Shown here one piece after another: positions 1 to 64,000 of a stretch of 64,000 nucleotides of DNA. Source of the DNA: Macrostomum lignano. Its lineage: Eukaryota. Under the pieces are notes generated by a model, which was not told where the DNA came from, made no database searches, and worked only from the letters and a program-made list of their open reading frames with translations. The translations under genes were made by a program, and so were the position numbers. The stretch lies in assembly GCA_002269645.1 (NCBI GenBank), contig NIVC01001864.1, positions 80,318-144,317 of the forward strand, written 5' to 3'. Position 1 is the stretch's first letter. Each line of letters begins with the position of its first letter.

Positions 1-32
1 TGCTTCTCCCCAGTTCAGAACTGTTAGAGCAG
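1..32 (+). CDS. ADIPOR: ADIPOR/PAQR membrane receptor, internal exon truncated by the window edge
   Basis: Reads ASPQFRTVRA then a phase-1 donor GTGCGC at 33; resembles FATPKHRQTRAG of ADIPOR1/2; the phase matches the next exon. Confidence 0.75.
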
Positions 33-189
33 GTGCGCAGTGAGCTGCTGGCTGGGGTTCCATTTGTGTCTTTGCTGTGGACTTAAAAAAATTATCAATA
101 AGATACAGGCAGATTGACTTCATGCCTGATAGACTGGTTAATGTATTGATTATTTGATCGAATTATTTGTTAGATTGCTTTTGTATTTC

Positions 190-277
190 ATTAATTGATT
201 GACTGATTAATTGATTGACTGACTAATTGATTAATTAATTGATTGATTAATTGGTTGATTGGTTGATTGATTGATTA

Positions 278-351
<74 letters not shown>

Positions 352-435
352 GATTGATTGATTGATTGATTGTTTGTTTGATTGATTGATTGATTGATTG
401 TTTGTTTGATTGATTGATTGATTGACTGATTGATT
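190..435. repeat. (GATT)n microsatellite in ADIPOR intron
   Basis: Direct inspection. Confidence 0.95.
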
Positions 436-489
436 AAACGTGCTAATTGAAGTTTCAACACCCACCCTCTCCCTCCGCGAACCTCTCAG

Positions 490-680
490 CATTTTTCGCC
501 GCATTTGGCCTCTTTGGCGTGGTGCCGGCTATGAACTCCGTGTGGCTGCACGGCTGGGACTTGGCCTTCGAGAAGAGCGTCTGCTGGTGCGCCATCATGG
601 CCGCCTGCTACCTGACCGGCGCTGGCCTCTACGCCAGCCGGATACCGGAGAGACTGTTTCCCGGAAAGTGCGACGTAGTG
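490..680 (+). CDS. ADIPOR: ADIPOR/PAQR, penultimate exon
   Basis: Acceptor CTCAG at 489; [14 protein letters not shown]...[24 protein letters not shown] matches the family motif GAGLYAARIPERFFPGKFD; donor GTGGGT at 681. Confidence 0.93.
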
Positions 681-712
681 GTGGGTTTTGTTAACATGTC
701 TGCTGCATGTCT

Positions 713-3135
<2,423 letters not shown>

Positions 3136-3158
3136 CCTGTCCCTCAACCCAATTTCAG

Positions 3159-3284
3159 TGCCAGAGCCACCAGCTGTTTCACATTTTCGTCCTGCTAGGC
3201 ATGGCCTCGCACTTTTACGGCTGCTGGCGCTTGGCCAGCTACGTCATAGCGACGGAGGTGAACACGGGCTGCGCCAGGGCGTAG
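3159..3284 (+). CDS. ADIPOR: ADIPOR/PAQR, last exon (absent from the ORF track)
   Basis: Acceptor TTTCAG at 3158, phase 0; [41 protein letters not shown]; retains the zinc-binding SHQxFH histidines; TAG at 3282-3284. Confidence 0.93.
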
Positions 3285-3834
3285 GAGTTTCTGCCAATTC
3301 CGAGGATCTCAGGCTCAGATTGACAGCCCAACTCTTTTTTTCGTTTTTTGTGTTTCATTTAAACTTTTCTTTTAGAGAAAGTTAACTTTCCTCATTCAAT
3401 TCCTTCGAACCAATTTTGCTCGCGAGTTGAGTTGATAATTTAGTTTCGCGCGCAAAACTGTTTTGTTTATTACAGCTAAATTATTCGCACCCGGAAATCC
3501 AGCCCGGAAGAAACTTTGTTTAGTTTTGCAACAAATCTCTCCAGAGCAAGTTTTGCAAGCTTCGCTTTCGGCACAGCTCTTTCTACGAATCTACACGGTT
3601 TTTTCTCTACCGTTTTTGCTCTACTAATAGTAGTATGACGAAGAGGATAAAATATAATTCACTTTGAAACAACTATTAGATTTAAGTTTTTTTCGAAGAT
3701 TTTTATTTGATTAACTACTGAATGTTTGACTTGTTATAAATGTATCGTATATTAGTTCCGTTTTGGCGCCAGTTCGAATTTGAAGCGATATTGGGCAGTG
3801 ATAGATCGGTGTTGAGTAGTTAGCTTTCAGGTCT

Positions 3835-4517
3835 TCATGCATGTCCCTCTCCCGGGCTCTTCTGCTCCTGCTTCTCGGCCTTCGGCTTTTGCCCATTCGG
3901 CTTCCCCAATTTGTTTCCTTTATTGTCTTTCGCGGCTGCCCGTTGTTGCCGCTTCTTGTTGGCCGACACCTTCACCAGCCGGGTCTCCATCTTCGCCAGC
4001 ACCAGTCGCCTTTCCTGCTCCTCCTTCTCCCTGAGCTGCTCCCGCTGCTCCCTCATTGTCGCCAGCTCCCAGCAGGCCTCTTCCAGCTGGCGCTGGCTCC
4101 ACTGCTCCAGCGCCTCCGCGTCCTCCCGCTTCGCCGCCCGACGCCGCCTCGCCTTCTCCTGGGCGATCGCCGCCCGGCGCAGCATCACCGCGGCCTCTTT
4201 CTCCGCCTCCTCCTTGGCCGCCTGTCGCTGCTTCTGCATCCCGGCTGCTATGCTGCTTCCGGCCAGCCGGCTGGCAATGATTTTGGAGCGAAGGATCCGC
4301 CACAGGCACCAGCCCACCAGCACAGGTGTGAGCAGGCAGTAGCCCATTGTGCAACTCAGCAGGCCGAAATTTCGCATGTAGCTGCTCAGACTGTCGGCGA
4401 GCACCAGCTCCAATTCGTGGGCGGAGAATTTGCCGAATTCCTCGATTGCTAGGTAGTCCAGTCGGCTGTAGCCAGTGACCTCACGGTGCGTTACGTTGCC
4501 GCGGTACCGGCTGCAGG
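3835..4517 (-). CDS. EGF/TSP1 membrane protein exon 7: stalk, TM segment and charged coiled-coil cytoplasmic tail
   Basis: Acceptor CCGCAG gives phase 1, matching exon 6; hydrophobic FGLLSCTMGYCLLTPVLVGWCLW followed by RILRSK; E/K/R/Q-rich tail; stop at 3835-3837. Confidence 0.75.
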
Positions 4518-4579
4518 CTGCGGGCGGCACGGCTGCTGTTCGAGTCCTTGGAGCCCACGCCCAAGCCTCGTCGGAGCCC

Positions 4580-7500
4580 CACTCCTGAAACTTGGGAGCC
4601 CCCTCCCCCACTCCCGGCCCTTGAAGCACCCTCCCCCACTCCCGGCCCATAGAGCCCCTTCCCCTACTCCCGACCCTTGGAGCCTCCTCCCATACTCCCG
4701 ACCCTTGGAGCCTCCTCCCCCACTCCCGGCCCATAGAGCCCCTTCCCCTACTCCCGACCCTTGGAGCCTCCTCCCATACTCCCGACCCTTGGAGCCTCCT
4801 CCCCCACTCCCGGCCCTTGGAGCCTTCTCCCCACTCCCGGCCCTTGGAGCACCCTCCCCCACTCCCGGCCCATAGAGCCCCTTCCCCTACTCCCGACCCT
4901 TGGAGCCTCCTCCCATACTCCCGACCCTTGGAGCCTCCTCCCCCACTCCCGGCCCTTGGAGCCTTCTCTCCACTCCCGGCCCTTGGAGCCCTCTCCCCAC
5001 TCCCGGCCCTTGGAGCCTTCTCCCCACTCCCGGCCCTTGGAGCCTTCTCCCCACTCCCGGCCCTTGGAGCCTTCTCCCCACTCCCGGCCCTTGGAGCCTT
5101 CTCCCCACTCCCGGCCCTTGGAGCCTTCTCCCCACTCCCGGCCCTTGGAGCCTTCTCCCCACTCCCGGCCCTTGGAGCCTTCTCCCCACTCCCGGCCCTT
5201 GGAGCCTTCTCTCCACTCCCGGCCCTTGGAGCCCTCTCCCCACTCCCGGCCCTTGGAACCCCCTCCCCACTCCCGGCCCTTGGAACCCCCTCGTCAACCC
5301 CCGGCCCTTGGAAACCCCTCCCCACTCCCGGCCCTTGGAACCCCCTGTCCCACTCCCGGGCCATAGGGCCCCTCCCCCACTTCTTGGAGCCCTCCGTCTC
5401 CTGACCCTTGGAGCCCCTCCCCACTCCCGGCCCATAGAGCCCCCTGTCCTACTCGCGGGCCATAAGGCCCCCTCCCCCTCCTGACCCTTGGAGCCCCCTC
5501 CCCCTCCTAACCCTTGGAGCCCCCTCCCCTCCTGACCCTTGGAGCCCCCTCCCCCTCCTAACCCTTGGAGCCCCCTCCCCCTCCTGACCCTTGGAGCCCC
5601 CTCCCCCTCCTGACCCTTGGAGCCCCTCCCCCTCCTGACCCTTGGAGCCCCCTCCCCCTCCTGACCCTTGGAGCCCCCTCCCCTCCTGACCCTTGGAGCC
5701 CCCTCCCCCTCCTAACCCTTGGAGCCCCCTCCCCCTCCTGACCCTTGGAGCCCCCTCCCCCTCCTGACCCTTGGAGCCCCCTCCCCTCCTAACCCTTGGA
5801 GCCCCCTCCCCCTCCTGACCCTTGGAGCCCCCTCCCCTCCTGACCCTTGGAGCCCCTCCCCCTCCTGACCCTTGGAGCCCCCTCCCCCTCCTGACCCTTG
5901 GAGCCCCTCCCCCTCCTAACCCTTGGAGCCCCCTCTCCCTCCTGACCCTTGGAGCCCCCTCCCCACTTCCGGCTCGTGGAACCCCCCACTCCCGGCCCTT
6001 GAAGTACCCTCCCCCACTCCCGGCCCTTGGAGTACCCTCCCCCACTCCCGGCCCTTGGAGTACCCTCCCCCACTCCCGGCCCTTGGAGTACCCTCCCCCA
6101 CTCCCGGCCCTTGGAGTACCCTCCCCCACTCCCGGCCCTTGAAGTACCCTCCCCCACTCCCGGCCCTTGGAGTACCCTCCCCACTCCCGGCCCTTGAAGT
6201 ACCCTCTCCCACTCCCGGCCCTTGGAGTACCCTCCCCACTCCCGGCCCTTGGAGTACCCTCCCCCACTCCCGGCCCTTGGAGTACCCTCCCCACTCCCGG
6301 CCCTTGGAGTACCCTCCCCACTCCCGGCCCTTGGAGTACCCTCCCCCACTCCCGGCCCTTGGAGTACCCTCCCCCACTCCCGGCCCTTGGAGTACCCTCC
6401 CCACTCCCGGCCCTTGGAGTACCCTCCCCACTCCCGGCCCTTGGAGTACCCTCCCCCACTCCCGGCCCTTGAAGTACCCTCCCCCACTCCCGGCCCTTGG
6501 AGTACCCTCCCCCACTCCCGGCCCTTGGAGTACCCTCCCCCACTCCCGGCCCTTGGAGTACCCTCCCCCACTCCCGGCCCTTGGAGTACCCTCCCCACTC
6601 CCGGCCCTTGAAGTACCCTCCCCCCACTCCCGGCCCTTGGAGTACCCTCCCCCACTCCCGGCCCTTGGAGTACCCTCCCCCACTCCCGGCCCTTGGAGTA
6701 CCCTCCCCCACTCCCGGCCCTTGGAGTACCCTCCCCCACTCCCGGCCCTTGGAGTACCCTCCCCCACTCCCGGCCCTTGAAGTACCCTCCCCACTCCCGG
6801 CCCTTGGAGTACCCTCCCCCACTCCCGGCCCTTGGAGTACCCTCCCCCACTCCCGGCCCTTGGAGTACCCTCCCCCACTCCCGGCCCTTGGAGTACCCTC
6901 CCCCACTCCCGGCCCTTGGAGTACCCTCCCCCACTCCCGGCCCTTGGAGTACCCTCCCCCCACTCCCGGCCCTTGGAGTACCCTCCCCCACTCCCGGCCC
7001 TTGAAGTACCCTCCCCCACTCCCGGCCCTTGGAGTACCCTCCCCCACTCCCGGCCCTTGGAGTACCCTCCCCACTCCCGGCCCTTGGAGTACCCTCCCCC
7101 ACTCCCGGCCCTTGGAGTACCCTCCCCCACTCCCGGCCCTTGAAGTACCCTCCCCCACTCCCGGCCCTTGGAGTACCCTCCCCCACTCCCGGCCCTTGGA
7201 GTACCCTCCCCCACTCCCGGCCCTTGGAGTACCCTCCCCCACTCCCGGCCCTTGGAGTACCCTCCCCCCACTCCCGGCCCTTGGAGTACCCTCCCCCACT
7301 CCCGGCCCTTGAAGTACCCTCCCCACTCCCGGCCCTTGGAGTACCCTCCCCCACTCCCGGCCCTTGGAGTACCCTCCCCACTCCCGGCCCTTGGAGTACC
7401 CTCCCCACTCCCGGCCCTTGGAGTACCCTCCCCACTCCGGCCCTTGGAGTACCCTCCCCCACTCCCGGCCCTTGGAGTACCCTCCCCCACTCCCGGCCCT

Positions 7501-7950
7501 TGGAGTACCCTCCCCCTCCCGGCCCTTGGAGTACCCTCCCCCACTCCCGGCCCTTGGAGTACCCTCCCCCACTCCCGGCCCTTGGAGTACCCTCCCCCAC
7601 TCCCGGCCCTTGGAGTACCCTCCCCCACTCCCGGCCCTTGAAGTACCCTCCCCCCACTCCCGGCCCTTGGAGTACCCTCCCCCCACTCCCGGCCCTTGGA
7701 GTACCCTCCCCCACTCCCGGCCCTTGGAGTACCCTCCCCCACTCCCGGCCCTTGGAGTACCCTCCCCCACTCCCGGCCCTTGGAGTACCCTCCCCCACTC
7801 CGGCCCTTGGAGTACCCTCCCCACTCCCGGCCCTTGGAGTACCCTCCCCCACTCCCGGCCCTTGGAGTACCCTCCCCCACTCCCGGCCCTTGAAGTACCC
7901 TCCCCCACTCCCGGCCCTTGGAGTACCCTCCCCCCACTCCCGGCCCTTAG
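4580..7950. repeat. ~26-28-bp C-rich minisatellite made of three variant blocks
   Basis: Units such as CCCCACTCCCGGCCCTTGGAGTACCCT; source of many spurious long ORFs. Confidence 0.95.
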
Positions 7951-8062
7951 AGCCCGCTTCCGACCCTTGGGGTTTGAAGTTCCCCTTTTGCAGAATCTCT
8001 AGAAAAAAACTACAGACTCATCTATAGACCAGATCTCATAGACCTAGCTCATCCAGTCTCAC

Positions 8063-8305
8063 CCATTGTGTCCCAGTTGTTCATCTGTCCTGGGCAGAGA
8101 AATCGAATCTCCCTCTTCGGGCCCTCGCAGTGCTGCGCAAATCCTTTGGATTCGCATCGTCTAATTCGAACTTGCATTGGCGATTCCATGCAGGCGAGCG
8201 CTTTGTCTGGCAGGATGCACTTGCTCCAGTCTTCCCAGCTGCTCCAGCTGGGCGGGTCGGGAGGGTATTCACATCTGGGACCGGAGTAGCCGTGCCGGCA
8301 TTTGC
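8063..8305 (-). CDS. EGF/TSP1 membrane protein exon 6: end of cbEGF plus TSP1 domain
   Basis: KCRHGYSGPRC completes the EGF module; WSSWEDWSKC...QVRIRRC...C is the TSP1 signature; AAG acceptor and GTGAGA donor, phases 1/1. Confidence 0.88.
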
Positions 8306-8399
8306 CTTGAGCGAGTGTTGAGTTCTTACTGTCAATTTTGGGCGCTTGGTACATCCGTATATTTTTCTACGGCATTTGGATTTCTAACCCAATCTCTCC

Positions 8400-8965
8400 A
8401 CCTTCTCTGAATCTCTCCATCTCTCTGAATCTCACCCCCTCTCTAAATCTCCCCTCTCTGAATCTCTCTCCCACTCTCTGAATCTCTCTCCCACTCTCTG
8501 AATCTCTCTCCCACTCTCTGAATCTCTCCCCTCTCTGGATCTCTCCCCTCTCTGAATCTCCCCTCTCTGAATCTCTCTCCCACTCTCTGAATCTCTCTCC
8601 CACTCTCTGAATCTCTCTCCCCCTCTCTGAATCTCTCCCCTCTCTGGATCTCTCCCCTCTCTGAATCTCTCCCCTCTCTGGATCTCTCCCCTCTCTGAAT
8701 CTCTCCCCTCTCTGGATCTCTCCCCTCTCTGAATCTCTCCCCTCTCTGGATCTCTCCCTCTCTGAATCTCTCCCCTCTCTGGATCTCTCCCCTCTCTGGA
8801 TCTCTCCCCTCTCTGAATCTCTCCCCTCTGTGAATCTCTCCCCTCTCTGAATCTCTCCCATCTCTGAATCAATCTCTCCCCTCTCTGGATCTCTCCCCGC
8901 TCTGAATCTCTCCCCGCTCTGAATCTCCCCTCTCTGAATCTCTTTCCTCGCTCGTTGAATCTCTC
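8400..8965. repeat. CT-rich ~20-bp minisatellite (CTCTCTGAATCTCTCCC)
   Basis: Direct inspection. Confidence 0.9.
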
Positions 8966-9055
8966 CCCCTCTCCAAGTCTCAAAGCATTTCAACACAAGC
9001 CAGTGTGCTAAGAGAAAAATACACCGCAAATGAATGAAAACGCAAAGCCGCTCAC

Positions 9056-9293
9056 AGATGAAGCCGGGATTATGATTCTCGCATTCGCCGTCGTTTTTAC
9101 ACAACGGATTTAGTTCGGGATTTCGTTCGCTGCACTCGTTGATGTCGCGGCAGCGCGGATCCTTCTCGGAGATGCGGACGTGCGTCTCCGGCGGGCAGAT
9201 GCAGGTGAAGCCGTGCTCAACGTCAGGATCGCGCTGGCAGATGTGATCGCCGCATGTGCTGGTGGATGCCTGGTTCTGGCAGACGTCATTCTC
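9056..9293 (-). CDS. EGF/TSP1 membrane protein exon 5: EGF2 plus start of calcium-binding EGF3
   Basis: ENDVC...CGDHIC...GFTCICPP...RCRDINEC...CKNDGECENHNPGFIC; DINEC and C-x-N-x4-F-x-C fit cbEGF; TACAG acceptor, GTGAGC donor. Confidence 0.88.
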
Positions 9294-9409
9294 CTGTACG
9301 GAAGAAGTCGGCTAATTGCAAGTCATAGTTCTCGCATCCTGACAGCAAACCATAGACTTGCTAGACCAGTCGATGGTTCCAAGAGCCCAAGGCTTAGAAG
9401 AAGTCATTT

Positions 9410-10395
9410 TCTCCTCTCTGAACCTCACCCCTTCTCTCCCCCTCTCTGAACATCACCCCTTCTCTCCCTCTCTCTGAACATCACCCCTTCTCTCTCCCCC
9501 TCTCTGAACCTCACCCCTTCTCTCTCCTCCTCTCTGAACCTCACCCCTTCTCTCTCCCCCTCTCTGAACCTCACCCCTTCTCTCCCCCTCCTCTCTGAAC
9601 CTCACCCCTTCTCTCTCCCCCTCTCTGAACCTCACCCCTTCTCTCCCCCTCTCTGAACCTCACCCCTTCTCTCCCCTCTCTGAACATCACCCCTTCTCTC
9701 TCCCCCTCTCTGAACCTCTCCCTTTCTCTCTCCCCCTCTCTGAACCTCACCCCTTCTCTCCCCTTCTCTCCCCCTCTCTGAACCTCACCCCTTCTCTCCC
9801 CCTCTCTGAACATCACCCCTTCTCTCTCCCCCTCTCTGAACCTCTCCCTTTCTCTCTCCCCCTCTCTGAACCTCACCCCTTCTCTCCCCTTCTCTCCCCC
9901 TCTCTGAACCTCACCCCTTCTCTCCCCTTCTCTCCCCCTCTCTGAACCTCACCCCTTCTCTCCCCTTCTCTCTCCCTCTCTGAACCTCACCCCTTCTCTC
10001 TCCCCATCTCTGAACCTCACCCCTTCTCTCTGAACTGCTAACTCTCTCTCTCCCTCTCTGAATCTCACCCCTTCTCTCTCTCTCTCCATCTCTGAACCTC
10101 ACCCCTTCTCTCTCTCTCCCTCTCTGAATCTCACCCCTTCTCTCTCTCTCCATCTCTGAATCTCACCCCTTCTCTCTCTCTCCCTCTCTGAATCTCACCC
10201 CTTCTCTCTCTCTCCATCTCTGAACCTCACCCCCTCTGTCTCCACCTCTCTGAACTGCTAACTCTCTCTCCCCCTCTGTCTCTACCTCTCTGAACTGCTA
10301 ACTCTCTCTCTCCCCCCTCTCTGAACCTCACCCCTTTCTCTCCCCCACTTTGAACTTTTCTCCTTCTCTTTCCCTCTCTCTGAATCTCTACCCCT
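9410..10395. repeat. CT-rich minisatellite (CTCTCTGAACCTCACCCCTT)
   Basis: Direct inspection; related to the 8400 array. Confidence 0.9.
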
Positions 10396-10701
10396 CTCCG
10401 AAGAATGGAAAGTTAACAACTGTCAACAATTAATGCCTTCTGACTCTCTAACGCTCTAGCTGTCAATCAGTGAGTCTCTGTGATATGGTTGCGAGTTGTT
10501 TACTTCTAGAATTGAATTTCATCACGGATATATCAATGGCATTCAAATAATGGCAATGGCTGGCGTTGGCATCCAACTCGCATCGTATTACGCTCGTAGA
10601 TGCCGGATGCCATTTCGGGCATCGCTGTTCCAACGCTAAGATGCCAGAGGTGATACTCAAAAAGCCGCACAAAAAGACAAGCCTTCGCCATTGCCTCTCA
10701 C

Positions 10702-10963
10702 CAGTTCGCACCGTTCGCCCCTCCACGCGGCCGAGCAGGTGCATAAAATCACGATCTCTTCGCTCGCCACTCCCAGCGCGTTTCGATTGGTCGATTTGCG
10801 CACGCTAGCCTGGCAGATGCCGCCGTTCAGGCAGACATTCTGTTCGTGACAGTAGCCCAGCAGCCGCTTCTGACACGACTCCCGCTCGGGGTCCCAATGA
10901 AAGCCCAGTGCGCAGATGCAGTTGCGCTTTGCCACCAGCTGCTTTTGCAGCTCCACAAGGCGT
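10702..10963 (-). CDS. EGF/TSP1 membrane protein exon 4: Cys-rich linker plus EGF1
   Basis: CICALGFHWDPERESC and CHEQNVCLNGGIC...CTCSAAWRGERC; TTCCAG acceptor (phase 2), GTGAGA donor (phase 0). Confidence 0.85.
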
Positions 10964-11136
10964 CTGGAAGAGAGTCATGGACGGGAAAATGCAAAAGAAG
11001 TCGTCAACGATCAAACACAAGCATCACTTTCATCCGAAAGACATGCGAAAGCTTTGCTTGCTCAGAATAACTTAGCATTGAGGATGTGAAAAATCTCAAA
11101 TATTCAGTATCGACGGCTTAAACAACTGAAACTGTC

Positions 11137-12210
11137 AGGGACTGAGGATGTGAGGGACTGAGGATGAGAGGGACTGAGGATGAGAGGGACTGAGGATGTG
11201 AGGGACTGAGGATGAGAGGGACTGAGGATGAGAGGGACTGAGGATGAGAGGGATTGAGGATGAGAGGGACTGAGGATGAGAGGGACTGAGGATGTGAGGG
11301 ATTGAGGATGAGAGGGACTGAGGATGAGAGGGACTGAGGATGAGAGGGATTGAGGATGAGAGGGACTGAGGATGAGAGGGATTGAGGATGAGAGGGATTG
11401 AGGATGCGAGGGACTGAGGATGTGAGGGACTGAGGATGAGAGGGACTGAGGATGAGAGGGACTGAGGATGAGAGGGATTGGGGATGAGAGGGATTGAGGA
11501 TGAGAGGGATTGAGGATGAGAGGGATTGAGGATGAGAGGGATTGAGGATGAGAGGGACTGAGGATGAGAGGGATAGAGGATGCGAGGGACTGAGGATGAG
11601 AGGGATAGAGGATGCGAGGGACTGAGGATGTGAGGGACTGAGGATGAGAGGGACTGAGGATGAGAGGGACTGAGGATGAGAGGGATTGAGGATGAGAGGG
11701 ATTGAGGATGAGAGGGATTGAGGATGAGAGGGATTGAGGATGAGAGGGATTGAGGATGAGAGGGACTGAGGATGAGAGGGATTGAGGATGAGAGGGATTG
11801 AGGATGAGAGGGATTGAGGATGAGAGGGATTGAGGATGAGAGGGACTGAGGATGTGAGGGATTGAGGATGTGAGGGACTGAGGATGTGAGGGACTGAGGA
11901 TGTGAGGGATTGAGGATGAGAGGGACTGAGGATGAGAGGGATTGAGGATGAGAGGGATTGGGGATGAGAGAGATTGAGGATGAGAGGGACTGAGGATGAG
12001 AGGGATTGAGGATGAGAGGGATTGAGGATGAGAGGGATTGAGGATGAGAGGGATTGAGGATGAGAGGGACTGAGGATGTGAGGGATTGAGGATGTGAGGG
12101 ACTGAGGATGTGAGGGACTGAGGATGTGAGGGATTGAGGATGAGAGGGACTGAGGATGTGAGGGACTGAGGATGAGAGGGACTGAGGATGTGAGGGACTG
12201 AGGGTGCGAG
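11137..12210. repeat. 16-bp minisatellite (ACTGAGGATGAGAGGG)
   Basis: Direct inspection. Confidence 0.95.
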
Positions 12211-12226
12211 GGATTCTGAGACTCAC

Positions 12227-12628
12227 AGGTGGAGCACAGCCCGAAACCGGAAGCAATGGTTCCTCTTGTGCACCGCCTCATCGTCGCGAAGGCATCCAGA
12301 GGCAAGGAATTTGACTTGCAACATCGCATACTGGTCGTCAATTGTCACCGGCTTCTCGTCCGGATCGTTCGCGAGCAGCTCTTTGATGATGAAGAGCACC
12401 AGCTTGTGGCTGCGCAGATTCTCATCGAAGATCTCCATGGGGATTCGCTTTTCCATAGGCAGTGTGCTGTGCCATTCGCGAAAGTCATCGATTTCTCGCG
12501 CGAAGGCCTGATATGTGATCTTGTCAACTTCTGCTTTTCGAAATGGGTGGTACTGTAGTTCGACCTCCAGCTCCGTGAAGCAGTTCACGTCCACGCCCAG
12601 CTTGATGTTCGCCACGTTTGAGCAGTTT
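12227..12628 (-). CDS. EGF/TSP1 membrane protein exon 3 (unrecognised extracellular domain)
   Basis: Open, non-repetitive frame between two arrays; CTCCAAG acceptor, GTGAGT donor; phases 2/2 match both neighbours. Confidence 0.8.
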
Positions 12629-12654
12629 CTTGGAGAAATGGGGATTAGCGACTA

Positions 12655-13185
12655 CGGCTACTGCTACAGTTACTATGGCTACTGTACCATGATTACTATG
12701 ACTACTATGACTACTATGACTACTATGACTACTATGAATACTATGACTACTATGACTACTATGAATACTATGACTACTATGAATACTATGACTACTGACT
12801 ATTATGACTACTATGACTACTATGACGACTATGACGACTATGACTACTATGAATACTATGACTACTATGACTACTATGATTATTATGATTACTATGACTA
12901 CTATGAATACTATGACTATTATGACTACTATGACTACTATGAATACTATGACTACCATGACTACTATGAATACTATGACTATTATGACTACTATGACTAC
13001 TATGAATACTATGACTATTATGACTACTATGACTACTATGAATACTATGACTACTGACTATTATGACTACTATGACTACTATGACGACTATGACTACTAT
13101 GAATACTATGACTACTATGACTACTATGATTATTATGATTACTATGACTACTTTGACTACTATCACTACTATCACTACACACTAA
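12655..13185. repeat. 9-bp repeat (GACTACTAT)
   Basis: Direct inspection. Confidence 0.95.
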
Positions 13186-13199
13186 CTACTGTGTCTTAC

Positions 13200-13477
13200 G
13201 TGACAACGGCTTCGTCAGCCAGGCAGTTAGACGGGCAGCTTTCTTTCATTTGATTTACGGCACACAGTCCCAGTCTGTACACCAGATCGATAAGGTCAAC
13301 GAGCTTTTTCTCTTCCTCCAGCACATTGGTGACAATAGTATCGTACAAGTTCCGTTCCGAGTGAAACTTGTAGACGCCGCACAACAGAATGTTCCACGGC
13401 GTAATGTACATCACGGATTCCGGCTTCTCCCTGTCAAGGCTGACTTTGTCAACCAGCAGGATGGCACCCAGCAATGC
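13200..13477 (-). CDS. EGF/TSP1 membrane protein exon 2
   Basis: CTCCAG acceptor after a 70-bp intron; ALLGAILLVDK...CPSNCLADEAVVT; GTAAGA donor, phase 2. Confidence 0.8.
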
Positions 13478-13547
13478 CTGGAGGTAGATTTGGTAGCTGA
13501 TGAAGCCACTACCTTGGTGACTGCATTTGTTTACAGCTACGGCTTAC

Positions 13548-13859
13548 CTGAACGCCGCTATTGCGAAAAATCCACTTCGGCAACAAGTTGTCGGTGCGCA
13601 GATTCGCTTTCGAATCCGTGTAGTCAACCCAGTCCTCCTGTTCATCGAATTTGAACATGGCGCTCAGCTTGCCCGAACTAAGCTCGGACACCTCCCTTCT
13701 GTGGCCGTTCTCGCCTCTGGCCGTGTGCGGCGCCCATCGGCACTGACGAAGATGGATGTAGATTGAATTTGAAGCTAAGAAATCTGACTGACCATTTACC
13801 GGAGCCGGCGTCACTGCTAGCAGTAATGAAACAGTCGAAACAGCCACGACAGTCAACAT
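13548..13859 (-). CDS. EGF/TSP1 membrane protein exon 1 with signal peptide
   Basis: ATG at 13859; hydrophobic leader MLTVVAVSTVSLLLAVTPAPVNG; GTAAGC donor, phase 0. The seven exons sum to 2418 nt (805 aa plus stop). Confidence 0.8.
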
Positions 13860-14827
13860 GCTGTAAATTGTGGAGAGCTACATGTACTTTTCAATGATTT
13901 TCTATAAGTTAAACTAACCTAAGGACGAATTAAACTTTAACAAAATGATTTTTAATAGATTCGAAAGTTCGAATGCAATTAAACTATGAGATGCAGAAGT
14001 GGATTATGTAACGCGTATTAGACTAACCTCCTAACCACAGACAAATTTTGGGGGATTTTCGTGCCTTTCCGTTCCTTTTTTATTCACCACAACGAGAATT
14101 CGCATGTCGTAGCCCAATGAGCTACATGTAAGACTGAGAGCCAATAGAGCCATGCAGTCATCCATGGAGCTATTAAAGCTGGAGCCAAAAAATCCCAAAG
14201 CCTCGGTCTTCTACTTTTCGACCATAGATAACTGCAACAGAAATCTCCACTATTTCAATTCTGAAACTGACAGCCTGTAACTAAAAATAGATTACATGCC
14301 AGCTGGTTTTTACATAATATAAATTTAGATTGATACTATAAAATACATGTACGAGAAAAAATGTATATTTGAACGTATAGAAGCACAAGTTATCGATTCA
14401 AAATGAAAGTAACTAGCTTTTTATAAACGTGCAACGGATAATTTAGTCTAATGTTATTTGCAGGCGCTTTTTATGGTCAAAACGTACGTAAAAGCCCGAA
14501 GTGATTTCTTTGTGGTATCCTTAAATCATTGTGTGTATTTTCCTTATTTGTTAATGCTAATGCTAGTCCTATGCTTAGCATCCCAGCTTTCGGGCAAAGA
14601 AAATTTGAGGACAAAAAGCCGATAAGAATGCATATTTATATTTGAAATTTAAAGATGTTCAATGATTTCAATGCAAGAACGTCTTAAGTAGAAGGACGTT
14701 ACACTCAGCTTTCGTGAAAATTTTTACATGACCTATTTTGACCGTAGAAATCCTTGTTTCTGTATGTATATATAAAACATGTAGATAGTGCATGGGATAA
14801 CTGTGATTTATTGATAGCACCACATCC

Positions 14828-15647
14828 CATAGGCGTAGGAACAGGGGGAAAAGTGTGGGGGGGACAGTAATGGTAATCTGGCCCCTCCACATTTTAAATG
14901 CAAAATGTAGACTTTTTATTTCTTTTTTACTCTTATTTTTGGTTTTTGCTGCTTTGCATGAATGCATTTTGCTGCAGAGCGACGAAACATAGCGCCTGCA
15001 GCGCTTAATGAGTACCTGCGCTGCCAAAATGCAATGAGTGCCTGCGGCGCTAAAATGAGTGCCTGCGCTGCCAAAATGAGTGCCTGCGCTGCCAAAATGA
15101 GTGCCTGCGGCGCTAAAATGAGTGCCTGCGCTGCCAAAATGAATGCCTGCGGCGCTAAAATGAGTGCCTGCGCTGCCAAAATGAGTGCCTGCGGCGCTAA
15201 AATGAGTGCCTGCGCTGCCAAAATGAGTGCCTGCGGCGCTAAAATGATCGAGTGCCTGCGCTGCCAAAATGAGTGCCTGCGCTGCCAAAATGAGTGCCTG
15301 CGGCGCTAAAATGAGTGCCTGCGCTGCCAAAATGAATGCCTGCGGCGCTAAAATGAGTGCCTGCGCTGCCAAAATGAGTGCCTGCGCTGCCAAAATGAGT
15401 GCCTGCGGCGCTAAAATGAATGCCTGCAGCGCTAAAATGAGTGCCTGCGGCGCTAAAATGATTGCCTGCAGCGCCAGAATGAGTGCTGACAACACCGATT
15501 CTGAAAACAATCGGTACATGATAAATGTGCATTTCCCATATAAAAAAATATAAAATCTAACTCGACGGGCCCGGGCGTGCGCCCCACATCCCCCTAAATC
15601 CGCAACTGAACCTGCAAACCACCTTTTGAAACGTTCCTACGCCTATG
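14828..15647. mobile_element. Non-autonomous TIR element (MITE) carrying an internal 21-bp minisatellite
   Basis: Perfect 15-bp inverted termini CATAGGCGTAGGAAC (14828-14842) and GTTCCTACGCCTATG (15633-15647); no convincing TSD (ccacatcc vs cctatgcc). Confidence 0.7.
15034..15480. repeat. 21-bp minisatellite inside the MITE (GAGTGCCTGCGCTGCCAAAAT)
   Basis: Direct inspection. Confidence 0.92.
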
Positions 15648-17195
15648 CCTATGCCATATCCTATTTTCAATTTAATTTTGCACGTACATGTTCAAGTACT
15701 AAATTTTACAGCATTGCAAGCACTCGACGCGCACGGCCACTACACAGTACAATTCATGAATTTTAACTCGAATTTTAAAACTGAATTAGTTTAATATCTA
15801 ATTAAAACAAAAGAACTAAAATCATAGGATATTTCATAATTTATACATCCTTTTCATTTTTTAGAAGCAAAAAAATACACAAAGAAAATAAAATTCACAC
15901 ACTATGACTTTTTTTATAGTGTAAACAACTTGTCAAATTTGAAAGCATTTATCAACTAGGTTTTTTAACGTAAGGACTAAGCTGTTTTGTGCAATATCGC
16001 CAACTACATACATAAATTTCACGCAATACTTTTTTTAACTCCTTGCTTTTTCTTTCGCTTCGTTAGTCGTCCAAGTTTCGTTAATAACATTTCCGCATTC
16101 TTTCAAATACCATATTGCAAAACTCGTACTAATCGTAATTAAATAACTAGTGCTAAAATATTGTCTCCTATTCCTGAAGTAATCTTAAATACACAGCACA
16201 GAAATATATTGGCCAAACAGGCTTCTTGCCTGAGCCAACTTACTACTACGAAAACTTTTTTAGCTCGTACGTGGTATCAAAATCATCAAATGCTCTCCAG
16301 TCACCACAGGCCACACAGCACACTTAAAAAGTAGATATAATATTGTTAACTGCCGCCTACTTACGTGGAATTAACATTAATACCAGGCTACTTCTAAACA
16401 TTAATCTTAATTAGTATTTAGGCAGTAATTAATAACTAATTTAATTTTCCCACTGTATCATTCCATTTATTTGCTGTCATGTCCATGTCATGTTCATATG
16501 CAGATAGGCCTATTCAAAAGGATCGCCTGTAAATTAAAAGATAGGATTTGATAGACAGGTGATCGTACAGACGGTCTATTAATTTCTGAATATTTTTAGA
16601 AAACCCAGTGCATTTCGCTGATTAATGATTTATTTGTGTATAAAACATCATGTGATATTTTTACACATAGCATAGCTGCATAGGCGGCTACGCAAGGCCA
16701 ACATTTACATTTTATTAATATCCTGTAAAATCTCGTTAAAATAAAATTTGCTGCTAACAAATTTTCTGTGTACAATATCAAACATTGCATTTGCCTTAGG
16801 TCTATGTATCAAGATATTATATATCTAGGCCTATGATTTGATTTTATACACAATATATAACTTCTTTTTTATATCACAAATGTTTTGCCATACAATATAA
16901 AATGACAGTATGAAGTCTAATGATTTACATTCCAAAAAATTATTGGTCTTGCTCTGCAATTTTCATTCATTTGAGATAAGGTCAAGTTGTCTTTATTCTT
17001 TAGTAGAGCTAAAAGACTAGAACTTAATATGTTAGAATGGTTTTTTAAGAATTAAGATGATTTTTGGTTGTGATAATCCAAAATATATTTTGTAAATTAC
17101 AAATATTTTTTTGCAATTTTTAGACTCATTGATAGGCCTAGGTTTAGGATTATAGCTTTTTATAGAGACTGTTAAGATAGTAGGTAGGTTCTAAG

Positions 17196-18114
17196 CCCTA
17201 TTGGAATAAGTTTTCAGACACTGTGGACAGTGCATCTAGTGCGCCATGGCAATCATAAAGTGGCCTGGACGGTGCGTCATGACAATCTTCAAATCCTAAG
17301 GTGGTATGGACGCCATAGTCAGGAAGGTGGCAGAGTGTGCGCCGGAACAAATTTTGGCCTCTCCCAAAATTGTGCGCCGTGCGCCGACACAAAAACCCTC
17401 GTGTGCGCCGTTGTGCGCCCGCCACTACCTGCCTTGCGACAATAAAAGACCTTTTTTTACAACATAGCAACAATTTTTGTGCGCCAATATACGGGACGGT
17501 TACGGGCTATCTATATTATATTATGAGAAATTGAGATCGTTAAACCGAAAATAGAAATTTAAAAAATTTTTAATTAAATTTCTAATTTTTAAAACAAAAC
17601 AAACATAAAAAGTAAGCAAATGGCAAAAACAAAGGTAAAAAGGAAAAGGAAAATATTTTATTTTATTTTTTATTTTTTGGTAGAATGCAGTGTTACATTA
17701 GATAGAACAGTGAATAGTGTACTGTAACAAGTAACGACTTACATCGTTACATGGGATCGCCACAAGGGTAACGCTGCATGTGGCGCGGCGCCCGCCGCGC
17801 CGCGCCGCCATGCGCCGGTGTCCTCTGGTATGCGCCGTTGTGCGCCACTGTGCGCCAGTGCGCGTTTACAAGTTTACAAGTTTTACTTACAGTTTGCTGA
17901 ATTTCCACCGTGCTGCTGACTTTCTCCTGTGCATGCTTCTCATCCTTGTTCAGCAGCGCTGTATGTAGCGCGTGATGTCCTCCTTGCATCTTACCTGTGA
18001 GCTGCTGTGCGTCATGGCGCATGGCACGCGTAGCGCGCCATGCGCCATGACTATGAGGAAAAAGAAAAAGTGCGCCGGACGCCGTCCGCGAAAATACCAC
18101 TTATTCCAATAGGG
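17196..18114. mobile_element. 919-bp non-autonomous DNA transposon with an 8-bp TSD (hAT-like)
   Basis: Perfect 16-bp TIR CCCTATTGGAATAAGT; direct repeat GTTCTAAG at 17188-17195 and 18115-18122; at least 13 TGCGCC motifs clustered towards both ends; GC-rich island in AT-rich flanks. Confidence 0.9.
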
Positions 18115-18964
18115 GTTCTAAGTCCCAACAAATATACATCTAGGCCTTGTTGGCATACAAAAAATGACCAAGTTTAAGTTTTATAATCTACCTATTGAAT
18201 CTACTAATAATCTTATGTCTATAGTAGCTATAGAATGATATGAATTCTCTTGGCCTAATATAAAAAATAAACCCCAAAATGCAAAAGCAAGGAAACCTTC
18301 AATTCCTTTAAATTGAACCATTTGTATTATTTTTGCATTTGTAATTTATTATGAAAGATACAAATTGATTACCTTTATCAAAAGGAGATAGATTTAAGTA
18401 AATAAATTGAATGGATAATATTTTAGTTTATAAGAATTTCAAGTCCAATAAGTATACATGAAGGCTAAAAGGTTAAAAGTGTCTGAGTTTTCTGGCCAAT
18501 AATAGACTTTTTATAGACATTTGACTTTACAAACTTTACTATTAAACAGAATAAGATGAGTAATTCTTGTCATGTTTGTCTAATCCTCAAGTTTATTAAT
18601 ATCATGGCTTCATTATTCACTATTTATTTAACAAGTAGGATTTATAGAATTAGATATATTTAAAAAGTTTTAGATATATTTTCAATTAGATTTCAAAATG
18701 CTAATAATTTGTTTGAATATGCCTTATGCTTCAAATATTTAATAAAACTAAAAATCTAATTAATATACAAAAATAGTAAAAATTAATTTCCCAATTTCAG
18801 AAATTCAGATATTCCAAATAGATTGCAATATACCTTTGTCTGGTTTTGTTCATATATTTGAAGCCCTGATTGTGTCTAGATTGCTTCTACTACTGAGCTA
18901 ACTGGCCAGGCCTACTAGACAGTTTATTAAACAAAACGCCAGCCGCACTGGGGCTGCTGTGCCA

Positions 18965-19498
18965 ATGAAAGGCAGATACCCATCTCAGCAGTCATTGTTA
19001 AGCAGTGCTTCAACATTGCAACATAGCCAGCAACAGCAGCAGCAGTCTGTTGATCCATTTCGTCGTCATTTGCGCGGCCGCCTGAAGCCAGCAATCTGTC
19101 GGTTATTTAAACGAGTTCACGAGCAATCCAGATTAAGTTACACAATAGCCGATGATGCTCAAGAGTACCTGGAGAACTATGCAATTGAAAAACTGGCCAC
19201 TCTGTTTGAGCCCCAGGCTCCCAGCGACATCTATGAGGCCGAGGAGAAACTCGGCCAAGTCTACGCCTCTTGCAGCCTTGACCAGGAGCAAATCAACGAA
19301 CTGCGCGATCAGGCAATGCGAAAGAAAAAGAAAAATTCGACACTTTACGATTCGGTTCACAAGTCTGTACGATGCGACGAGATTGTCTGTCTGTTTATTG
19401 TTCTAGTCACCGAGTTCGTGCTGTGCGAAATCCTGCGCGTGTCCCTCACCTACATGATCAAGATTAAGGTTAACGACATTAAGAAAGTCGACATTAGG
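18965..19498 (+). CDS. SOS: Son of sevenless exon 1 (histone-fold domain)
   Basis: LRGRLKPAICRLFKRVH...DDAQEYLENY...LFIVLVTEFVLCEILRV...DIKKVDIR aligns to the SOS1 histone fold; GTAAGT donor at 19499; the true start could lie upstream. Confidence 0.85.
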
Positions 19499-19517
19499 GT
19501 AAGTCTCCTGGCTATCC

Positions 19518-20048
19518 CTGACCTCAGATCCTTCTCAATGAGCTGCTACCCCTGACCTCAGATCCTTCTCAATGAGCTGCTACCCCTGACCTCAGATCCT
19601 TCTCAATGAGCTGCTACCCTGACCTCAGATCCTTCTCAATGAGCTGCTACCCCTGACCTCAGGTCCTTCTCAATGAGCTGCTACCCCTGACCTCAGGTCC
19701 TTCTCAATGAGCTACTAGCTACCCCTGACCTCAGGTCCTTCTCAATGAGCTGCTACCCCTGACCTCAGATCCTTCTCAATGAGCTGCTACCCCTGACCTC
19801 AGGTCCTTCTCAATGAGCTGCTACCCTGACCTCAGATCCTTCTCAATGAGCTGCTACCCCTGACCTCAGGTCCTTCTCAATGAGCTGCTACCCCTGACCT
19901 CAGGTCCTTCTCAATGAGCTACTAGCTACCCCTGACCTCAGGTCCTTCTCAATGAGCTGCTACCCCTGACCTCAGGTCCTTCTCAATGAGCTACTAGCTA
20001 CCCCTGACCTCAGGTCCTTCTCAATGAGCCTCCACCCCTGACCTCAGA
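19518..20048. repeat. 34-35-bp minisatellite in SOS intron 1
   Basis: Unit CCTGACCTCAG(A/G)TCCTTCTCAATGAGCTGCTACC. Confidence 0.95.
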
Positions 20049-20162
20049 TCCTTACTACTTGTCCTAAGCAAGTATTTTAGACAATAGACAGACGTTCGTT
20101 AGCAAAAGAGGCCAATTTCTGCAGCCAAACATGCCTCATCCCCGATTCCCCAACACCTGCAG

Positions 20163-21891
20163 ATCGTAGTGGACACATTCTTCTCCAATCAGGCATCCGC
20201 ACCGGCCGAGTCTACATGGCCACAAGACTACATGGCCACTTTCCCTACTGAATATCGCCGAGCAATTAACGAGTTAATCTACTTTGAGGAAACATTTGCC
20301 CAGCAACTGCAGATTATTGGCCAGCTGTTTAAACAACCTCTAGTGGACCTGTGCCCCAGCTCGCCCGATGTTGACACCATATTTAGCGCATTATCAGCCA
20401 TCACCGAGTGTACAAACTTTCTCTACGTTGCTCTTGACGATAGTCGCAATATTACTGAGCACCCGCCAATCGGGCACTGCTTCTACGAGCTGTCCGAAGA
20501 GGGCCACTTTGACAGCTACGCCAAGTACGCCCAGGACGTATTGTCCGTCAAATGCCGCGATCGCCTATTCGAATTGTTGGGAAACAGTTTGGTTAAGGAG
20601 AAATTCGAAACAGTCGGCCGGGAGATCGAGCTGCAGGCGGCCGGGCACCTCAGCTATTATTCCCTTCTGTCTTCCTGCCCTGCCCCCGTGCCTCCGCCTG
20701 CGGCAGGGGCAGCTTCCAAGAAGAACTCCGACGCAGATGGATCTTCGGCTCAGAATCATCTCAATTTTTATTCACATCATCATCATCATCAGGTGTCGGA
20801 TTCTGTATCAGCTGCCTCCTCGACGGCTACTCTGACTTCCCTGTCAACTGCAACTACATGCGCTTCGAGTTCAGCCTCGCCAGCCGGCTTGGAGCAGGGC
20901 GAAGAGCTCCGGGCCGTGATGCTGCTGGCCTGCCGGTATCTGCTGCCGAAACTGCTGCTAGTGCCAGTTTATCACTTCTTGTACTACGACAGGATATTGG
21001 AGAGATTTGAACAGTTGCAAGAGAAGAATATGTGGCATTGTAGAAACGGCTCGTCCACTGCTAGGTCTGCTTCTTCTGGTGGAGCGGAATTAGAGTCTGC
21101 CGACGATGCAGATGCGGCTAGCCAGCAGCAGCCATCCTTGTGCGGCAGTCCAGTCACCAGCGGGTATAATGCCGATAGGCGTCGATCCTCATCGTCCCTA
21201 CCTGTTGAGGTGTGCAGCGACGATCGGGACACTATAGTGCAGACCAGATCCATCCTAGTGTCCACTAGTCATCGGGTTAAACGGACACTTGACGAGTTTG
21301 AGCGTCGGCCGGTGCCAGCAGCGACCGTCTCGCCTGCTTCCCTTCCTGGCGTCGGTAGCAACGGCGACGACTCCGTGTCGCTAAGCGTCAGTCCGACTGG
21401 CGGCTCCGACATTGAAGAATCGGCGTCTGTTGTTGCAGCAGCGGCGGCTTCAGGTGCGGCCAGTCGGATGTCTAACCAGCAGCAGCGCTCTGTGCTGTTG
21501 AATCCGCTGGCCTCCAGGCTGTTCTTTCACGCATCGATGAGCGCGCCAGACTCCATGCACACGGACCGGGCCTGCAGTAAGAAACTCGCCCAGCTGCGCT
21601 CAATGACCCGGTCGGCGCCGGAGCTCGATCTGGCCAAGCCGCGCTGTACAATCTTCTACAAGGAGGGCACCCTGTACCAGATGGAACGGGCCGGCCGGTT
21701 TCAAGAGCGCCGAGTCTATCTGTTTAATAATCGATTGTTTGTGATGAAGGCTAGCAAAACACTGCCGCTGCGCAGTATTAATGAAGAATATCGATTGAAG
21801 CGGGTTGTGTTCCTTCTGCAGCATCGCTTCGTGCTGGTTGACCATCCGAAGCCTGTGACCAAGCCTGCCGCGGCTGGAGGCACAGAAGAGG
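20163..21891 (+). CDS. SOS: SOS exon 2 (DH domain and most of PH)
   Basis: HPPIGHCFYELSEEGHFDSYAKYAQDVL, RYLLPKLLLVPVYHFLYY, FYKEGTL...ERRVYLF, EYRLK match the SOS DH-PH; CTGCAG acceptor, GTTCGT donor phase 1. Confidence 0.93.
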
Positions 21892-21924
21892 GTTCGTGTT
21901 CTTGTCCTTTATTATTGCGTCACT

Positions 21925-23682
21925 GTCCGTCTGGTGATCTGGTCCCTGTCACTTAACTGTCCGTCTGGTGATCTGGTCCCTGTCACTTAACTGTCTGTCT
22001 GGTGATCTGGTCCCTGTCACTGAACTGTGTCTGGTGATCTGGTCCCTGTCACTGAACTGTCTGTCTGGTGATCTGTTCCCTGTCACTGAACTGTCTGTCT
22101 GGTGATCTGGTCCCTGTCACTTAACTGTCTGTCTGGTGATCTGGTCCCTGTCACTGAACTGTCCGTCTGGTGATCTGGTCCCTGTCACTGAACTGTCTGT
22201 CTGGTGATCTGGTCCCTGTCACTGAACTGTCTGTCTGGTGATCTGTTCCCTGTCACTGAACTGTCTGTCTGGTGATCTGGTCCCTGTCACTTAACTGTCT
22301 GTCTGGTGATCTGGTCCCTGTCACTTAACTGTCTGTCTGGTGATCTGGTCCCTGTCACTGAACTGTCCGTCTGGTGATCTGGTCCCTGTCACTTAACTGT
22401 CCGTCTGGTGATCTGGTCCCTGTCACTTAACTGTCTGTCTGGTGATCTGGTCCCTGTCACTGAACTGTGTCTGGTGATCTGGTCCCTGTCACTGAACTGT
22501 CTGTCTGGTGATCTGTTCCCTGTCACTGAACTGTCTGTCTGGTGATCTGGTCCCTGTCACTTAACTGTCTGTCTGGTGATCTGGTCCCTGTCACTTAACT
22601 GTCTGTCTGGTGATCTGGTCCCTGTCACTGAACTGTGTCTGGTGATCTGGTCCCTGTCACTGAACTGTCTGTCTGGTGATCTGTTCCCTGTCACTGAACT
22701 GTCTGTCTGGTGATCTGGTCCCTGTCACTTAACTGTCTGTCTGGTGATCTGGTCCCTGTCACTGAACTGTCCGTCTGGTGATCTGGTCCCTGTCACTGAA
22801 CTGTCTGTCTGGTGATCTGGTCCCTGTCACTGAACTGTCTGTCTGGTGATCTGGTCCCTGTCACTTAACTGTCTGTCTGGTGATCTGGTCCCTGTCACTT
22901 AACTGTCTGTCTGGTGATCTGGTCCCTGTCACTTAACTGTCTGTCTGGTGATCTGGTCCCTGTCACTGAACTGTCCGTCTGGTGATCTGGTCCCTGTCAC
23001 TGAACTGTCTGTCTGGTGATCTGGTCCCTGTCACTGAACTGTCTGTCTGGTGATCTGGTCCCTGTCACTTAACTGTCTGTCTGGTGATCTGGTCCCTGTC
23101 ACTGAACTGTCTGTCTGGTGATCTGGTCCCTGTCACTTAACTGTCTGTCTGGTGATCTGGTCCCTGTCACTGAACTGTCTGTCTGGTGATCTGGTCCCTG
23201 TCACTGAACTGTGTCTGGTGATCTGGTCCCTGTCACTTAACTGTCTGTCTGATGATCTGGTCCCTGTCACTTAACTGTCTGTCTGGTGATCTGGTCCCTG
23301 TCACTGAACTGTGTCTGGTGATCTGGTCCCTGTCACTGAACTGTCTGTCTGGTGATCTGTTCCCTGTCACTGAACTGTCTGTCTGGTGATCTGGTCCCTG
23401 TCACTTAACTGTCTGTCTGGTGATCTGGTCCCTGTCACTGAACTGTCCGTCTGGTGATCTGGTCCCTGTCACTGAACTGTCTGTCTGGTGATCTGGTCCC
23501 TGTCACTGAACTGTCTGTCTGGTGATCTGGTCCCTGTCACTTAACTGTCTGTCTGGTGATCTGGTCCCTGTCACTGAACTGTCTGTCTGGTAATCTGATC
23601 CCTGTCACTGAACTGTCTGTCTGGTGATCTGGTCCCTGTCACTGAACTGTCTGTCTGGTGTTCTGGTCCCTGTCACTTAACT
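21925..23682. repeat. 34-bp minisatellite in SOS intron 2
   Basis: Unit CTGTCTGTCTGGTGATCTGGTCCCTGTCACT(G/T)AA. Confidence 0.97.
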
Positions 23683-24214
23683 TTTATGCATACAACAAAT
23701 AGACTTATTTTTCTATTGCTACAATACATTGCCTTTTAAATAATCCAGGTGTTAAGACTATAAACTTTTTCTAACTGGCCAGGCCCTCGCTTAGCTTGTA
23801 CTGACTCGATTCTGTACCCGCACAGGCCTGTGCGTGCGTGTCTTGTCACTGTGTGACCGGAGCTGACGCGTAAAAATGCGTATTTTCTGCGTCAGTCCGT
23901 TAGCTTGTCGCTTGTCTGCGCGCGTGCATGCGTTTGATACGGAGAAATTGTTGGCAATCTTTGCATACCAATCTCTATCCACCTCTCCTTGTGCCTTTGG
24001 AACTTTGGAACTTTGCCACTGAGTTTGTTAGCAGTTTATTTATTACTAGCAAACCCGCCGCGAATTCATATTGACGCTGGGGTTGCTAAAAATGTAAGCT
24101 TACTCAGGTTTAATCTTGCTGAAAAATATGTGATTCATTGGTTATTCATTATTGTTGCTAAAAATGTTTCCTACTTGGAGTGTTGGCTAATTGCCAGCTG
24201 GAAGCTTGCGTATT

Positions 24215-24890
24215 AGGTTTCATACTAGAAGTTTGTCTCAGTCTATTAGGTTTTGTGTTAGAAGTGCGTCTTAGTCTATTAGGTTTTGTGTTAGAAGTGC
24301 GTCTTAGTCTATTAGGTTGGATATTAGAAGTGCGTCTTAGCCTATTAGGTTGGATATTAGAAGTGCGTCTTAGCCTATTAGGTTGGATATTAGAAGTGCG
24401 TCTTAGCCTATTAGGTTGGATATTAGAAGTGCGTCTTAGCCTATTAGGTTGGATATTAGAAGTGCGTCTTAGCCTATTAGGTTGGATATTAGAAGTGCGT
24501 CTTAGCCTATTAGGTTGGATATTAAAAGTGCGTCTTAGTCTATTAGGTTGGATATAAGAAGTTTGTCTTAGCCTATTAGGTTGGATATAAGAAGTTTGTC
24601 TTAGCTTATTAGGTTGAATATAAGAAGTTTGTCTTAGCTTATTAGGTGGGTATTAGAAGTTTGTCTTGGTCTATTAGGTTTCGTATTGGAAGTTTGCCGT
24701 AGTCTATTAGGTGGGGTATTAGAAGTGTGTTCTAGTTTAGTACGAGCGTAGGTTGGGTATTAGAAGTTTTTCTTAGTCTATTAGGTTAGATATAGAAGTT
24801 TGTCTTAGTCTGTTAGGTTTTTCATTAGAAGTTTGTCCTACTCGTAGTCTATTACTTTGGGTATTAGACGTGCGTCTTTGTCTATTAGGT
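24215..24890. repeat. 33-bp minisatellite with a homogeneous core and degenerate edges
   Basis: Unit TTAGAAGTGCGTCTTAGCCTATTAGGTTGGATA. Confidence 0.9.
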
Positions 24891-25196
24891 TAGTAATTTT
24901 AAAAGCCATATGTTGGCCACTCGTAGAGTTGGTACCCAGCTGGAATCCTGTTTCTTGTCAGTGTGCGCCCGGCTAGCAGCAGTCATACATTATTAAGTGT
25001 TACTAAGAAATCCGACCTCATTTGTGGAGACCGCTCATTGCTTTTCTTGTCTGCTACTAGCCTTCCCCCCCCCTCCTTGCGTCTGTTCGCCGCTCTGACG
25101 AATTGTTGACGTCAATGCTGGCGCATGTAAACAATTTGATACTATTGATAATAACAAATGCTATTGTTTATTGTTATTATTATCATTTTTCTGTCC

Positions 25197-25990
25197 CTGG
25201 GGTCAGCAAAACTTTTTACCTCAAGGGCCAAATAAAGAAAATACCTCATGGTTGCTGGCCAGGTGACGAGGGAATAGCGAGGAGAGAGAAAAGGAGAGAT
25301 GTGAGATGTAATGAGAGAAAAGAGAAGAAAGGAGAGGAGAGAGAAGAGGAAAGAGATGTGAGATGTAATGAGAGAAAAGAGAAGAAAGGAGAGGAGAGAG
25401 AAGAGGAAAGAGATGTGAGATGTAATGTGAGAAAAGAGAAGAAAGGAGAGGAGAGAGAAGAGGAAAGATATGTGAGATGTAATGTGAGAAAAGAGAAGAA
25501 AGGAGAGGAGAGAGAAGAGGAAAGAGATGTGAGATGTAATGTGAGAAAAGAGAAGAAAGGAGAGGAGAGAGAAGAGGAAAGAGATGTGAGATGTAATGTG
25601 AGAAAAGAGAAGAAAGGAGAGGAGAGAGAAGAGGAAAGAGGAGATGTGAGATGAGCTGAGAGAGAAGAGAGCAAACAGAAGGAGAGAGAAGAAGAAAGAA
25701 GAGATGTGAGATGAGATGAGAGAGGAGATCAAAGAGAAGACAGAAGAGGAAAGAGGAGATGTGAGATGAGATGAGAAAGAAGATATAAGAGAGAAGAGGA
25801 AAGAGATGTGAGAGAAGAGATCAAAGAGAGGAGAGGAGAGGGAAAAGGATATGAGAGAGAGAAGAGAGGAGAGGAGAGTGAAAAGGGGAAGAGGAGACGT
25901 GAGATAAAATGAGAGAGAAGAGATCAATGACCATTGGCCTAGCCGCAACCAGTTTGGTCTGGAGCGCGTTGCAAGTCTTGCACAACTCTG
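25197..25990. mobile_element. Degraded hAT-type MITE related to the 56412 element, with its GA-rich interior expanded
   Basis: Left end CTGGGGTCAGCAAA...AAGGGCCAAATAAA is shared with 56412; GA-rich interior; right end degenerate; no TSD match. Confidence 0.45.
25295..25650. repeat. 57-bp GA-rich minisatellite
   Basis: 19-aa periodicity in the ORF track (ERDVRCNVRKEKKGEEREE). Confidence 0.9.
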
Positions 25991-26493
25991 AAGCCGCCAT
26001 GCATGCGGCTAGGGAGGGGAGGGCTTGAGCCCTGGATTGGAGGACGGAGGTGTGTGTACGCTGGGCTTGGGCCTGGATTTCGGCTGGTCCTGCACTTTAA
26101 TTATAAACCAACTTTGTGCGTACTTCGTCTCCCCGTTCCTCCTGGTGTGTTCCGTCCGTCCGTCTGCCTAGACTTTATTTTAATACGGCTAAGTTTGTGT
26201 GTTTACATAGCGCAAACTTGTGTATATAACTAATTCTATTGTGGCTGAAAATAATAGATTAACTATGGTGTAATAATCTGATTTCTAAACAAGTGACGCT
26301 GGGATGAATGCAAGTCTATTGTGGGGGCAACTTCCTGCATCCAAGGCTTTATTTTCAGACCTAGCCTTCTCTTTACCTAATGTTAATAATGAATTGTGCA
26401 TTATTAATTTATTATACAATTCCAGGCTGAATTAGGCTATTAAGCTCCTTTGGGAAATAAGTTGAGTAAAATTGAGGCGCCTAGGAGAAACAG

Positions 26494-26496
<3 letters not shown>

Positions 26497-26569
<73 letters not shown>

Positions 26570-26640
26570 GTCAGACAGACAGACAGTCAAACAAACAGAC
26601 AGACAGACAGACAGACACTAAGACAGACAGACAGACACTA

Positions 26641-26673
<33 letters not shown>

Positions 26674-26780
26674 CAGTCAGACAGACAGACAGACACCAAG
26701 ACAGACAGACAGACAGAAACACTAAGACAGACACTAAGACAGACAGACAGACAGACAGAAACACTAAGACAGACAGACAC
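26497..26780. repeat. (GACA)n array with GACACTAA variants
   Basis: Direct inspection. Confidence 0.95.
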
Positions 26781-27383
26781 CCGAAAGTTACTAACATTAA
26801 TCGTAAACATGAATCACACATTTATCAAACATTATCGCACATTTGAAGCAAACTCAATAAATTTCTTCAGCACATGAAGAATATGATTATTATTAATGCA
26901 TCACGCAGTTAAGCCATGCGAATCAGTCGGATAGTTATAATACAGATATGGAATACAATAATATATGGAAAAAATAAAACACTTCCTTTGACTTGACGCG
27001 ATTTTAAGCCTCTCTGTCTCTCTCGCTCTCTCCGCTGCTATTGCGGGGGCGAATCTAGGGTTGGCAACGGGCCCTGGATTTGGGGCCAATCTCTGTCTGT
27101 CAGTCTGTCTACTAATATACAGTATCTGCGCCTGAGTCAGTCAGTCCGTTAACCCCCCCCCCCCAGTTCTGTGACGCGTTACGATTTCTTCTGTAGAGGA
27201 GAGAGAGAGAGATCTCTACGCACTCTGTCTCTTCACCTCCCCGCCGCTCCCCTCCCCTCTCCAGCCGTCCCAGGTCCGAATTGACGTGGTCAACAGCCAG
27301 GGCCTGGATCTATTTATAGGCCTCGCCTTACCTTCCCAAGCATCCAGTCATGTCTTGGCCGCGCCATCCCTTCTGTTAAGTTC

Positions 27384-27640
27384 AGGGGTCGGCAAAATCC
27401 AGCCCGCGGGCCACATGCATCCGACCTCTGTCCGACCCGCTCAAAGTTTGTGTCTCTTCTCAGCTGTCTTCTCTCTAATCTCCTCTCTTTTCTCTCCTAT
27501 CTCTTATCTCCTTTCTCCTCTCCTCTCCTTTTCTCCCCACTTATTTAATCCCTCCTCTCATTTCGTCTTCTCTGTTAATTCATATACAAAGATCTTTTTT
27601 CACTTGATATAATTAATTCCCCTGCCGCCATTTGGTCCAA
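27384..27640. mobile_element. hAT-type MITE fragment (one terminus)
   Basis: CAGGGGTCGGCAAAATCCAGCCCGCGGGCC is a typical hAT terminus, followed by a CT-rich interior; second TIR not found; coordinates approximate. Confidence 0.5.
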
Positions 27641-28059
27641 GCTATCCGCTTTCTCTCTCTCTCTCTCTCTCTCGTATTTTACTGTCCTCTCAGATGTGTT
27701 GCCAGGCTGTTTGCTAATGAAGCGACTTGTGTTTAACTAAAAAATAGATAGTGGAATTATCTGGCCAGATGGCTCCGGAGGGGGGAGGGGGTTGGCATCC
27801 AGGCCTCCGCGCTCTGCTGTCCATCCGGGTGAATATTTTTGTCTTCTAATGGCTTCTAAAATAGTTAGCTACTAAAAGACTGGAAAATATTTTCTGGCGC
27901 TAGCGCCTACTTGTTGCTTCCTTCGGTTGGAATATTCAATACTGCGTATGGCATTGTAGAGCTTACTGTATGAGCAAAATCCATTATCCGTATTGAGACC
28001 GTCATCAGCTAGATTGGCTCGCCCAATCTGTTGAAAATCAGCCTTTCCAGTCCGTTGAA

Positions 28060-28560
28060 ATGCCATTCTACTCCGTTAGAAATAGCCTTTTTGTTTGCTG
28101 AGAAATCGCCTTTCTAATTCACGAAAAACGACCCTTTCTAATCCACGAGAAATCGCCTTCTGAATCAGTGAGAAAGACTGCTTATTACCTGAGAAAGTGC
28201 CTTCTTTATTCGTGAGAAATCACCCTTCCAATCCGTGAGAAATCACCCTTCTACTCTGTGAGAAGTCGCCCTTCTAAGTTCTAATCTGTGAGAAATCGCC
28301 CTTTCACTCTGTGAGAAGTCGCCCTTCTAATCTGTGAGAAATCGCCCTTTCACTCTGTGAGAAGTCGCCCTTCTAATCTGTGAGAAATCGCCCTTTCACT
28401 CTGTGAGAAGTCGCTCTTCTAATCTGTGACAAGTCGCCCTTCTAAATTGTGAGAAATCGCCTTTCTTATCGGTGAGAAATCGCCCTTCTCATCTGTGAGA
28501 ATTCGCATTTAATCTGTGAGAAATCGCCCTTCTGATCTGAGAAATCTCTCCCTACCTGTG
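28060..28560. repeat. Degenerate ~23-bp minisatellite (GAGAAATCGCCCTTCTAATCTGT)
   Basis: Direct inspection. Confidence 0.85.
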
Positions 28561-28699
28561 AGCATAGCCCGCCCTGTCAGAGAACTGCTCTCATGTTAAT
28601 TCAATAATGCTAATCTTTTAATCACAGCCGTCTGTTGATCAGCATTTTAAGTAAAACGCATTTCGTTAGAAACAGTTTTGTTCACCTTTATCCTTTCAG

Positions 28700-28862
28700 A
28701 GATGTACACCTTCTCTATCGAGTACCTGCCCTCGCCGGACACTGTAGAGGGCGGCGCCACTGTTGGCACCGCGCCAATCAAACAGCGAATCACTTTCGCT
28801 ACTAAAAGTCTGCTGGATAAGGAAGAATGGATGCTAATTTTAATTTATCTGCAATCTTATCA
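28700..28862 (+). CDS. SOS: SOS exon 3 (PH C-terminus)
   Basis: TTTCAG acceptor; YTFSIEY...ITFATKSLLDKEEWMLILIYLQ resembles [28 protein letters not shown] donor phase 2. Confidence 0.9.
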
Positions 28863-29000
28863 GTGAGCTCTATTTCTGCTGTTGTGTTTTCTACTGATTT
28901 TCCGACAAAAGTCCTATCTTTTTTACTAATAGTAGTTAAAGTAGCTTCCAAGCGTTGTTATTTTATATTTACAAGCGAAACTATTTCTAATTTTTTGCAG

Positions 29001-29084
29001 CATGTTTGAAGAGTATCTATCGCTGAAAGGACTCACGGATACGGCGGAAGCGATCCACTTTCCCCAGGATCATCGAGGCTACGA
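29001..29084 (+). CDS. SOS: SOS exon 4 (PH-REM linker)
   Basis: TTTTGCAG acceptor, GTAAGA donor, phases 2/2; HMFEEYLSLKGLTDTAEAIHFPQDHRGY; absent from the ORF track. Confidence 0.85.
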
Positions 29085-29174
29085 GTAAGAGCTGTATTCT
29101 ATCTTTTTAGTCAGCACCATACACATCCATCGGTTCTCTGTGCTATAATGGATATTCTCTGGGTTCTTTTAGCG

Positions 29175-29395
29175 TCTCGAAGATCATGTAGCATCTCTGG
29201 GATCATGTAACATCTCTCGGTTCATGTAACATCTCTGGGCTCATGTAATATCTTCGAGATCATGTAGCATCTCTAGGATCATGTAATATCTCTAGGATCA
29301 TGTAACATTTCTGGGATCATGTCTCCAAGATCATGTAAAATCTATAGGTTCGTATAGCATCTCTGGCATCATGTAACATCTCTGGGACATGTCAT
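29175..29395. repeat. Degenerate ~19-bp repeat (TCATGTAACATCTCTGGGA)
   Basis: Direct inspection. Confidence 0.8.
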
Positions 29396-29524
29396 ACTTC
29401 TGCATGGTGATTAGATCATCACACCATAGAGAGCATATCTCTGACCATGTGACACACAACAGTTCTCTCTAAAATCATTGGTTAGCAAACAAAGGTTCGA
29501 GTGCAATTCCCAAACCTCAATCAG

Positions 29525-29837
29525 GTATTGGCAGCCCGACTCGGATCAGGTGATCGAACTGGAAGAGAACAGCGAGAGCAGCTCAAGCGAGTCGCACGTG
29601 ATTCGCCGGGCAACCCTGAACAAGCTGATCGAGCGGATGACTCACTACAGCGGCAACATTGACAGCCGGCTGATGAAAGTCTTTCTAATGACTTTCAGAT
29701 CTTTCTGCACTCCGCTGCACCTGCTAACTAAGCTAATTAGTCGCTTTAATTTTCCCGAGTACACCTATGTGGATTTTCAAACTGATGACTCCATGATGTC
29801 TGTGGCCCAGGCTCAGCTGAGGAAACGGGAATTCGAG
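29525..29837 (+). CDS. SOS: SOS exon 5 (REM domain)
   Basis: YWQPDS...IRRATLNKLIERMTHY...VFLMTFRSFCTPLHLL resembles IKAGTVIKLIERLTYH...TFLTTYRSFCKPQELL. Confidence 0.93.
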
Positions 29838-29869
29838 GTGTGTCTGTTCAATATGCGACAGATATATAT

Positions 29870-30235
29870 TGATTGATTTGTTGGTTAATTAATTAGTTTA
29901 TTGATTGGTTGGTTGATTGATTGATTGATTGGTTGATTGGTTAATTAGTTGATTAATTGACTGATTGATTGATTGATCGATTGGTTGATTGATTGGTTGG
30001 TTGGTTGATTGGTTAATTAATTGATTAATTGACTGATTGATTGATCGATTGGTTGATTGATTGGTTGGTTGGTTGATTGGTTAATTAATTGATTAATTGA
30101 CTGATTGATTGATTGGTTGATTGATTGATTGATTGATTGGTTGTTTTTTGATTGATCAATTGGTTAATTAATTAGTTTATTGATTGATTGGTTGATTGGT
30201 TAGTTGGTTGTTTAGTTGATTGATTAATTCATTGA
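29870..30235. repeat. (GATT/GGTT)n microsatellite
   Basis: Direct inspection. Confidence 0.9.
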
Positions 30236-30346
30236 TAGATAGATACATAAATAGATCGATGGATTGGTCTTACAAACAATATTCATTCGCAGCACTCATT
30301 AAAAGCCACTTACGTTAACTCACGCCACCCCATTTCGCACTGCCAG

Positions 30347-30511
30347 GACAAGTACTGCCGCAAGGTTAGGCTACGCGTGCTCAAAGTCATGACCACCTGG
30401 ATTGAGAACTATTTTCACGATTTCGGCAAATGCCCAGAATTAGTCAATGGCCTGCGCGACTTTCTCAACGGCCCGTCCGTTGACAAGCTCTACGATATTA
30501 AGAAGTTCCAG
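30347..30511 (+). CDS. SOS: SOS exon 6 (REM C-terminus)
   Basis: VRLRVLKVMTTWIENYFHDF resembles [20 protein letters not shown]; GCCAG acceptor, GTAAGA donor. Confidence 0.93.
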
Positions 30512-30595
30512 GTAAGAGGAAAAGACTGCCGATCATTTTATAATTGTCCATTTATGAAAAAGTAACACCGGCTCTCATTGAAACAATCACTCAAG

Positions 30596-30970
30596 GTGCC
30601 CAACCTGTTGAAGCAGCTGGACCGCAGGAGCCGAGGCGAGGGCAGACGCGAGCTGGTCCAGTCCATCGAAGACTATCCAGAGGTGCTTTGGCACACGGCC
30701 AGAGACAAGCGCGAATTCAACATTATGACTTTGCATCCTCTGGAATTGGCACGGCAAATCACCCTGTACATGTTCTCGTTGTACATGCGTATCGAGCCCT
30801 GGGAGCTGGTCACTGGGGACTGGATGAAGACTAAAGAAAAGCAGCTGAGAGCGCCAAATGTGCACAACTTGATTCGCTACACTAACAGGCTGACTTGGTG
30901 GTGCTGCCTCAATGTGCTGAAAACCAATCATCTGGAGGAGAGGCGCTGCGTGTTGCTGAGGATATACGAG
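30596..30970 (+). CDS. SOS: SOS exon 7 (CDC25 domain N-part)
   Basis: FNIMTLHPLELARQITL...IEPWELV...W.K..K...APNV...TNRLT.W...LEERRCVLLRIYE; follows an 84-bp intron; GTATTC donor. Confidence 0.93.
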
Positions 30971-30979
30971 GTATTCAAT

Positions 30980-32390
30980 TGTGTCTGTAGGTGTTGCTAT
31001 GTGTCTGGGTGTTGCTATGTGTCTGGGTGTTGGTATGTGTCTGTAGGTGTTGCTATGTGTCTGGGTGTTGGTATGTGTCTGTAGGTGTTGCTATGTGTCT
31101 GGGTGTTGCTATGTGTCTGGGTGTTGGTATGTGTCTGTAGGTGCCTGTAGGTGTTGCTATGTGTCTGTATGTGTTGGTATGTGTCTGTAGGTGTTGCTAT
31201 GTGTCTGTGGGTGTTGGTATGTGTCTGTAGGTGCCTGTAGGTGTTGCTATGTGTCTGTAGGTGTTGCTATGTGTCTGTGGGTGTTGGTATGTGTCTGTAG
31301 GTGTCTGTAGGTGTTGCTATGTGTCTGTAGGTGTAGGTATGTGCCTGTAGGTGTTGGTACGTGCCTGTAGGTGTTGGTATGTGTTTGCAGGTGTTGCTAT
31401 GTGTCTGTAGGTGTTGCTATGTGTCTGGGTGTTGCTATGTGTCTGTAGGTGTTGCTATGTGTCTGTGGGTGTTGGTATGTGTCTGTAGGTGTCTGTAGGT
31501 GTTGCTATGTGTCTGTAGGTGTAGGTATGTGCCTGTAGGTGTTGGTACGTGCCTGTAGGTGTTGGTATGTGTTTGCAGGTGTTGCTATGTATCTGTATGT
31601 GTTGCTATGTGTCTGTAGGTGTTGCTATGTGTCTGTAGGTGTTGCTATGTGTCTGGGTGTTGCATTGTGTCTGTAGGTGTTGCTATGTGTCTGTATGTGC
31701 TGCTATGTGTCTGTAGGTGTTGCTATGTGTCTGTATGTGTTGGTATGTGTCTGTAGGTGTTGGTATGTGTCTGTAGGTGTTGGTATGTGTCTGTAGGTGT
31801 CTGTAGGTGTTGCTATGTGTCTGTAAGTGTAGGTATGTGTCTCTAGGTGTTGGTACGTGTCTGCAGGTGTTGCTATGTGTCTGGGTGTTGCATTGTGTCT
31901 GTAGGTGTTGCTATGTGTCTGTATGTGCTGCTATGTGTCTGTAGGTGTTGCTATGTGTCTGTATGTGTTGGTATGTGTCTGTAGGTGTTGGTATGTGTCT
32001 GTAGGTGTTGGTATGTGTCTGTAGGTGTTGCTATGTGTCTGGGTGTTGCATTGTGTCTGTAGGTGTTGCTATGTGTCTGTATGTGCTGCTATGTGTCTGT
32101 AGGTGTTGCTATGTGTCTGTATGTGTTGGTATGTGTCTGTAGGTGTTGGTACGTGCCTGTAGGTGTTGGTATGTGTTTGCAGGTGTTGCTATGTATCTGT
32201 ATGTGTTGCTATGTGTCTGTAGGTGTTGCTATGTGTCTGTAGGTGTTGGTATGTGTCTGTAAGTGTAGGTATGTGTCTCTAGGTGTTGGTACGTGTCTGC
32301 AGGTGTTGCTATGTGTCTGTAGGTGTTGGTATGTCTCTGTAGGTGTTGGTCTGTGTCTATAGGTGTTAGCATGTGTTTGCAGGTGTTGGT
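30980..32390. repeat. ~20-bp GT-rich minisatellite (GTGTCTGTAGGTGTTGCTAT)
   Basis: Direct inspection. Confidence 0.93.
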
Positions 32391-32565
32391 AGGTAAAGTC
32401 TGTGCTGCATTATTGGGGATTTTAAGTGGGTATGTTTGCAGGTCATTTCTATGCTGGTATTTCTAGTTATACTCGTAGTAACATTGTTAATAAGTTACAG
32501 TTAATAAGCTGTCAAGTATCTCTATAGACTTCAACCAATCCCATTCTCACCCGAACTCGGCCCAG

Positions 32566-32958
32566 ATCATGAAGTACTTCCGTTCGTTAAACAACTTCCT
32601 TGGCCTGGCCGCACTGGACAGCGTGTTCGTGAACTCCTCAATCCAGTACATCCGGCTGCAGCACACCTGGAAGCTAATTAAGAACGGCAAAGATAATAAG
32701 TTCCTCGAACAGGTGCAAGAGCTAGTCAGCAATGGCAACACAATGCGGCAGTACGATGAGTTATTGCGCACACTGGACACGGCCTGCGTGCCAAACCTGC
32801 GCTACCATCTCAGCCTCATCTTCCGGCTATTGGAAATCAACAGGGTCAAAGGCGACCAGCAGCAACAGCAGCAGCAACTGACTGCCGGGAGGACGACCGC
32901 GTTAACCACAGCCGAGGCCGATGCCACCGTTATGATTCCGTTCTTCTGCTACCGACAG
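32566..32958 (+). CDS. SOS: SOS exon 8 (CDC25 catalytic core, helical hairpin)
   Basis: LNNFLG...RLQHTW...CVPNLRYHLSLIFRLLEIN; CCCAG acceptor, GTTCGC donor, phases 0/0. Confidence 0.9.
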
Positions 32959-32971
32959 GTTCGCTTTCACT

Positions 32972-33535
32972 GTCTCCCCCACTCTGGATAAGGACTGTCT
33001 GCCCCACTCTGGATAAGGACTGTCTCCCCCACTCTGGATAAGGATTGTCTGCCCCCACTCTGGATAAGGACTGTCTGCCCCACTCTGGATAAGGACTGTC
33101 TCCCCCACTCTGGATAAGGACTGTCTCCCCCACTCTGGATAAGGACTGTCTCCCCCACTCTGGATAAGGATTGTCTGCCCCCACTCTGGATAAGGACTGT
33201 CTCCCCCACTCTGGATAAGGACTGTCTGCCCCACTGGATAAGGATTGTCTGCCCCCACTCTGGATAAGGACTGTCTGCCCCACTCTGGATAAGGACTGTC
33301 TCCCCCACTCTGGATAAGGACTGTCTCCCCCACTCTGGATAAGAACTGTCTCCCCCACTCTGGATAAGGACTGTCTCCCCCACTCTGGATAAGGACTGTC
33401 TGCCCCACTCTGGATAAGGACTGTCTGCCCCACTCTGAATAAGGACTGTCTGCCCCACTCTGGATAAGGACTTTCTCCCCCACTCTGGATAAGGAATGTC
33501 TCCCCCACTCTGGATAAGGATTGTCCCCCCACTTC
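32972..33535. repeat. 25-bp minisatellite (CTGGATAAGGACTGTCTCCCCCACT) with a degenerate tail to ~33690
   Basis: Direct inspection. Confidence 0.93.
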
Positions 33536-33780
33536 GGATAAAGACCCAGTTACTATGGATAAAGACCAATGGCTGCGGATAAAGAATCATGGCTATGAAT
33601 TGAAACCTATGGCTATGGATTGAAACTCATGGCTATGGATAAAGACCCCTGACTATGGATAAAGACCCAGTTACTATGAATAAGGACTGTCCCGCTGCGT
33701 ATAAAGCCCCAAACTTTCTTTTAGTCAGTCCGTTTTAGTCTCACTAACAGCACTGCCTGTTTCGATGACGTCACCCGCAG

Positions 33781-34303
33781 GTCGCAGAGCGCATAGACGA
33801 GCTGCTCAAAGCCAAGGACACTCGCTATCAGCTGCGCGAAGAGCCATCAATCCAAGAATTCGTCCGCGACATCAACCCGATGCGCGACCTGGAACTGGAA
33901 GAGGTTGACGACACTAACCAGAACCAGCGCCTATTGGATAACATATTCTATCGAATGAGCAACGAGCTGGAGCCCAAGGACGCCGACGAAGACTCGCTGA
34001 AGCGATCGGGCGCCAGGCGGTTCTCTTCTGAGGCGCTCCGCTCCCCGACTGTCAACGGCGGCGGCAGCGGAGGCGGCGTTGGCGGCGGCGGCAAATCGGC
34101 GAAGAAATCGTCAGCTGGCGGAGGCGGCGGCGCCAGACTGACCTCTGCGCCGTTTATCCAGAGCAGCTCCAGGCCGACATCGCCTCTGCGAGATGCTCAG
34201 CAGCAGCCGCCGACGCCTCATCAAATTGTGCACTCCGGCAAGTCTAGCGCCGGAGGCAGCTCGGGTCTGACGTCACCGAATGGACCGATTGCGCAATCGC
34301 CGA
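33781..34303 (+). CDS. SOS: SOS exon 9 (CDC25 end and start of disordered tail)
   Basis: CCCGCAG acceptor; VAERIDELL...YQLREEPSIQEFVRDINPM...SNELEPK resembles [34 protein letters not shown]...SLEIEPR; GTGAGT donor phase 1. Confidence 0.92.
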
Positions 34304-34577
34304 GTGAGTAGCTGGGTCACGTGATGCGGTTTGTAATTCGATTGCTAACTAAATTAGTTACTGGATATAAAAGCTATCGCATCTTAGCTACTAAATAGTA
34401 GCGAGAAACGGATGGGGAACCAATTCAATAGAGCCTGCAATTCGCTGGTAGTTGAAAAATCGACAAAGAACTTGTTTCTAAGGAAGTTTCCGTATTGATA
34501 ATTCTCTTCTAGACTAATTTTCATTTAAAATCGTTTCGCAAAGTGAATAAGATTGCCTATTTTATCCTTCCTCGCAG

Positions 34578-34592
34578 GATTCTTTCGCTTCG
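34578..34592 (+). CDS. SOS: Candidate 15-nt SOS microexon (RFFRF)
   Basis: Pyrimidine tract TTTATCCTTCCTCGCAG, GTACGT donor, symmetric phase 1, no stop. Confidence 0.45.
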
Positions 34593-34894
34593 GTACGTTG
34601 CCAATAAAAAAATCCCTTTTAAACCAATACAAACCGTTCTTTAATGTCGGGTCTCTTATTACGTTATTAATCGATTTTTATAGATTTCTAAACCACTAAA
34701 TTACACTTATAAGTTAACTAATATTTAAAATAATGTATAGGTAATATTAATTCGCTCTTTAACTATTGTTTCAATATTCAAGGATCCAGTTGTAAGGGCA
34801 AGTTAAGGGCAAGTTTAGGATTGTGTGATAAACTCCGTTTGCGTATACCCAACTTCAAATGCGTAATGGTGTCTGAGAGCGGGACAATGCAAGT

Positions 34895-36830
34895 GTCCGG
34901 GAGTGTCTGGGAAAGTCTATGGGAGTGTCTGGGAAGGTCTATGGGACTGTCTGGGAAAGTCTATGGGACTGTCTGGGAAAGTCTATGGGGCTGTCTGGGA
35001 AAGTCTATGGGACTGTCTGGGAAAGTCTATGGGACTGTCTGGGAAAGTCTATGGGACTGTCTGGGAAAGTCTATGGGACTGTCTGGGAAAGTCTATGGGA
35101 CTGTCTGGGAAAGTCTATGGGACTGTCTGGGAAAGTCTATGGGACTGTCTGGGAAAGTCTATGGGACTGTCTGGGAAAGTCTATGGGACTGTCTGGGAAA
35201 GTCTATGGGACTGTCTGGGAAAGTCTATGGGACTGTCTGGGAAAGTCTATGGGACTGTCTGGGAGACTGTTCGGCAGTGTCTATGGGAGTGTCGGGGACT
35301 GTCTGGAAGAGTATCTATAGGAGTGTCTGGAAGAGTATCTATAGGAGTGTCTGGAAGAGTATCTATAGGAGTGTCTGGAAGAGTATCTATAGGAGTGTCT
35401 GGAAGAGTATCTATAGGAGTGTCTGGAAGAGTATCTATAGGAGTGTCTGGAAGAGTATCTATAGGAATGTCTGGAAGAGTATCTATAGGAGTGTCTGGGA
35501 GAGTATCTATAGGACTGTCTGGAAGAGTATCTATAGGACTGTCTGGAAGAGTATCTATAGGAGTGTCTGGAAGAGTATCTATAGGAGTGTCTGGGAGAGT
35601 ATCTATAGGAGTGTCTGGAAGAGTATCTATAGGACTGTCTGGAAGAGTATCTATAGGACTGTCTGGAAGAGTATCTATAGGAGTGTCTGGGAGAGTATCT
35701 ATAGGAGTGTCTGGAAGAGTATCTATAGGACTGTCTGGAAGAGTATCTATAGGACTGTCTGGAAGAGTATCTATAGGAGTGTCTGGAAGAGTATCTATAG
35801 GAGTGTCTGGAAGAGTATCTATAGGAGTGTCTGGAAGAGTATCTATAGGACTGTCTGGAAGAGTATCTATAGGACTGTCTGGAAGAGTATCTATAGGACT
35901 GTCTGGAAGAGTATCTATAGGAGTGTCTGGAAGAGTATCTATAGGAGTGTCTGGGAGAGTATCTATAGGACTGTCTGGAAGAGTATCTATAGGAGTGTCT
36001 GGGAGAGTATCTATAGGAGTGTCTGGAAGAGTATCTATATGACTGTCTGGAAGAGTATCTATAGGACTGTCTGGAAGAGTATCTATAGGAGTGTCTGGGA
36101 GAGTATCTATAGGAGTGTCTGGAAGAGTATCTATAGGACTGTCTGGAAGAGTATCTATAGGAGTGTCTGGAAGAGTATCTATAGGAGTGTCTGGAAGAGT
36201 ATCTATAGGAGTGTCTGGGAGAGTATCTATAGGACTGTCTGGAAGAGTATCTATAGGAGTGTCTGGGAGAGTATCTATAGAAGTGTCTGGGAGAGTATCT
36301 ATAGGAGTGTCTGGAAGAGTATCTATAGGAGTGTCTGGGAGAGTATCTATAGGAGTGTCTGGAAGAGTATCTATAGGACTGTCTGGAAGAGTATCTATAG
36401 GACTGTCTGGAAGAGTATCTATAGGACTGTCTGGAAGAGTATCTATAGGAGTGTCTGGAAGAGTATCTATAGGACTGTCTGGAAGAGTATCTATAGGACT
36501 GTCTGGACGAGTATCTATAGAAGTGTCTGGGAGAGTATCTATAGGAGTGTCTGGAAGAGTATCTATAGGAGTGTCTGGGAGAGTATCTATAGGACTGTCT
36601 GGAAGAGTATCTATAGGACTGTCTGGAAGAGTATCTATAGGAGTGTCTGGAAGAGTATCTATAGGACTGTCTGGAAGAGTATCTATAGGACTGTCTGGAA
36701 GAGTATCTATAGAAGTGTCTGGGAGAGTATCTATAGGAGTGTCTGGAAGAGTATCTATAGGAGTGTCTGGGAGAGTATCTATAAGAATGTCTGGGAGAGT
36801 GTTCGGCAGTGTCTATGGTAGTGTCGGGGA
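34895..36830. repeat. Compound satellite: a 22-bp block (GTCTGGGAAAGTCTATGGGACT) then a 24-bp block (GTCTGGAAGAGTATCTATAGGAGT)
   Basis: Direct inspection; switch near 35270-35290. Confidence 0.95.
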
Positions 36831-37286
36831 GTGTGGCTACAATCATGAAGCACCCTAATAGATTGACTCGCAGGTCAGGGGCAGCTGTATTGGCCTCAGT
36901 AGGACAGGGCATCAATCAGACAACACTACTGCGCATGTCCCATTCCTGTGACTTAAGTGATTTTTCTAATTAACAAGAAATCCATCCAATCCATTCATTG
37001 TTTTGCTTGCCTGTCCCAAATGTGTTTTGCATGGCACTTGTTGCAGTAAAGTTTGAAAAATATTAGAATTGCAATGTACTGCTAGGAGGCTGCTGTGAGA
37101 TTGTTTAAACGAATCAGTGTTCCGTTTTGATGGGGCCAGCATAGTTTGACTGTCTATGCATCGCAATCGAGCATGCTGCTCGCTGTCTCGTACAAATAGT
37201 GTTTTTCTCTATTGTTAATATTTACCTACATGACTAACCCAAGTGACTGACCGTGCTCTCCCTTTATTTCTGCATTCAAATTTCAG

Positions 37287-37319
37287 TAGTTGAAGACCTG
37301 ACTCGGCAGGACAGTGCAG
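37287..37319 (+). CDS. SOS: Candidate 33/30-nt SOS small exon (VVEDLTRQDSA) with NAGNAG acceptor
   Basis: Pyrimidine tract, CAGTAG tandem acceptor, CAG|GTAAAA donor, symmetric phase 1, open frame. Confidence 0.5.
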
Positions 37320-37486
37320 GTAAAAAAACCGAAAGCGCCAGAATTTGTGTTATTGCGATTTTTCTGTTTGACTGTTTTTCATTTTCTCTAACTACTGCTA
37401 CTATTGTGTCGGATATCAGTAGCATAATTTGCGCATGTCAATCATTATAATGATATAATAATCTGCATTTCTGTTTGAAATTGCAG

Positions 37487-37860
37487 ACCATTCTCGCAGC
37501 ATCTCCGACCCCGTGCCGGCGGCAGTTGGCGCCGCCGTCGTCTCTGGCGGCGGCAGCGGCAGCCCGGCAGCAGCGCCGGCGGCTGGAGGCGGAGGCGTCC
37601 TGGCCAGCCACAGCAACAGCAACAGCGGCAGCAGTCAGCTGCCTCCGCTGCCGCCCAGGCAGACGGCCGGTTTGAAGTCGGCAGCGGCCGCTGTAAAATC
37701 GGCCGCCGTTGCGACAGCCACTGCGACGGCGGCAGCTGCGTCGGCGTCAACCGGAGCGGCGCCGCCTCTGCCGCCCCGAGCTCGCAAGTCGGCTCCGCCG
37801 CCGTCTTTGCCGCCCAGAACTTCATTGCGCAGCAGTTCGGTCAGCAATCCGACTCAATAG
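37487..37860 (+). CDS. SOS: SOS last exon (proline-rich Grb2-SH3-binding tail)
   Basis: TTGCAG acceptor phase 1; LPPLPPR, PPLPPR and PPSLPPR are class II PxxPxR motifs; TAG at 37858-37860. The ten core exons sum to 4653 nt (1550 aa plus stop). Confidence 0.88.
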
Positions 37861-38269
37861 GGATTATTTTCTATCCTTACATTTCCCCTGTTGATTTTGT
37901 TTCCCGCGTCCTTCATTAATCCGCTTTTTGCTACCTACCTCCTTGTCAGTAGTCTGTGCGGCTTATGTTAAACTATTGTTATTAGAAAGTTTGTAATAAT
38001 AATTTGAATTCCAGTAAAAAATTGAATGACTCTGTGTTTTATAAATTCTCAATCCCCTGCTTAGCTTCTATTGCTCTGATAATTGCCTGTGCCGATTGGC
38101 CTGCTCCCTGGAAACTGCATTAGCTCTGTAGCTCAGCATTACACAATTGTGAGCTGTTGGATCTTTGGTATCGAATATTTTGCAATATTTGCTTCGCATT
38201 GTTGTCTTGTTGCTTTATAACTCCAGTTTTTGCGTTTGTATCTGGGTGAGATTGACATGGTTGGGGGAG

Positions 38270-38660
38270 TGAGACTTCTGAGTCTCTATGCCAGTAAATG
38301 GTGAGATTTCCGAGTCTCTATGCAGTAAAGGGTGAGATTTCCGAGTCTCTATGCCAGTAAAGGGTGAGATTTTCAAGGAGTCTATGTCAATAAGAGGTGA
38401 GATTTCTGAGTCTCTATGCCAGTAAAGGGTGAGATTTCCGAGTCTCTATGTTAGTAAAAGGTGAGATTTCCGAGTCTCTATGCCAGTAAAGGGTGAGATT
38501 TCCGAGTCTCTATGCCAATAAGGGATGAGATTTCCGAGTCTCTATGCCAATAAGGGGTGAGATTTCCGAGTCTCTATGCCAATAAGGGGTGAGATTTCTG
38601 AGTCTCTATGCTAGTAAAAGATGAGATTTCCGAGTCTCTATGCCAGTAAAGGGTGAGATT
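38270..38660. repeat. 32-bp minisatellite downstream of the SOS stop
   Basis: Unit GTGAGATTTCCGAGTCTCTATGCCAGTAAAGG. Confidence 0.9.
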
Positions 38661-39257
38661 TAGATTTTTCATGTTTAATTATCCAGCAGACTGCACAGTC
38701 CTTGTAATTAGTGTTTATCCCAGCTTGCATGTTTGTTATGATATTTGTGCATAACAGAAAAATATTGGTCAAATTGTAGAATCCGTGCATTCGTTTAAAG
38801 CTACTAAATATTGCAGAGCGGGAGTTTCAGTTATTGCATATATTTCGATGTGGTACATCTGGCTATCAATTGATAATGCATATGCTTGTGCTTGTTAAGC
38901 AATGCAGGTCTTGTATGTGCATTTTTTCAACTGTAGAAATACTTGTGTATATATATACATATATTTACTGCAGATCGATAATAACCCTAAAGTCTGATCT
39001 TTCTATTTTTGTCCGATATCTGTACATATATTTGTTGTATAAATACAAATTATTATAAATATATTTACATACAAATACAAACTAAGATTTTAGCATATTT
39101 TCGTGGCCCTTTGGGCCTCTGTGTTTATGCTTGGTGATTAAATGTCGTGCCTGGTTTTTTGATTTGTTCGCTTTCAGTTACTTCTGTCAAATTAAATTTA
39201 CAGTAGTGCTTAATACTATTGGATTGTCTGGGAGTGAGTATATGATAGTGTCTTTAA

Positions 39258-39785
39258 CGTGTCTGGGAGAGGCTCTGGCGGGTTTTGCAGTGTCTGGGAG
39301 AGGCTCTGGCGGGTTTGAAGTGTCTGGGAGAGGTTCTGACGGGTGTGAAGTGTCTGGGAGAGGCTCTGGCGGGTGTGAAGTGTCTGGGAGAGGCTCTGGC
39401 GGGTTTTGCAGTGTCTGGGAGAGGCTCTGGCGGGTTTGAAGTGTCTGGGAGAGGTTCTGATGGGTGTGAAGTGTCTGGGAGAGGCTCTGGCGGGTTTGCA
39501 GTGTCTGGGAGAGGCTCTGGCGGGTTTGCAGTGTCTGGAAGAGGCTCTGGCGGGTGTGAAGTGTCTGGGAGAGGCTCTGGCGGGTTTGCAGTGTCTGGGA
39601 GAGGCTCTGGCGGGTGTGAAGTGTCTGGGAGAGGTTCTGGCGGGTGTGAAGTGTCTGGGAGAGGTTCTGGTGGGTGTGAAGTGTCCGGGAGAGGTTCTGG
39701 CGGGTGTGAAGTGTCTGGGAGAGGTTCTGGTGGGTGTGAAGTGTCTGGGAGAGGTTCTGACGGGTGTGAAGTGTCCGGGAGAGCG
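39258..39785. repeat. 30-bp minisatellite (GTGTCTGGGAGAGGCTCTGGCGGGTGTGAA)
   Basis: Direct inspection. Confidence 0.93.
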
Positions 39786-40098
39786 TCTGACAGTGTTGTA
39801 GAGTCTGCGCGTGTATGGGTGTTCCGACCTACTTGAAGTGTTTGCTAAGCTGAAGTTTCAGATGGCTATTAAAAAATCCAATATCATCATTTTGCGAGCG
39901 CAGATGAAAAAATCCAATCAAAACGGATGGAATGCAAATGCGAGTCAATGCATTTTTTTATTGTAAGTTTTGTCATACAAAAAACTCCGATAAAGAAAAG
40001 CAAATATGAAAAAAAAAAGAAAAAATCTCACCGCTAAACCCACCTGTGCCGACGCGATACAGCAGGATCACTCATCAATATTCTCTTATTGTTAATAC

Positions 40099-40337
40099 TC
40101 ACGGAAACTCACCCTGCAGGTAATAGTTGATGATGCATTTGATCCCACTGCTGCTTTGCCTGGTCACCTGGCACTGCTGAAAGCCGGTGACGTCACTGCT
40201 AATCTCGCACTTGCCAATCAGGTCGTCTGCAGATGAAGTCATAGTTGTAGACAGTGATTATTAAAATGTGTCGCTATACCACTTGGAGCTGCTGGCCCAG
40301 GTGTGGTTCCAAATCACCGGTTTACTGCCGCAGGTGT
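40099..40337 (-). pseudogene. C2-domain gene last exon with an apparent pair of compensating frameshifts
   Basis: TTTCAG acceptor; KPVIWNHTW and SADDLIGKCEI share one frame interrupted by TAA TAA, while LIITVYNYDF lies in the adjacent frame; ends YYLQGEFP* or at a GTGAGT donor. Confidence 0.6.
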
Positions 40338-40548
40338 CTGAAACGGGTAAATGAGTTTACAGAAAAATAGATTATACAGTAACTGTATATTATCGCTATT
40401 TGAATTCAACTTTTTAGACCAGCAAACTTAGACTCCCAGCGTGCTCAAGGCAACTGAACGATAAACGCGGTCTAATTCTTTGCTGGGGATGGTTTTGGCC
40501 ATAGACTATAAAACGGTAGACCAAACTAAGTGCCTGCATGGTTCTCAC

Positions 40549-40778
40549 TCATGACGAATTTTGTCTTGCAGATTAGCTCGAGGCCCCTGTTAACTTGCAC
40601 AAAGGGGTCACTTGACTCCGATAGGCAGTCTAATCCTGTCCCATTCAAAATGATGAAAACTGGCTGTACACCCGCGAGACCTGACAGCAGCTGCAGAGCG
40701 CTGAGGACTAGAAGGGAACTAGCATATCCTGTAACTCGATAAAAGATAGTCTCCTGGGCTGAGAGTCTTGCATAGGCG
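40549..40778 (-). CDS. Tandem-C2 gene exon (end of C2A, start of C2B)
   Basis: Open frame ...VFIILNGTGLDCLSESSDPFVQVNRGLELICKTKFVM containing the SDPxV and KTK motifs; follows a 51-bp GTAAGA..AAG intron; GTGAGA donor phase 1. Confidence 0.7.
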
Positions 40779-40829
40779 CTTGGAGGCCAGATACAAAAGT
40801 CATTCGTATGCAGAACTGAAGCTTCTTAC

Positions 40830-40894
40830 ATCCTTGTTGCGCTGCATCGGTCAGTGGTTGGCGGTTTGGCCCAATCATAAACAGTTAGCGAAAG
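40830..40894 (-). CDS. Tandem-C2 gene exon (C2A strand LSLTVYDW)
   Basis: TTCCCCAG acceptor, GTAAGA donor phase 2, in frame with the next exon; LxLxVYDW is a C2 motif; upstream exons not identified. Confidence 0.62.
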
Positions 40895-40914
40895 CTGGGG
40901 AATTACAGCAACCA

Positions 40915-41840
40915 TCTGAGGAATGTTTCAAAGCCTATCTGAGGCGCATTTCAGGGTCTATCTGAGGCGCATTTCAGGATCTATCTGAGGGGCATTTCAG
41001 GGTCTATCTGAGGCGCATTTCAGGATCTATCTGAGGGGCATTTCAGGGTCTATCTGAGGCGCATTTCAGGGTCTATCTGAGGCGCATTTCAGGATCTATC
41101 TGAGGCGCATTTCAGGATCTATCTGAGGCGCATTTCAGGGTCTATCTGAGGCGCATTTCAGGATCTATCTGAGGGGCATTTCAGGGTCTATCTGAGGCGC
41201 ATTTCGGGGTCTATCTGAGGCTCATTAAAGGGTCTATCTGAGGCTCATTTCAGGGTCTATCTGAGGGGCATATCAGAGTCTATCTGAGAGGCATTTCAGG
41301 GTCTATCTGAGGCGCATTTCAGGATCTATCTGAGGCGCATTTCAGGGCTATCTGAGGCTCATTTAAGGGTCTATCTTAGGCTCATTTCAGGGTCTATCTG
41401 AGGCTCATTTCAGGGTCTATCTGAGGCTCATTTCAGGGTCTATCTGAGGCTCATTTCAGGGTCTATCTGAGGCTCATTAAAGGGTCTATCTTAGGCTCAT
41501 TAAAGGGTCTATCTTAGGCTCATTAAAGGGTCTATCTTAGGCTCATTAAAGGGTCTATCTTAGGCTCATTAAAGGGTCTATCTGGGGCTCATTAAAGGGT
41601 CTATCTGAGGCTCATTTCAGGGTCTATCTGAGGCTCATTAAAGGGTCTATCTTAGGCTCATTAAAGGGTCTATCTGAAAGGCATTTCAGGGTCTATCTGA
41701 GGCTCATTTCAGGGTCTATCTGAGGCTCATTAAAGGGTCTATCTGGGGCTCATTGCAGGGTCTATCTGGGGCTCATTAAAGGGTCTATCTGAGGCTCTTT
41801 AAAGGGTCTATCTTAGGCTCATTAAAGGGTCTATCTGATG
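40915..41840. repeat. 23-bp minisatellite (TCTATCTGAGGCGCATTTCAGGG)
   Basis: Direct inspection. Confidence 0.93.
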
Positions 41841-42274
41841 CTCATTTCTGCTTAAATTTCGAAATTAGACCACCAATCAACCTCATATTGCCGTTTTCCT
41901 GAAATGAAAATTGACACATTTAAACTCATCTTTCCCATTCTAATAAATTATGGACGCGCGATTCCATCTTCCATTGCGATTTCCAGGAAATAGAAAAATA
42001 ACAGCCATAACCAGTGAGACCGAAATGTTTCTAAAGAACATTTCGGATGCTGGTAATTCCAGCTAATGGGAACTGTGGGATTTATGAGTTAATGTTTCAA
42101 CTTGCTTGTCTCTCACCCAGTTTACTTTGCTGGCATATTTCCGTAACTAAAAAAACAGCTTTTACAGCACCAGCGCCCATCCTTTCATTCATTCACACTG
42201 CGCATTCGTGACTAATGAAAGGTACTGCTGTTAATCAGTTGAGTCAGACTGAAGTGCAGACACTTCACAACACT

Positions 42275-43370
42275 CCCACGGACACTCTCCCAGACACTCC
42301 CATAGACACTCCCATAGACACTCCCATAGACACTCCCATAGACACTCCCATAGACACTCCCATAGACACGCTTCTAGACACTCCTATAGACACTCGCATA
42401 GATACTCCCATAGACACTCCCATAGACACTCTTCTAGACACTCCCATAGACACTCCTATAGACACTCTTCTAGACACTCCCATAGACACTCCTATAGACA
42501 CTCGCATAGATACTCCCATAGACACTCACATAGACACTCTTCTAGACACTCCCATAGACACTCCTATAGACACTCTTCTAGACACTCCCATAGACACTCC
42601 CATAGACACTCCCATAGACACTCTTCTAGACACTCCCATAGACACTCCCATAGACACTCCCATAGACACGCTTCTAGACACTCCCATAGACACTCTCATA
42701 GACACGCTTCTAGACACTCCCATAGACACTCCTATAGACACTCGCATAGATACTCCCATAGACACTCCCATAGACACTCTTCTAGACACTCCCATAGACA
42801 CTCCTATAGGCACTCTTCTAGACACTCCCATAGACACTCCCATAGACACTCTTCTAGACACTCCCATAGACACTCCTATAGACACTCCTATAGACACTCC
42901 TATAGACACTCCTATAGACACTCCTATAGACACTCCCATAGACACTCCCATAGACACTCCTATAGACAATTCCATAGACACTCCTATAGACAATTCCATA
43001 GACACTCCCATAGACACTCCTATAGACACTCCCATAGACACTCCTATAGACACTCCTATAGACACTCCTATAGACACTCCCATAGACACTCCTATAGACA
43101 ATTCCATAGACACTCCCATAGACACTCCCATAGACACTCCCATAGACACTCCTATAGACACTCCCATAGACACTCCCATAGACACTCCCATAGACAATTC
43201 CATAGACACTCCCATAGACACTCCCATAGACACTCCTATAGACACTCCCATAGACACTCCCATAGACACTCCCATAGACAATTCCATAGACACTCCCATA
43301 GACACTCCCATAGACACTCCTATAGACACTCTCCCAGGCACTCCTATAGACACTCCCACAGACACTCTAA
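42275..43370. repeat. 12-bp minisatellite (GACACTCCCATA)
   Basis: Direct inspection; source of the spurious DTPI ORF. Confidence 0.95.
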
Positions 43371-44072
43371 TCGACACAAAATACACCTGTTCAAAAACTG
43401 CAGTAGAAACAGCCAAAACTACCAAACAGTCACAGAAAGTGAACATAAACTCCAGATGAAAAATGCGCAATCTCAATGCATACTACTTAAAGTGGGAACA
43501 AAATTATTTTTCTTATTCTCAAGACACGCCTCTTATTGTCTATTTAAGGCTACTACGTCGTTAGCGTGTCTGTCTGGGAGTGTGCCTGTTAGACGGCGTC
43601 TGTGAATATTATTTTGCCTGTGATGCAGTCTTACTCTTAAGATGCACGCGTGGCCCATCTTTGTTTAACATTGACAATGAAAGTTACATGACGTAGAAAG
43701 AAAGCATCAAAATTACTCGTAATACCAGCTCGTATCACGGTTTTTGGCCAAGGATTCCTCAGGAGTCAAGTGCTCTTGCACTAAAACATCATACTCCTCA
43801 GGATGAGGGGGCCTCCCCCTAGTCCTCAGCTGCCGTCTTCGTTCCCAAAACCCTGCAACTCCATGCTTTTCTGTTTCTGTTCATATGCCCCCGAAGCTAG
43901 TATTCTGTTCATTAATTACTGTCCTAGGCAGAATTCGTGTCGCCATCTATTTCTGCTCATCCTGTGGACGCAGTGCTGGGTCTCCTGCTTCAGTAGCTTT
44001 ATCTTGCCTGGGTAAGGGACTCTTGCAGTATTATACATGGCTCTCATTGTAATAACACGCCTGTGCGTACTG

Positions 44073-44775
<703 letters not shown>

Positions 44776-45247
44776 GTCGGACAACACAACATTTCGCTCT
44801 TACAATATTATCCAAAGTACAAGTACGAACTATGAAGTGAAAACGCTCATATTCTGTGGTTATTTCTACCTGTGCGTAAAGCAGGGACTTTCGCACGTGA
44901 TGGAGCAGTTTTTACTGAACTACACGACCAGTTCATAATGCAGAGCTGCAGGCCCTGTTCTGACTGACACGGATTTCCTGCGTGCGCATTGGGGAACTGC
45001 GGCGCTATTGCCCAGGAAAATCATTTATGACGGCAAAGGCTGTGCGATAGATTTCCTAATCTGGCGCACGCGGCTAATTGAATTACTGCCTCCGCCCACA
45101 CTGATGTACAGAGCTGCGTACGGCTGCGACAGATCGATCAATTAACGCCCTTCTGTGGGCCTGTTCTTTTATCAGCAGTGCTCAGGCATGGCAACTGTAA
45201 GATTAAATTAGGATAGACTTTCTCACCTTTCTGTCTGTCTGTCTTAG

Positions 45248-45296
<49 letters not shown>

Positions 45297-45867
45297 GTCT
45301 GTCTCTCTGTCTGTCCGGTCCGCACACCGGAGTGAATCGGGCAGCAAATCGAATCTCGGCCGGGGCAATCAAGCCGGACAGCTGCCAATCGCCTATCGCA
45401 TTCCAAACTGCCCTTCAGCTTCTCCCAGAGAGTGGCAGTCAGGAATCGACAGCGTGGAACAGCAGCGCCCCTCCATTCGGTCAGAGGGTCTCTGGCGGCC
45501 AATTCCCGCGCATGGTGGGCGGCTGACGGCAGTAATTACGCATGCTAATACCCCGCCGGCTCAGCGGACAGCCGCCCCGCCCTGCGCCTCCCGGCCTGCT
45601 GCAATCCAATTCGATTGATTATTTGCCTGTCTTAAACTTTCTCTAGCTGGTATCCAGGACACTGAACTCGGGTTAGACTTGGATAGAGCATGCGCAGGAT
45701 TCAATAGTGGCGGGGCCGTTGGTCTCTGAAATTGGGGAAGAAGGGACTCAGGAAATACAGCTGCCAACTAAAGTCTCAAAGATGATAGACTTGAAGATTT
45801 GGATTGGATTATGCAGAGTAAAATGACGATGATGTGAAATTGGAATACAGATTTTAGGTAATAAGAC

Positions 45868-46060
<193 letters not shown>

Positions 46061-46475
46061 TGTTCCACTGTTCCACTATCCACTGTTGGCAGTTAACTCT
46101 TCTTCTGTCTTCTGTCTAAACGAGCAAAGAAGATCAAAGAAAGCGAACACCGCTTCACAATTCAAGCGAAAAGAAGTCAGGATGAAGGCTTGTGCGTCAC
46201 TGAGATTTCCCGACTCGATGCGATTCAATGGAACCGGACGCCCAAAGGATCTGGCAGGTTGCACGCTTCAGTTCAGCCGAAACTCGCTCGACTCACGCGC
46301 GGCAGAGACTTGCAAGATGAAACCGCCGCTTTGGTGACTGTGGGACAGGTGGATCATTGCCAGGATTTTTTAATTCTTCCCCACGCACATCCCAGAATAA
46401 ACCATCTGGCAGTCATTGCCACGCAGATCTCATAATTAGAGATTTTCAAGTATTTCAGCTGAAATGATGTATCAA

Positions 46476-47230
<755 letters not shown>

Positions 47231-47963
47231 CAACCGTATTAGTGTCTATCATAGCTCCGGTTTAGCTCAGTTGGCCCCAATCCCCCAACCTGAATGCAGG
47301 CAAGGACGCTAGTTTCGATTCGCTGTCCAGCCGTGCAAATTCTAAAAAAATTGACTTATGCTGAAGCTGCGCCCAAGTAAAACGCACCGGCCACCGTGTT
47401 TATGACTGTATTGTGAAAGCCCAAATGTGCAGAGCAGCTGCCTTGCATACTTGGGCTTTCGTCTTGCACTTTCAGTTGACCGAGTGGCTAGTTCGGGAAA
47501 TATTTTTGCTTAATTTTAACCCCAGGTGTTCGCCTGAATTCCACGAGTTTGCTGGATCGACTCAAAACAAATTGGCGCTTTTTTGTGCAGGAAATTTCTC
47601 TTTTTTCTCTGCTTCTTCTAAAAGTAACGCCTACATTGATAACGCATGAGTCTCGAGAGTTCGGGTGTAAAAATTCGAGTACCTTGAGCAGCCTCGTAGA
47701 TGGGTGGAGAGGGCCCGCAGCTCCCACGCTGTGCGCAGGACATTCGCTAAGAATAAAATAATAGTCGTGACAGAGCAGTCTAAGCACAGACTGCTACACT
47801 GCCACGGCAGGGCAGGGCAGGTCAGTGGAGTCTTGCCGTCTTGTTGAAATTTGTAGCAACTTTTTAAACAGAAAAGCAGGAAATTATACGGCTCTGAGAA
47901 GAAGCAAGACAAAGGAAATCAGTTTAGCACAAGAAGCATCGAGTCGAAGATCTTTGGCACAGC

Positions 47964-48571
47964 ATGGCCGCCGCCGCCGCCGCACCGCAAGGCGTCCGAC
48001 ATGCTCTGCAGAGAAGCCGCAGCAGGTGCAGCAGCACCGGGGGCGGCCCAGGTGGTCGGCAGCTGAACGCTCTGGTGGAGGCTGACGAGTCAGAGCCACA
48101 GCAGCCGCCGCCGCCGCCACCGCCGCCACCACCACCGACCGTGACGGCGCAGCAACCGCGACGTCAGCATCGGCGGCGTCGGCAATCGATTTTCAGCCTG
48201 AGTCGGCTGCGTCGGCTCTTGTCACTGCGACCGGCGTCGTTGCCGCTGCCGCCGCCACAACCTCCGCAGCCGCCGAAGCCGCAGCACGCGCATCTTGCCG
48301 CGGTGCCAGCCAAGTGTCTTGGCGCCGTTCCGCTGTCGAGCGCCCGCCTCCTCCTGGCAGCGGCCTCCAATACCGCGGCCGAGTTTGTACAGCAGCCAGT
48401 TGAGCAGCTGGTGGCAGCGGCCGCTGCGGCCAGGCGTCGACAGCGGAATTCGCTGGCTTCGACGGCGACAACTGCAGAAGGTTCTTCGGTGCTCCCAGTT
48501 GCCATGGTGACAGTGTCGGTCGGCGGTTTGACTGTACAGCCTCTAGAACAAAACGGTCCGTCATTGACAAG
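47964..48571 (+). CDS. PTB/PID-domain adaptor exon 1 (Pro/Ala-rich N-terminus and N-half of PTB)
   Basis: PAKCLGAVPL resembles the PTB motif xAKYLGS; VTVSVGGLTV resembles VxLxVSxxGIxV; AG|GTAATT donor phase 2; start codon uncertain. Confidence 0.72.
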
Positions 48572-48774
48572 GTAATTCTCTACTTCCTGTCGCAATATTG
48601 AATATTTAATCAGCACCCGAGAATATTAACTGAATGAGGTGAACAGGCGAGTGTCTGATAGACTATTAACCATCAAGGTTACATTGTATATCAGCTCAGT
48701 AACTATCAAGGTCAGAGAGTGTACAGAGAGTGTACATGCCTAAGGATTAGAAAGTCAGGGGCCGCTGTACACCC

Positions 48775-49280
48775 TGCGTGAGCGTGTGTGTGAGTGCGTG
48801 TGTGTGAGTGCGTGTGTGTGAGTGCGTGTGTGTGAGTGCGTGTGTGTGAGTGCGTGTGTGTGAGTGCGTGTGTGTGAGTGCGTGTGTGTGAGTGCGTGTG
48901 TGTGTGAGTGCGTGTGTGTGATTGCGTGTGTGTGAGTGCGTGTGTGTGAGTGCGTGTGTGTGAGTGCGTGTGTGTGAGTGCGTGTGTGTGAGTGCGTGTG
49001 TGTGAGTGCGTGTGTGTGAGTGCGTGTGTGTGAGTGCGTGTGTGTGAGTGTGTGTGTGTGAGTGCGTGTGTGTGAGTGCGTGTGTGTGAGTGCGTGTGTG
49101 TGAGTGCGTGTGTGTGAGTGCGTGTGTGTGAGTGCGTGTGTGTGTGTGAGTGCGTGTGTGTGAGTGCGTGCGTGTGAGTGCGTGTGTGTGAGTGTGTGTG
49201 TGTGTGTGAGTGCGTGTGTGTGAGTGCGTGTGTGTGAGTGCGTGTGTGTGAGTGTGTGTGAATGAGTGCGTGTGTGAGTG
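48775..49280. repeat. 14-bp GT-rich repeat (GTGTGAGTGCGTGT) in the PTB gene intron
   Basis: Direct inspection. Confidence 0.93.
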
Positions 49281-49387
49281 CTCGGGAGTCAGCAGGATGG
49301 GCAGAGTTGTCTCAGCGGACAAAGTTACATCAGGCCAGTATGCAAATTATTAAATGGACAATCACCTTCAACCCAATAAACTTTCAG

Positions 49388-49640
49388 ATTAACCCCAACT
49401 GGTTCATTAGCAGCCGCACCAGACAGCCGTGCGTCCTCCGCAGACACCCAGCGCCACCCCATAGAGTCAGTCGTGTGCGCCTCTGTGCACCGCAGACTGC
49501 CTCGAATATTCTGCTGCGCAATTGTCGATAGCGACGCCACCGCCGCCTGTCACGCCTTCCTGTGCGCTCGGACTGATTCAGCCGACTGTCTGGTGCAGGC
49601 GGTGGCTCGGGTTTGCCATCTGTCAGCGGCCGGACCCTGA
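49388..49640 (+). CDS. PTB/PID-domain adaptor exon 2 (absent from the ORF track)
   Basis: CTTTCAG acceptor phase 2; HPIESVVCASVHRRLPRIFCCAIV...ACHAFLC...ADCLVQAVARVC resembles the PTB C-half (CHAFLC as in LDLRAP1/ARH); TGA at 49638-49640. Confidence 0.78.
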
Positions 49641-50049
49641 TCATTCTGAGTGCACCCCCGCGGAATTACCATAGAACTGCGTTCACTATACTAGTAACCA
49701 TATACAAAAAAGGTTTATGCCATAGACAAGTAGCAGACGCAGTCCCACACAGAGGCATGTGTCTTAGTCTATGGCTGAAACCCCAGAAGAAGTAGCGCTC
49801 GTAATTTGTCAATAGCTGATTTTTTTAAACAAATTATTTTGCCGATTTGTCATTTGTAATTTGTTCGACCAGTGCTTTATGAACTGGGCCTCAGAAGCGA
49901 GCTAAAAGGAATGCCCTTTCTAATAGCTAATAAAAAGTAAATAATTTTCAACTAAAGGTGTTTAGACCACAGAACTTGATCTCTACTTGATAGAATGACC
50001 GACTTAATTGGATTTATTGTCTGCGGTCAAATGCAGTCCTGTGGCAATG

Positions 50050-50930
50050 GACACTGAGACACTGAAAAGGACTTTGAGACACACGGAATCACACTGGGAC
50101 ACATGAAATAACACTGAGACACAGGGAGTGACACTGAGACACAGGGAGTGACACTGAGACACAGGGAGTGACACTGAGACACAGGGAGTGACACTGAGAC
50201 ACAGGGAGTGACATTGAGACACTGGGAATGACACTGGGACACATGAAATAACACTGAGACACTGGAAGTGACACTGGGACACAGTAAATAACACTGAGAC
50301 ACAGGCAGTGACACTGAGACACAGGCAGTGACACTGAGACACAGGCAGTGACACTGAGACACAGGGAGTGACCCTGAGACACGGAATGACACTGGGACAC
50401 ATGAAATAACACTGAGACACAGGAAGTGACACTGAGACACAGGGAGTGACACTGCGACACAGGGAATGACACTGAGACACAGGGAGTGACACTGCGACAC
50501 AGGGAATGACCCTGAGACACAGGAAGTGACACTGAGACACAGGGAGTGACACTGAGACACAGGGAGTGACACTGAGACACAGGGAGTGACACTGAGACAC
50601 AGGAAATAACACTGAGACACAGGGAGTGACACTGAGACACAGGGAGTGACACTGAGACACAGGGAGTGACACTGAGACACAGGGAGTGACACTGAGACAC
50701 AGGGAGTGACACTGAGACACAGGGAGTGACACTGAGACACAGGGAGTGACACTGAGACACAGGGAGTGACACTGAGACACAGGGAGTGACACTGAGACAC
50801 AGGGAGTGACACTGCGACACAGGGAATGACACTGAGACACAGGGAGTGACACTGAGACACAGGGAGTGACACTGAGACACAGGGAGTGACACTGAGACAC
50901 AGGGAGTGACACTGCGACACAGGGAATGAC
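50050..50930. repeat. 20-bp minisatellite (GACACTGAGACACAGGGAGT)
   Basis: Direct inspection. Confidence 0.95.
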
Positions 50931-51459
50931 GCAGGGGATGCTTAGAATCTAATAATTTCTATAAGATACGGACATCTTAGAGACGAAGTTTGCTAAAATC
51001 GAAATAACTGCAATCAGTCTGGAAAATGGTTTGAGTTTAGGCAAGAGTTGTCACTCCAAGTTCTCCTGCTGGGCCTCTTTGGCAGACCCCAGAAATGACT
51101 CCAGTGCAGCCAGTTACGGTCGGGGTGGATACAGAGGTTAGCTCAAGCTGTCCGGCTCAATTTGAGAATAATTTTTTTTTCTATTTCCCTTGGCGAACTG
51201 CAGGTCTGCACTCATTGCCTTCGGCAGCTGGAGTGCATGCAGTTGAGCGGGCCGGCTTAATGAGAGAGGCTGGTTCTGCTGCTATGGAGAGAGGGTCCGA
51301 GAAACTGGGGAGAGTTCGGGACCGCTACCTCCTCTTTAGTAAGCCAGCTGCTTGGGAACCGCCTGCGCCTTCTCCTGGCTCTCGGCCTCGGCTTTCCCTT
51401 CCATATTTCCCTTTCTCCTCATCCGCACTATAAAGAGGGAAGAGAGATGAGGATAAATA

Positions 51460-52050
<591 letters not shown>

Positions 52051-52639
52051 AGACGAGACTGGAGTCCAGAGAAAGGCTTCTGGGAAAGAAAGAAGTTGGG
52101 AAAGGAGCTGCAGTACTGAGTTCTGAAACTAATTAATTAGTTTAGTTAGAAAGAGAAACTCTTGGAAGTGTGCGATTTCTTTTTCTACTTACAAAAGCTA
52201 GCAAAGTACAGTGCATTTGGAAAATTCCAGTGATCAGGTCATACGCTAGAATAGGAATCAATACTGAAGGGCAGAAAAATACCTTGGAGACTCCCACCGG
52301 CTGTCAAGGATTTGTGCCAGCTGCCGGCATCAGTTTGAGGACAGAAGTGTCAGGAAGTCTGTGCCCGCCAGCGGTTGTCAAAAAGAAATTGAAAAAAATT
52401 TGCTGTCACAGAGCTCCAAGCAACTTTGCCCCGGATTTTCTTCGTCTCCACAATTTTATTAACCGATCAATCAATCAACACTCTGAGTAATCTAGTCGCC
52501 ATGCAGTCAATAAACAAGCCGTCTAATTAACAATAACACAATCAATAAGCCACCCAGTCAATCAATCGTGCATTGATCAATAAATCATTGAACCAATAAA
52601 TCAGAATATCCATCCATCATTCAATCGATCTTTCAATCA

Positions 52640-52990
<351 letters not shown>

Positions 52991-53704
52991 AAGCAATTAC
53001 AAAATCATGTAATCAATATATCAATGAAAATGCCAAAAGTCAGTAAAGTATGGCCATCCTGAATTTGAAGCATAAAAAAGCCGGGCAAAGCTGACTCATT
53101 TGCTTACAACAACACATGATTTCTAACTGGGCATGGAATTTGCACCAACGTGTGCATTTGTATTATTGTGCTAGTTTGGCCTAGCAACTAGGAAGTATGC
53201 CGGACTCCAGCGGCACTTTCCGGTGCATCTACTCCCCTATTTTTATTCAATCCCCTCTCTCCTATTTATTAGTTTGAGACGCCCACTTCCTCCTTTTTCT
53301 GACAGGCCAGCTGCAAAAAGTTTGTCCAAGATAAGCAATGTATATTAACAGGGCCAAGTTGGTACACTGGATTCAGGCTGAGCTCCGGAAAAGGCTGAAG
53401 AGGGAATATGGGAAGCAAGCCGGCAGCCGAGAAGAGTACTGGCTAATGGCGCCTGAGGAAACCTTTTCTTGGCCTCTTAAATCTGAGCGGTCGTTAGTTT
53501 GCTTCAAGGCCTCAGAGCTTGTTTTGACTGTTTTGCTCCAGGCTGCTCATATGGTCTGTAATTATGTAGGTGGAGCATTCTCGAGAGAAAATTAGGTAGA
53601 ATAGACAAACAAAACAATTTAGAGGCATAATGTGGTGTGAGCAATTTATAGGTCTGTGTAGGGGGACCCCTTATTCACTGAGACAGTGTAGAGACATGCA
53701 GAGA

Positions 53705-54370
53705 GCAGCGGTGGAGAGGGTAGAAGGGAGGGTGGAGCGTAGAGAGGAGGGTGAAGGGTTGAGAGGAGGGTGCAGGGTAGTGAGGAGGGTGCAGGGTAGA
53801 GAGGAGGGTGTAGGGTAGTGAGGAGGGTGCAGGGTAGAGAGGAGGGTGTAGGGTAGTGAGGAGGGTGCAGGGTAAAGAGGAGGGTGTAGGGTAGTGAGGA
53901 GGGTGCAGGGTAGAGAGGAGGGTGTAGGGTAGTGAGGAGGGTGCAGGGTAGATAGGAGGGTGTAGGGTAGTGAGGAGAGTGCAGGGTAGACAGGAGGGTG
54001 TAGGGTAGTGAGGAGGGTGCAGGGTAGAGAGGAGGGTGTAGGGTAGTGAGGAGGGTGCAGGGTAGAGAGGAGGGTGTAGGGTAGTGAGGAGGGTGCAGAG
54101 TAGAGAGGAGGGTGTAGGGTAGTGAGGAGAGTGCAGGGTAGACAGGAGGGTGTAGGGTAGTGAGGAGAGTGCAGGGTAGACAGGAGGGTGTAGGGTAGTG
54201 AGGAGAGTGCAGGGTAGACAGGAGGGTGTAGGGTAGTGAGGAGAGTGCAGGGTAGAGAGGAGGGTGTAGGGTAGTGAGGAGAGTGCAGGGTGGAGAGCGC
54301 AGGGTGGAGAGTGCAGGGTGGAGAGTGCAGGGTGGAGGGTGCAGGGTGGAGGGTGCAGGGTGGAGGGTAC
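53705..54370. repeat. 38-bp (2x19) G-rich minisatellite
   Basis: Unit GAGGGTGCAGGGTAGAGAGGAGGGTGTAGGGTAGTGAG. Confidence 0.9.
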
Positions 54371-54664
54371 AGAAAGAGAAGGGAGGAAGGACAGCAGCAA
54401 TCGATAGTCTGTATCTCATAACGGCAACAGGGAGCCATCCAGGTATGCTAATGTAGTTCCAAAAACATAGCTATATAGATGTATTTAGCACGGCGAATTG
54501 CTTTGCTACAGCACTCAGCATGCTCGAATGCTTTCTAAAAAATTGCCTGGCGAATCGGAAATACATTCTCCCCTGGTTCAATTGCTCACGCCTACTAATC
54601 AAGCGGCATAAGTAAGAAGAGGTCCGGCCCCAATTTAAGATTTGTACCTGCGCAGATTCCCTTG

Positions 54665-55040
54665 GGATTTGAATTTGAGATTTGGGATTTGGTACTGGGG
54701 GTATGAGATTTTGGATTTGGGATTTGGGATATGGGATTTGGGATATGGGATTTGGGATATGGGATTTGGGATATGGGATTTGGGATATGGGATTTGGGAT
54801 ATAAGATTTGGGATTTGGGATTTGGGATATGGGATTTGGGATATAAGATTTGGGATATGGGATTTGGGATATAAGATTTGGGATATGGGATTTGGGATAT
54901 AAGATTTGGGATATGGGATTTGGGATATAAGATTTGGGATATGGGATTTGGGATATGAGATTTGGGATATGGGATTTGGGATTTGGGATTTGGGATTTGA
55001 GATATGGGATTTGGGATTTGGGATTTGGGATTTGGGATTA
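54665..55040. repeat. 7-bp G-rich repeat (GGGATTT/GGGATAT)
   Basis: Direct inspection. Confidence 0.93.
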
Positions 55041-55881
55041 GGCCCGGCTGGTTGCTGGTAGGCAAACAGCTTCTCTGCACAAAAAAGCCGTGTGAAAGGA
55101 ACTCAGCATAGAAAAGTTTAGCTTTTTAAGATCTCGGCAGAATGAGTCTCTAACTCTGTACTCAGATTCTCAGACCTCCCTGCCTTTCTCAATTTACGGA
55201 ATTGTCCTGTCCTGTTCAAGACATAAAGTGGCAAAGCAGACAAGCGAGCAGAAGGCGGCTTAATGGGTTTTAGGACTATAAAAATAATGGTTGGGAGACA
55301 AGGAGGGAGAATGAGAGAGAGAGAGAGAGAGAGAGAGGAGGGGATCAGCCCGGCTCTCTCCTCAGCTTAGAACTCATAATCCATCCATCCCTCCATCCCC
55401 TCAAGCCGGCCGGGGTTGGGATGGGGGTTGCGGGAGGGCGGGCGAGACCAGAGAGGGCTAAAGAAGGAATGCCCGCTGCCGAAGGAGTGGAATCGGGTGA
55501 TGTTTGTTGACTTTTTTCTTTCGGCTGGACGTCTCAACTGGAGAGATGAACCCGGACTAGGCTTGAGCTAGGGTTTAAGATTGGGGGTTGGTGCGCAAGT
55601 CACGGATCCGGGAGACAGACATTGGGACGCGCTAAGCAAACACAAAGCTTAATAATCTCGAATGCAGGTTCAGGACAGCCTCAGTTTACTGTATCTACCG
55701 AAATTTTACCTGACGCAAATGGGAAAGGTGCTTCCATTAATCAAATTCAATCCGCTTGGATTCAATGGGATTTCAATAAGTAAAAAATCACAATGCAAAA
55801 TATGAAAAGTTTTTTATAAAGAGATATTGTTGCTCACCAATGGAACGGTTGAGTTCTTTTAATCTCTTCTTTACGGGTGGC

Positions 55882-56100
55882 ACTCTTAATCTCTCATTGT
55901 GCGTCACTCTTAATCTGTCATTGTGCGTCACTCTTAATCTGTCATTGTGCGTCACTCTTAATCTGTCATTGTGCGTCACTCTTAATCTGTCATTGTGCGT
56001 CACTCTTAATCTGTCATTGTGCGTCACTCTTAATCTGTCATTGTGCGTCACTCTTAATCTGTCATTGTGCGTCACTCTTAATCTCTCATTGTGCGTCACT
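55882..56100. repeat. 24-bp near-perfect minisatellite (CTCTTAATCTGTCATTGTGCGTCA)
   Basis: Direct inspection. Confidence 0.93.
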
Positions 56101-56411
56101 GTTAGTTGCATGACTTCTATTTTTTTAAATTGATCATTGAGCAGTCTATTTATTTTTGATGAAGCACGGATTCTGTAACCCGGATAATCCAAGCTCTCTA
56201 GTTAATTAGGAAAATGTCAATGCAATTTCTGAAGATTTGTTACACAGCAAAGTTTAGAAACAGGGGATTCGTCACGCGGAGACTGATTACGTTTATTTTT
56301 TGTCGGTTTTTTACGTCAGTAACAACACAGATAAAAATAGATATTTGTGGGTCAGTATGGTAACGTCTACTAAGTACACCTGTAAAGGAATCCTGCGAGT
56401 ACCTTGTACAT

Positions 56412-56674
56412 CAGGGGTTGGCAAACGTTTCTACTTTAAGGGCCAAATAAAAAACCTAGCACGTGACTGCAGGTCGGAGGGAAGAGAGAGAAGAGAAGAA
56501 AGAGAAAAGAGAGGCGAGGGAATAAAGTAGAAAAGAGAAGAGAGAGAGAAGAAGTATGAGATTCGAGAGAAGATAAGAGAGAGGAGAGAAGAGGCGAAGC
56601 TTGATGATGGACCGGGTTGCTATTGTAAAGTTTTAGAGTGGCTTCGTGGGTCGCATGTCGTTTGCCGACGCCTG
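56412..56674. mobile_element. 263-bp hAT MITE
   Basis: TIRs CAGGGGTTGGCAAACG and (reverse complement) CAGGCGTCGGCAAACG, 14/16 identical; perfect 8-bp TSD TTGTACAT at 56404-56411 and 56675-56682. Confidence 0.9.
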
Positions 56675-57182
56675 TTGTACATGTATTAAGCGGCAAAAAT
56701 GGATCATATTAAGGGATGAAAGAGACAGGGGAGAAGGGAGACGGACGACACAAGAGAAGGTAATTGAGAGACTCACCAGCCCTGGGATTCTAATAAAAGG
56801 GGATTAACAATTCCCCTGTAGTTTATGCATTCCACGAGGGCTATAGATAGCGGTTTGCCAAAAAGCCACAGTTTTGCAAGAGAAGAAAATCGCGCTATTC
56901 TCGGAGGACAGATTCTAGGAGCAGAAATCGGAATTGTACCAGTACAATACGAAGCAAAAAATATGAAAATAATAATTGTGTTTGACAGTGCTAAGGGGGA
57001 TACGAAAGCAACAAAGCAAATGCCGCGGAAGAAAAACGGCAATGTTTTAACGTTTGAACACTGACTCAACGTCACTGACTCAATCAAGCGAGGGACGCAC
57101 AAAGGTGGGCTTGGTTTAAGACGGGCACTCAGTTAATTCACAGACGCAAAACTCTGCTCTGACCGCTCCGGACTTCCCGCAG

Positions 57183-57244
<62 letters not shown>

Positions 57245-57570
57245 GCTCTAGAGAAAAAAGTATTACTTACCATTGATTTATTAGGATTTTCCCCCTAAGT
57301 AAAGCTTCGAGAACTTGGACAGTGTGAGGCTCTGTCAGCCTTGGATACTCGCCGGCAAGAATCAATAGAAGTACAGTTTAACTGATAATGCTTTTTGTGT
57401 GTACCTGGTGCGACTCAGCAGACAGTAAAGTGCATCAATTTTTCGTTTGTTTGAGGTGGATGTATCTGATAATTCTTTTGTTTGTCACGATATTAAAATG
57501 ACGCTCAGGTGAGACTCAGGTGACATTCGACTGGCACTCAGGTTACACTCGGGTGACAATCGGGTGACAC

Positions 57571-59073
57571 TCAGGTTACAGTCAGGTAACACTCAGGTAG
57601 ACCGGCGATTCTGACAGCCCACAGCCAGGGCTTTCCGGCTCGAGTCGCCGGTGTCGGACGATGCGAAATCGTGCTGCGGCTTCGGCTTCTGCTTTGGCCC
57701 GGGGTTCCGGTTGTACAGCAGGTCCATCTCCACCGGGTCGCCGTCCCAGTGCCGGCTGCCGCCGCTGGCCCGACCGCCAATTCCGGCATCTTCGTCTCCG
57801 CCCATGCCGGCGATGGCCGCCCGCCGCCGCCTCCGTCACCGCCGACGCCTCCGCCGCCGACTCTGCCTCCGCCAGCGCCGCCTCCGCCTCCGCCTCCGCC
57901 GCCGATGGCGCCGCCGCCGCGCCGTCGGGCCTGGCAGGCGCAGATGATGAGGGCCAGGGAGCGCCTGAACTTGCCATTGAGCCAGGCGTAGATGATCGGA
58001 TTGTACCAGATGTTGCTCATGGCCACCCAGTAGCAGATCGCGTGAGCCAGGATTTCCGTGTGACCCTGGCTGACCGGCCGCCAGTTGCTAGAAATGACAT
58101 ACAGGTGGATCGGCGACCAGGAGATGAAGAATAGCAGCATGACAACCACCAGCATCACGATGGTCTTCTTGCGTGTCACGATGCGCATGCCGTGTGCGGC
58201 GCCGTTATTAGCCGCCGCCTCGCCGTTCTGGTTGCCGGCGCCGCCCAGGACGGACTTGGCAATCCACAGGGTGTGGATGATGCGGGCGTAGATGAGCACA
58301 ATGAAAGCCAGGGGCAGCACGTATTGAGTGAGGAAGCTGATGCAGCTCAGGCTCAGCCGGATGATGGACTTGTCGAGCGGCATGAAGGCGCAGACTGTGG
58401 TGTCCTGCGTCTTGTAGACTCGCTGCACTTGATTAGTTGAGCTGTGCGGGAACAGCACCCGGCAGTTGAGCAGGCCCAGCAGCACGGAGGCCACCCAGCA
58501 AGCTGCAATCATCAGCTTGACTGCTCGCTTGGTGAATCGCGGTTTCAACGGCGACACGATGACGCGGTAGCGATCAACGGCAATGCACACCAGGGTGAAG
58601 CTGCTGACGCTGATGCACAGGCTGTTGGCAAAATAGGCCATTGTGCAGATAGCGTTGCCCAGGTTCCAGTTGTCAAAGAAGACAAACAGCTTCAACAAGT
58701 TGATGGGGATGGCCACGCAGGCCAGGATGATCTGCGCCACCGACAGGTTCAGCAGGAAAATGTTTGTCACGGTGCGCAGGCTGCGGCGCCGGTAGAGCAC
58801 GCAGCAGACCAGAGAATTGCCAATAAGCGACGCGATCGCCATGACAACTATCACCACGGCGATGATATCCAGCAACGCGCCTAGTTGCTCTTTTAATAGG
58901 CGTAGAAAATGCTTGCTCTCCTGGTCGAGAACTTTGTCGTACATCTTTGTGGAATTCCCGTACGAAGACTTGTTAATGTGAGTCTTCAGCTTGTCAAGGT
59001 TGTGATGCAACTGGTCCACCTGCATATCCCTTGTCGGGGAATGCGAGACTAAACTGGCCACGAGGTCCAACAT
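57571..59073 (-). CDS. Class A neuropeptide GPCR (NPY/RYamide/luqin/tachykinin-like), intronless
   Basis: Seven hydrophobic helices; GN (TM1), WNLGNAIC, DRY.VIVSPLKPR, SWSP, AMSNIWYNPIIY; ATG at 59073 chosen as the first plausible Met; tail probably frameshifted. Confidence 0.93.
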   Translation of the reverse strand: MLDLVASLVSHSPTRDMQVDQLHHNLDKLKTHINKSSYGNSTKMYDKVLDQESKHFLRLLKEQLGALLDIIAVVIVVMAIASLIGNSLVCCVLYRRRSLRTVTNIFLLNLSVAQIILACVAIPINLLKLFVFFDNWNLGNAICTMAYFANSLCISVSSFTLVCIAVDRYRVIVSPLKPRFTKRAVKLMIAACWVASVLLGLLNCRVLFPHSSTNQVQRVYKTQDTTVCAFMPLDKSIIRLSLSCISFLTQYVLPLAFIVLIYARIIHTLWIAKSVLGGAGNQNGEAAANNGAAHGMRIVTRKKTIVMLVVVMLLFFISWSPIHLYVISSNWRPVSQGHTEILAHAICYWVAMSNIWYNPIIYAWLNGKFRRSLALIICACQARRRGGGAIGGGGGGGGGAGGGRVGGGGVGGDGGGGGRPSPAWAETKMPELAVGPAAAAGTGTATRWRWTCCTTGTPGQSRSRSRSTISHRPTPATRAGKPWLWAVRIAGLPECYLTVT

Positions 59074-59624
59074 TGCCGAGCGGAGATGAATGGGAGACAG
59101 GCTTGGTCTGATCCTCGGTCTGATCCTCGGTCTGATCTGGGCTCCTCTGGGTCCACTTGGTTTCAATGCTTCGCGTCACGCCTGTCCCGTTCAAAAATAT
59201 GCAGGCAATTCCCCCGTTGATTGGATGGCTCGACAAGCGTTCCTCCACAGCTACTCCAATCCGTTCCCATTGGCCGCTGGGAGGAACTGCTGCGTGCAGG
59301 CCAAGAGGCACGGGGGTCTTCAGGGATCCGCTGACAGCTGATACACTTGTCAGAGCCCTCCATTCTAGAGTCTTTCGCTAACCTTTCTACCTCTTGCAGA
59401 CACTTCAACATTTAGTTCCTGGCTGGATTAAATAAGCCTGACCGCTAGCTGGATTCTTTCGCACCGCTCGCGTCTCTCTCAACAGGGCAGGGAAGACAAA
59501 AAAGTGAAGGTGGAGGCTCAATGGCTTGGGATCGGGGGAGGCCCTTGGGACTGGAAGGAGAGTCGCTCAAGTGTTTACCGAGAAGGAGCTTGTGCAAATG
59601 TGAGAATTTTGAACTTTGCTTATG

Positions 59625-60295
59625 TTATGCTGAGCCTGTGAATATGGTGAATTGTGTGATTCGTGAACAGTTTATTGGCTGAGCCTGTGAATATGCTGAA
59701 TTGTGTGATTCGTGAACAGTGTATTGGCTGAGCCTGTGAATATGGGGAATTGTGTGATTCGTGAACAATGTATTGCTGAACCTGTGAATATGGGGAATTG
59801 TGTGATTGGTGAACAGATTAATTGCTGAACCTGTGAATATGGTGAATTGTGTGATTGGTGAAAAGTTTAATTGCTGAACCTGTGAATATGGTGAATTGTG
59901 TGATTGTTGAACAGTGTATTGGCTGAGCCTGTGAATATGGGGAATTGTGTGATTGGTGAACAGTTTAATTGCTGAACCTGTGAATATGCTGAATTGTGTA
60001 ATCAGTCTGTATGTGTAATTGGTGAACTTGTGAATATGGTGAATTGTATAAAATGGTGAACTTGTGAGTATGGTGAATTGTATAAAATGGTGAACTTGTG
60101 AATATGGTGAATTGTATAAAATTGTGAACTTGTGAATATCGTGAATGTATAAAATGGTGAACTTGTGAATATGGTGAATTGTATAAAATTGTGAACTTGT
60201 GAATATCGTGAATGTATAAAATGGTGAACTTGTGAATATCGTGAATTTATAAAATGGTGAACTTGTGAATATGGTGAACTTATGGTGAACTCGTG
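59625..60295. repeat. Two related blocks built on GTGAATATGGTGAATTGT, upstream of the GPCR
   Basis: Direct inspection. Confidence 0.85.
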
Positions 60296-61429
60296 AAACA
60301 GTATAATAAGGATGTTGGATTTTTTTACTTTGATGATCTGAAATATGGGGGTTTCAAATAGTCTATCTAACGCATCCAGACGCCAAAAAATAAAGAAATT
60401 AAAAAGTTTTTATTTCAAGCCTCATATTTCCGACTCACTTCCCCCTCAACGGCCCCCTCACTTCCGGTTTCCTGGGAATCAAATGGTCTCCCTAATCCCA
60501 GTTATTGCTGGGTGAAGACTCGAACCAGTTCAAAAAACGATCTTCAGACGGGCTGGGGGAACTTTAATCTGGTGTATTTTTAATTCAGCGTTGGTGTACT
60601 CAGCCTCTGAAAGGCGTAAAAGTGCATCTCGGCTGGCGCAAAGGAAATGCAGACATGAATCGATGCATTCAATGCGAAATCTTTTGCGGAAATCTTCTGC
60701 TGGGAGCACTGCTTCTCTGTCCCTCTCTGTTTTAAGACAGCAGGGATGCCCATGTGCTTGGGGAAAATTCCGGTGGGAAAAAATGACCCAATGCCCAGCC
60801 CTCCCAGTCAGAGGCCTGGTGGAGGATTTTGGAACAACTTTCCTTTGCCTATGGGCTACAAACTTTGGGATCTTTGCTCCCACAGCAGAGAGACAGAGAT
60901 TTGTGTTGCCAAATATTTCACACGCTGTTACTGCATGATTCTTGTGAGAAATATCTCATAGAAATGGAAAGTGTTGCACACGAGCTAGAATCCGCATTTT
61001 CTCCCATTGTCCATTCTTGGGCTGCTTTGGAGAATGTCACTCTAGGGAGCTGTTCCACAGTGGCGAATGCTGGTCAGCCTGTGTGGCGCATCTGATACAG
61101 AAGCCAAATTATTAATTTGCAACTGCATGTCAAGCCAGAACGCACTGATGGCGCTTCCCCCTCTTAACGGGTATGGCTATCCTAATGTCCTCCCCTCCAG
61201 GGTTAGAGAGCGACCAGCCAATGTGATTCTCAAGGTCAGCTAATTAGAAGTCCTTGTAGATTCGTTCCAATCCATGCTCTGAATCACAATTGCACTCAAT
61301 AATAGTGGTACCCAAGTTTTAGTAGGAACAGCTTGATGAGAATCGGTTGAGCCATTAATTTTCTAAATGAAACACATACCCTCATTTTAGTATACTGGAT
61401 TTCACTAACAGATTTGACTCAAATGGCAC

Positions 61430-62280
61430 CCCTGACTGACACTGACACTCAAAGTAAGTGGCGTGGCGCTCCTGACTGACACTGACACTCAAAAGTAAGT
61501 GCGCTCCTGACTGACACTGACAATCAAAGTGGCGCTCCTGACTGACACTGACAATCAAAGTAAGTGGCGCTCCTGACTGACACTGACAATCAAAGTGGCG
61601 CTCCTGACTGACACTGACAATCAAAGTAAGTGGCGCTCCTGACTGACACTGACAATCAAAGTAAGTGGCGCTCCTGACTGACACTGACAATCAAAGTGGC
61701 TCTCCTGACTGACACTGACAATCAAAGTAAGTGGCGCTCCTGACGGACTGACAATCAAAGTAAGTGGCGCTCCTGACTGACACTGACAATCAAAGTGGCG
61801 CTCCTGACTGACACTGACAATCAAAGTAAGTGGCGCTCCTGACTGACACTGACAATCAAAGTGGCTCTCCTGACTGACACTGACAATCAAAGTAAGTGGC
61901 GCTCCTGACGGACTGACAATCAAAGTAAGTGGCGCTCTGACTGACACTGACAATCAAAGTAAGTGGCGCTCCTGACTGACACTGACAATCAAAGTGGCTC
62001 TCCTGACTGACACTGACAATCAAAGTAAGTGGCGCTCCTGACGGACTGACAATCAAAGTAAGTGGCGCTCCTGACTGACACTGACAATCAAAGTGGCTCT
62101 CCTGACTGACACTGACACTCAAAGTAAGTGGCGCTCCTGACGGACTGACACTCAAAGTAAGTGGCGCTCCTGACGGACTGACACTCAAAGTGGCTCTCCT
62201 GACTGACACTGGCAATCAAAGTGGCTCTCCTGACTGACACTGACACTTAAAGTGGCGCTCCTGACGGCTGACACTGCTGT
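61430..62280. repeat. 31-35-bp minisatellite (CTCCTGACTGACACTGACAATCAAAGTAAGTGGCG)
   Basis: Direct inspection. Confidence 0.93.
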
Positions 62281-62554
62281 TCTTAGTAACTGACACAAGT
62301 TCGTAACTAAGAAATTTTGCTGAATACTGATAAAGAACTACTGGTACCTTTGATAATTCGTTCGTTTTTTGATATTTGGACAATCATCACGCACGAATTC
62401 ACAACCTGGCCTGGTGAATGGCAAAGGTGCCTCGATAGAATCGCCCCCGAGGGTTTTGAGTCAGTGAGAAATTCCCAATAGAAGGGCATTCATTCCAAGA
62501 AAATATCAGCGCTCATTATTTATTTCACTTGCAACTCCTACTTGTACAGCTGAC

Positions 62555-63511
62555 TGTGAAGAAGCCGGGCACTACATGGAAGGAGGAGCATCGTGGAATC
62601 TCGCTCATGTCCTGTACCGCGAAACTGTTCAACCGGGTGCTATTAGCACGGTTACAGCCCGTGCTGGACTCGTTCCTGCGGTACGAGCAGAACGGGTTCC
62701 GCCCCCGTCGCGGTACGGTGACGCAGATCCTGGCCCTCCGCCGCATATCGAGGAGGCGTGCATCCACCAGTCAAGCCAAGTCTCGTCAACGCCAGGAAAA
62801 CCGAGGTGCTGACGCTGCCGCATGATCTACCGCCGAGATTCGACTTCGAGACGGCGACGGCCCCGGGACGGCGCTCCCGAAGTGCCTTCAGTTCGTCTAC
62901 CTCGGCGGACTGGTACCTGACGTCAGCGACGACCTAGCGAGACGGCGCGGCAAGGCCTGGGGCTGCCTTCCGATCTGTGGCGGGCGTGCTGCTCTCGCGA
63001 GGCCCTGTCCGACGGCGCCAGGTCCAGCTGTTCCAGGCGGTTGTTGAGACCGCCCTGCTGTACAATGCTGAGACCTGGACGCTGACCGGGCGCTTGAGGT
63101 GCAGCTCGACGCGGCGCATGCGGCCCTAGTCCGCGCCGCTTTCCGGCGCCCGCCGCGGCCCTGGCAGCGATGACAACCGAGTCCCTGTACAAGCGCACAG
63201 GCCTGACGCGGCCTTCTGCCCTGCTGAGTCAGCGGCGACTGCGGCTGGCCGGACATGTCATCCGGGCCGAAGCTTACTGCCCAGAGCCGCTGCAGGACGT
63301 CCTGCTGTGGACCCCGTAGGGACCGTGCAGGCGTGGCCAGGGACGATCAGCCCGCTACGTCGACCGCCTTTTTGAAGATGCGCGAGCACCCAGCCAGGCG
63401 GCCGGTGTGAAACACGTTAGAGACCTAGCTCTAAAACCCGCGATTTGACGCTCCCCCCTCTTGGCCACTCCCGCGGCTGGCGTGGGGCGCAACTATTATT
63501 ATTATTACTAT
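62555..63511 (+). mobile_element. 5'-truncated, internally deleted RTE-like non-LTR retrotransposon
   Basis: HRGISLMSCTAKLFNRVL...EQNGFRPRRGTVTQILALRRI, LVNARKTEV, FVYLG, LLYNAETWTLT, RRLRLAGHV; (ATT)n tail; TSD TACAGCTGAC at 62545-62554 and 63512-63521. Confidence 0.9.
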
Positions 63512-63574
63512 TACAGCTGACAGACTCGCTCGAACATCAAGTTAATGCGGCACACGAGCGCTATTGACGCTGAG

Positions 63575-63800
63575 CGAGTCACCAACACCCAGTCTCTGCC
63601 ATAGACATTCCGCTCAACTAGAACACCCAGTCTCTGCCATAGACATTCCAGAGCAACCAGTCTCTCCCATAGACATTCAAGAGCACCTAGTTCTACCAAT
63701 AGACATTCGCTTAACTAAAAACATCCAGTCTCTACCATAGACATTCCAGAGCACCCAGTCTCTTTACTCTAAACTAGACAACCCGTCTCTGCCATAGAAA
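63575..63800. repeat. Degenerate ~30-bp repeat (CACCCAGTCTCTGCCATAGACATTC)
   Basis: Direct inspection. Confidence 0.8.
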
Positions 63801-64000
63801 TTCGCGCTCAACCTTTGCTCGTTACGACAATTTTTTTAAATAAAATCACTAATTCAATATTGGAATTTGAATTATCTAGGATGATTCCGTTTTTTGGGAA
63901 TCTGTGAATGTCACAAGTCTCTGTAGAGTTCAAAACCTACTGCCCAGAAAAAGTAATTAAGTCAAGTTGCCTACAAAAGCGATCTCAAGCATATTAACTT

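What the first reader, a model, noticed from the sequence alone, without database searches (positions are those of the whole stretch)
3835..13859. Hidden 805-aa cell-surface protein: unrecognised N-terminal domain, 3 EGF, TSP1, TM and coiled tail
Seen: seven exons, separated by six introns of which five are filled by tandem arrays, join with canonical GT/AG sites and matching phases (0,2,2,0,1,1) into one uninterrupted 2418-nt frame. It carries a signal peptide, about 330 aa of Cys-containing sequence I cannot assign to any known domain, a CxCxxGxxWxxxxxxC linker, EGF, EGF, cbEGF, TSP1, one TM segment and a ~155-aa charged tail. Knowledge: EGF+TSP1 single-pass proteins act in adhesion, gamete interaction or signalling, but I do not recognise this architecture. 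Inference: a lineage-restricted (possibly flatworm) receptor or adhesion family with a new extracellular fold.
Basis: partly seen in the sequence, partly recalled or inferred. Interest (0 to 1): 0.72.

Follow-up and report, generated by a model that had tools for sequence, protein, structure and literature searches.

The report
Annotated orphan flatworm EGF-TSP1 membrane protein
The seven-exon gene is real and encodes a single-pass surface protein of the flatworm Macrostomum lignano, but GenBank already annotates it with the same exon joins as a hypothetical protein, and its roughly 320-residue N-terminal domain has no detectable relative, which is common in this worm.

Summary
Seven minus-strand exons (13859-3835) with GT/AG introns in phases 0,2,2,0,1,1 give a 2418-nt frame and an 805-aa protein.

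The window is part of Macrostomum lignano contig NIVC01001864.1. The protein is 100% identical to GenBank PAA63186.1 (BOX15_Mlig019802g1, "hypothetical protein") and the gene span is the same. It is therefore not hidden.

At least three further near-identical copies exist in the assembly. Two full-length copies differ from the window copy at 15 synonymous and 2 non-synonymous sites, so the frame is under constraint.

Confirmed features:
- A signal-peptide-like N-terminus and one transmembrane segment.
- EGF modules; the third is a Notch-type calcium-binding EGF (E 6e-8).
- A TSP1 repeat resembling properdin (E 1.7e-5; below Pfam's cut-off).
- A 155-aa charged tail with no heptad signal.

The N-terminal domain (aa 24-345) matched nothing outside M. 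lignano in Pfam, PDB or 1.84 billion representative proteins. AlphaFold without an alignment failed (pLDDT 32), so a "new fold" is untested.

Between 35 and 44% of M. lignano genes are Macrostomum-specific, and tandem arrays cover 45% of the window. The finding is an ordinary lineage-restricted mosaic surface protein, most likely an adhesion or recognition receptor.

The parts
13548..13859 (-). Exon 1 (aa 1-104): start codon at 13859, signal-peptide-like segment aa 1-23, and the start of the unassigned N-terminal domain
   Evidence: model; hydropathy 2.0 over aa 1-19. Identical to PAA63186.1.
13200..13477 (-). Exon 2 (aa 105-197): N-terminal domain
   Evidence: The acceptor is CTACCTCCAG|GCA at 13477. 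This exon is 100% identical in copies L001 and L002.
12227..12628 (-). Exon 3 (aa 197-331): N-terminal domain
   Evidence: No Pfam or PDB match.
10702..10963 (-). Exon 4 (aa 331-418): short helix, the CxCxxGFxWx6C half-module (aa 346-361) and EGF-like module 1 (aa 369-416, with a long C3-C4 insert)
   Evidence: RANK_CRD_2 scores 25.1 bits, below its cut-off of 26.8. Pfam EGF stretches.
9056..9293 (-). Exon 5 (aa 419-498): EGF-like module 2 (aa 423-466) and the first part of cbEGF module 3
8063..8305 (-). Exon 6 (aa 498-579): end of cbEGF 3 (aa 468-509) and the TSP1 repeat (aa 516-580)
   Evidence: Notch cbEGF E 5.9e-8. Properdin TSR E 1.7e-5. Motifs.
3835..4517 (-). Exon 7 (aa 579-805 plus stop): 46-aa juxtamembrane stretch, TM segment aa ~629-650, and a 155-aa charged cytoplasmic tail
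4518..8062 (-). Intron 6: 95% tandem array of a 28-bp unit, about 122 copies. The sense strand is 53% G and holds 95 G-quadruplex motifs.
   Evidence: The same intron is 1091 nt in L001 and 1224 nt in L002.
8306..13199 (-). Span that holds introns 2-5 (12629-13199, 10964-12226, 9294-10701, 8306-9055), with 9-, 16-, about 30- and 17-bp tandem arrays. Exons 3-5 lie between them.
13478..13547 (-). Intron 1: 70 nt, no repeat, GTAAGC...CTCCAG
   Evidence: Same length and splice sites in L001 and L002.
3702..3707 (-). AATAAA, a candidate polyadenylation signal 128 nt after the stop codon
   Evidence: This is a sequence motif only.

Best explanation
This is the annotated Macrostomum lignano gene BOX15_Mlig019802g1. 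It encodes a lineage-restricted type I (single-pass) membrane glycoprotein.

Shown:
- A seven-exon frame that is kept under purifying selection across the copies.
- A cleavable-looking signal peptide.
- An ectodomain made of an orphan domain of about 320 aa with 9 Cys, a three-Cys half-module, two divergent EGF modules, one Notch-type calcium-binding EGF and one properdin-like thrombospondin type 1 repeat.
- One transmembrane helix and a 155-aa basic A/E/R/K/Q-rich cytoplasmic tail.

Inferred:
- The EGF-cbEGF-TSR stretch forms a disulfide-rich stalk, stiffened by Ca2+, that holds the orphan domain away from the membrane as the ligand-binding head.
- The TSR adds a glycan or matrix-binding surface.
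- The charged tail links to cytoplasmic partners.
- On this reading the protein acts as a cell-cell or cell-matrix adhesion or recognition receptor.

Which tissue and which ligand are unknown.
For: - Gene model: the frame, splice sites and phases reproduce. The protein is identical to GenBank PAA63186.1 with the same gene span. That annotation was derived from RNA-seq (PMC5730564).
- Constraint: two other full-length copies differ from the window CDS at 15 synonymous and 2 non-synonymous sites. With 537 synonymous and 1878 non-synonymous sites, dN/dS is about 0.04. Flanks and introns are only 88-97% identical, against 97.5-100% per exon.
- Topology: there are only two hydrophobic segments, aa 1-22 and 629-650, with RILRSK directly after the second.
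- Modules: Pfam EGF scores 34.6 bits with 3 stretches. The cbEGF motifs are present and match Notch at E 5.9e-8. WSSWEDW plus six Cys match a properdin TSR at E 1.7e-5.
- Function: EGF and TSR modules on single-pass proteins are typical of adhesion and recognition proteins. This last point is established knowledge, not tested here.
Against: - There is no functional or expression evidence. Searches for Mlig019802 in the full text of the held library and in the supplements held for four papers found nothing; a fifth paper had no supplements held.
- The N-terminal domain has an odd number of Cys (9) and no recognisable binding fold, so its role as a ligand-binding head is pure inference.
- The TSP1 call fails Pfam's curated cut-off (9.8 bits against 21.6).
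- Signal-peptide cleavage was judged by hydropathy and the -3/-1 rule only.
- No known sorting or signalling motif was found in the tail.
Confidence: 0.6

Rival explanations
1. The protein is a membrane-anchored precursor of a shed ligand. It is cleaved in the 46-aa juxtamembrane stretch, and the released EGF/TSR ectodomain acts as a soluble signal or matrix component, as with EGF-family ligand precursors.
For: EGF modules lie on a single-pass protein, and a 46-aa cysteine-free juxtamembrane segment (aa 581-626) could hold a sheddase site.
Against: The EGF modules are Notch-like structural or cbEGF types, not receptor-ligand types by best match. They are separated from the membrane by a TSR. 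The only R-x-K/R-R motifs are one inside the TSR (RIRR, aa 544) and one in the tail (RRRR, aa 702); none is in the juxtamembrane stretch. Nothing tested here addresses shedding.
Confidence: 0.15
2. The N-terminal 320 aa are a fast-evolved version of a known extracellular domain, not a new fold. The protein would then be a diverged orthologue of a conserved metazoan receptor.
For: M. lignano proteins often lack detectable homologues: 35-44.5% of its genes are Macrostomum-specific by BLAST (PMC5816591). Sequence methods miss remote homology.
Against: An exhaustive phmmer search of 1.84 billion representatives found only M. lignano models. Pfam at E<=10, on the whole domain and in fragments, gave only chance-level hits, and PDB sequence searches found nothing. 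The EGF-TSR-TM half also finds no orthologue.
Confidence: 0.5
3. The frame is an annotation artefact, or a decaying duplicate with no function.
For: It is an orphan gene in a repeat-rich, recently duplicated genome. Several public models of it are fragmentary or mis-joined (P0002-P0005).
Against: Substitutions between copies run 15 synonymous to 2 non-synonymous. All 12 splice sites and the full frame are intact in three copies. The EGF and TSR cysteine frameworks are intact. The annotation is transcript-based.
Confidence: 0.03
4. The protein is a membrane-tethered MACPF-type pore former. The order of a large domain, then EGF, then TSP1 recalls complement C6-C9.
For: Only the domain order and the size of the N-terminal region (about 320 aa) point this way. 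The Pfam hit to EGF_C8A_B_C6 is at E 3.2, which is chance level.
Against: There is no Pfam MACPF hit at E<=10 and no PDB MACPF hit. The signature [YW]G[TS]H[FY]x6GG is absent, and so is even the relaxed G[TS]H[FYW].
Confidence: 0.02

Closest known systems
Notch-type calcium-binding EGF modules (for example Notch1/2 EGF11-13)
   Same: aa 468-509 carry D-I-N-E-C, six Cys, the C-x-N-x4-F-x-C hydroxylation consensus and the ending GYSGPRCE. phmmer gives E 5.9e-8 to Notch2 (5mwb_A).
   Different: Only one such module is present, preceded by two divergent EGFs with long inserts. There are no O-fucose or O-glucose consensus sites. Nothing else in the protein resembles Notch.
Properdin thrombospondin type 1 repeats (TSR; Pfam TSP_1 / TSP1_CFP_C)
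   Same: The WSSWEDW tryptophan ladder, the R-x-R layer (RIRRC) and six Cys are present. E 1.7e-5 to the properdin repeat at residues 316-369 of chain 9u62_P.
   Different: The protein has a single repeat on a membrane protein. It lacks the CSVTCG-type motif and the O-fucose site. It scores below Pfam's gathering cut-off.
Thrombospondins (TSP-1 to TSP-5)
   Same: They combine TSRs and EGF modules in one extracellular protein.
   Different: Thrombospondins are secreted oligomers with TSPN, vWC, type 3 repeats and a C-terminal domain, and their order is TSR then EGF. Here the order is EGF then TSR, the protein has a TM anchor, and none of the other thrombospondin domains was detected by Pfam.
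THSD1-like single-TSR type I membrane proteins (recalled from memory; a lead only)
   Same: The layout is signal peptide, about 300 aa of unassigned ectodomain, one TSR, TM and a cytoplasmic tail.
   Different: THSD1 has no EGF modules. No non-Macrostomum protein matched the N-terminal domain in the exhaustive search, so there is no evidence of homology.
M. lignano adhesive proteins Mlig-ap1 / Mlig-ap2
   Same: They come from the same species and are extracellular proteins that use EGF or TSP-1 modules (PMC8621496).
   Different: These are very large secreted, repeat-rich glue proteins with vWD, TIL, C8 and lectin domains. This gene encodes an 805-aa membrane protein with none of those domains.

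Membership tests
EGF-like domain (Pfam PF00008) | Six-cysteine EGF framework scoring above Pfam's gathering cut-off | tested here: met
   26.4 bits on the whole protein and 34.6 bits with 3 stretches on the EGF segment, against a cut-off of 21.5. Cys spacing.
Calcium-binding EGF (Pfam PF07645) | N-terminal D/N-x-D/N-E/Q-C plus the C-x-D/N-x4-F/Y-x-C consensus | tested here: met
   DINEC at aa 468 and CENHNPGFIC at aa 489. Notch cbEGF E 5.9e-8.
Calcium-binding EGF (Pfam PF07645) | Score above the curated Pfam cut-off (27 bits) | tested here: not met
   19.7 to 22.0 bits.
Thrombospondin type 1 repeat (Pfam PF00090) | W-x-x-W-x-x-W ladder, arginine layer and six conserved Cys | tested here: met
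   WSSWEDW at aa 518, RIRRC, and Cys at 527, 536, 548, 557, 568 and 580. Properdin TSR E 1.7e-5.
Thrombospondin type 1 repeat (Pfam PF00090) | Score above the curated Pfam cut-off (21.6 bits) | tested here: not met
   TSP_1 scores 9.8 bits, E 1.2. TSP1_CFP_C scores 15.0 bits against a cut-off of 27.
Thrombospondin family proper | Type 3 calcium-binding repeats and the C-terminal domain; a secreted oligomer | tested here: not met
   No such Pfam hits at E<=1. A TM segment is present.
MACPF / complement C6-C9-like | MACPF domain with the signature [YW]-G-[TS]-H-[FY]-x6-G-G | tested here: not met
   The signature and its relaxed core are absent. There are no Pfam or PDB hits.
Adhesion-GPCR-type GAIN/GPS domain | GPS motif C-x-C-x-H-L-S/T next to the first TM | tested here: not met
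   The motif is absent. There is no Pfam hit. The domain is N-terminal and not next to the membrane.
TNFR-type cysteine-rich domain (RANK_CRD_2) | Score above the Pfam cut-off (26.8 bits) for the CxCxxGxxWx6C segment | tested here: not met
   18.4 to 25.1 bits depending on the fragment. The segment also fits the C4-C5-C6 half of an EGF.
Type I single-pass membrane protein | N-terminal signal peptide, one internal hydrophobic helix and positive residues on the cytoplasmic side | tested here: met
   Kyte-Doolittle values above 1.5 occur only at aa 1-22 and 629-650, and RILRSK follows the second segment. No dedicated predictor was available.
Coiled-coil tail | Heptad periodicity of hydrophobic residues | tested here: not met
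   The best 28-aa window has 4 of 8 a/d positions hydrophobic, and 441 of 500 shuffles reach this. This is a crude test; COILS or Marcoil was not available.
Any known family for the N-terminal domain (aa 24-345) | Significant sequence match to a protein outside M. lignano, a Pfam model or a solved structure | tested here: not met
Any known fold for the N-terminal domain | A confident 3D model with a structural neighbour | not testable with these tools
   AF2 without an alignment gave pLDDT 32.4. No alignment depth is obtainable and no AFDB library was on hand.

The most novel reading that the evidence does not exclude
The 320-residue N-terminal domain is a new extracellular fold that arose within Macrostomum or the macrostomorph flatworms. 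It would serve as the ligand-binding head of a species-specific recognition receptor, for example in gamete or partner recognition in this hermaphrodite.
Probability: 0.15. Interest if true: 0.45.

Novelty: new member of a known kind. Interest (0 to 1): 0.22.

Why it matters
The importance is modest. The gene adds one uncharacterised, apparently Macrostomum-restricted surface protein to a genome in which a third or more of the genes are equally restricted (PMC5816591).

Its value lies in being a clean, constrained, full-length example of an orphan ectodomain grafted onto standard EGF and TSR modules. M. lignano has RNAi, in situ hybridisation and transgenesis, so the function of such lineage-specific surface proteins can be tested directly. 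A genus-wide alignment would show whether the domain is a new fold.

For the scan, the main result is a correction: the gene is not hidden, and the tandem arrays in its introns are a genome-wide feature.

Tried and rejected
1. My first attempt at junction 1 paired donor 13548 with nearby acceptors (13520, 13512, 13508, 13496). With that donor none kept the frame; in-frame joins needed weaker donors.
2. Word-indexed homologue searches with the full protein, the N-terminal domain and the EGF-TSR-TM part returned only M. lignano models. P0002-P0005 turned out to be fragmentary or mis-joined models of the same gene, one of them labelled 'Transposase', and not divergent paralogues.
3. The exhaustive phmmer search of the N-terminal domain against 1.84 billion representatives returned the same two M. 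lignano models only.
4. Pfam at E<=10, on the whole N-terminal domain and on fragments, gave only chance-level hits: Alginate_exp and Phage_XkdX.
5. PDB sequence searches of the N-terminal domain gave nothing usable; 3hrp at E 1.3 is chance.
6. AlphaFold2 without an alignment gave pLDDT 32.4 on the N-terminal domain and 35.6 on the EGF-TSR part. I therefore did not run Foldseek, because matches to such models are meaningless.
7. A metagenome scan with the exon-3 peptide found no relative.
8. I looked for expression data by searching for Mlig019802 in the full text of the library and in five M. lignano papers. The supplements held for four gave no occurrence, and the fifth had none held.
9. tblastn of the protein against the window found no second copy, and self-BLAST of the N-terminal domain found no internal repeat.
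10. The MACPF, GAIN/GPS, metalloprotease (HExxH), serine hydrolase (GxSxG) and RGD ideas were dropped because the motifs are absent.
I reached the same record through cluster member P0007.

Full report
**Observation**

The finding lies on the minus strand.

- The exons are 13859-13548, 13477-13200, 12628-12227, 10963-10702, 9293-9056, 8305-8063 and 4517-3835.
- All six introns are GT..AG, with donors GTAAGC, GTAAGA, GTGAGT, GTGAGA, GTGAGC and GTGAGA.
- The phases are 0,2,2,0,1,1.
- The introns measure 70, 571, 1263, 1408, 750 and 3545 nt.
- The joined frame is 2418 nt with a single terminal stop, giving 805 aa.

My first try at junction 1 used acceptors that were too close and failed. The real acceptor is CTACCTCCAG at 13477.

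Introns 2-6 are 70-95% tandem array, with units of 9, 16, about 30, 17 and 28 bp. No exon base lies in an array.

**Identity of the locus**

The protein search returned Macrostomum lignano proteins only. Cluster member P0007 is GenBank PAA63186.1, 'hypothetical protein BOX15_Mlig019802g1', which UniProt names 'EGF-like domain-containing protein'. It is identical to the window model over all 805 residues.

Its gene spans 10,025 bp on contig NIVC01001864.1 of assembly GCA_002269645.1 (Mlig_3_7). The locus fetched around it (L003) is identical to the reverse complement of window 1-23859. The window is therefore a piece of that contig, and the gene is already annotated with the same ends and joins. 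It is not hidden.

The Mlig_3_7 annotation was built from RNA-seq assemblies and experimentally mapped transcript ends (PMC5730564). The joins therefore very probably rest on transcript evidence, although I could not inspect reads.

**Copies and constraint**

Two further full-length copies (g2 and g3, protein P0001) lie on contigs NIVC01004463.1 and NIVC01003666.1. A fourth copy, cut by the contig end, sits at the start of NIVC01001864.1 itself. This fits the recent polyploidy and assembly redundancy described for this species (PMC5730564, PMC10733133).

The loci are collinear with the window from position 1 to about 21.9 kb. Exons are 97.5-100% identical, while introns and flanks are about 88-97% identical.

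Across the three full-length CDSs there are 15 synonymous and 2 non-synonymous differences (M255V and Q769L). With 537 synonymous and 1878 non-synonymous sites, dN/dS is about 0.04. All splice sites are conserved. The frame is a real coding sequence under constraint.

Intron lengths differ through array copy number. Intron 6 is 3545 nt in the window but 1091 and 1224 nt in the other copies. Part of that difference could be assembly collapse.

**Anatomy of the protein**

Hydropathy shows only two hydrophobic segments, aa 1-22 and aa 629-650.

- The first segment is followed by PVNG|Q, which fits the -3/-1 rule for signal-peptide cleavage. This is an inference.
- The second is followed by RILRSK, which gives type I topology.

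The parts of the protein, in order:

| Residues | Feature |
|---|---|
| 24-345 | Unassigned domain with 9 Cys and one N-glycosylation sequon |
| 346-361 | CICALGFHWDPERESC |
| 369-416 | Divergent EGF module 1, with a long insert |
| 423-466 | Divergent EGF module 2, with a long insert |
| 468-509 | Calcium-binding EGF |
| 516-580 | TSP1 repeat |
| 581-626 | Cysteine-free juxtamembrane stretch with one sequon |
| ~629-650 | Transmembrane segment |
| 651-805 | Cytoplasmic tail |

Supporting detail for each part:

- **aa 346-361.** This segment looks like the C4-C5-C6 half of an EGF, or like a TNFR-type half-module. RANK_CRD_2 scores 18.4-25.1 bits depending on the fragment, below its cut-off of 26.8.
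- **EGF modules.** Pfam EGF is above its cut-off, with three stretches.
- **cbEGF.** It carries DINEC and CENHNPGFIC and matches Notch2 and Notch1 cbEGFs at E down to 5.9e-8.
- **TSP1 repeat.** It has WSSWEDW, RIRRC and six Cys, and matches a properdin TSR at E 1.7e-5 in the PDB sequence search. It fails Pfam's curated cut-off (TSP_1 9.8 bits; TSP1_CFP_C 15 bits).
- **Tail.** It is 66% A/E/R/K/Q with net charge +16. A simple heptad test gave no signal beyond shuffles, with 441 of 500 shuffles doing as well. 'Charged tail' stands; 'coiled' is unsupported.

**The N-terminal domain**

Every sequence route came back empty.

- The word-indexed search of 5.8 billion clusters found only M. lignano models.
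- The exhaustive phmmer search of 1.84 billion representatives found only two M. lignano models.
- Pfam at E<=10, whole and in three fragments, gave chance hits only.
- PDB sequence searches found nothing.
- A metagenome scan with the exon-3 peptide found nothing.
- The domain has no internal repeat, and the window holds no second copy.

The UniProt entries that looked like 50-60% paralogues (P0003 and P0005) are mis-joined models of the same gene.

AlphaFold2 without an alignment gave pLDDT 32.4. The EGF-TSR part also failed, at 35.6. I did not run Foldseek on either model. Whether the domain is a new fold or a diverged known one cannot be decided here.

I checked specific ideas by motif. MACPF was suggested by the order large domain, EGF, TSP1, as in complement C6-C9. 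I also checked GAIN/GPS, zinc protease and serine hydrolase. None of these motifs is present.

**Most likely mechanism**

What is shown is a constrained type I membrane protein whose ectodomain ends in standard disulfide-rich modules.

What I infer is this:

- The EGF-EGF-cbEGF-TSR segment is a semi-rigid, Ca2+-stabilised stalk.
- The TSR contributes a glycan or matrix-binding face.
- The orphan domain at the membrane-distal end is the specific binding head.
- The basic tail engages cytoplasmic partners.

On this reading the protein is a cell-adhesion or recognition receptor (confidence about 0.6).

A shed-ligand precursor is the main functional rival (0.15). An artefact or dead gene is very unlikely (0.03).

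No expression data could be retrieved. Searches for the gene ID found nothing in the text library, nothing in the supplements held for four M. lignano papers, and a fifth paper had none held.

**Comparison with what is known, and novelty**

The modules belong to well-known families: Notch-type cbEGF and properdin-type TSR. The protein is not a thrombospondin. It has no type 3 repeats or C-terminal domain, it is membrane-anchored, and its modules are in the reverse order. It is also unrelated to the large secreted Mlig-ap adhesives, which use EGF or TSP-1 modules too (PMC8621496). THSD1 has a similar layout by memory, but no homology was detected.

Being an orphan is normal in this species: 35-44.5% of M. 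lignano genes are Macrostomum-specific (PMC5816591).

Repeat-filled introns are also normal. Simple and tandem repeats make up 15% of the genome (PMC5730564), and arrays cover 45% of this window.

**Verdict**

I file this as a new, uncharacterised member of a known kind, the EGF/TSR mosaic surface proteins. The gene is already annotated, and interest is low to moderate.

The only potentially novel element is the fold of the N-terminal domain. A genus-wide alignment plus structure prediction would settle that.

Noticed in passing
window 4518-8062 (intron 6, sense = minus strand): The 28-bp array (about 122 units) puts four G-runs per unit on the sense strand. That gives 95 canonical G-quadruplex motifs on the sense strand and none on the antisense strand. 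The intron is 3545 nt here but 1091 and 1224 nt in the other gene copies.
   Followed up: partly
window 1-64000: Tandem arrays (TRF score >=50) cover 45% of the window, with dozens of unrelated units of 4-57 bp. Introns 3-6 of the gene show strong purine/pyrimidine strand asymmetry.
   Followed up: partly
L004 374-7250 (NIVC01001864.1 1-10250); L001; L002: At least four near-identical copies of the gene exist in assembly Mlig_3_7. One is cut by the start of the same contig that holds the window and is annotated under a different name (Mlig010270g1, 679 aa).
   Followed up: partly
window 13743-13799 (minus strand, inside exon 1): A GTAAAT...CGTCAG stretch of 57 nt, in frame, could be spliced as an extra intron. 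That would remove aa 21-39 around the predicted signal-peptide cleavage site. The annotation retains it.
   Followed up: no
window 13860-13869 (minus strand): The start codon is preceded by AATTTACAG|C, an acceptor-like site 1 nt upstream. This could be a spliced-leader trans-splice site; 38.8% of M. lignano genes are trans-spliced (PMC5730564).
   Followed up: no
window 1-3284 (+ strand): The downstream, convergent neighbour is annotated as a 292-aa HlyIII/PAQR-family protein. The 2.4-kb (AGAC)n array at 723-3131 lies within its span.
   Followed up: no
window 20169-21956 (+ strand) and beyond: A long open exon has a RhoGEF domain (E 2.6e-9). The corresponding gene in copy L002 encodes a 1561-aa RhoGEF/RasGEF protein and is transcribed divergently from the finding.
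   Followed up: partly
window 57571-59166 (minus strand): An uninterrupted 531-aa ORF has a full rhodopsin-family 7TM domain (7tm_1, E 2e-47). It is probably an intronless GPCR gene.
   Followed up: no
P0002, P0003, P0004, P0005 (UniProt A0A1I8F4I3, A0A1I8FL19, A0A1I8ITW9, A0A1I8FG11): Older public models of this gene are fragmentary, frame-shifted or mis-joined, and one is named 'Transposase'. They mimic divergent paralogues in search tables.
   Followed up: yes
window 14668-15519 (minus strand): A 283-aa ATG ORF overlaps a 21-bp tandem array (15033-15486) and has no Pfam match. It is probably a repeat-generated ORF and not a gene.
   Followed up: no
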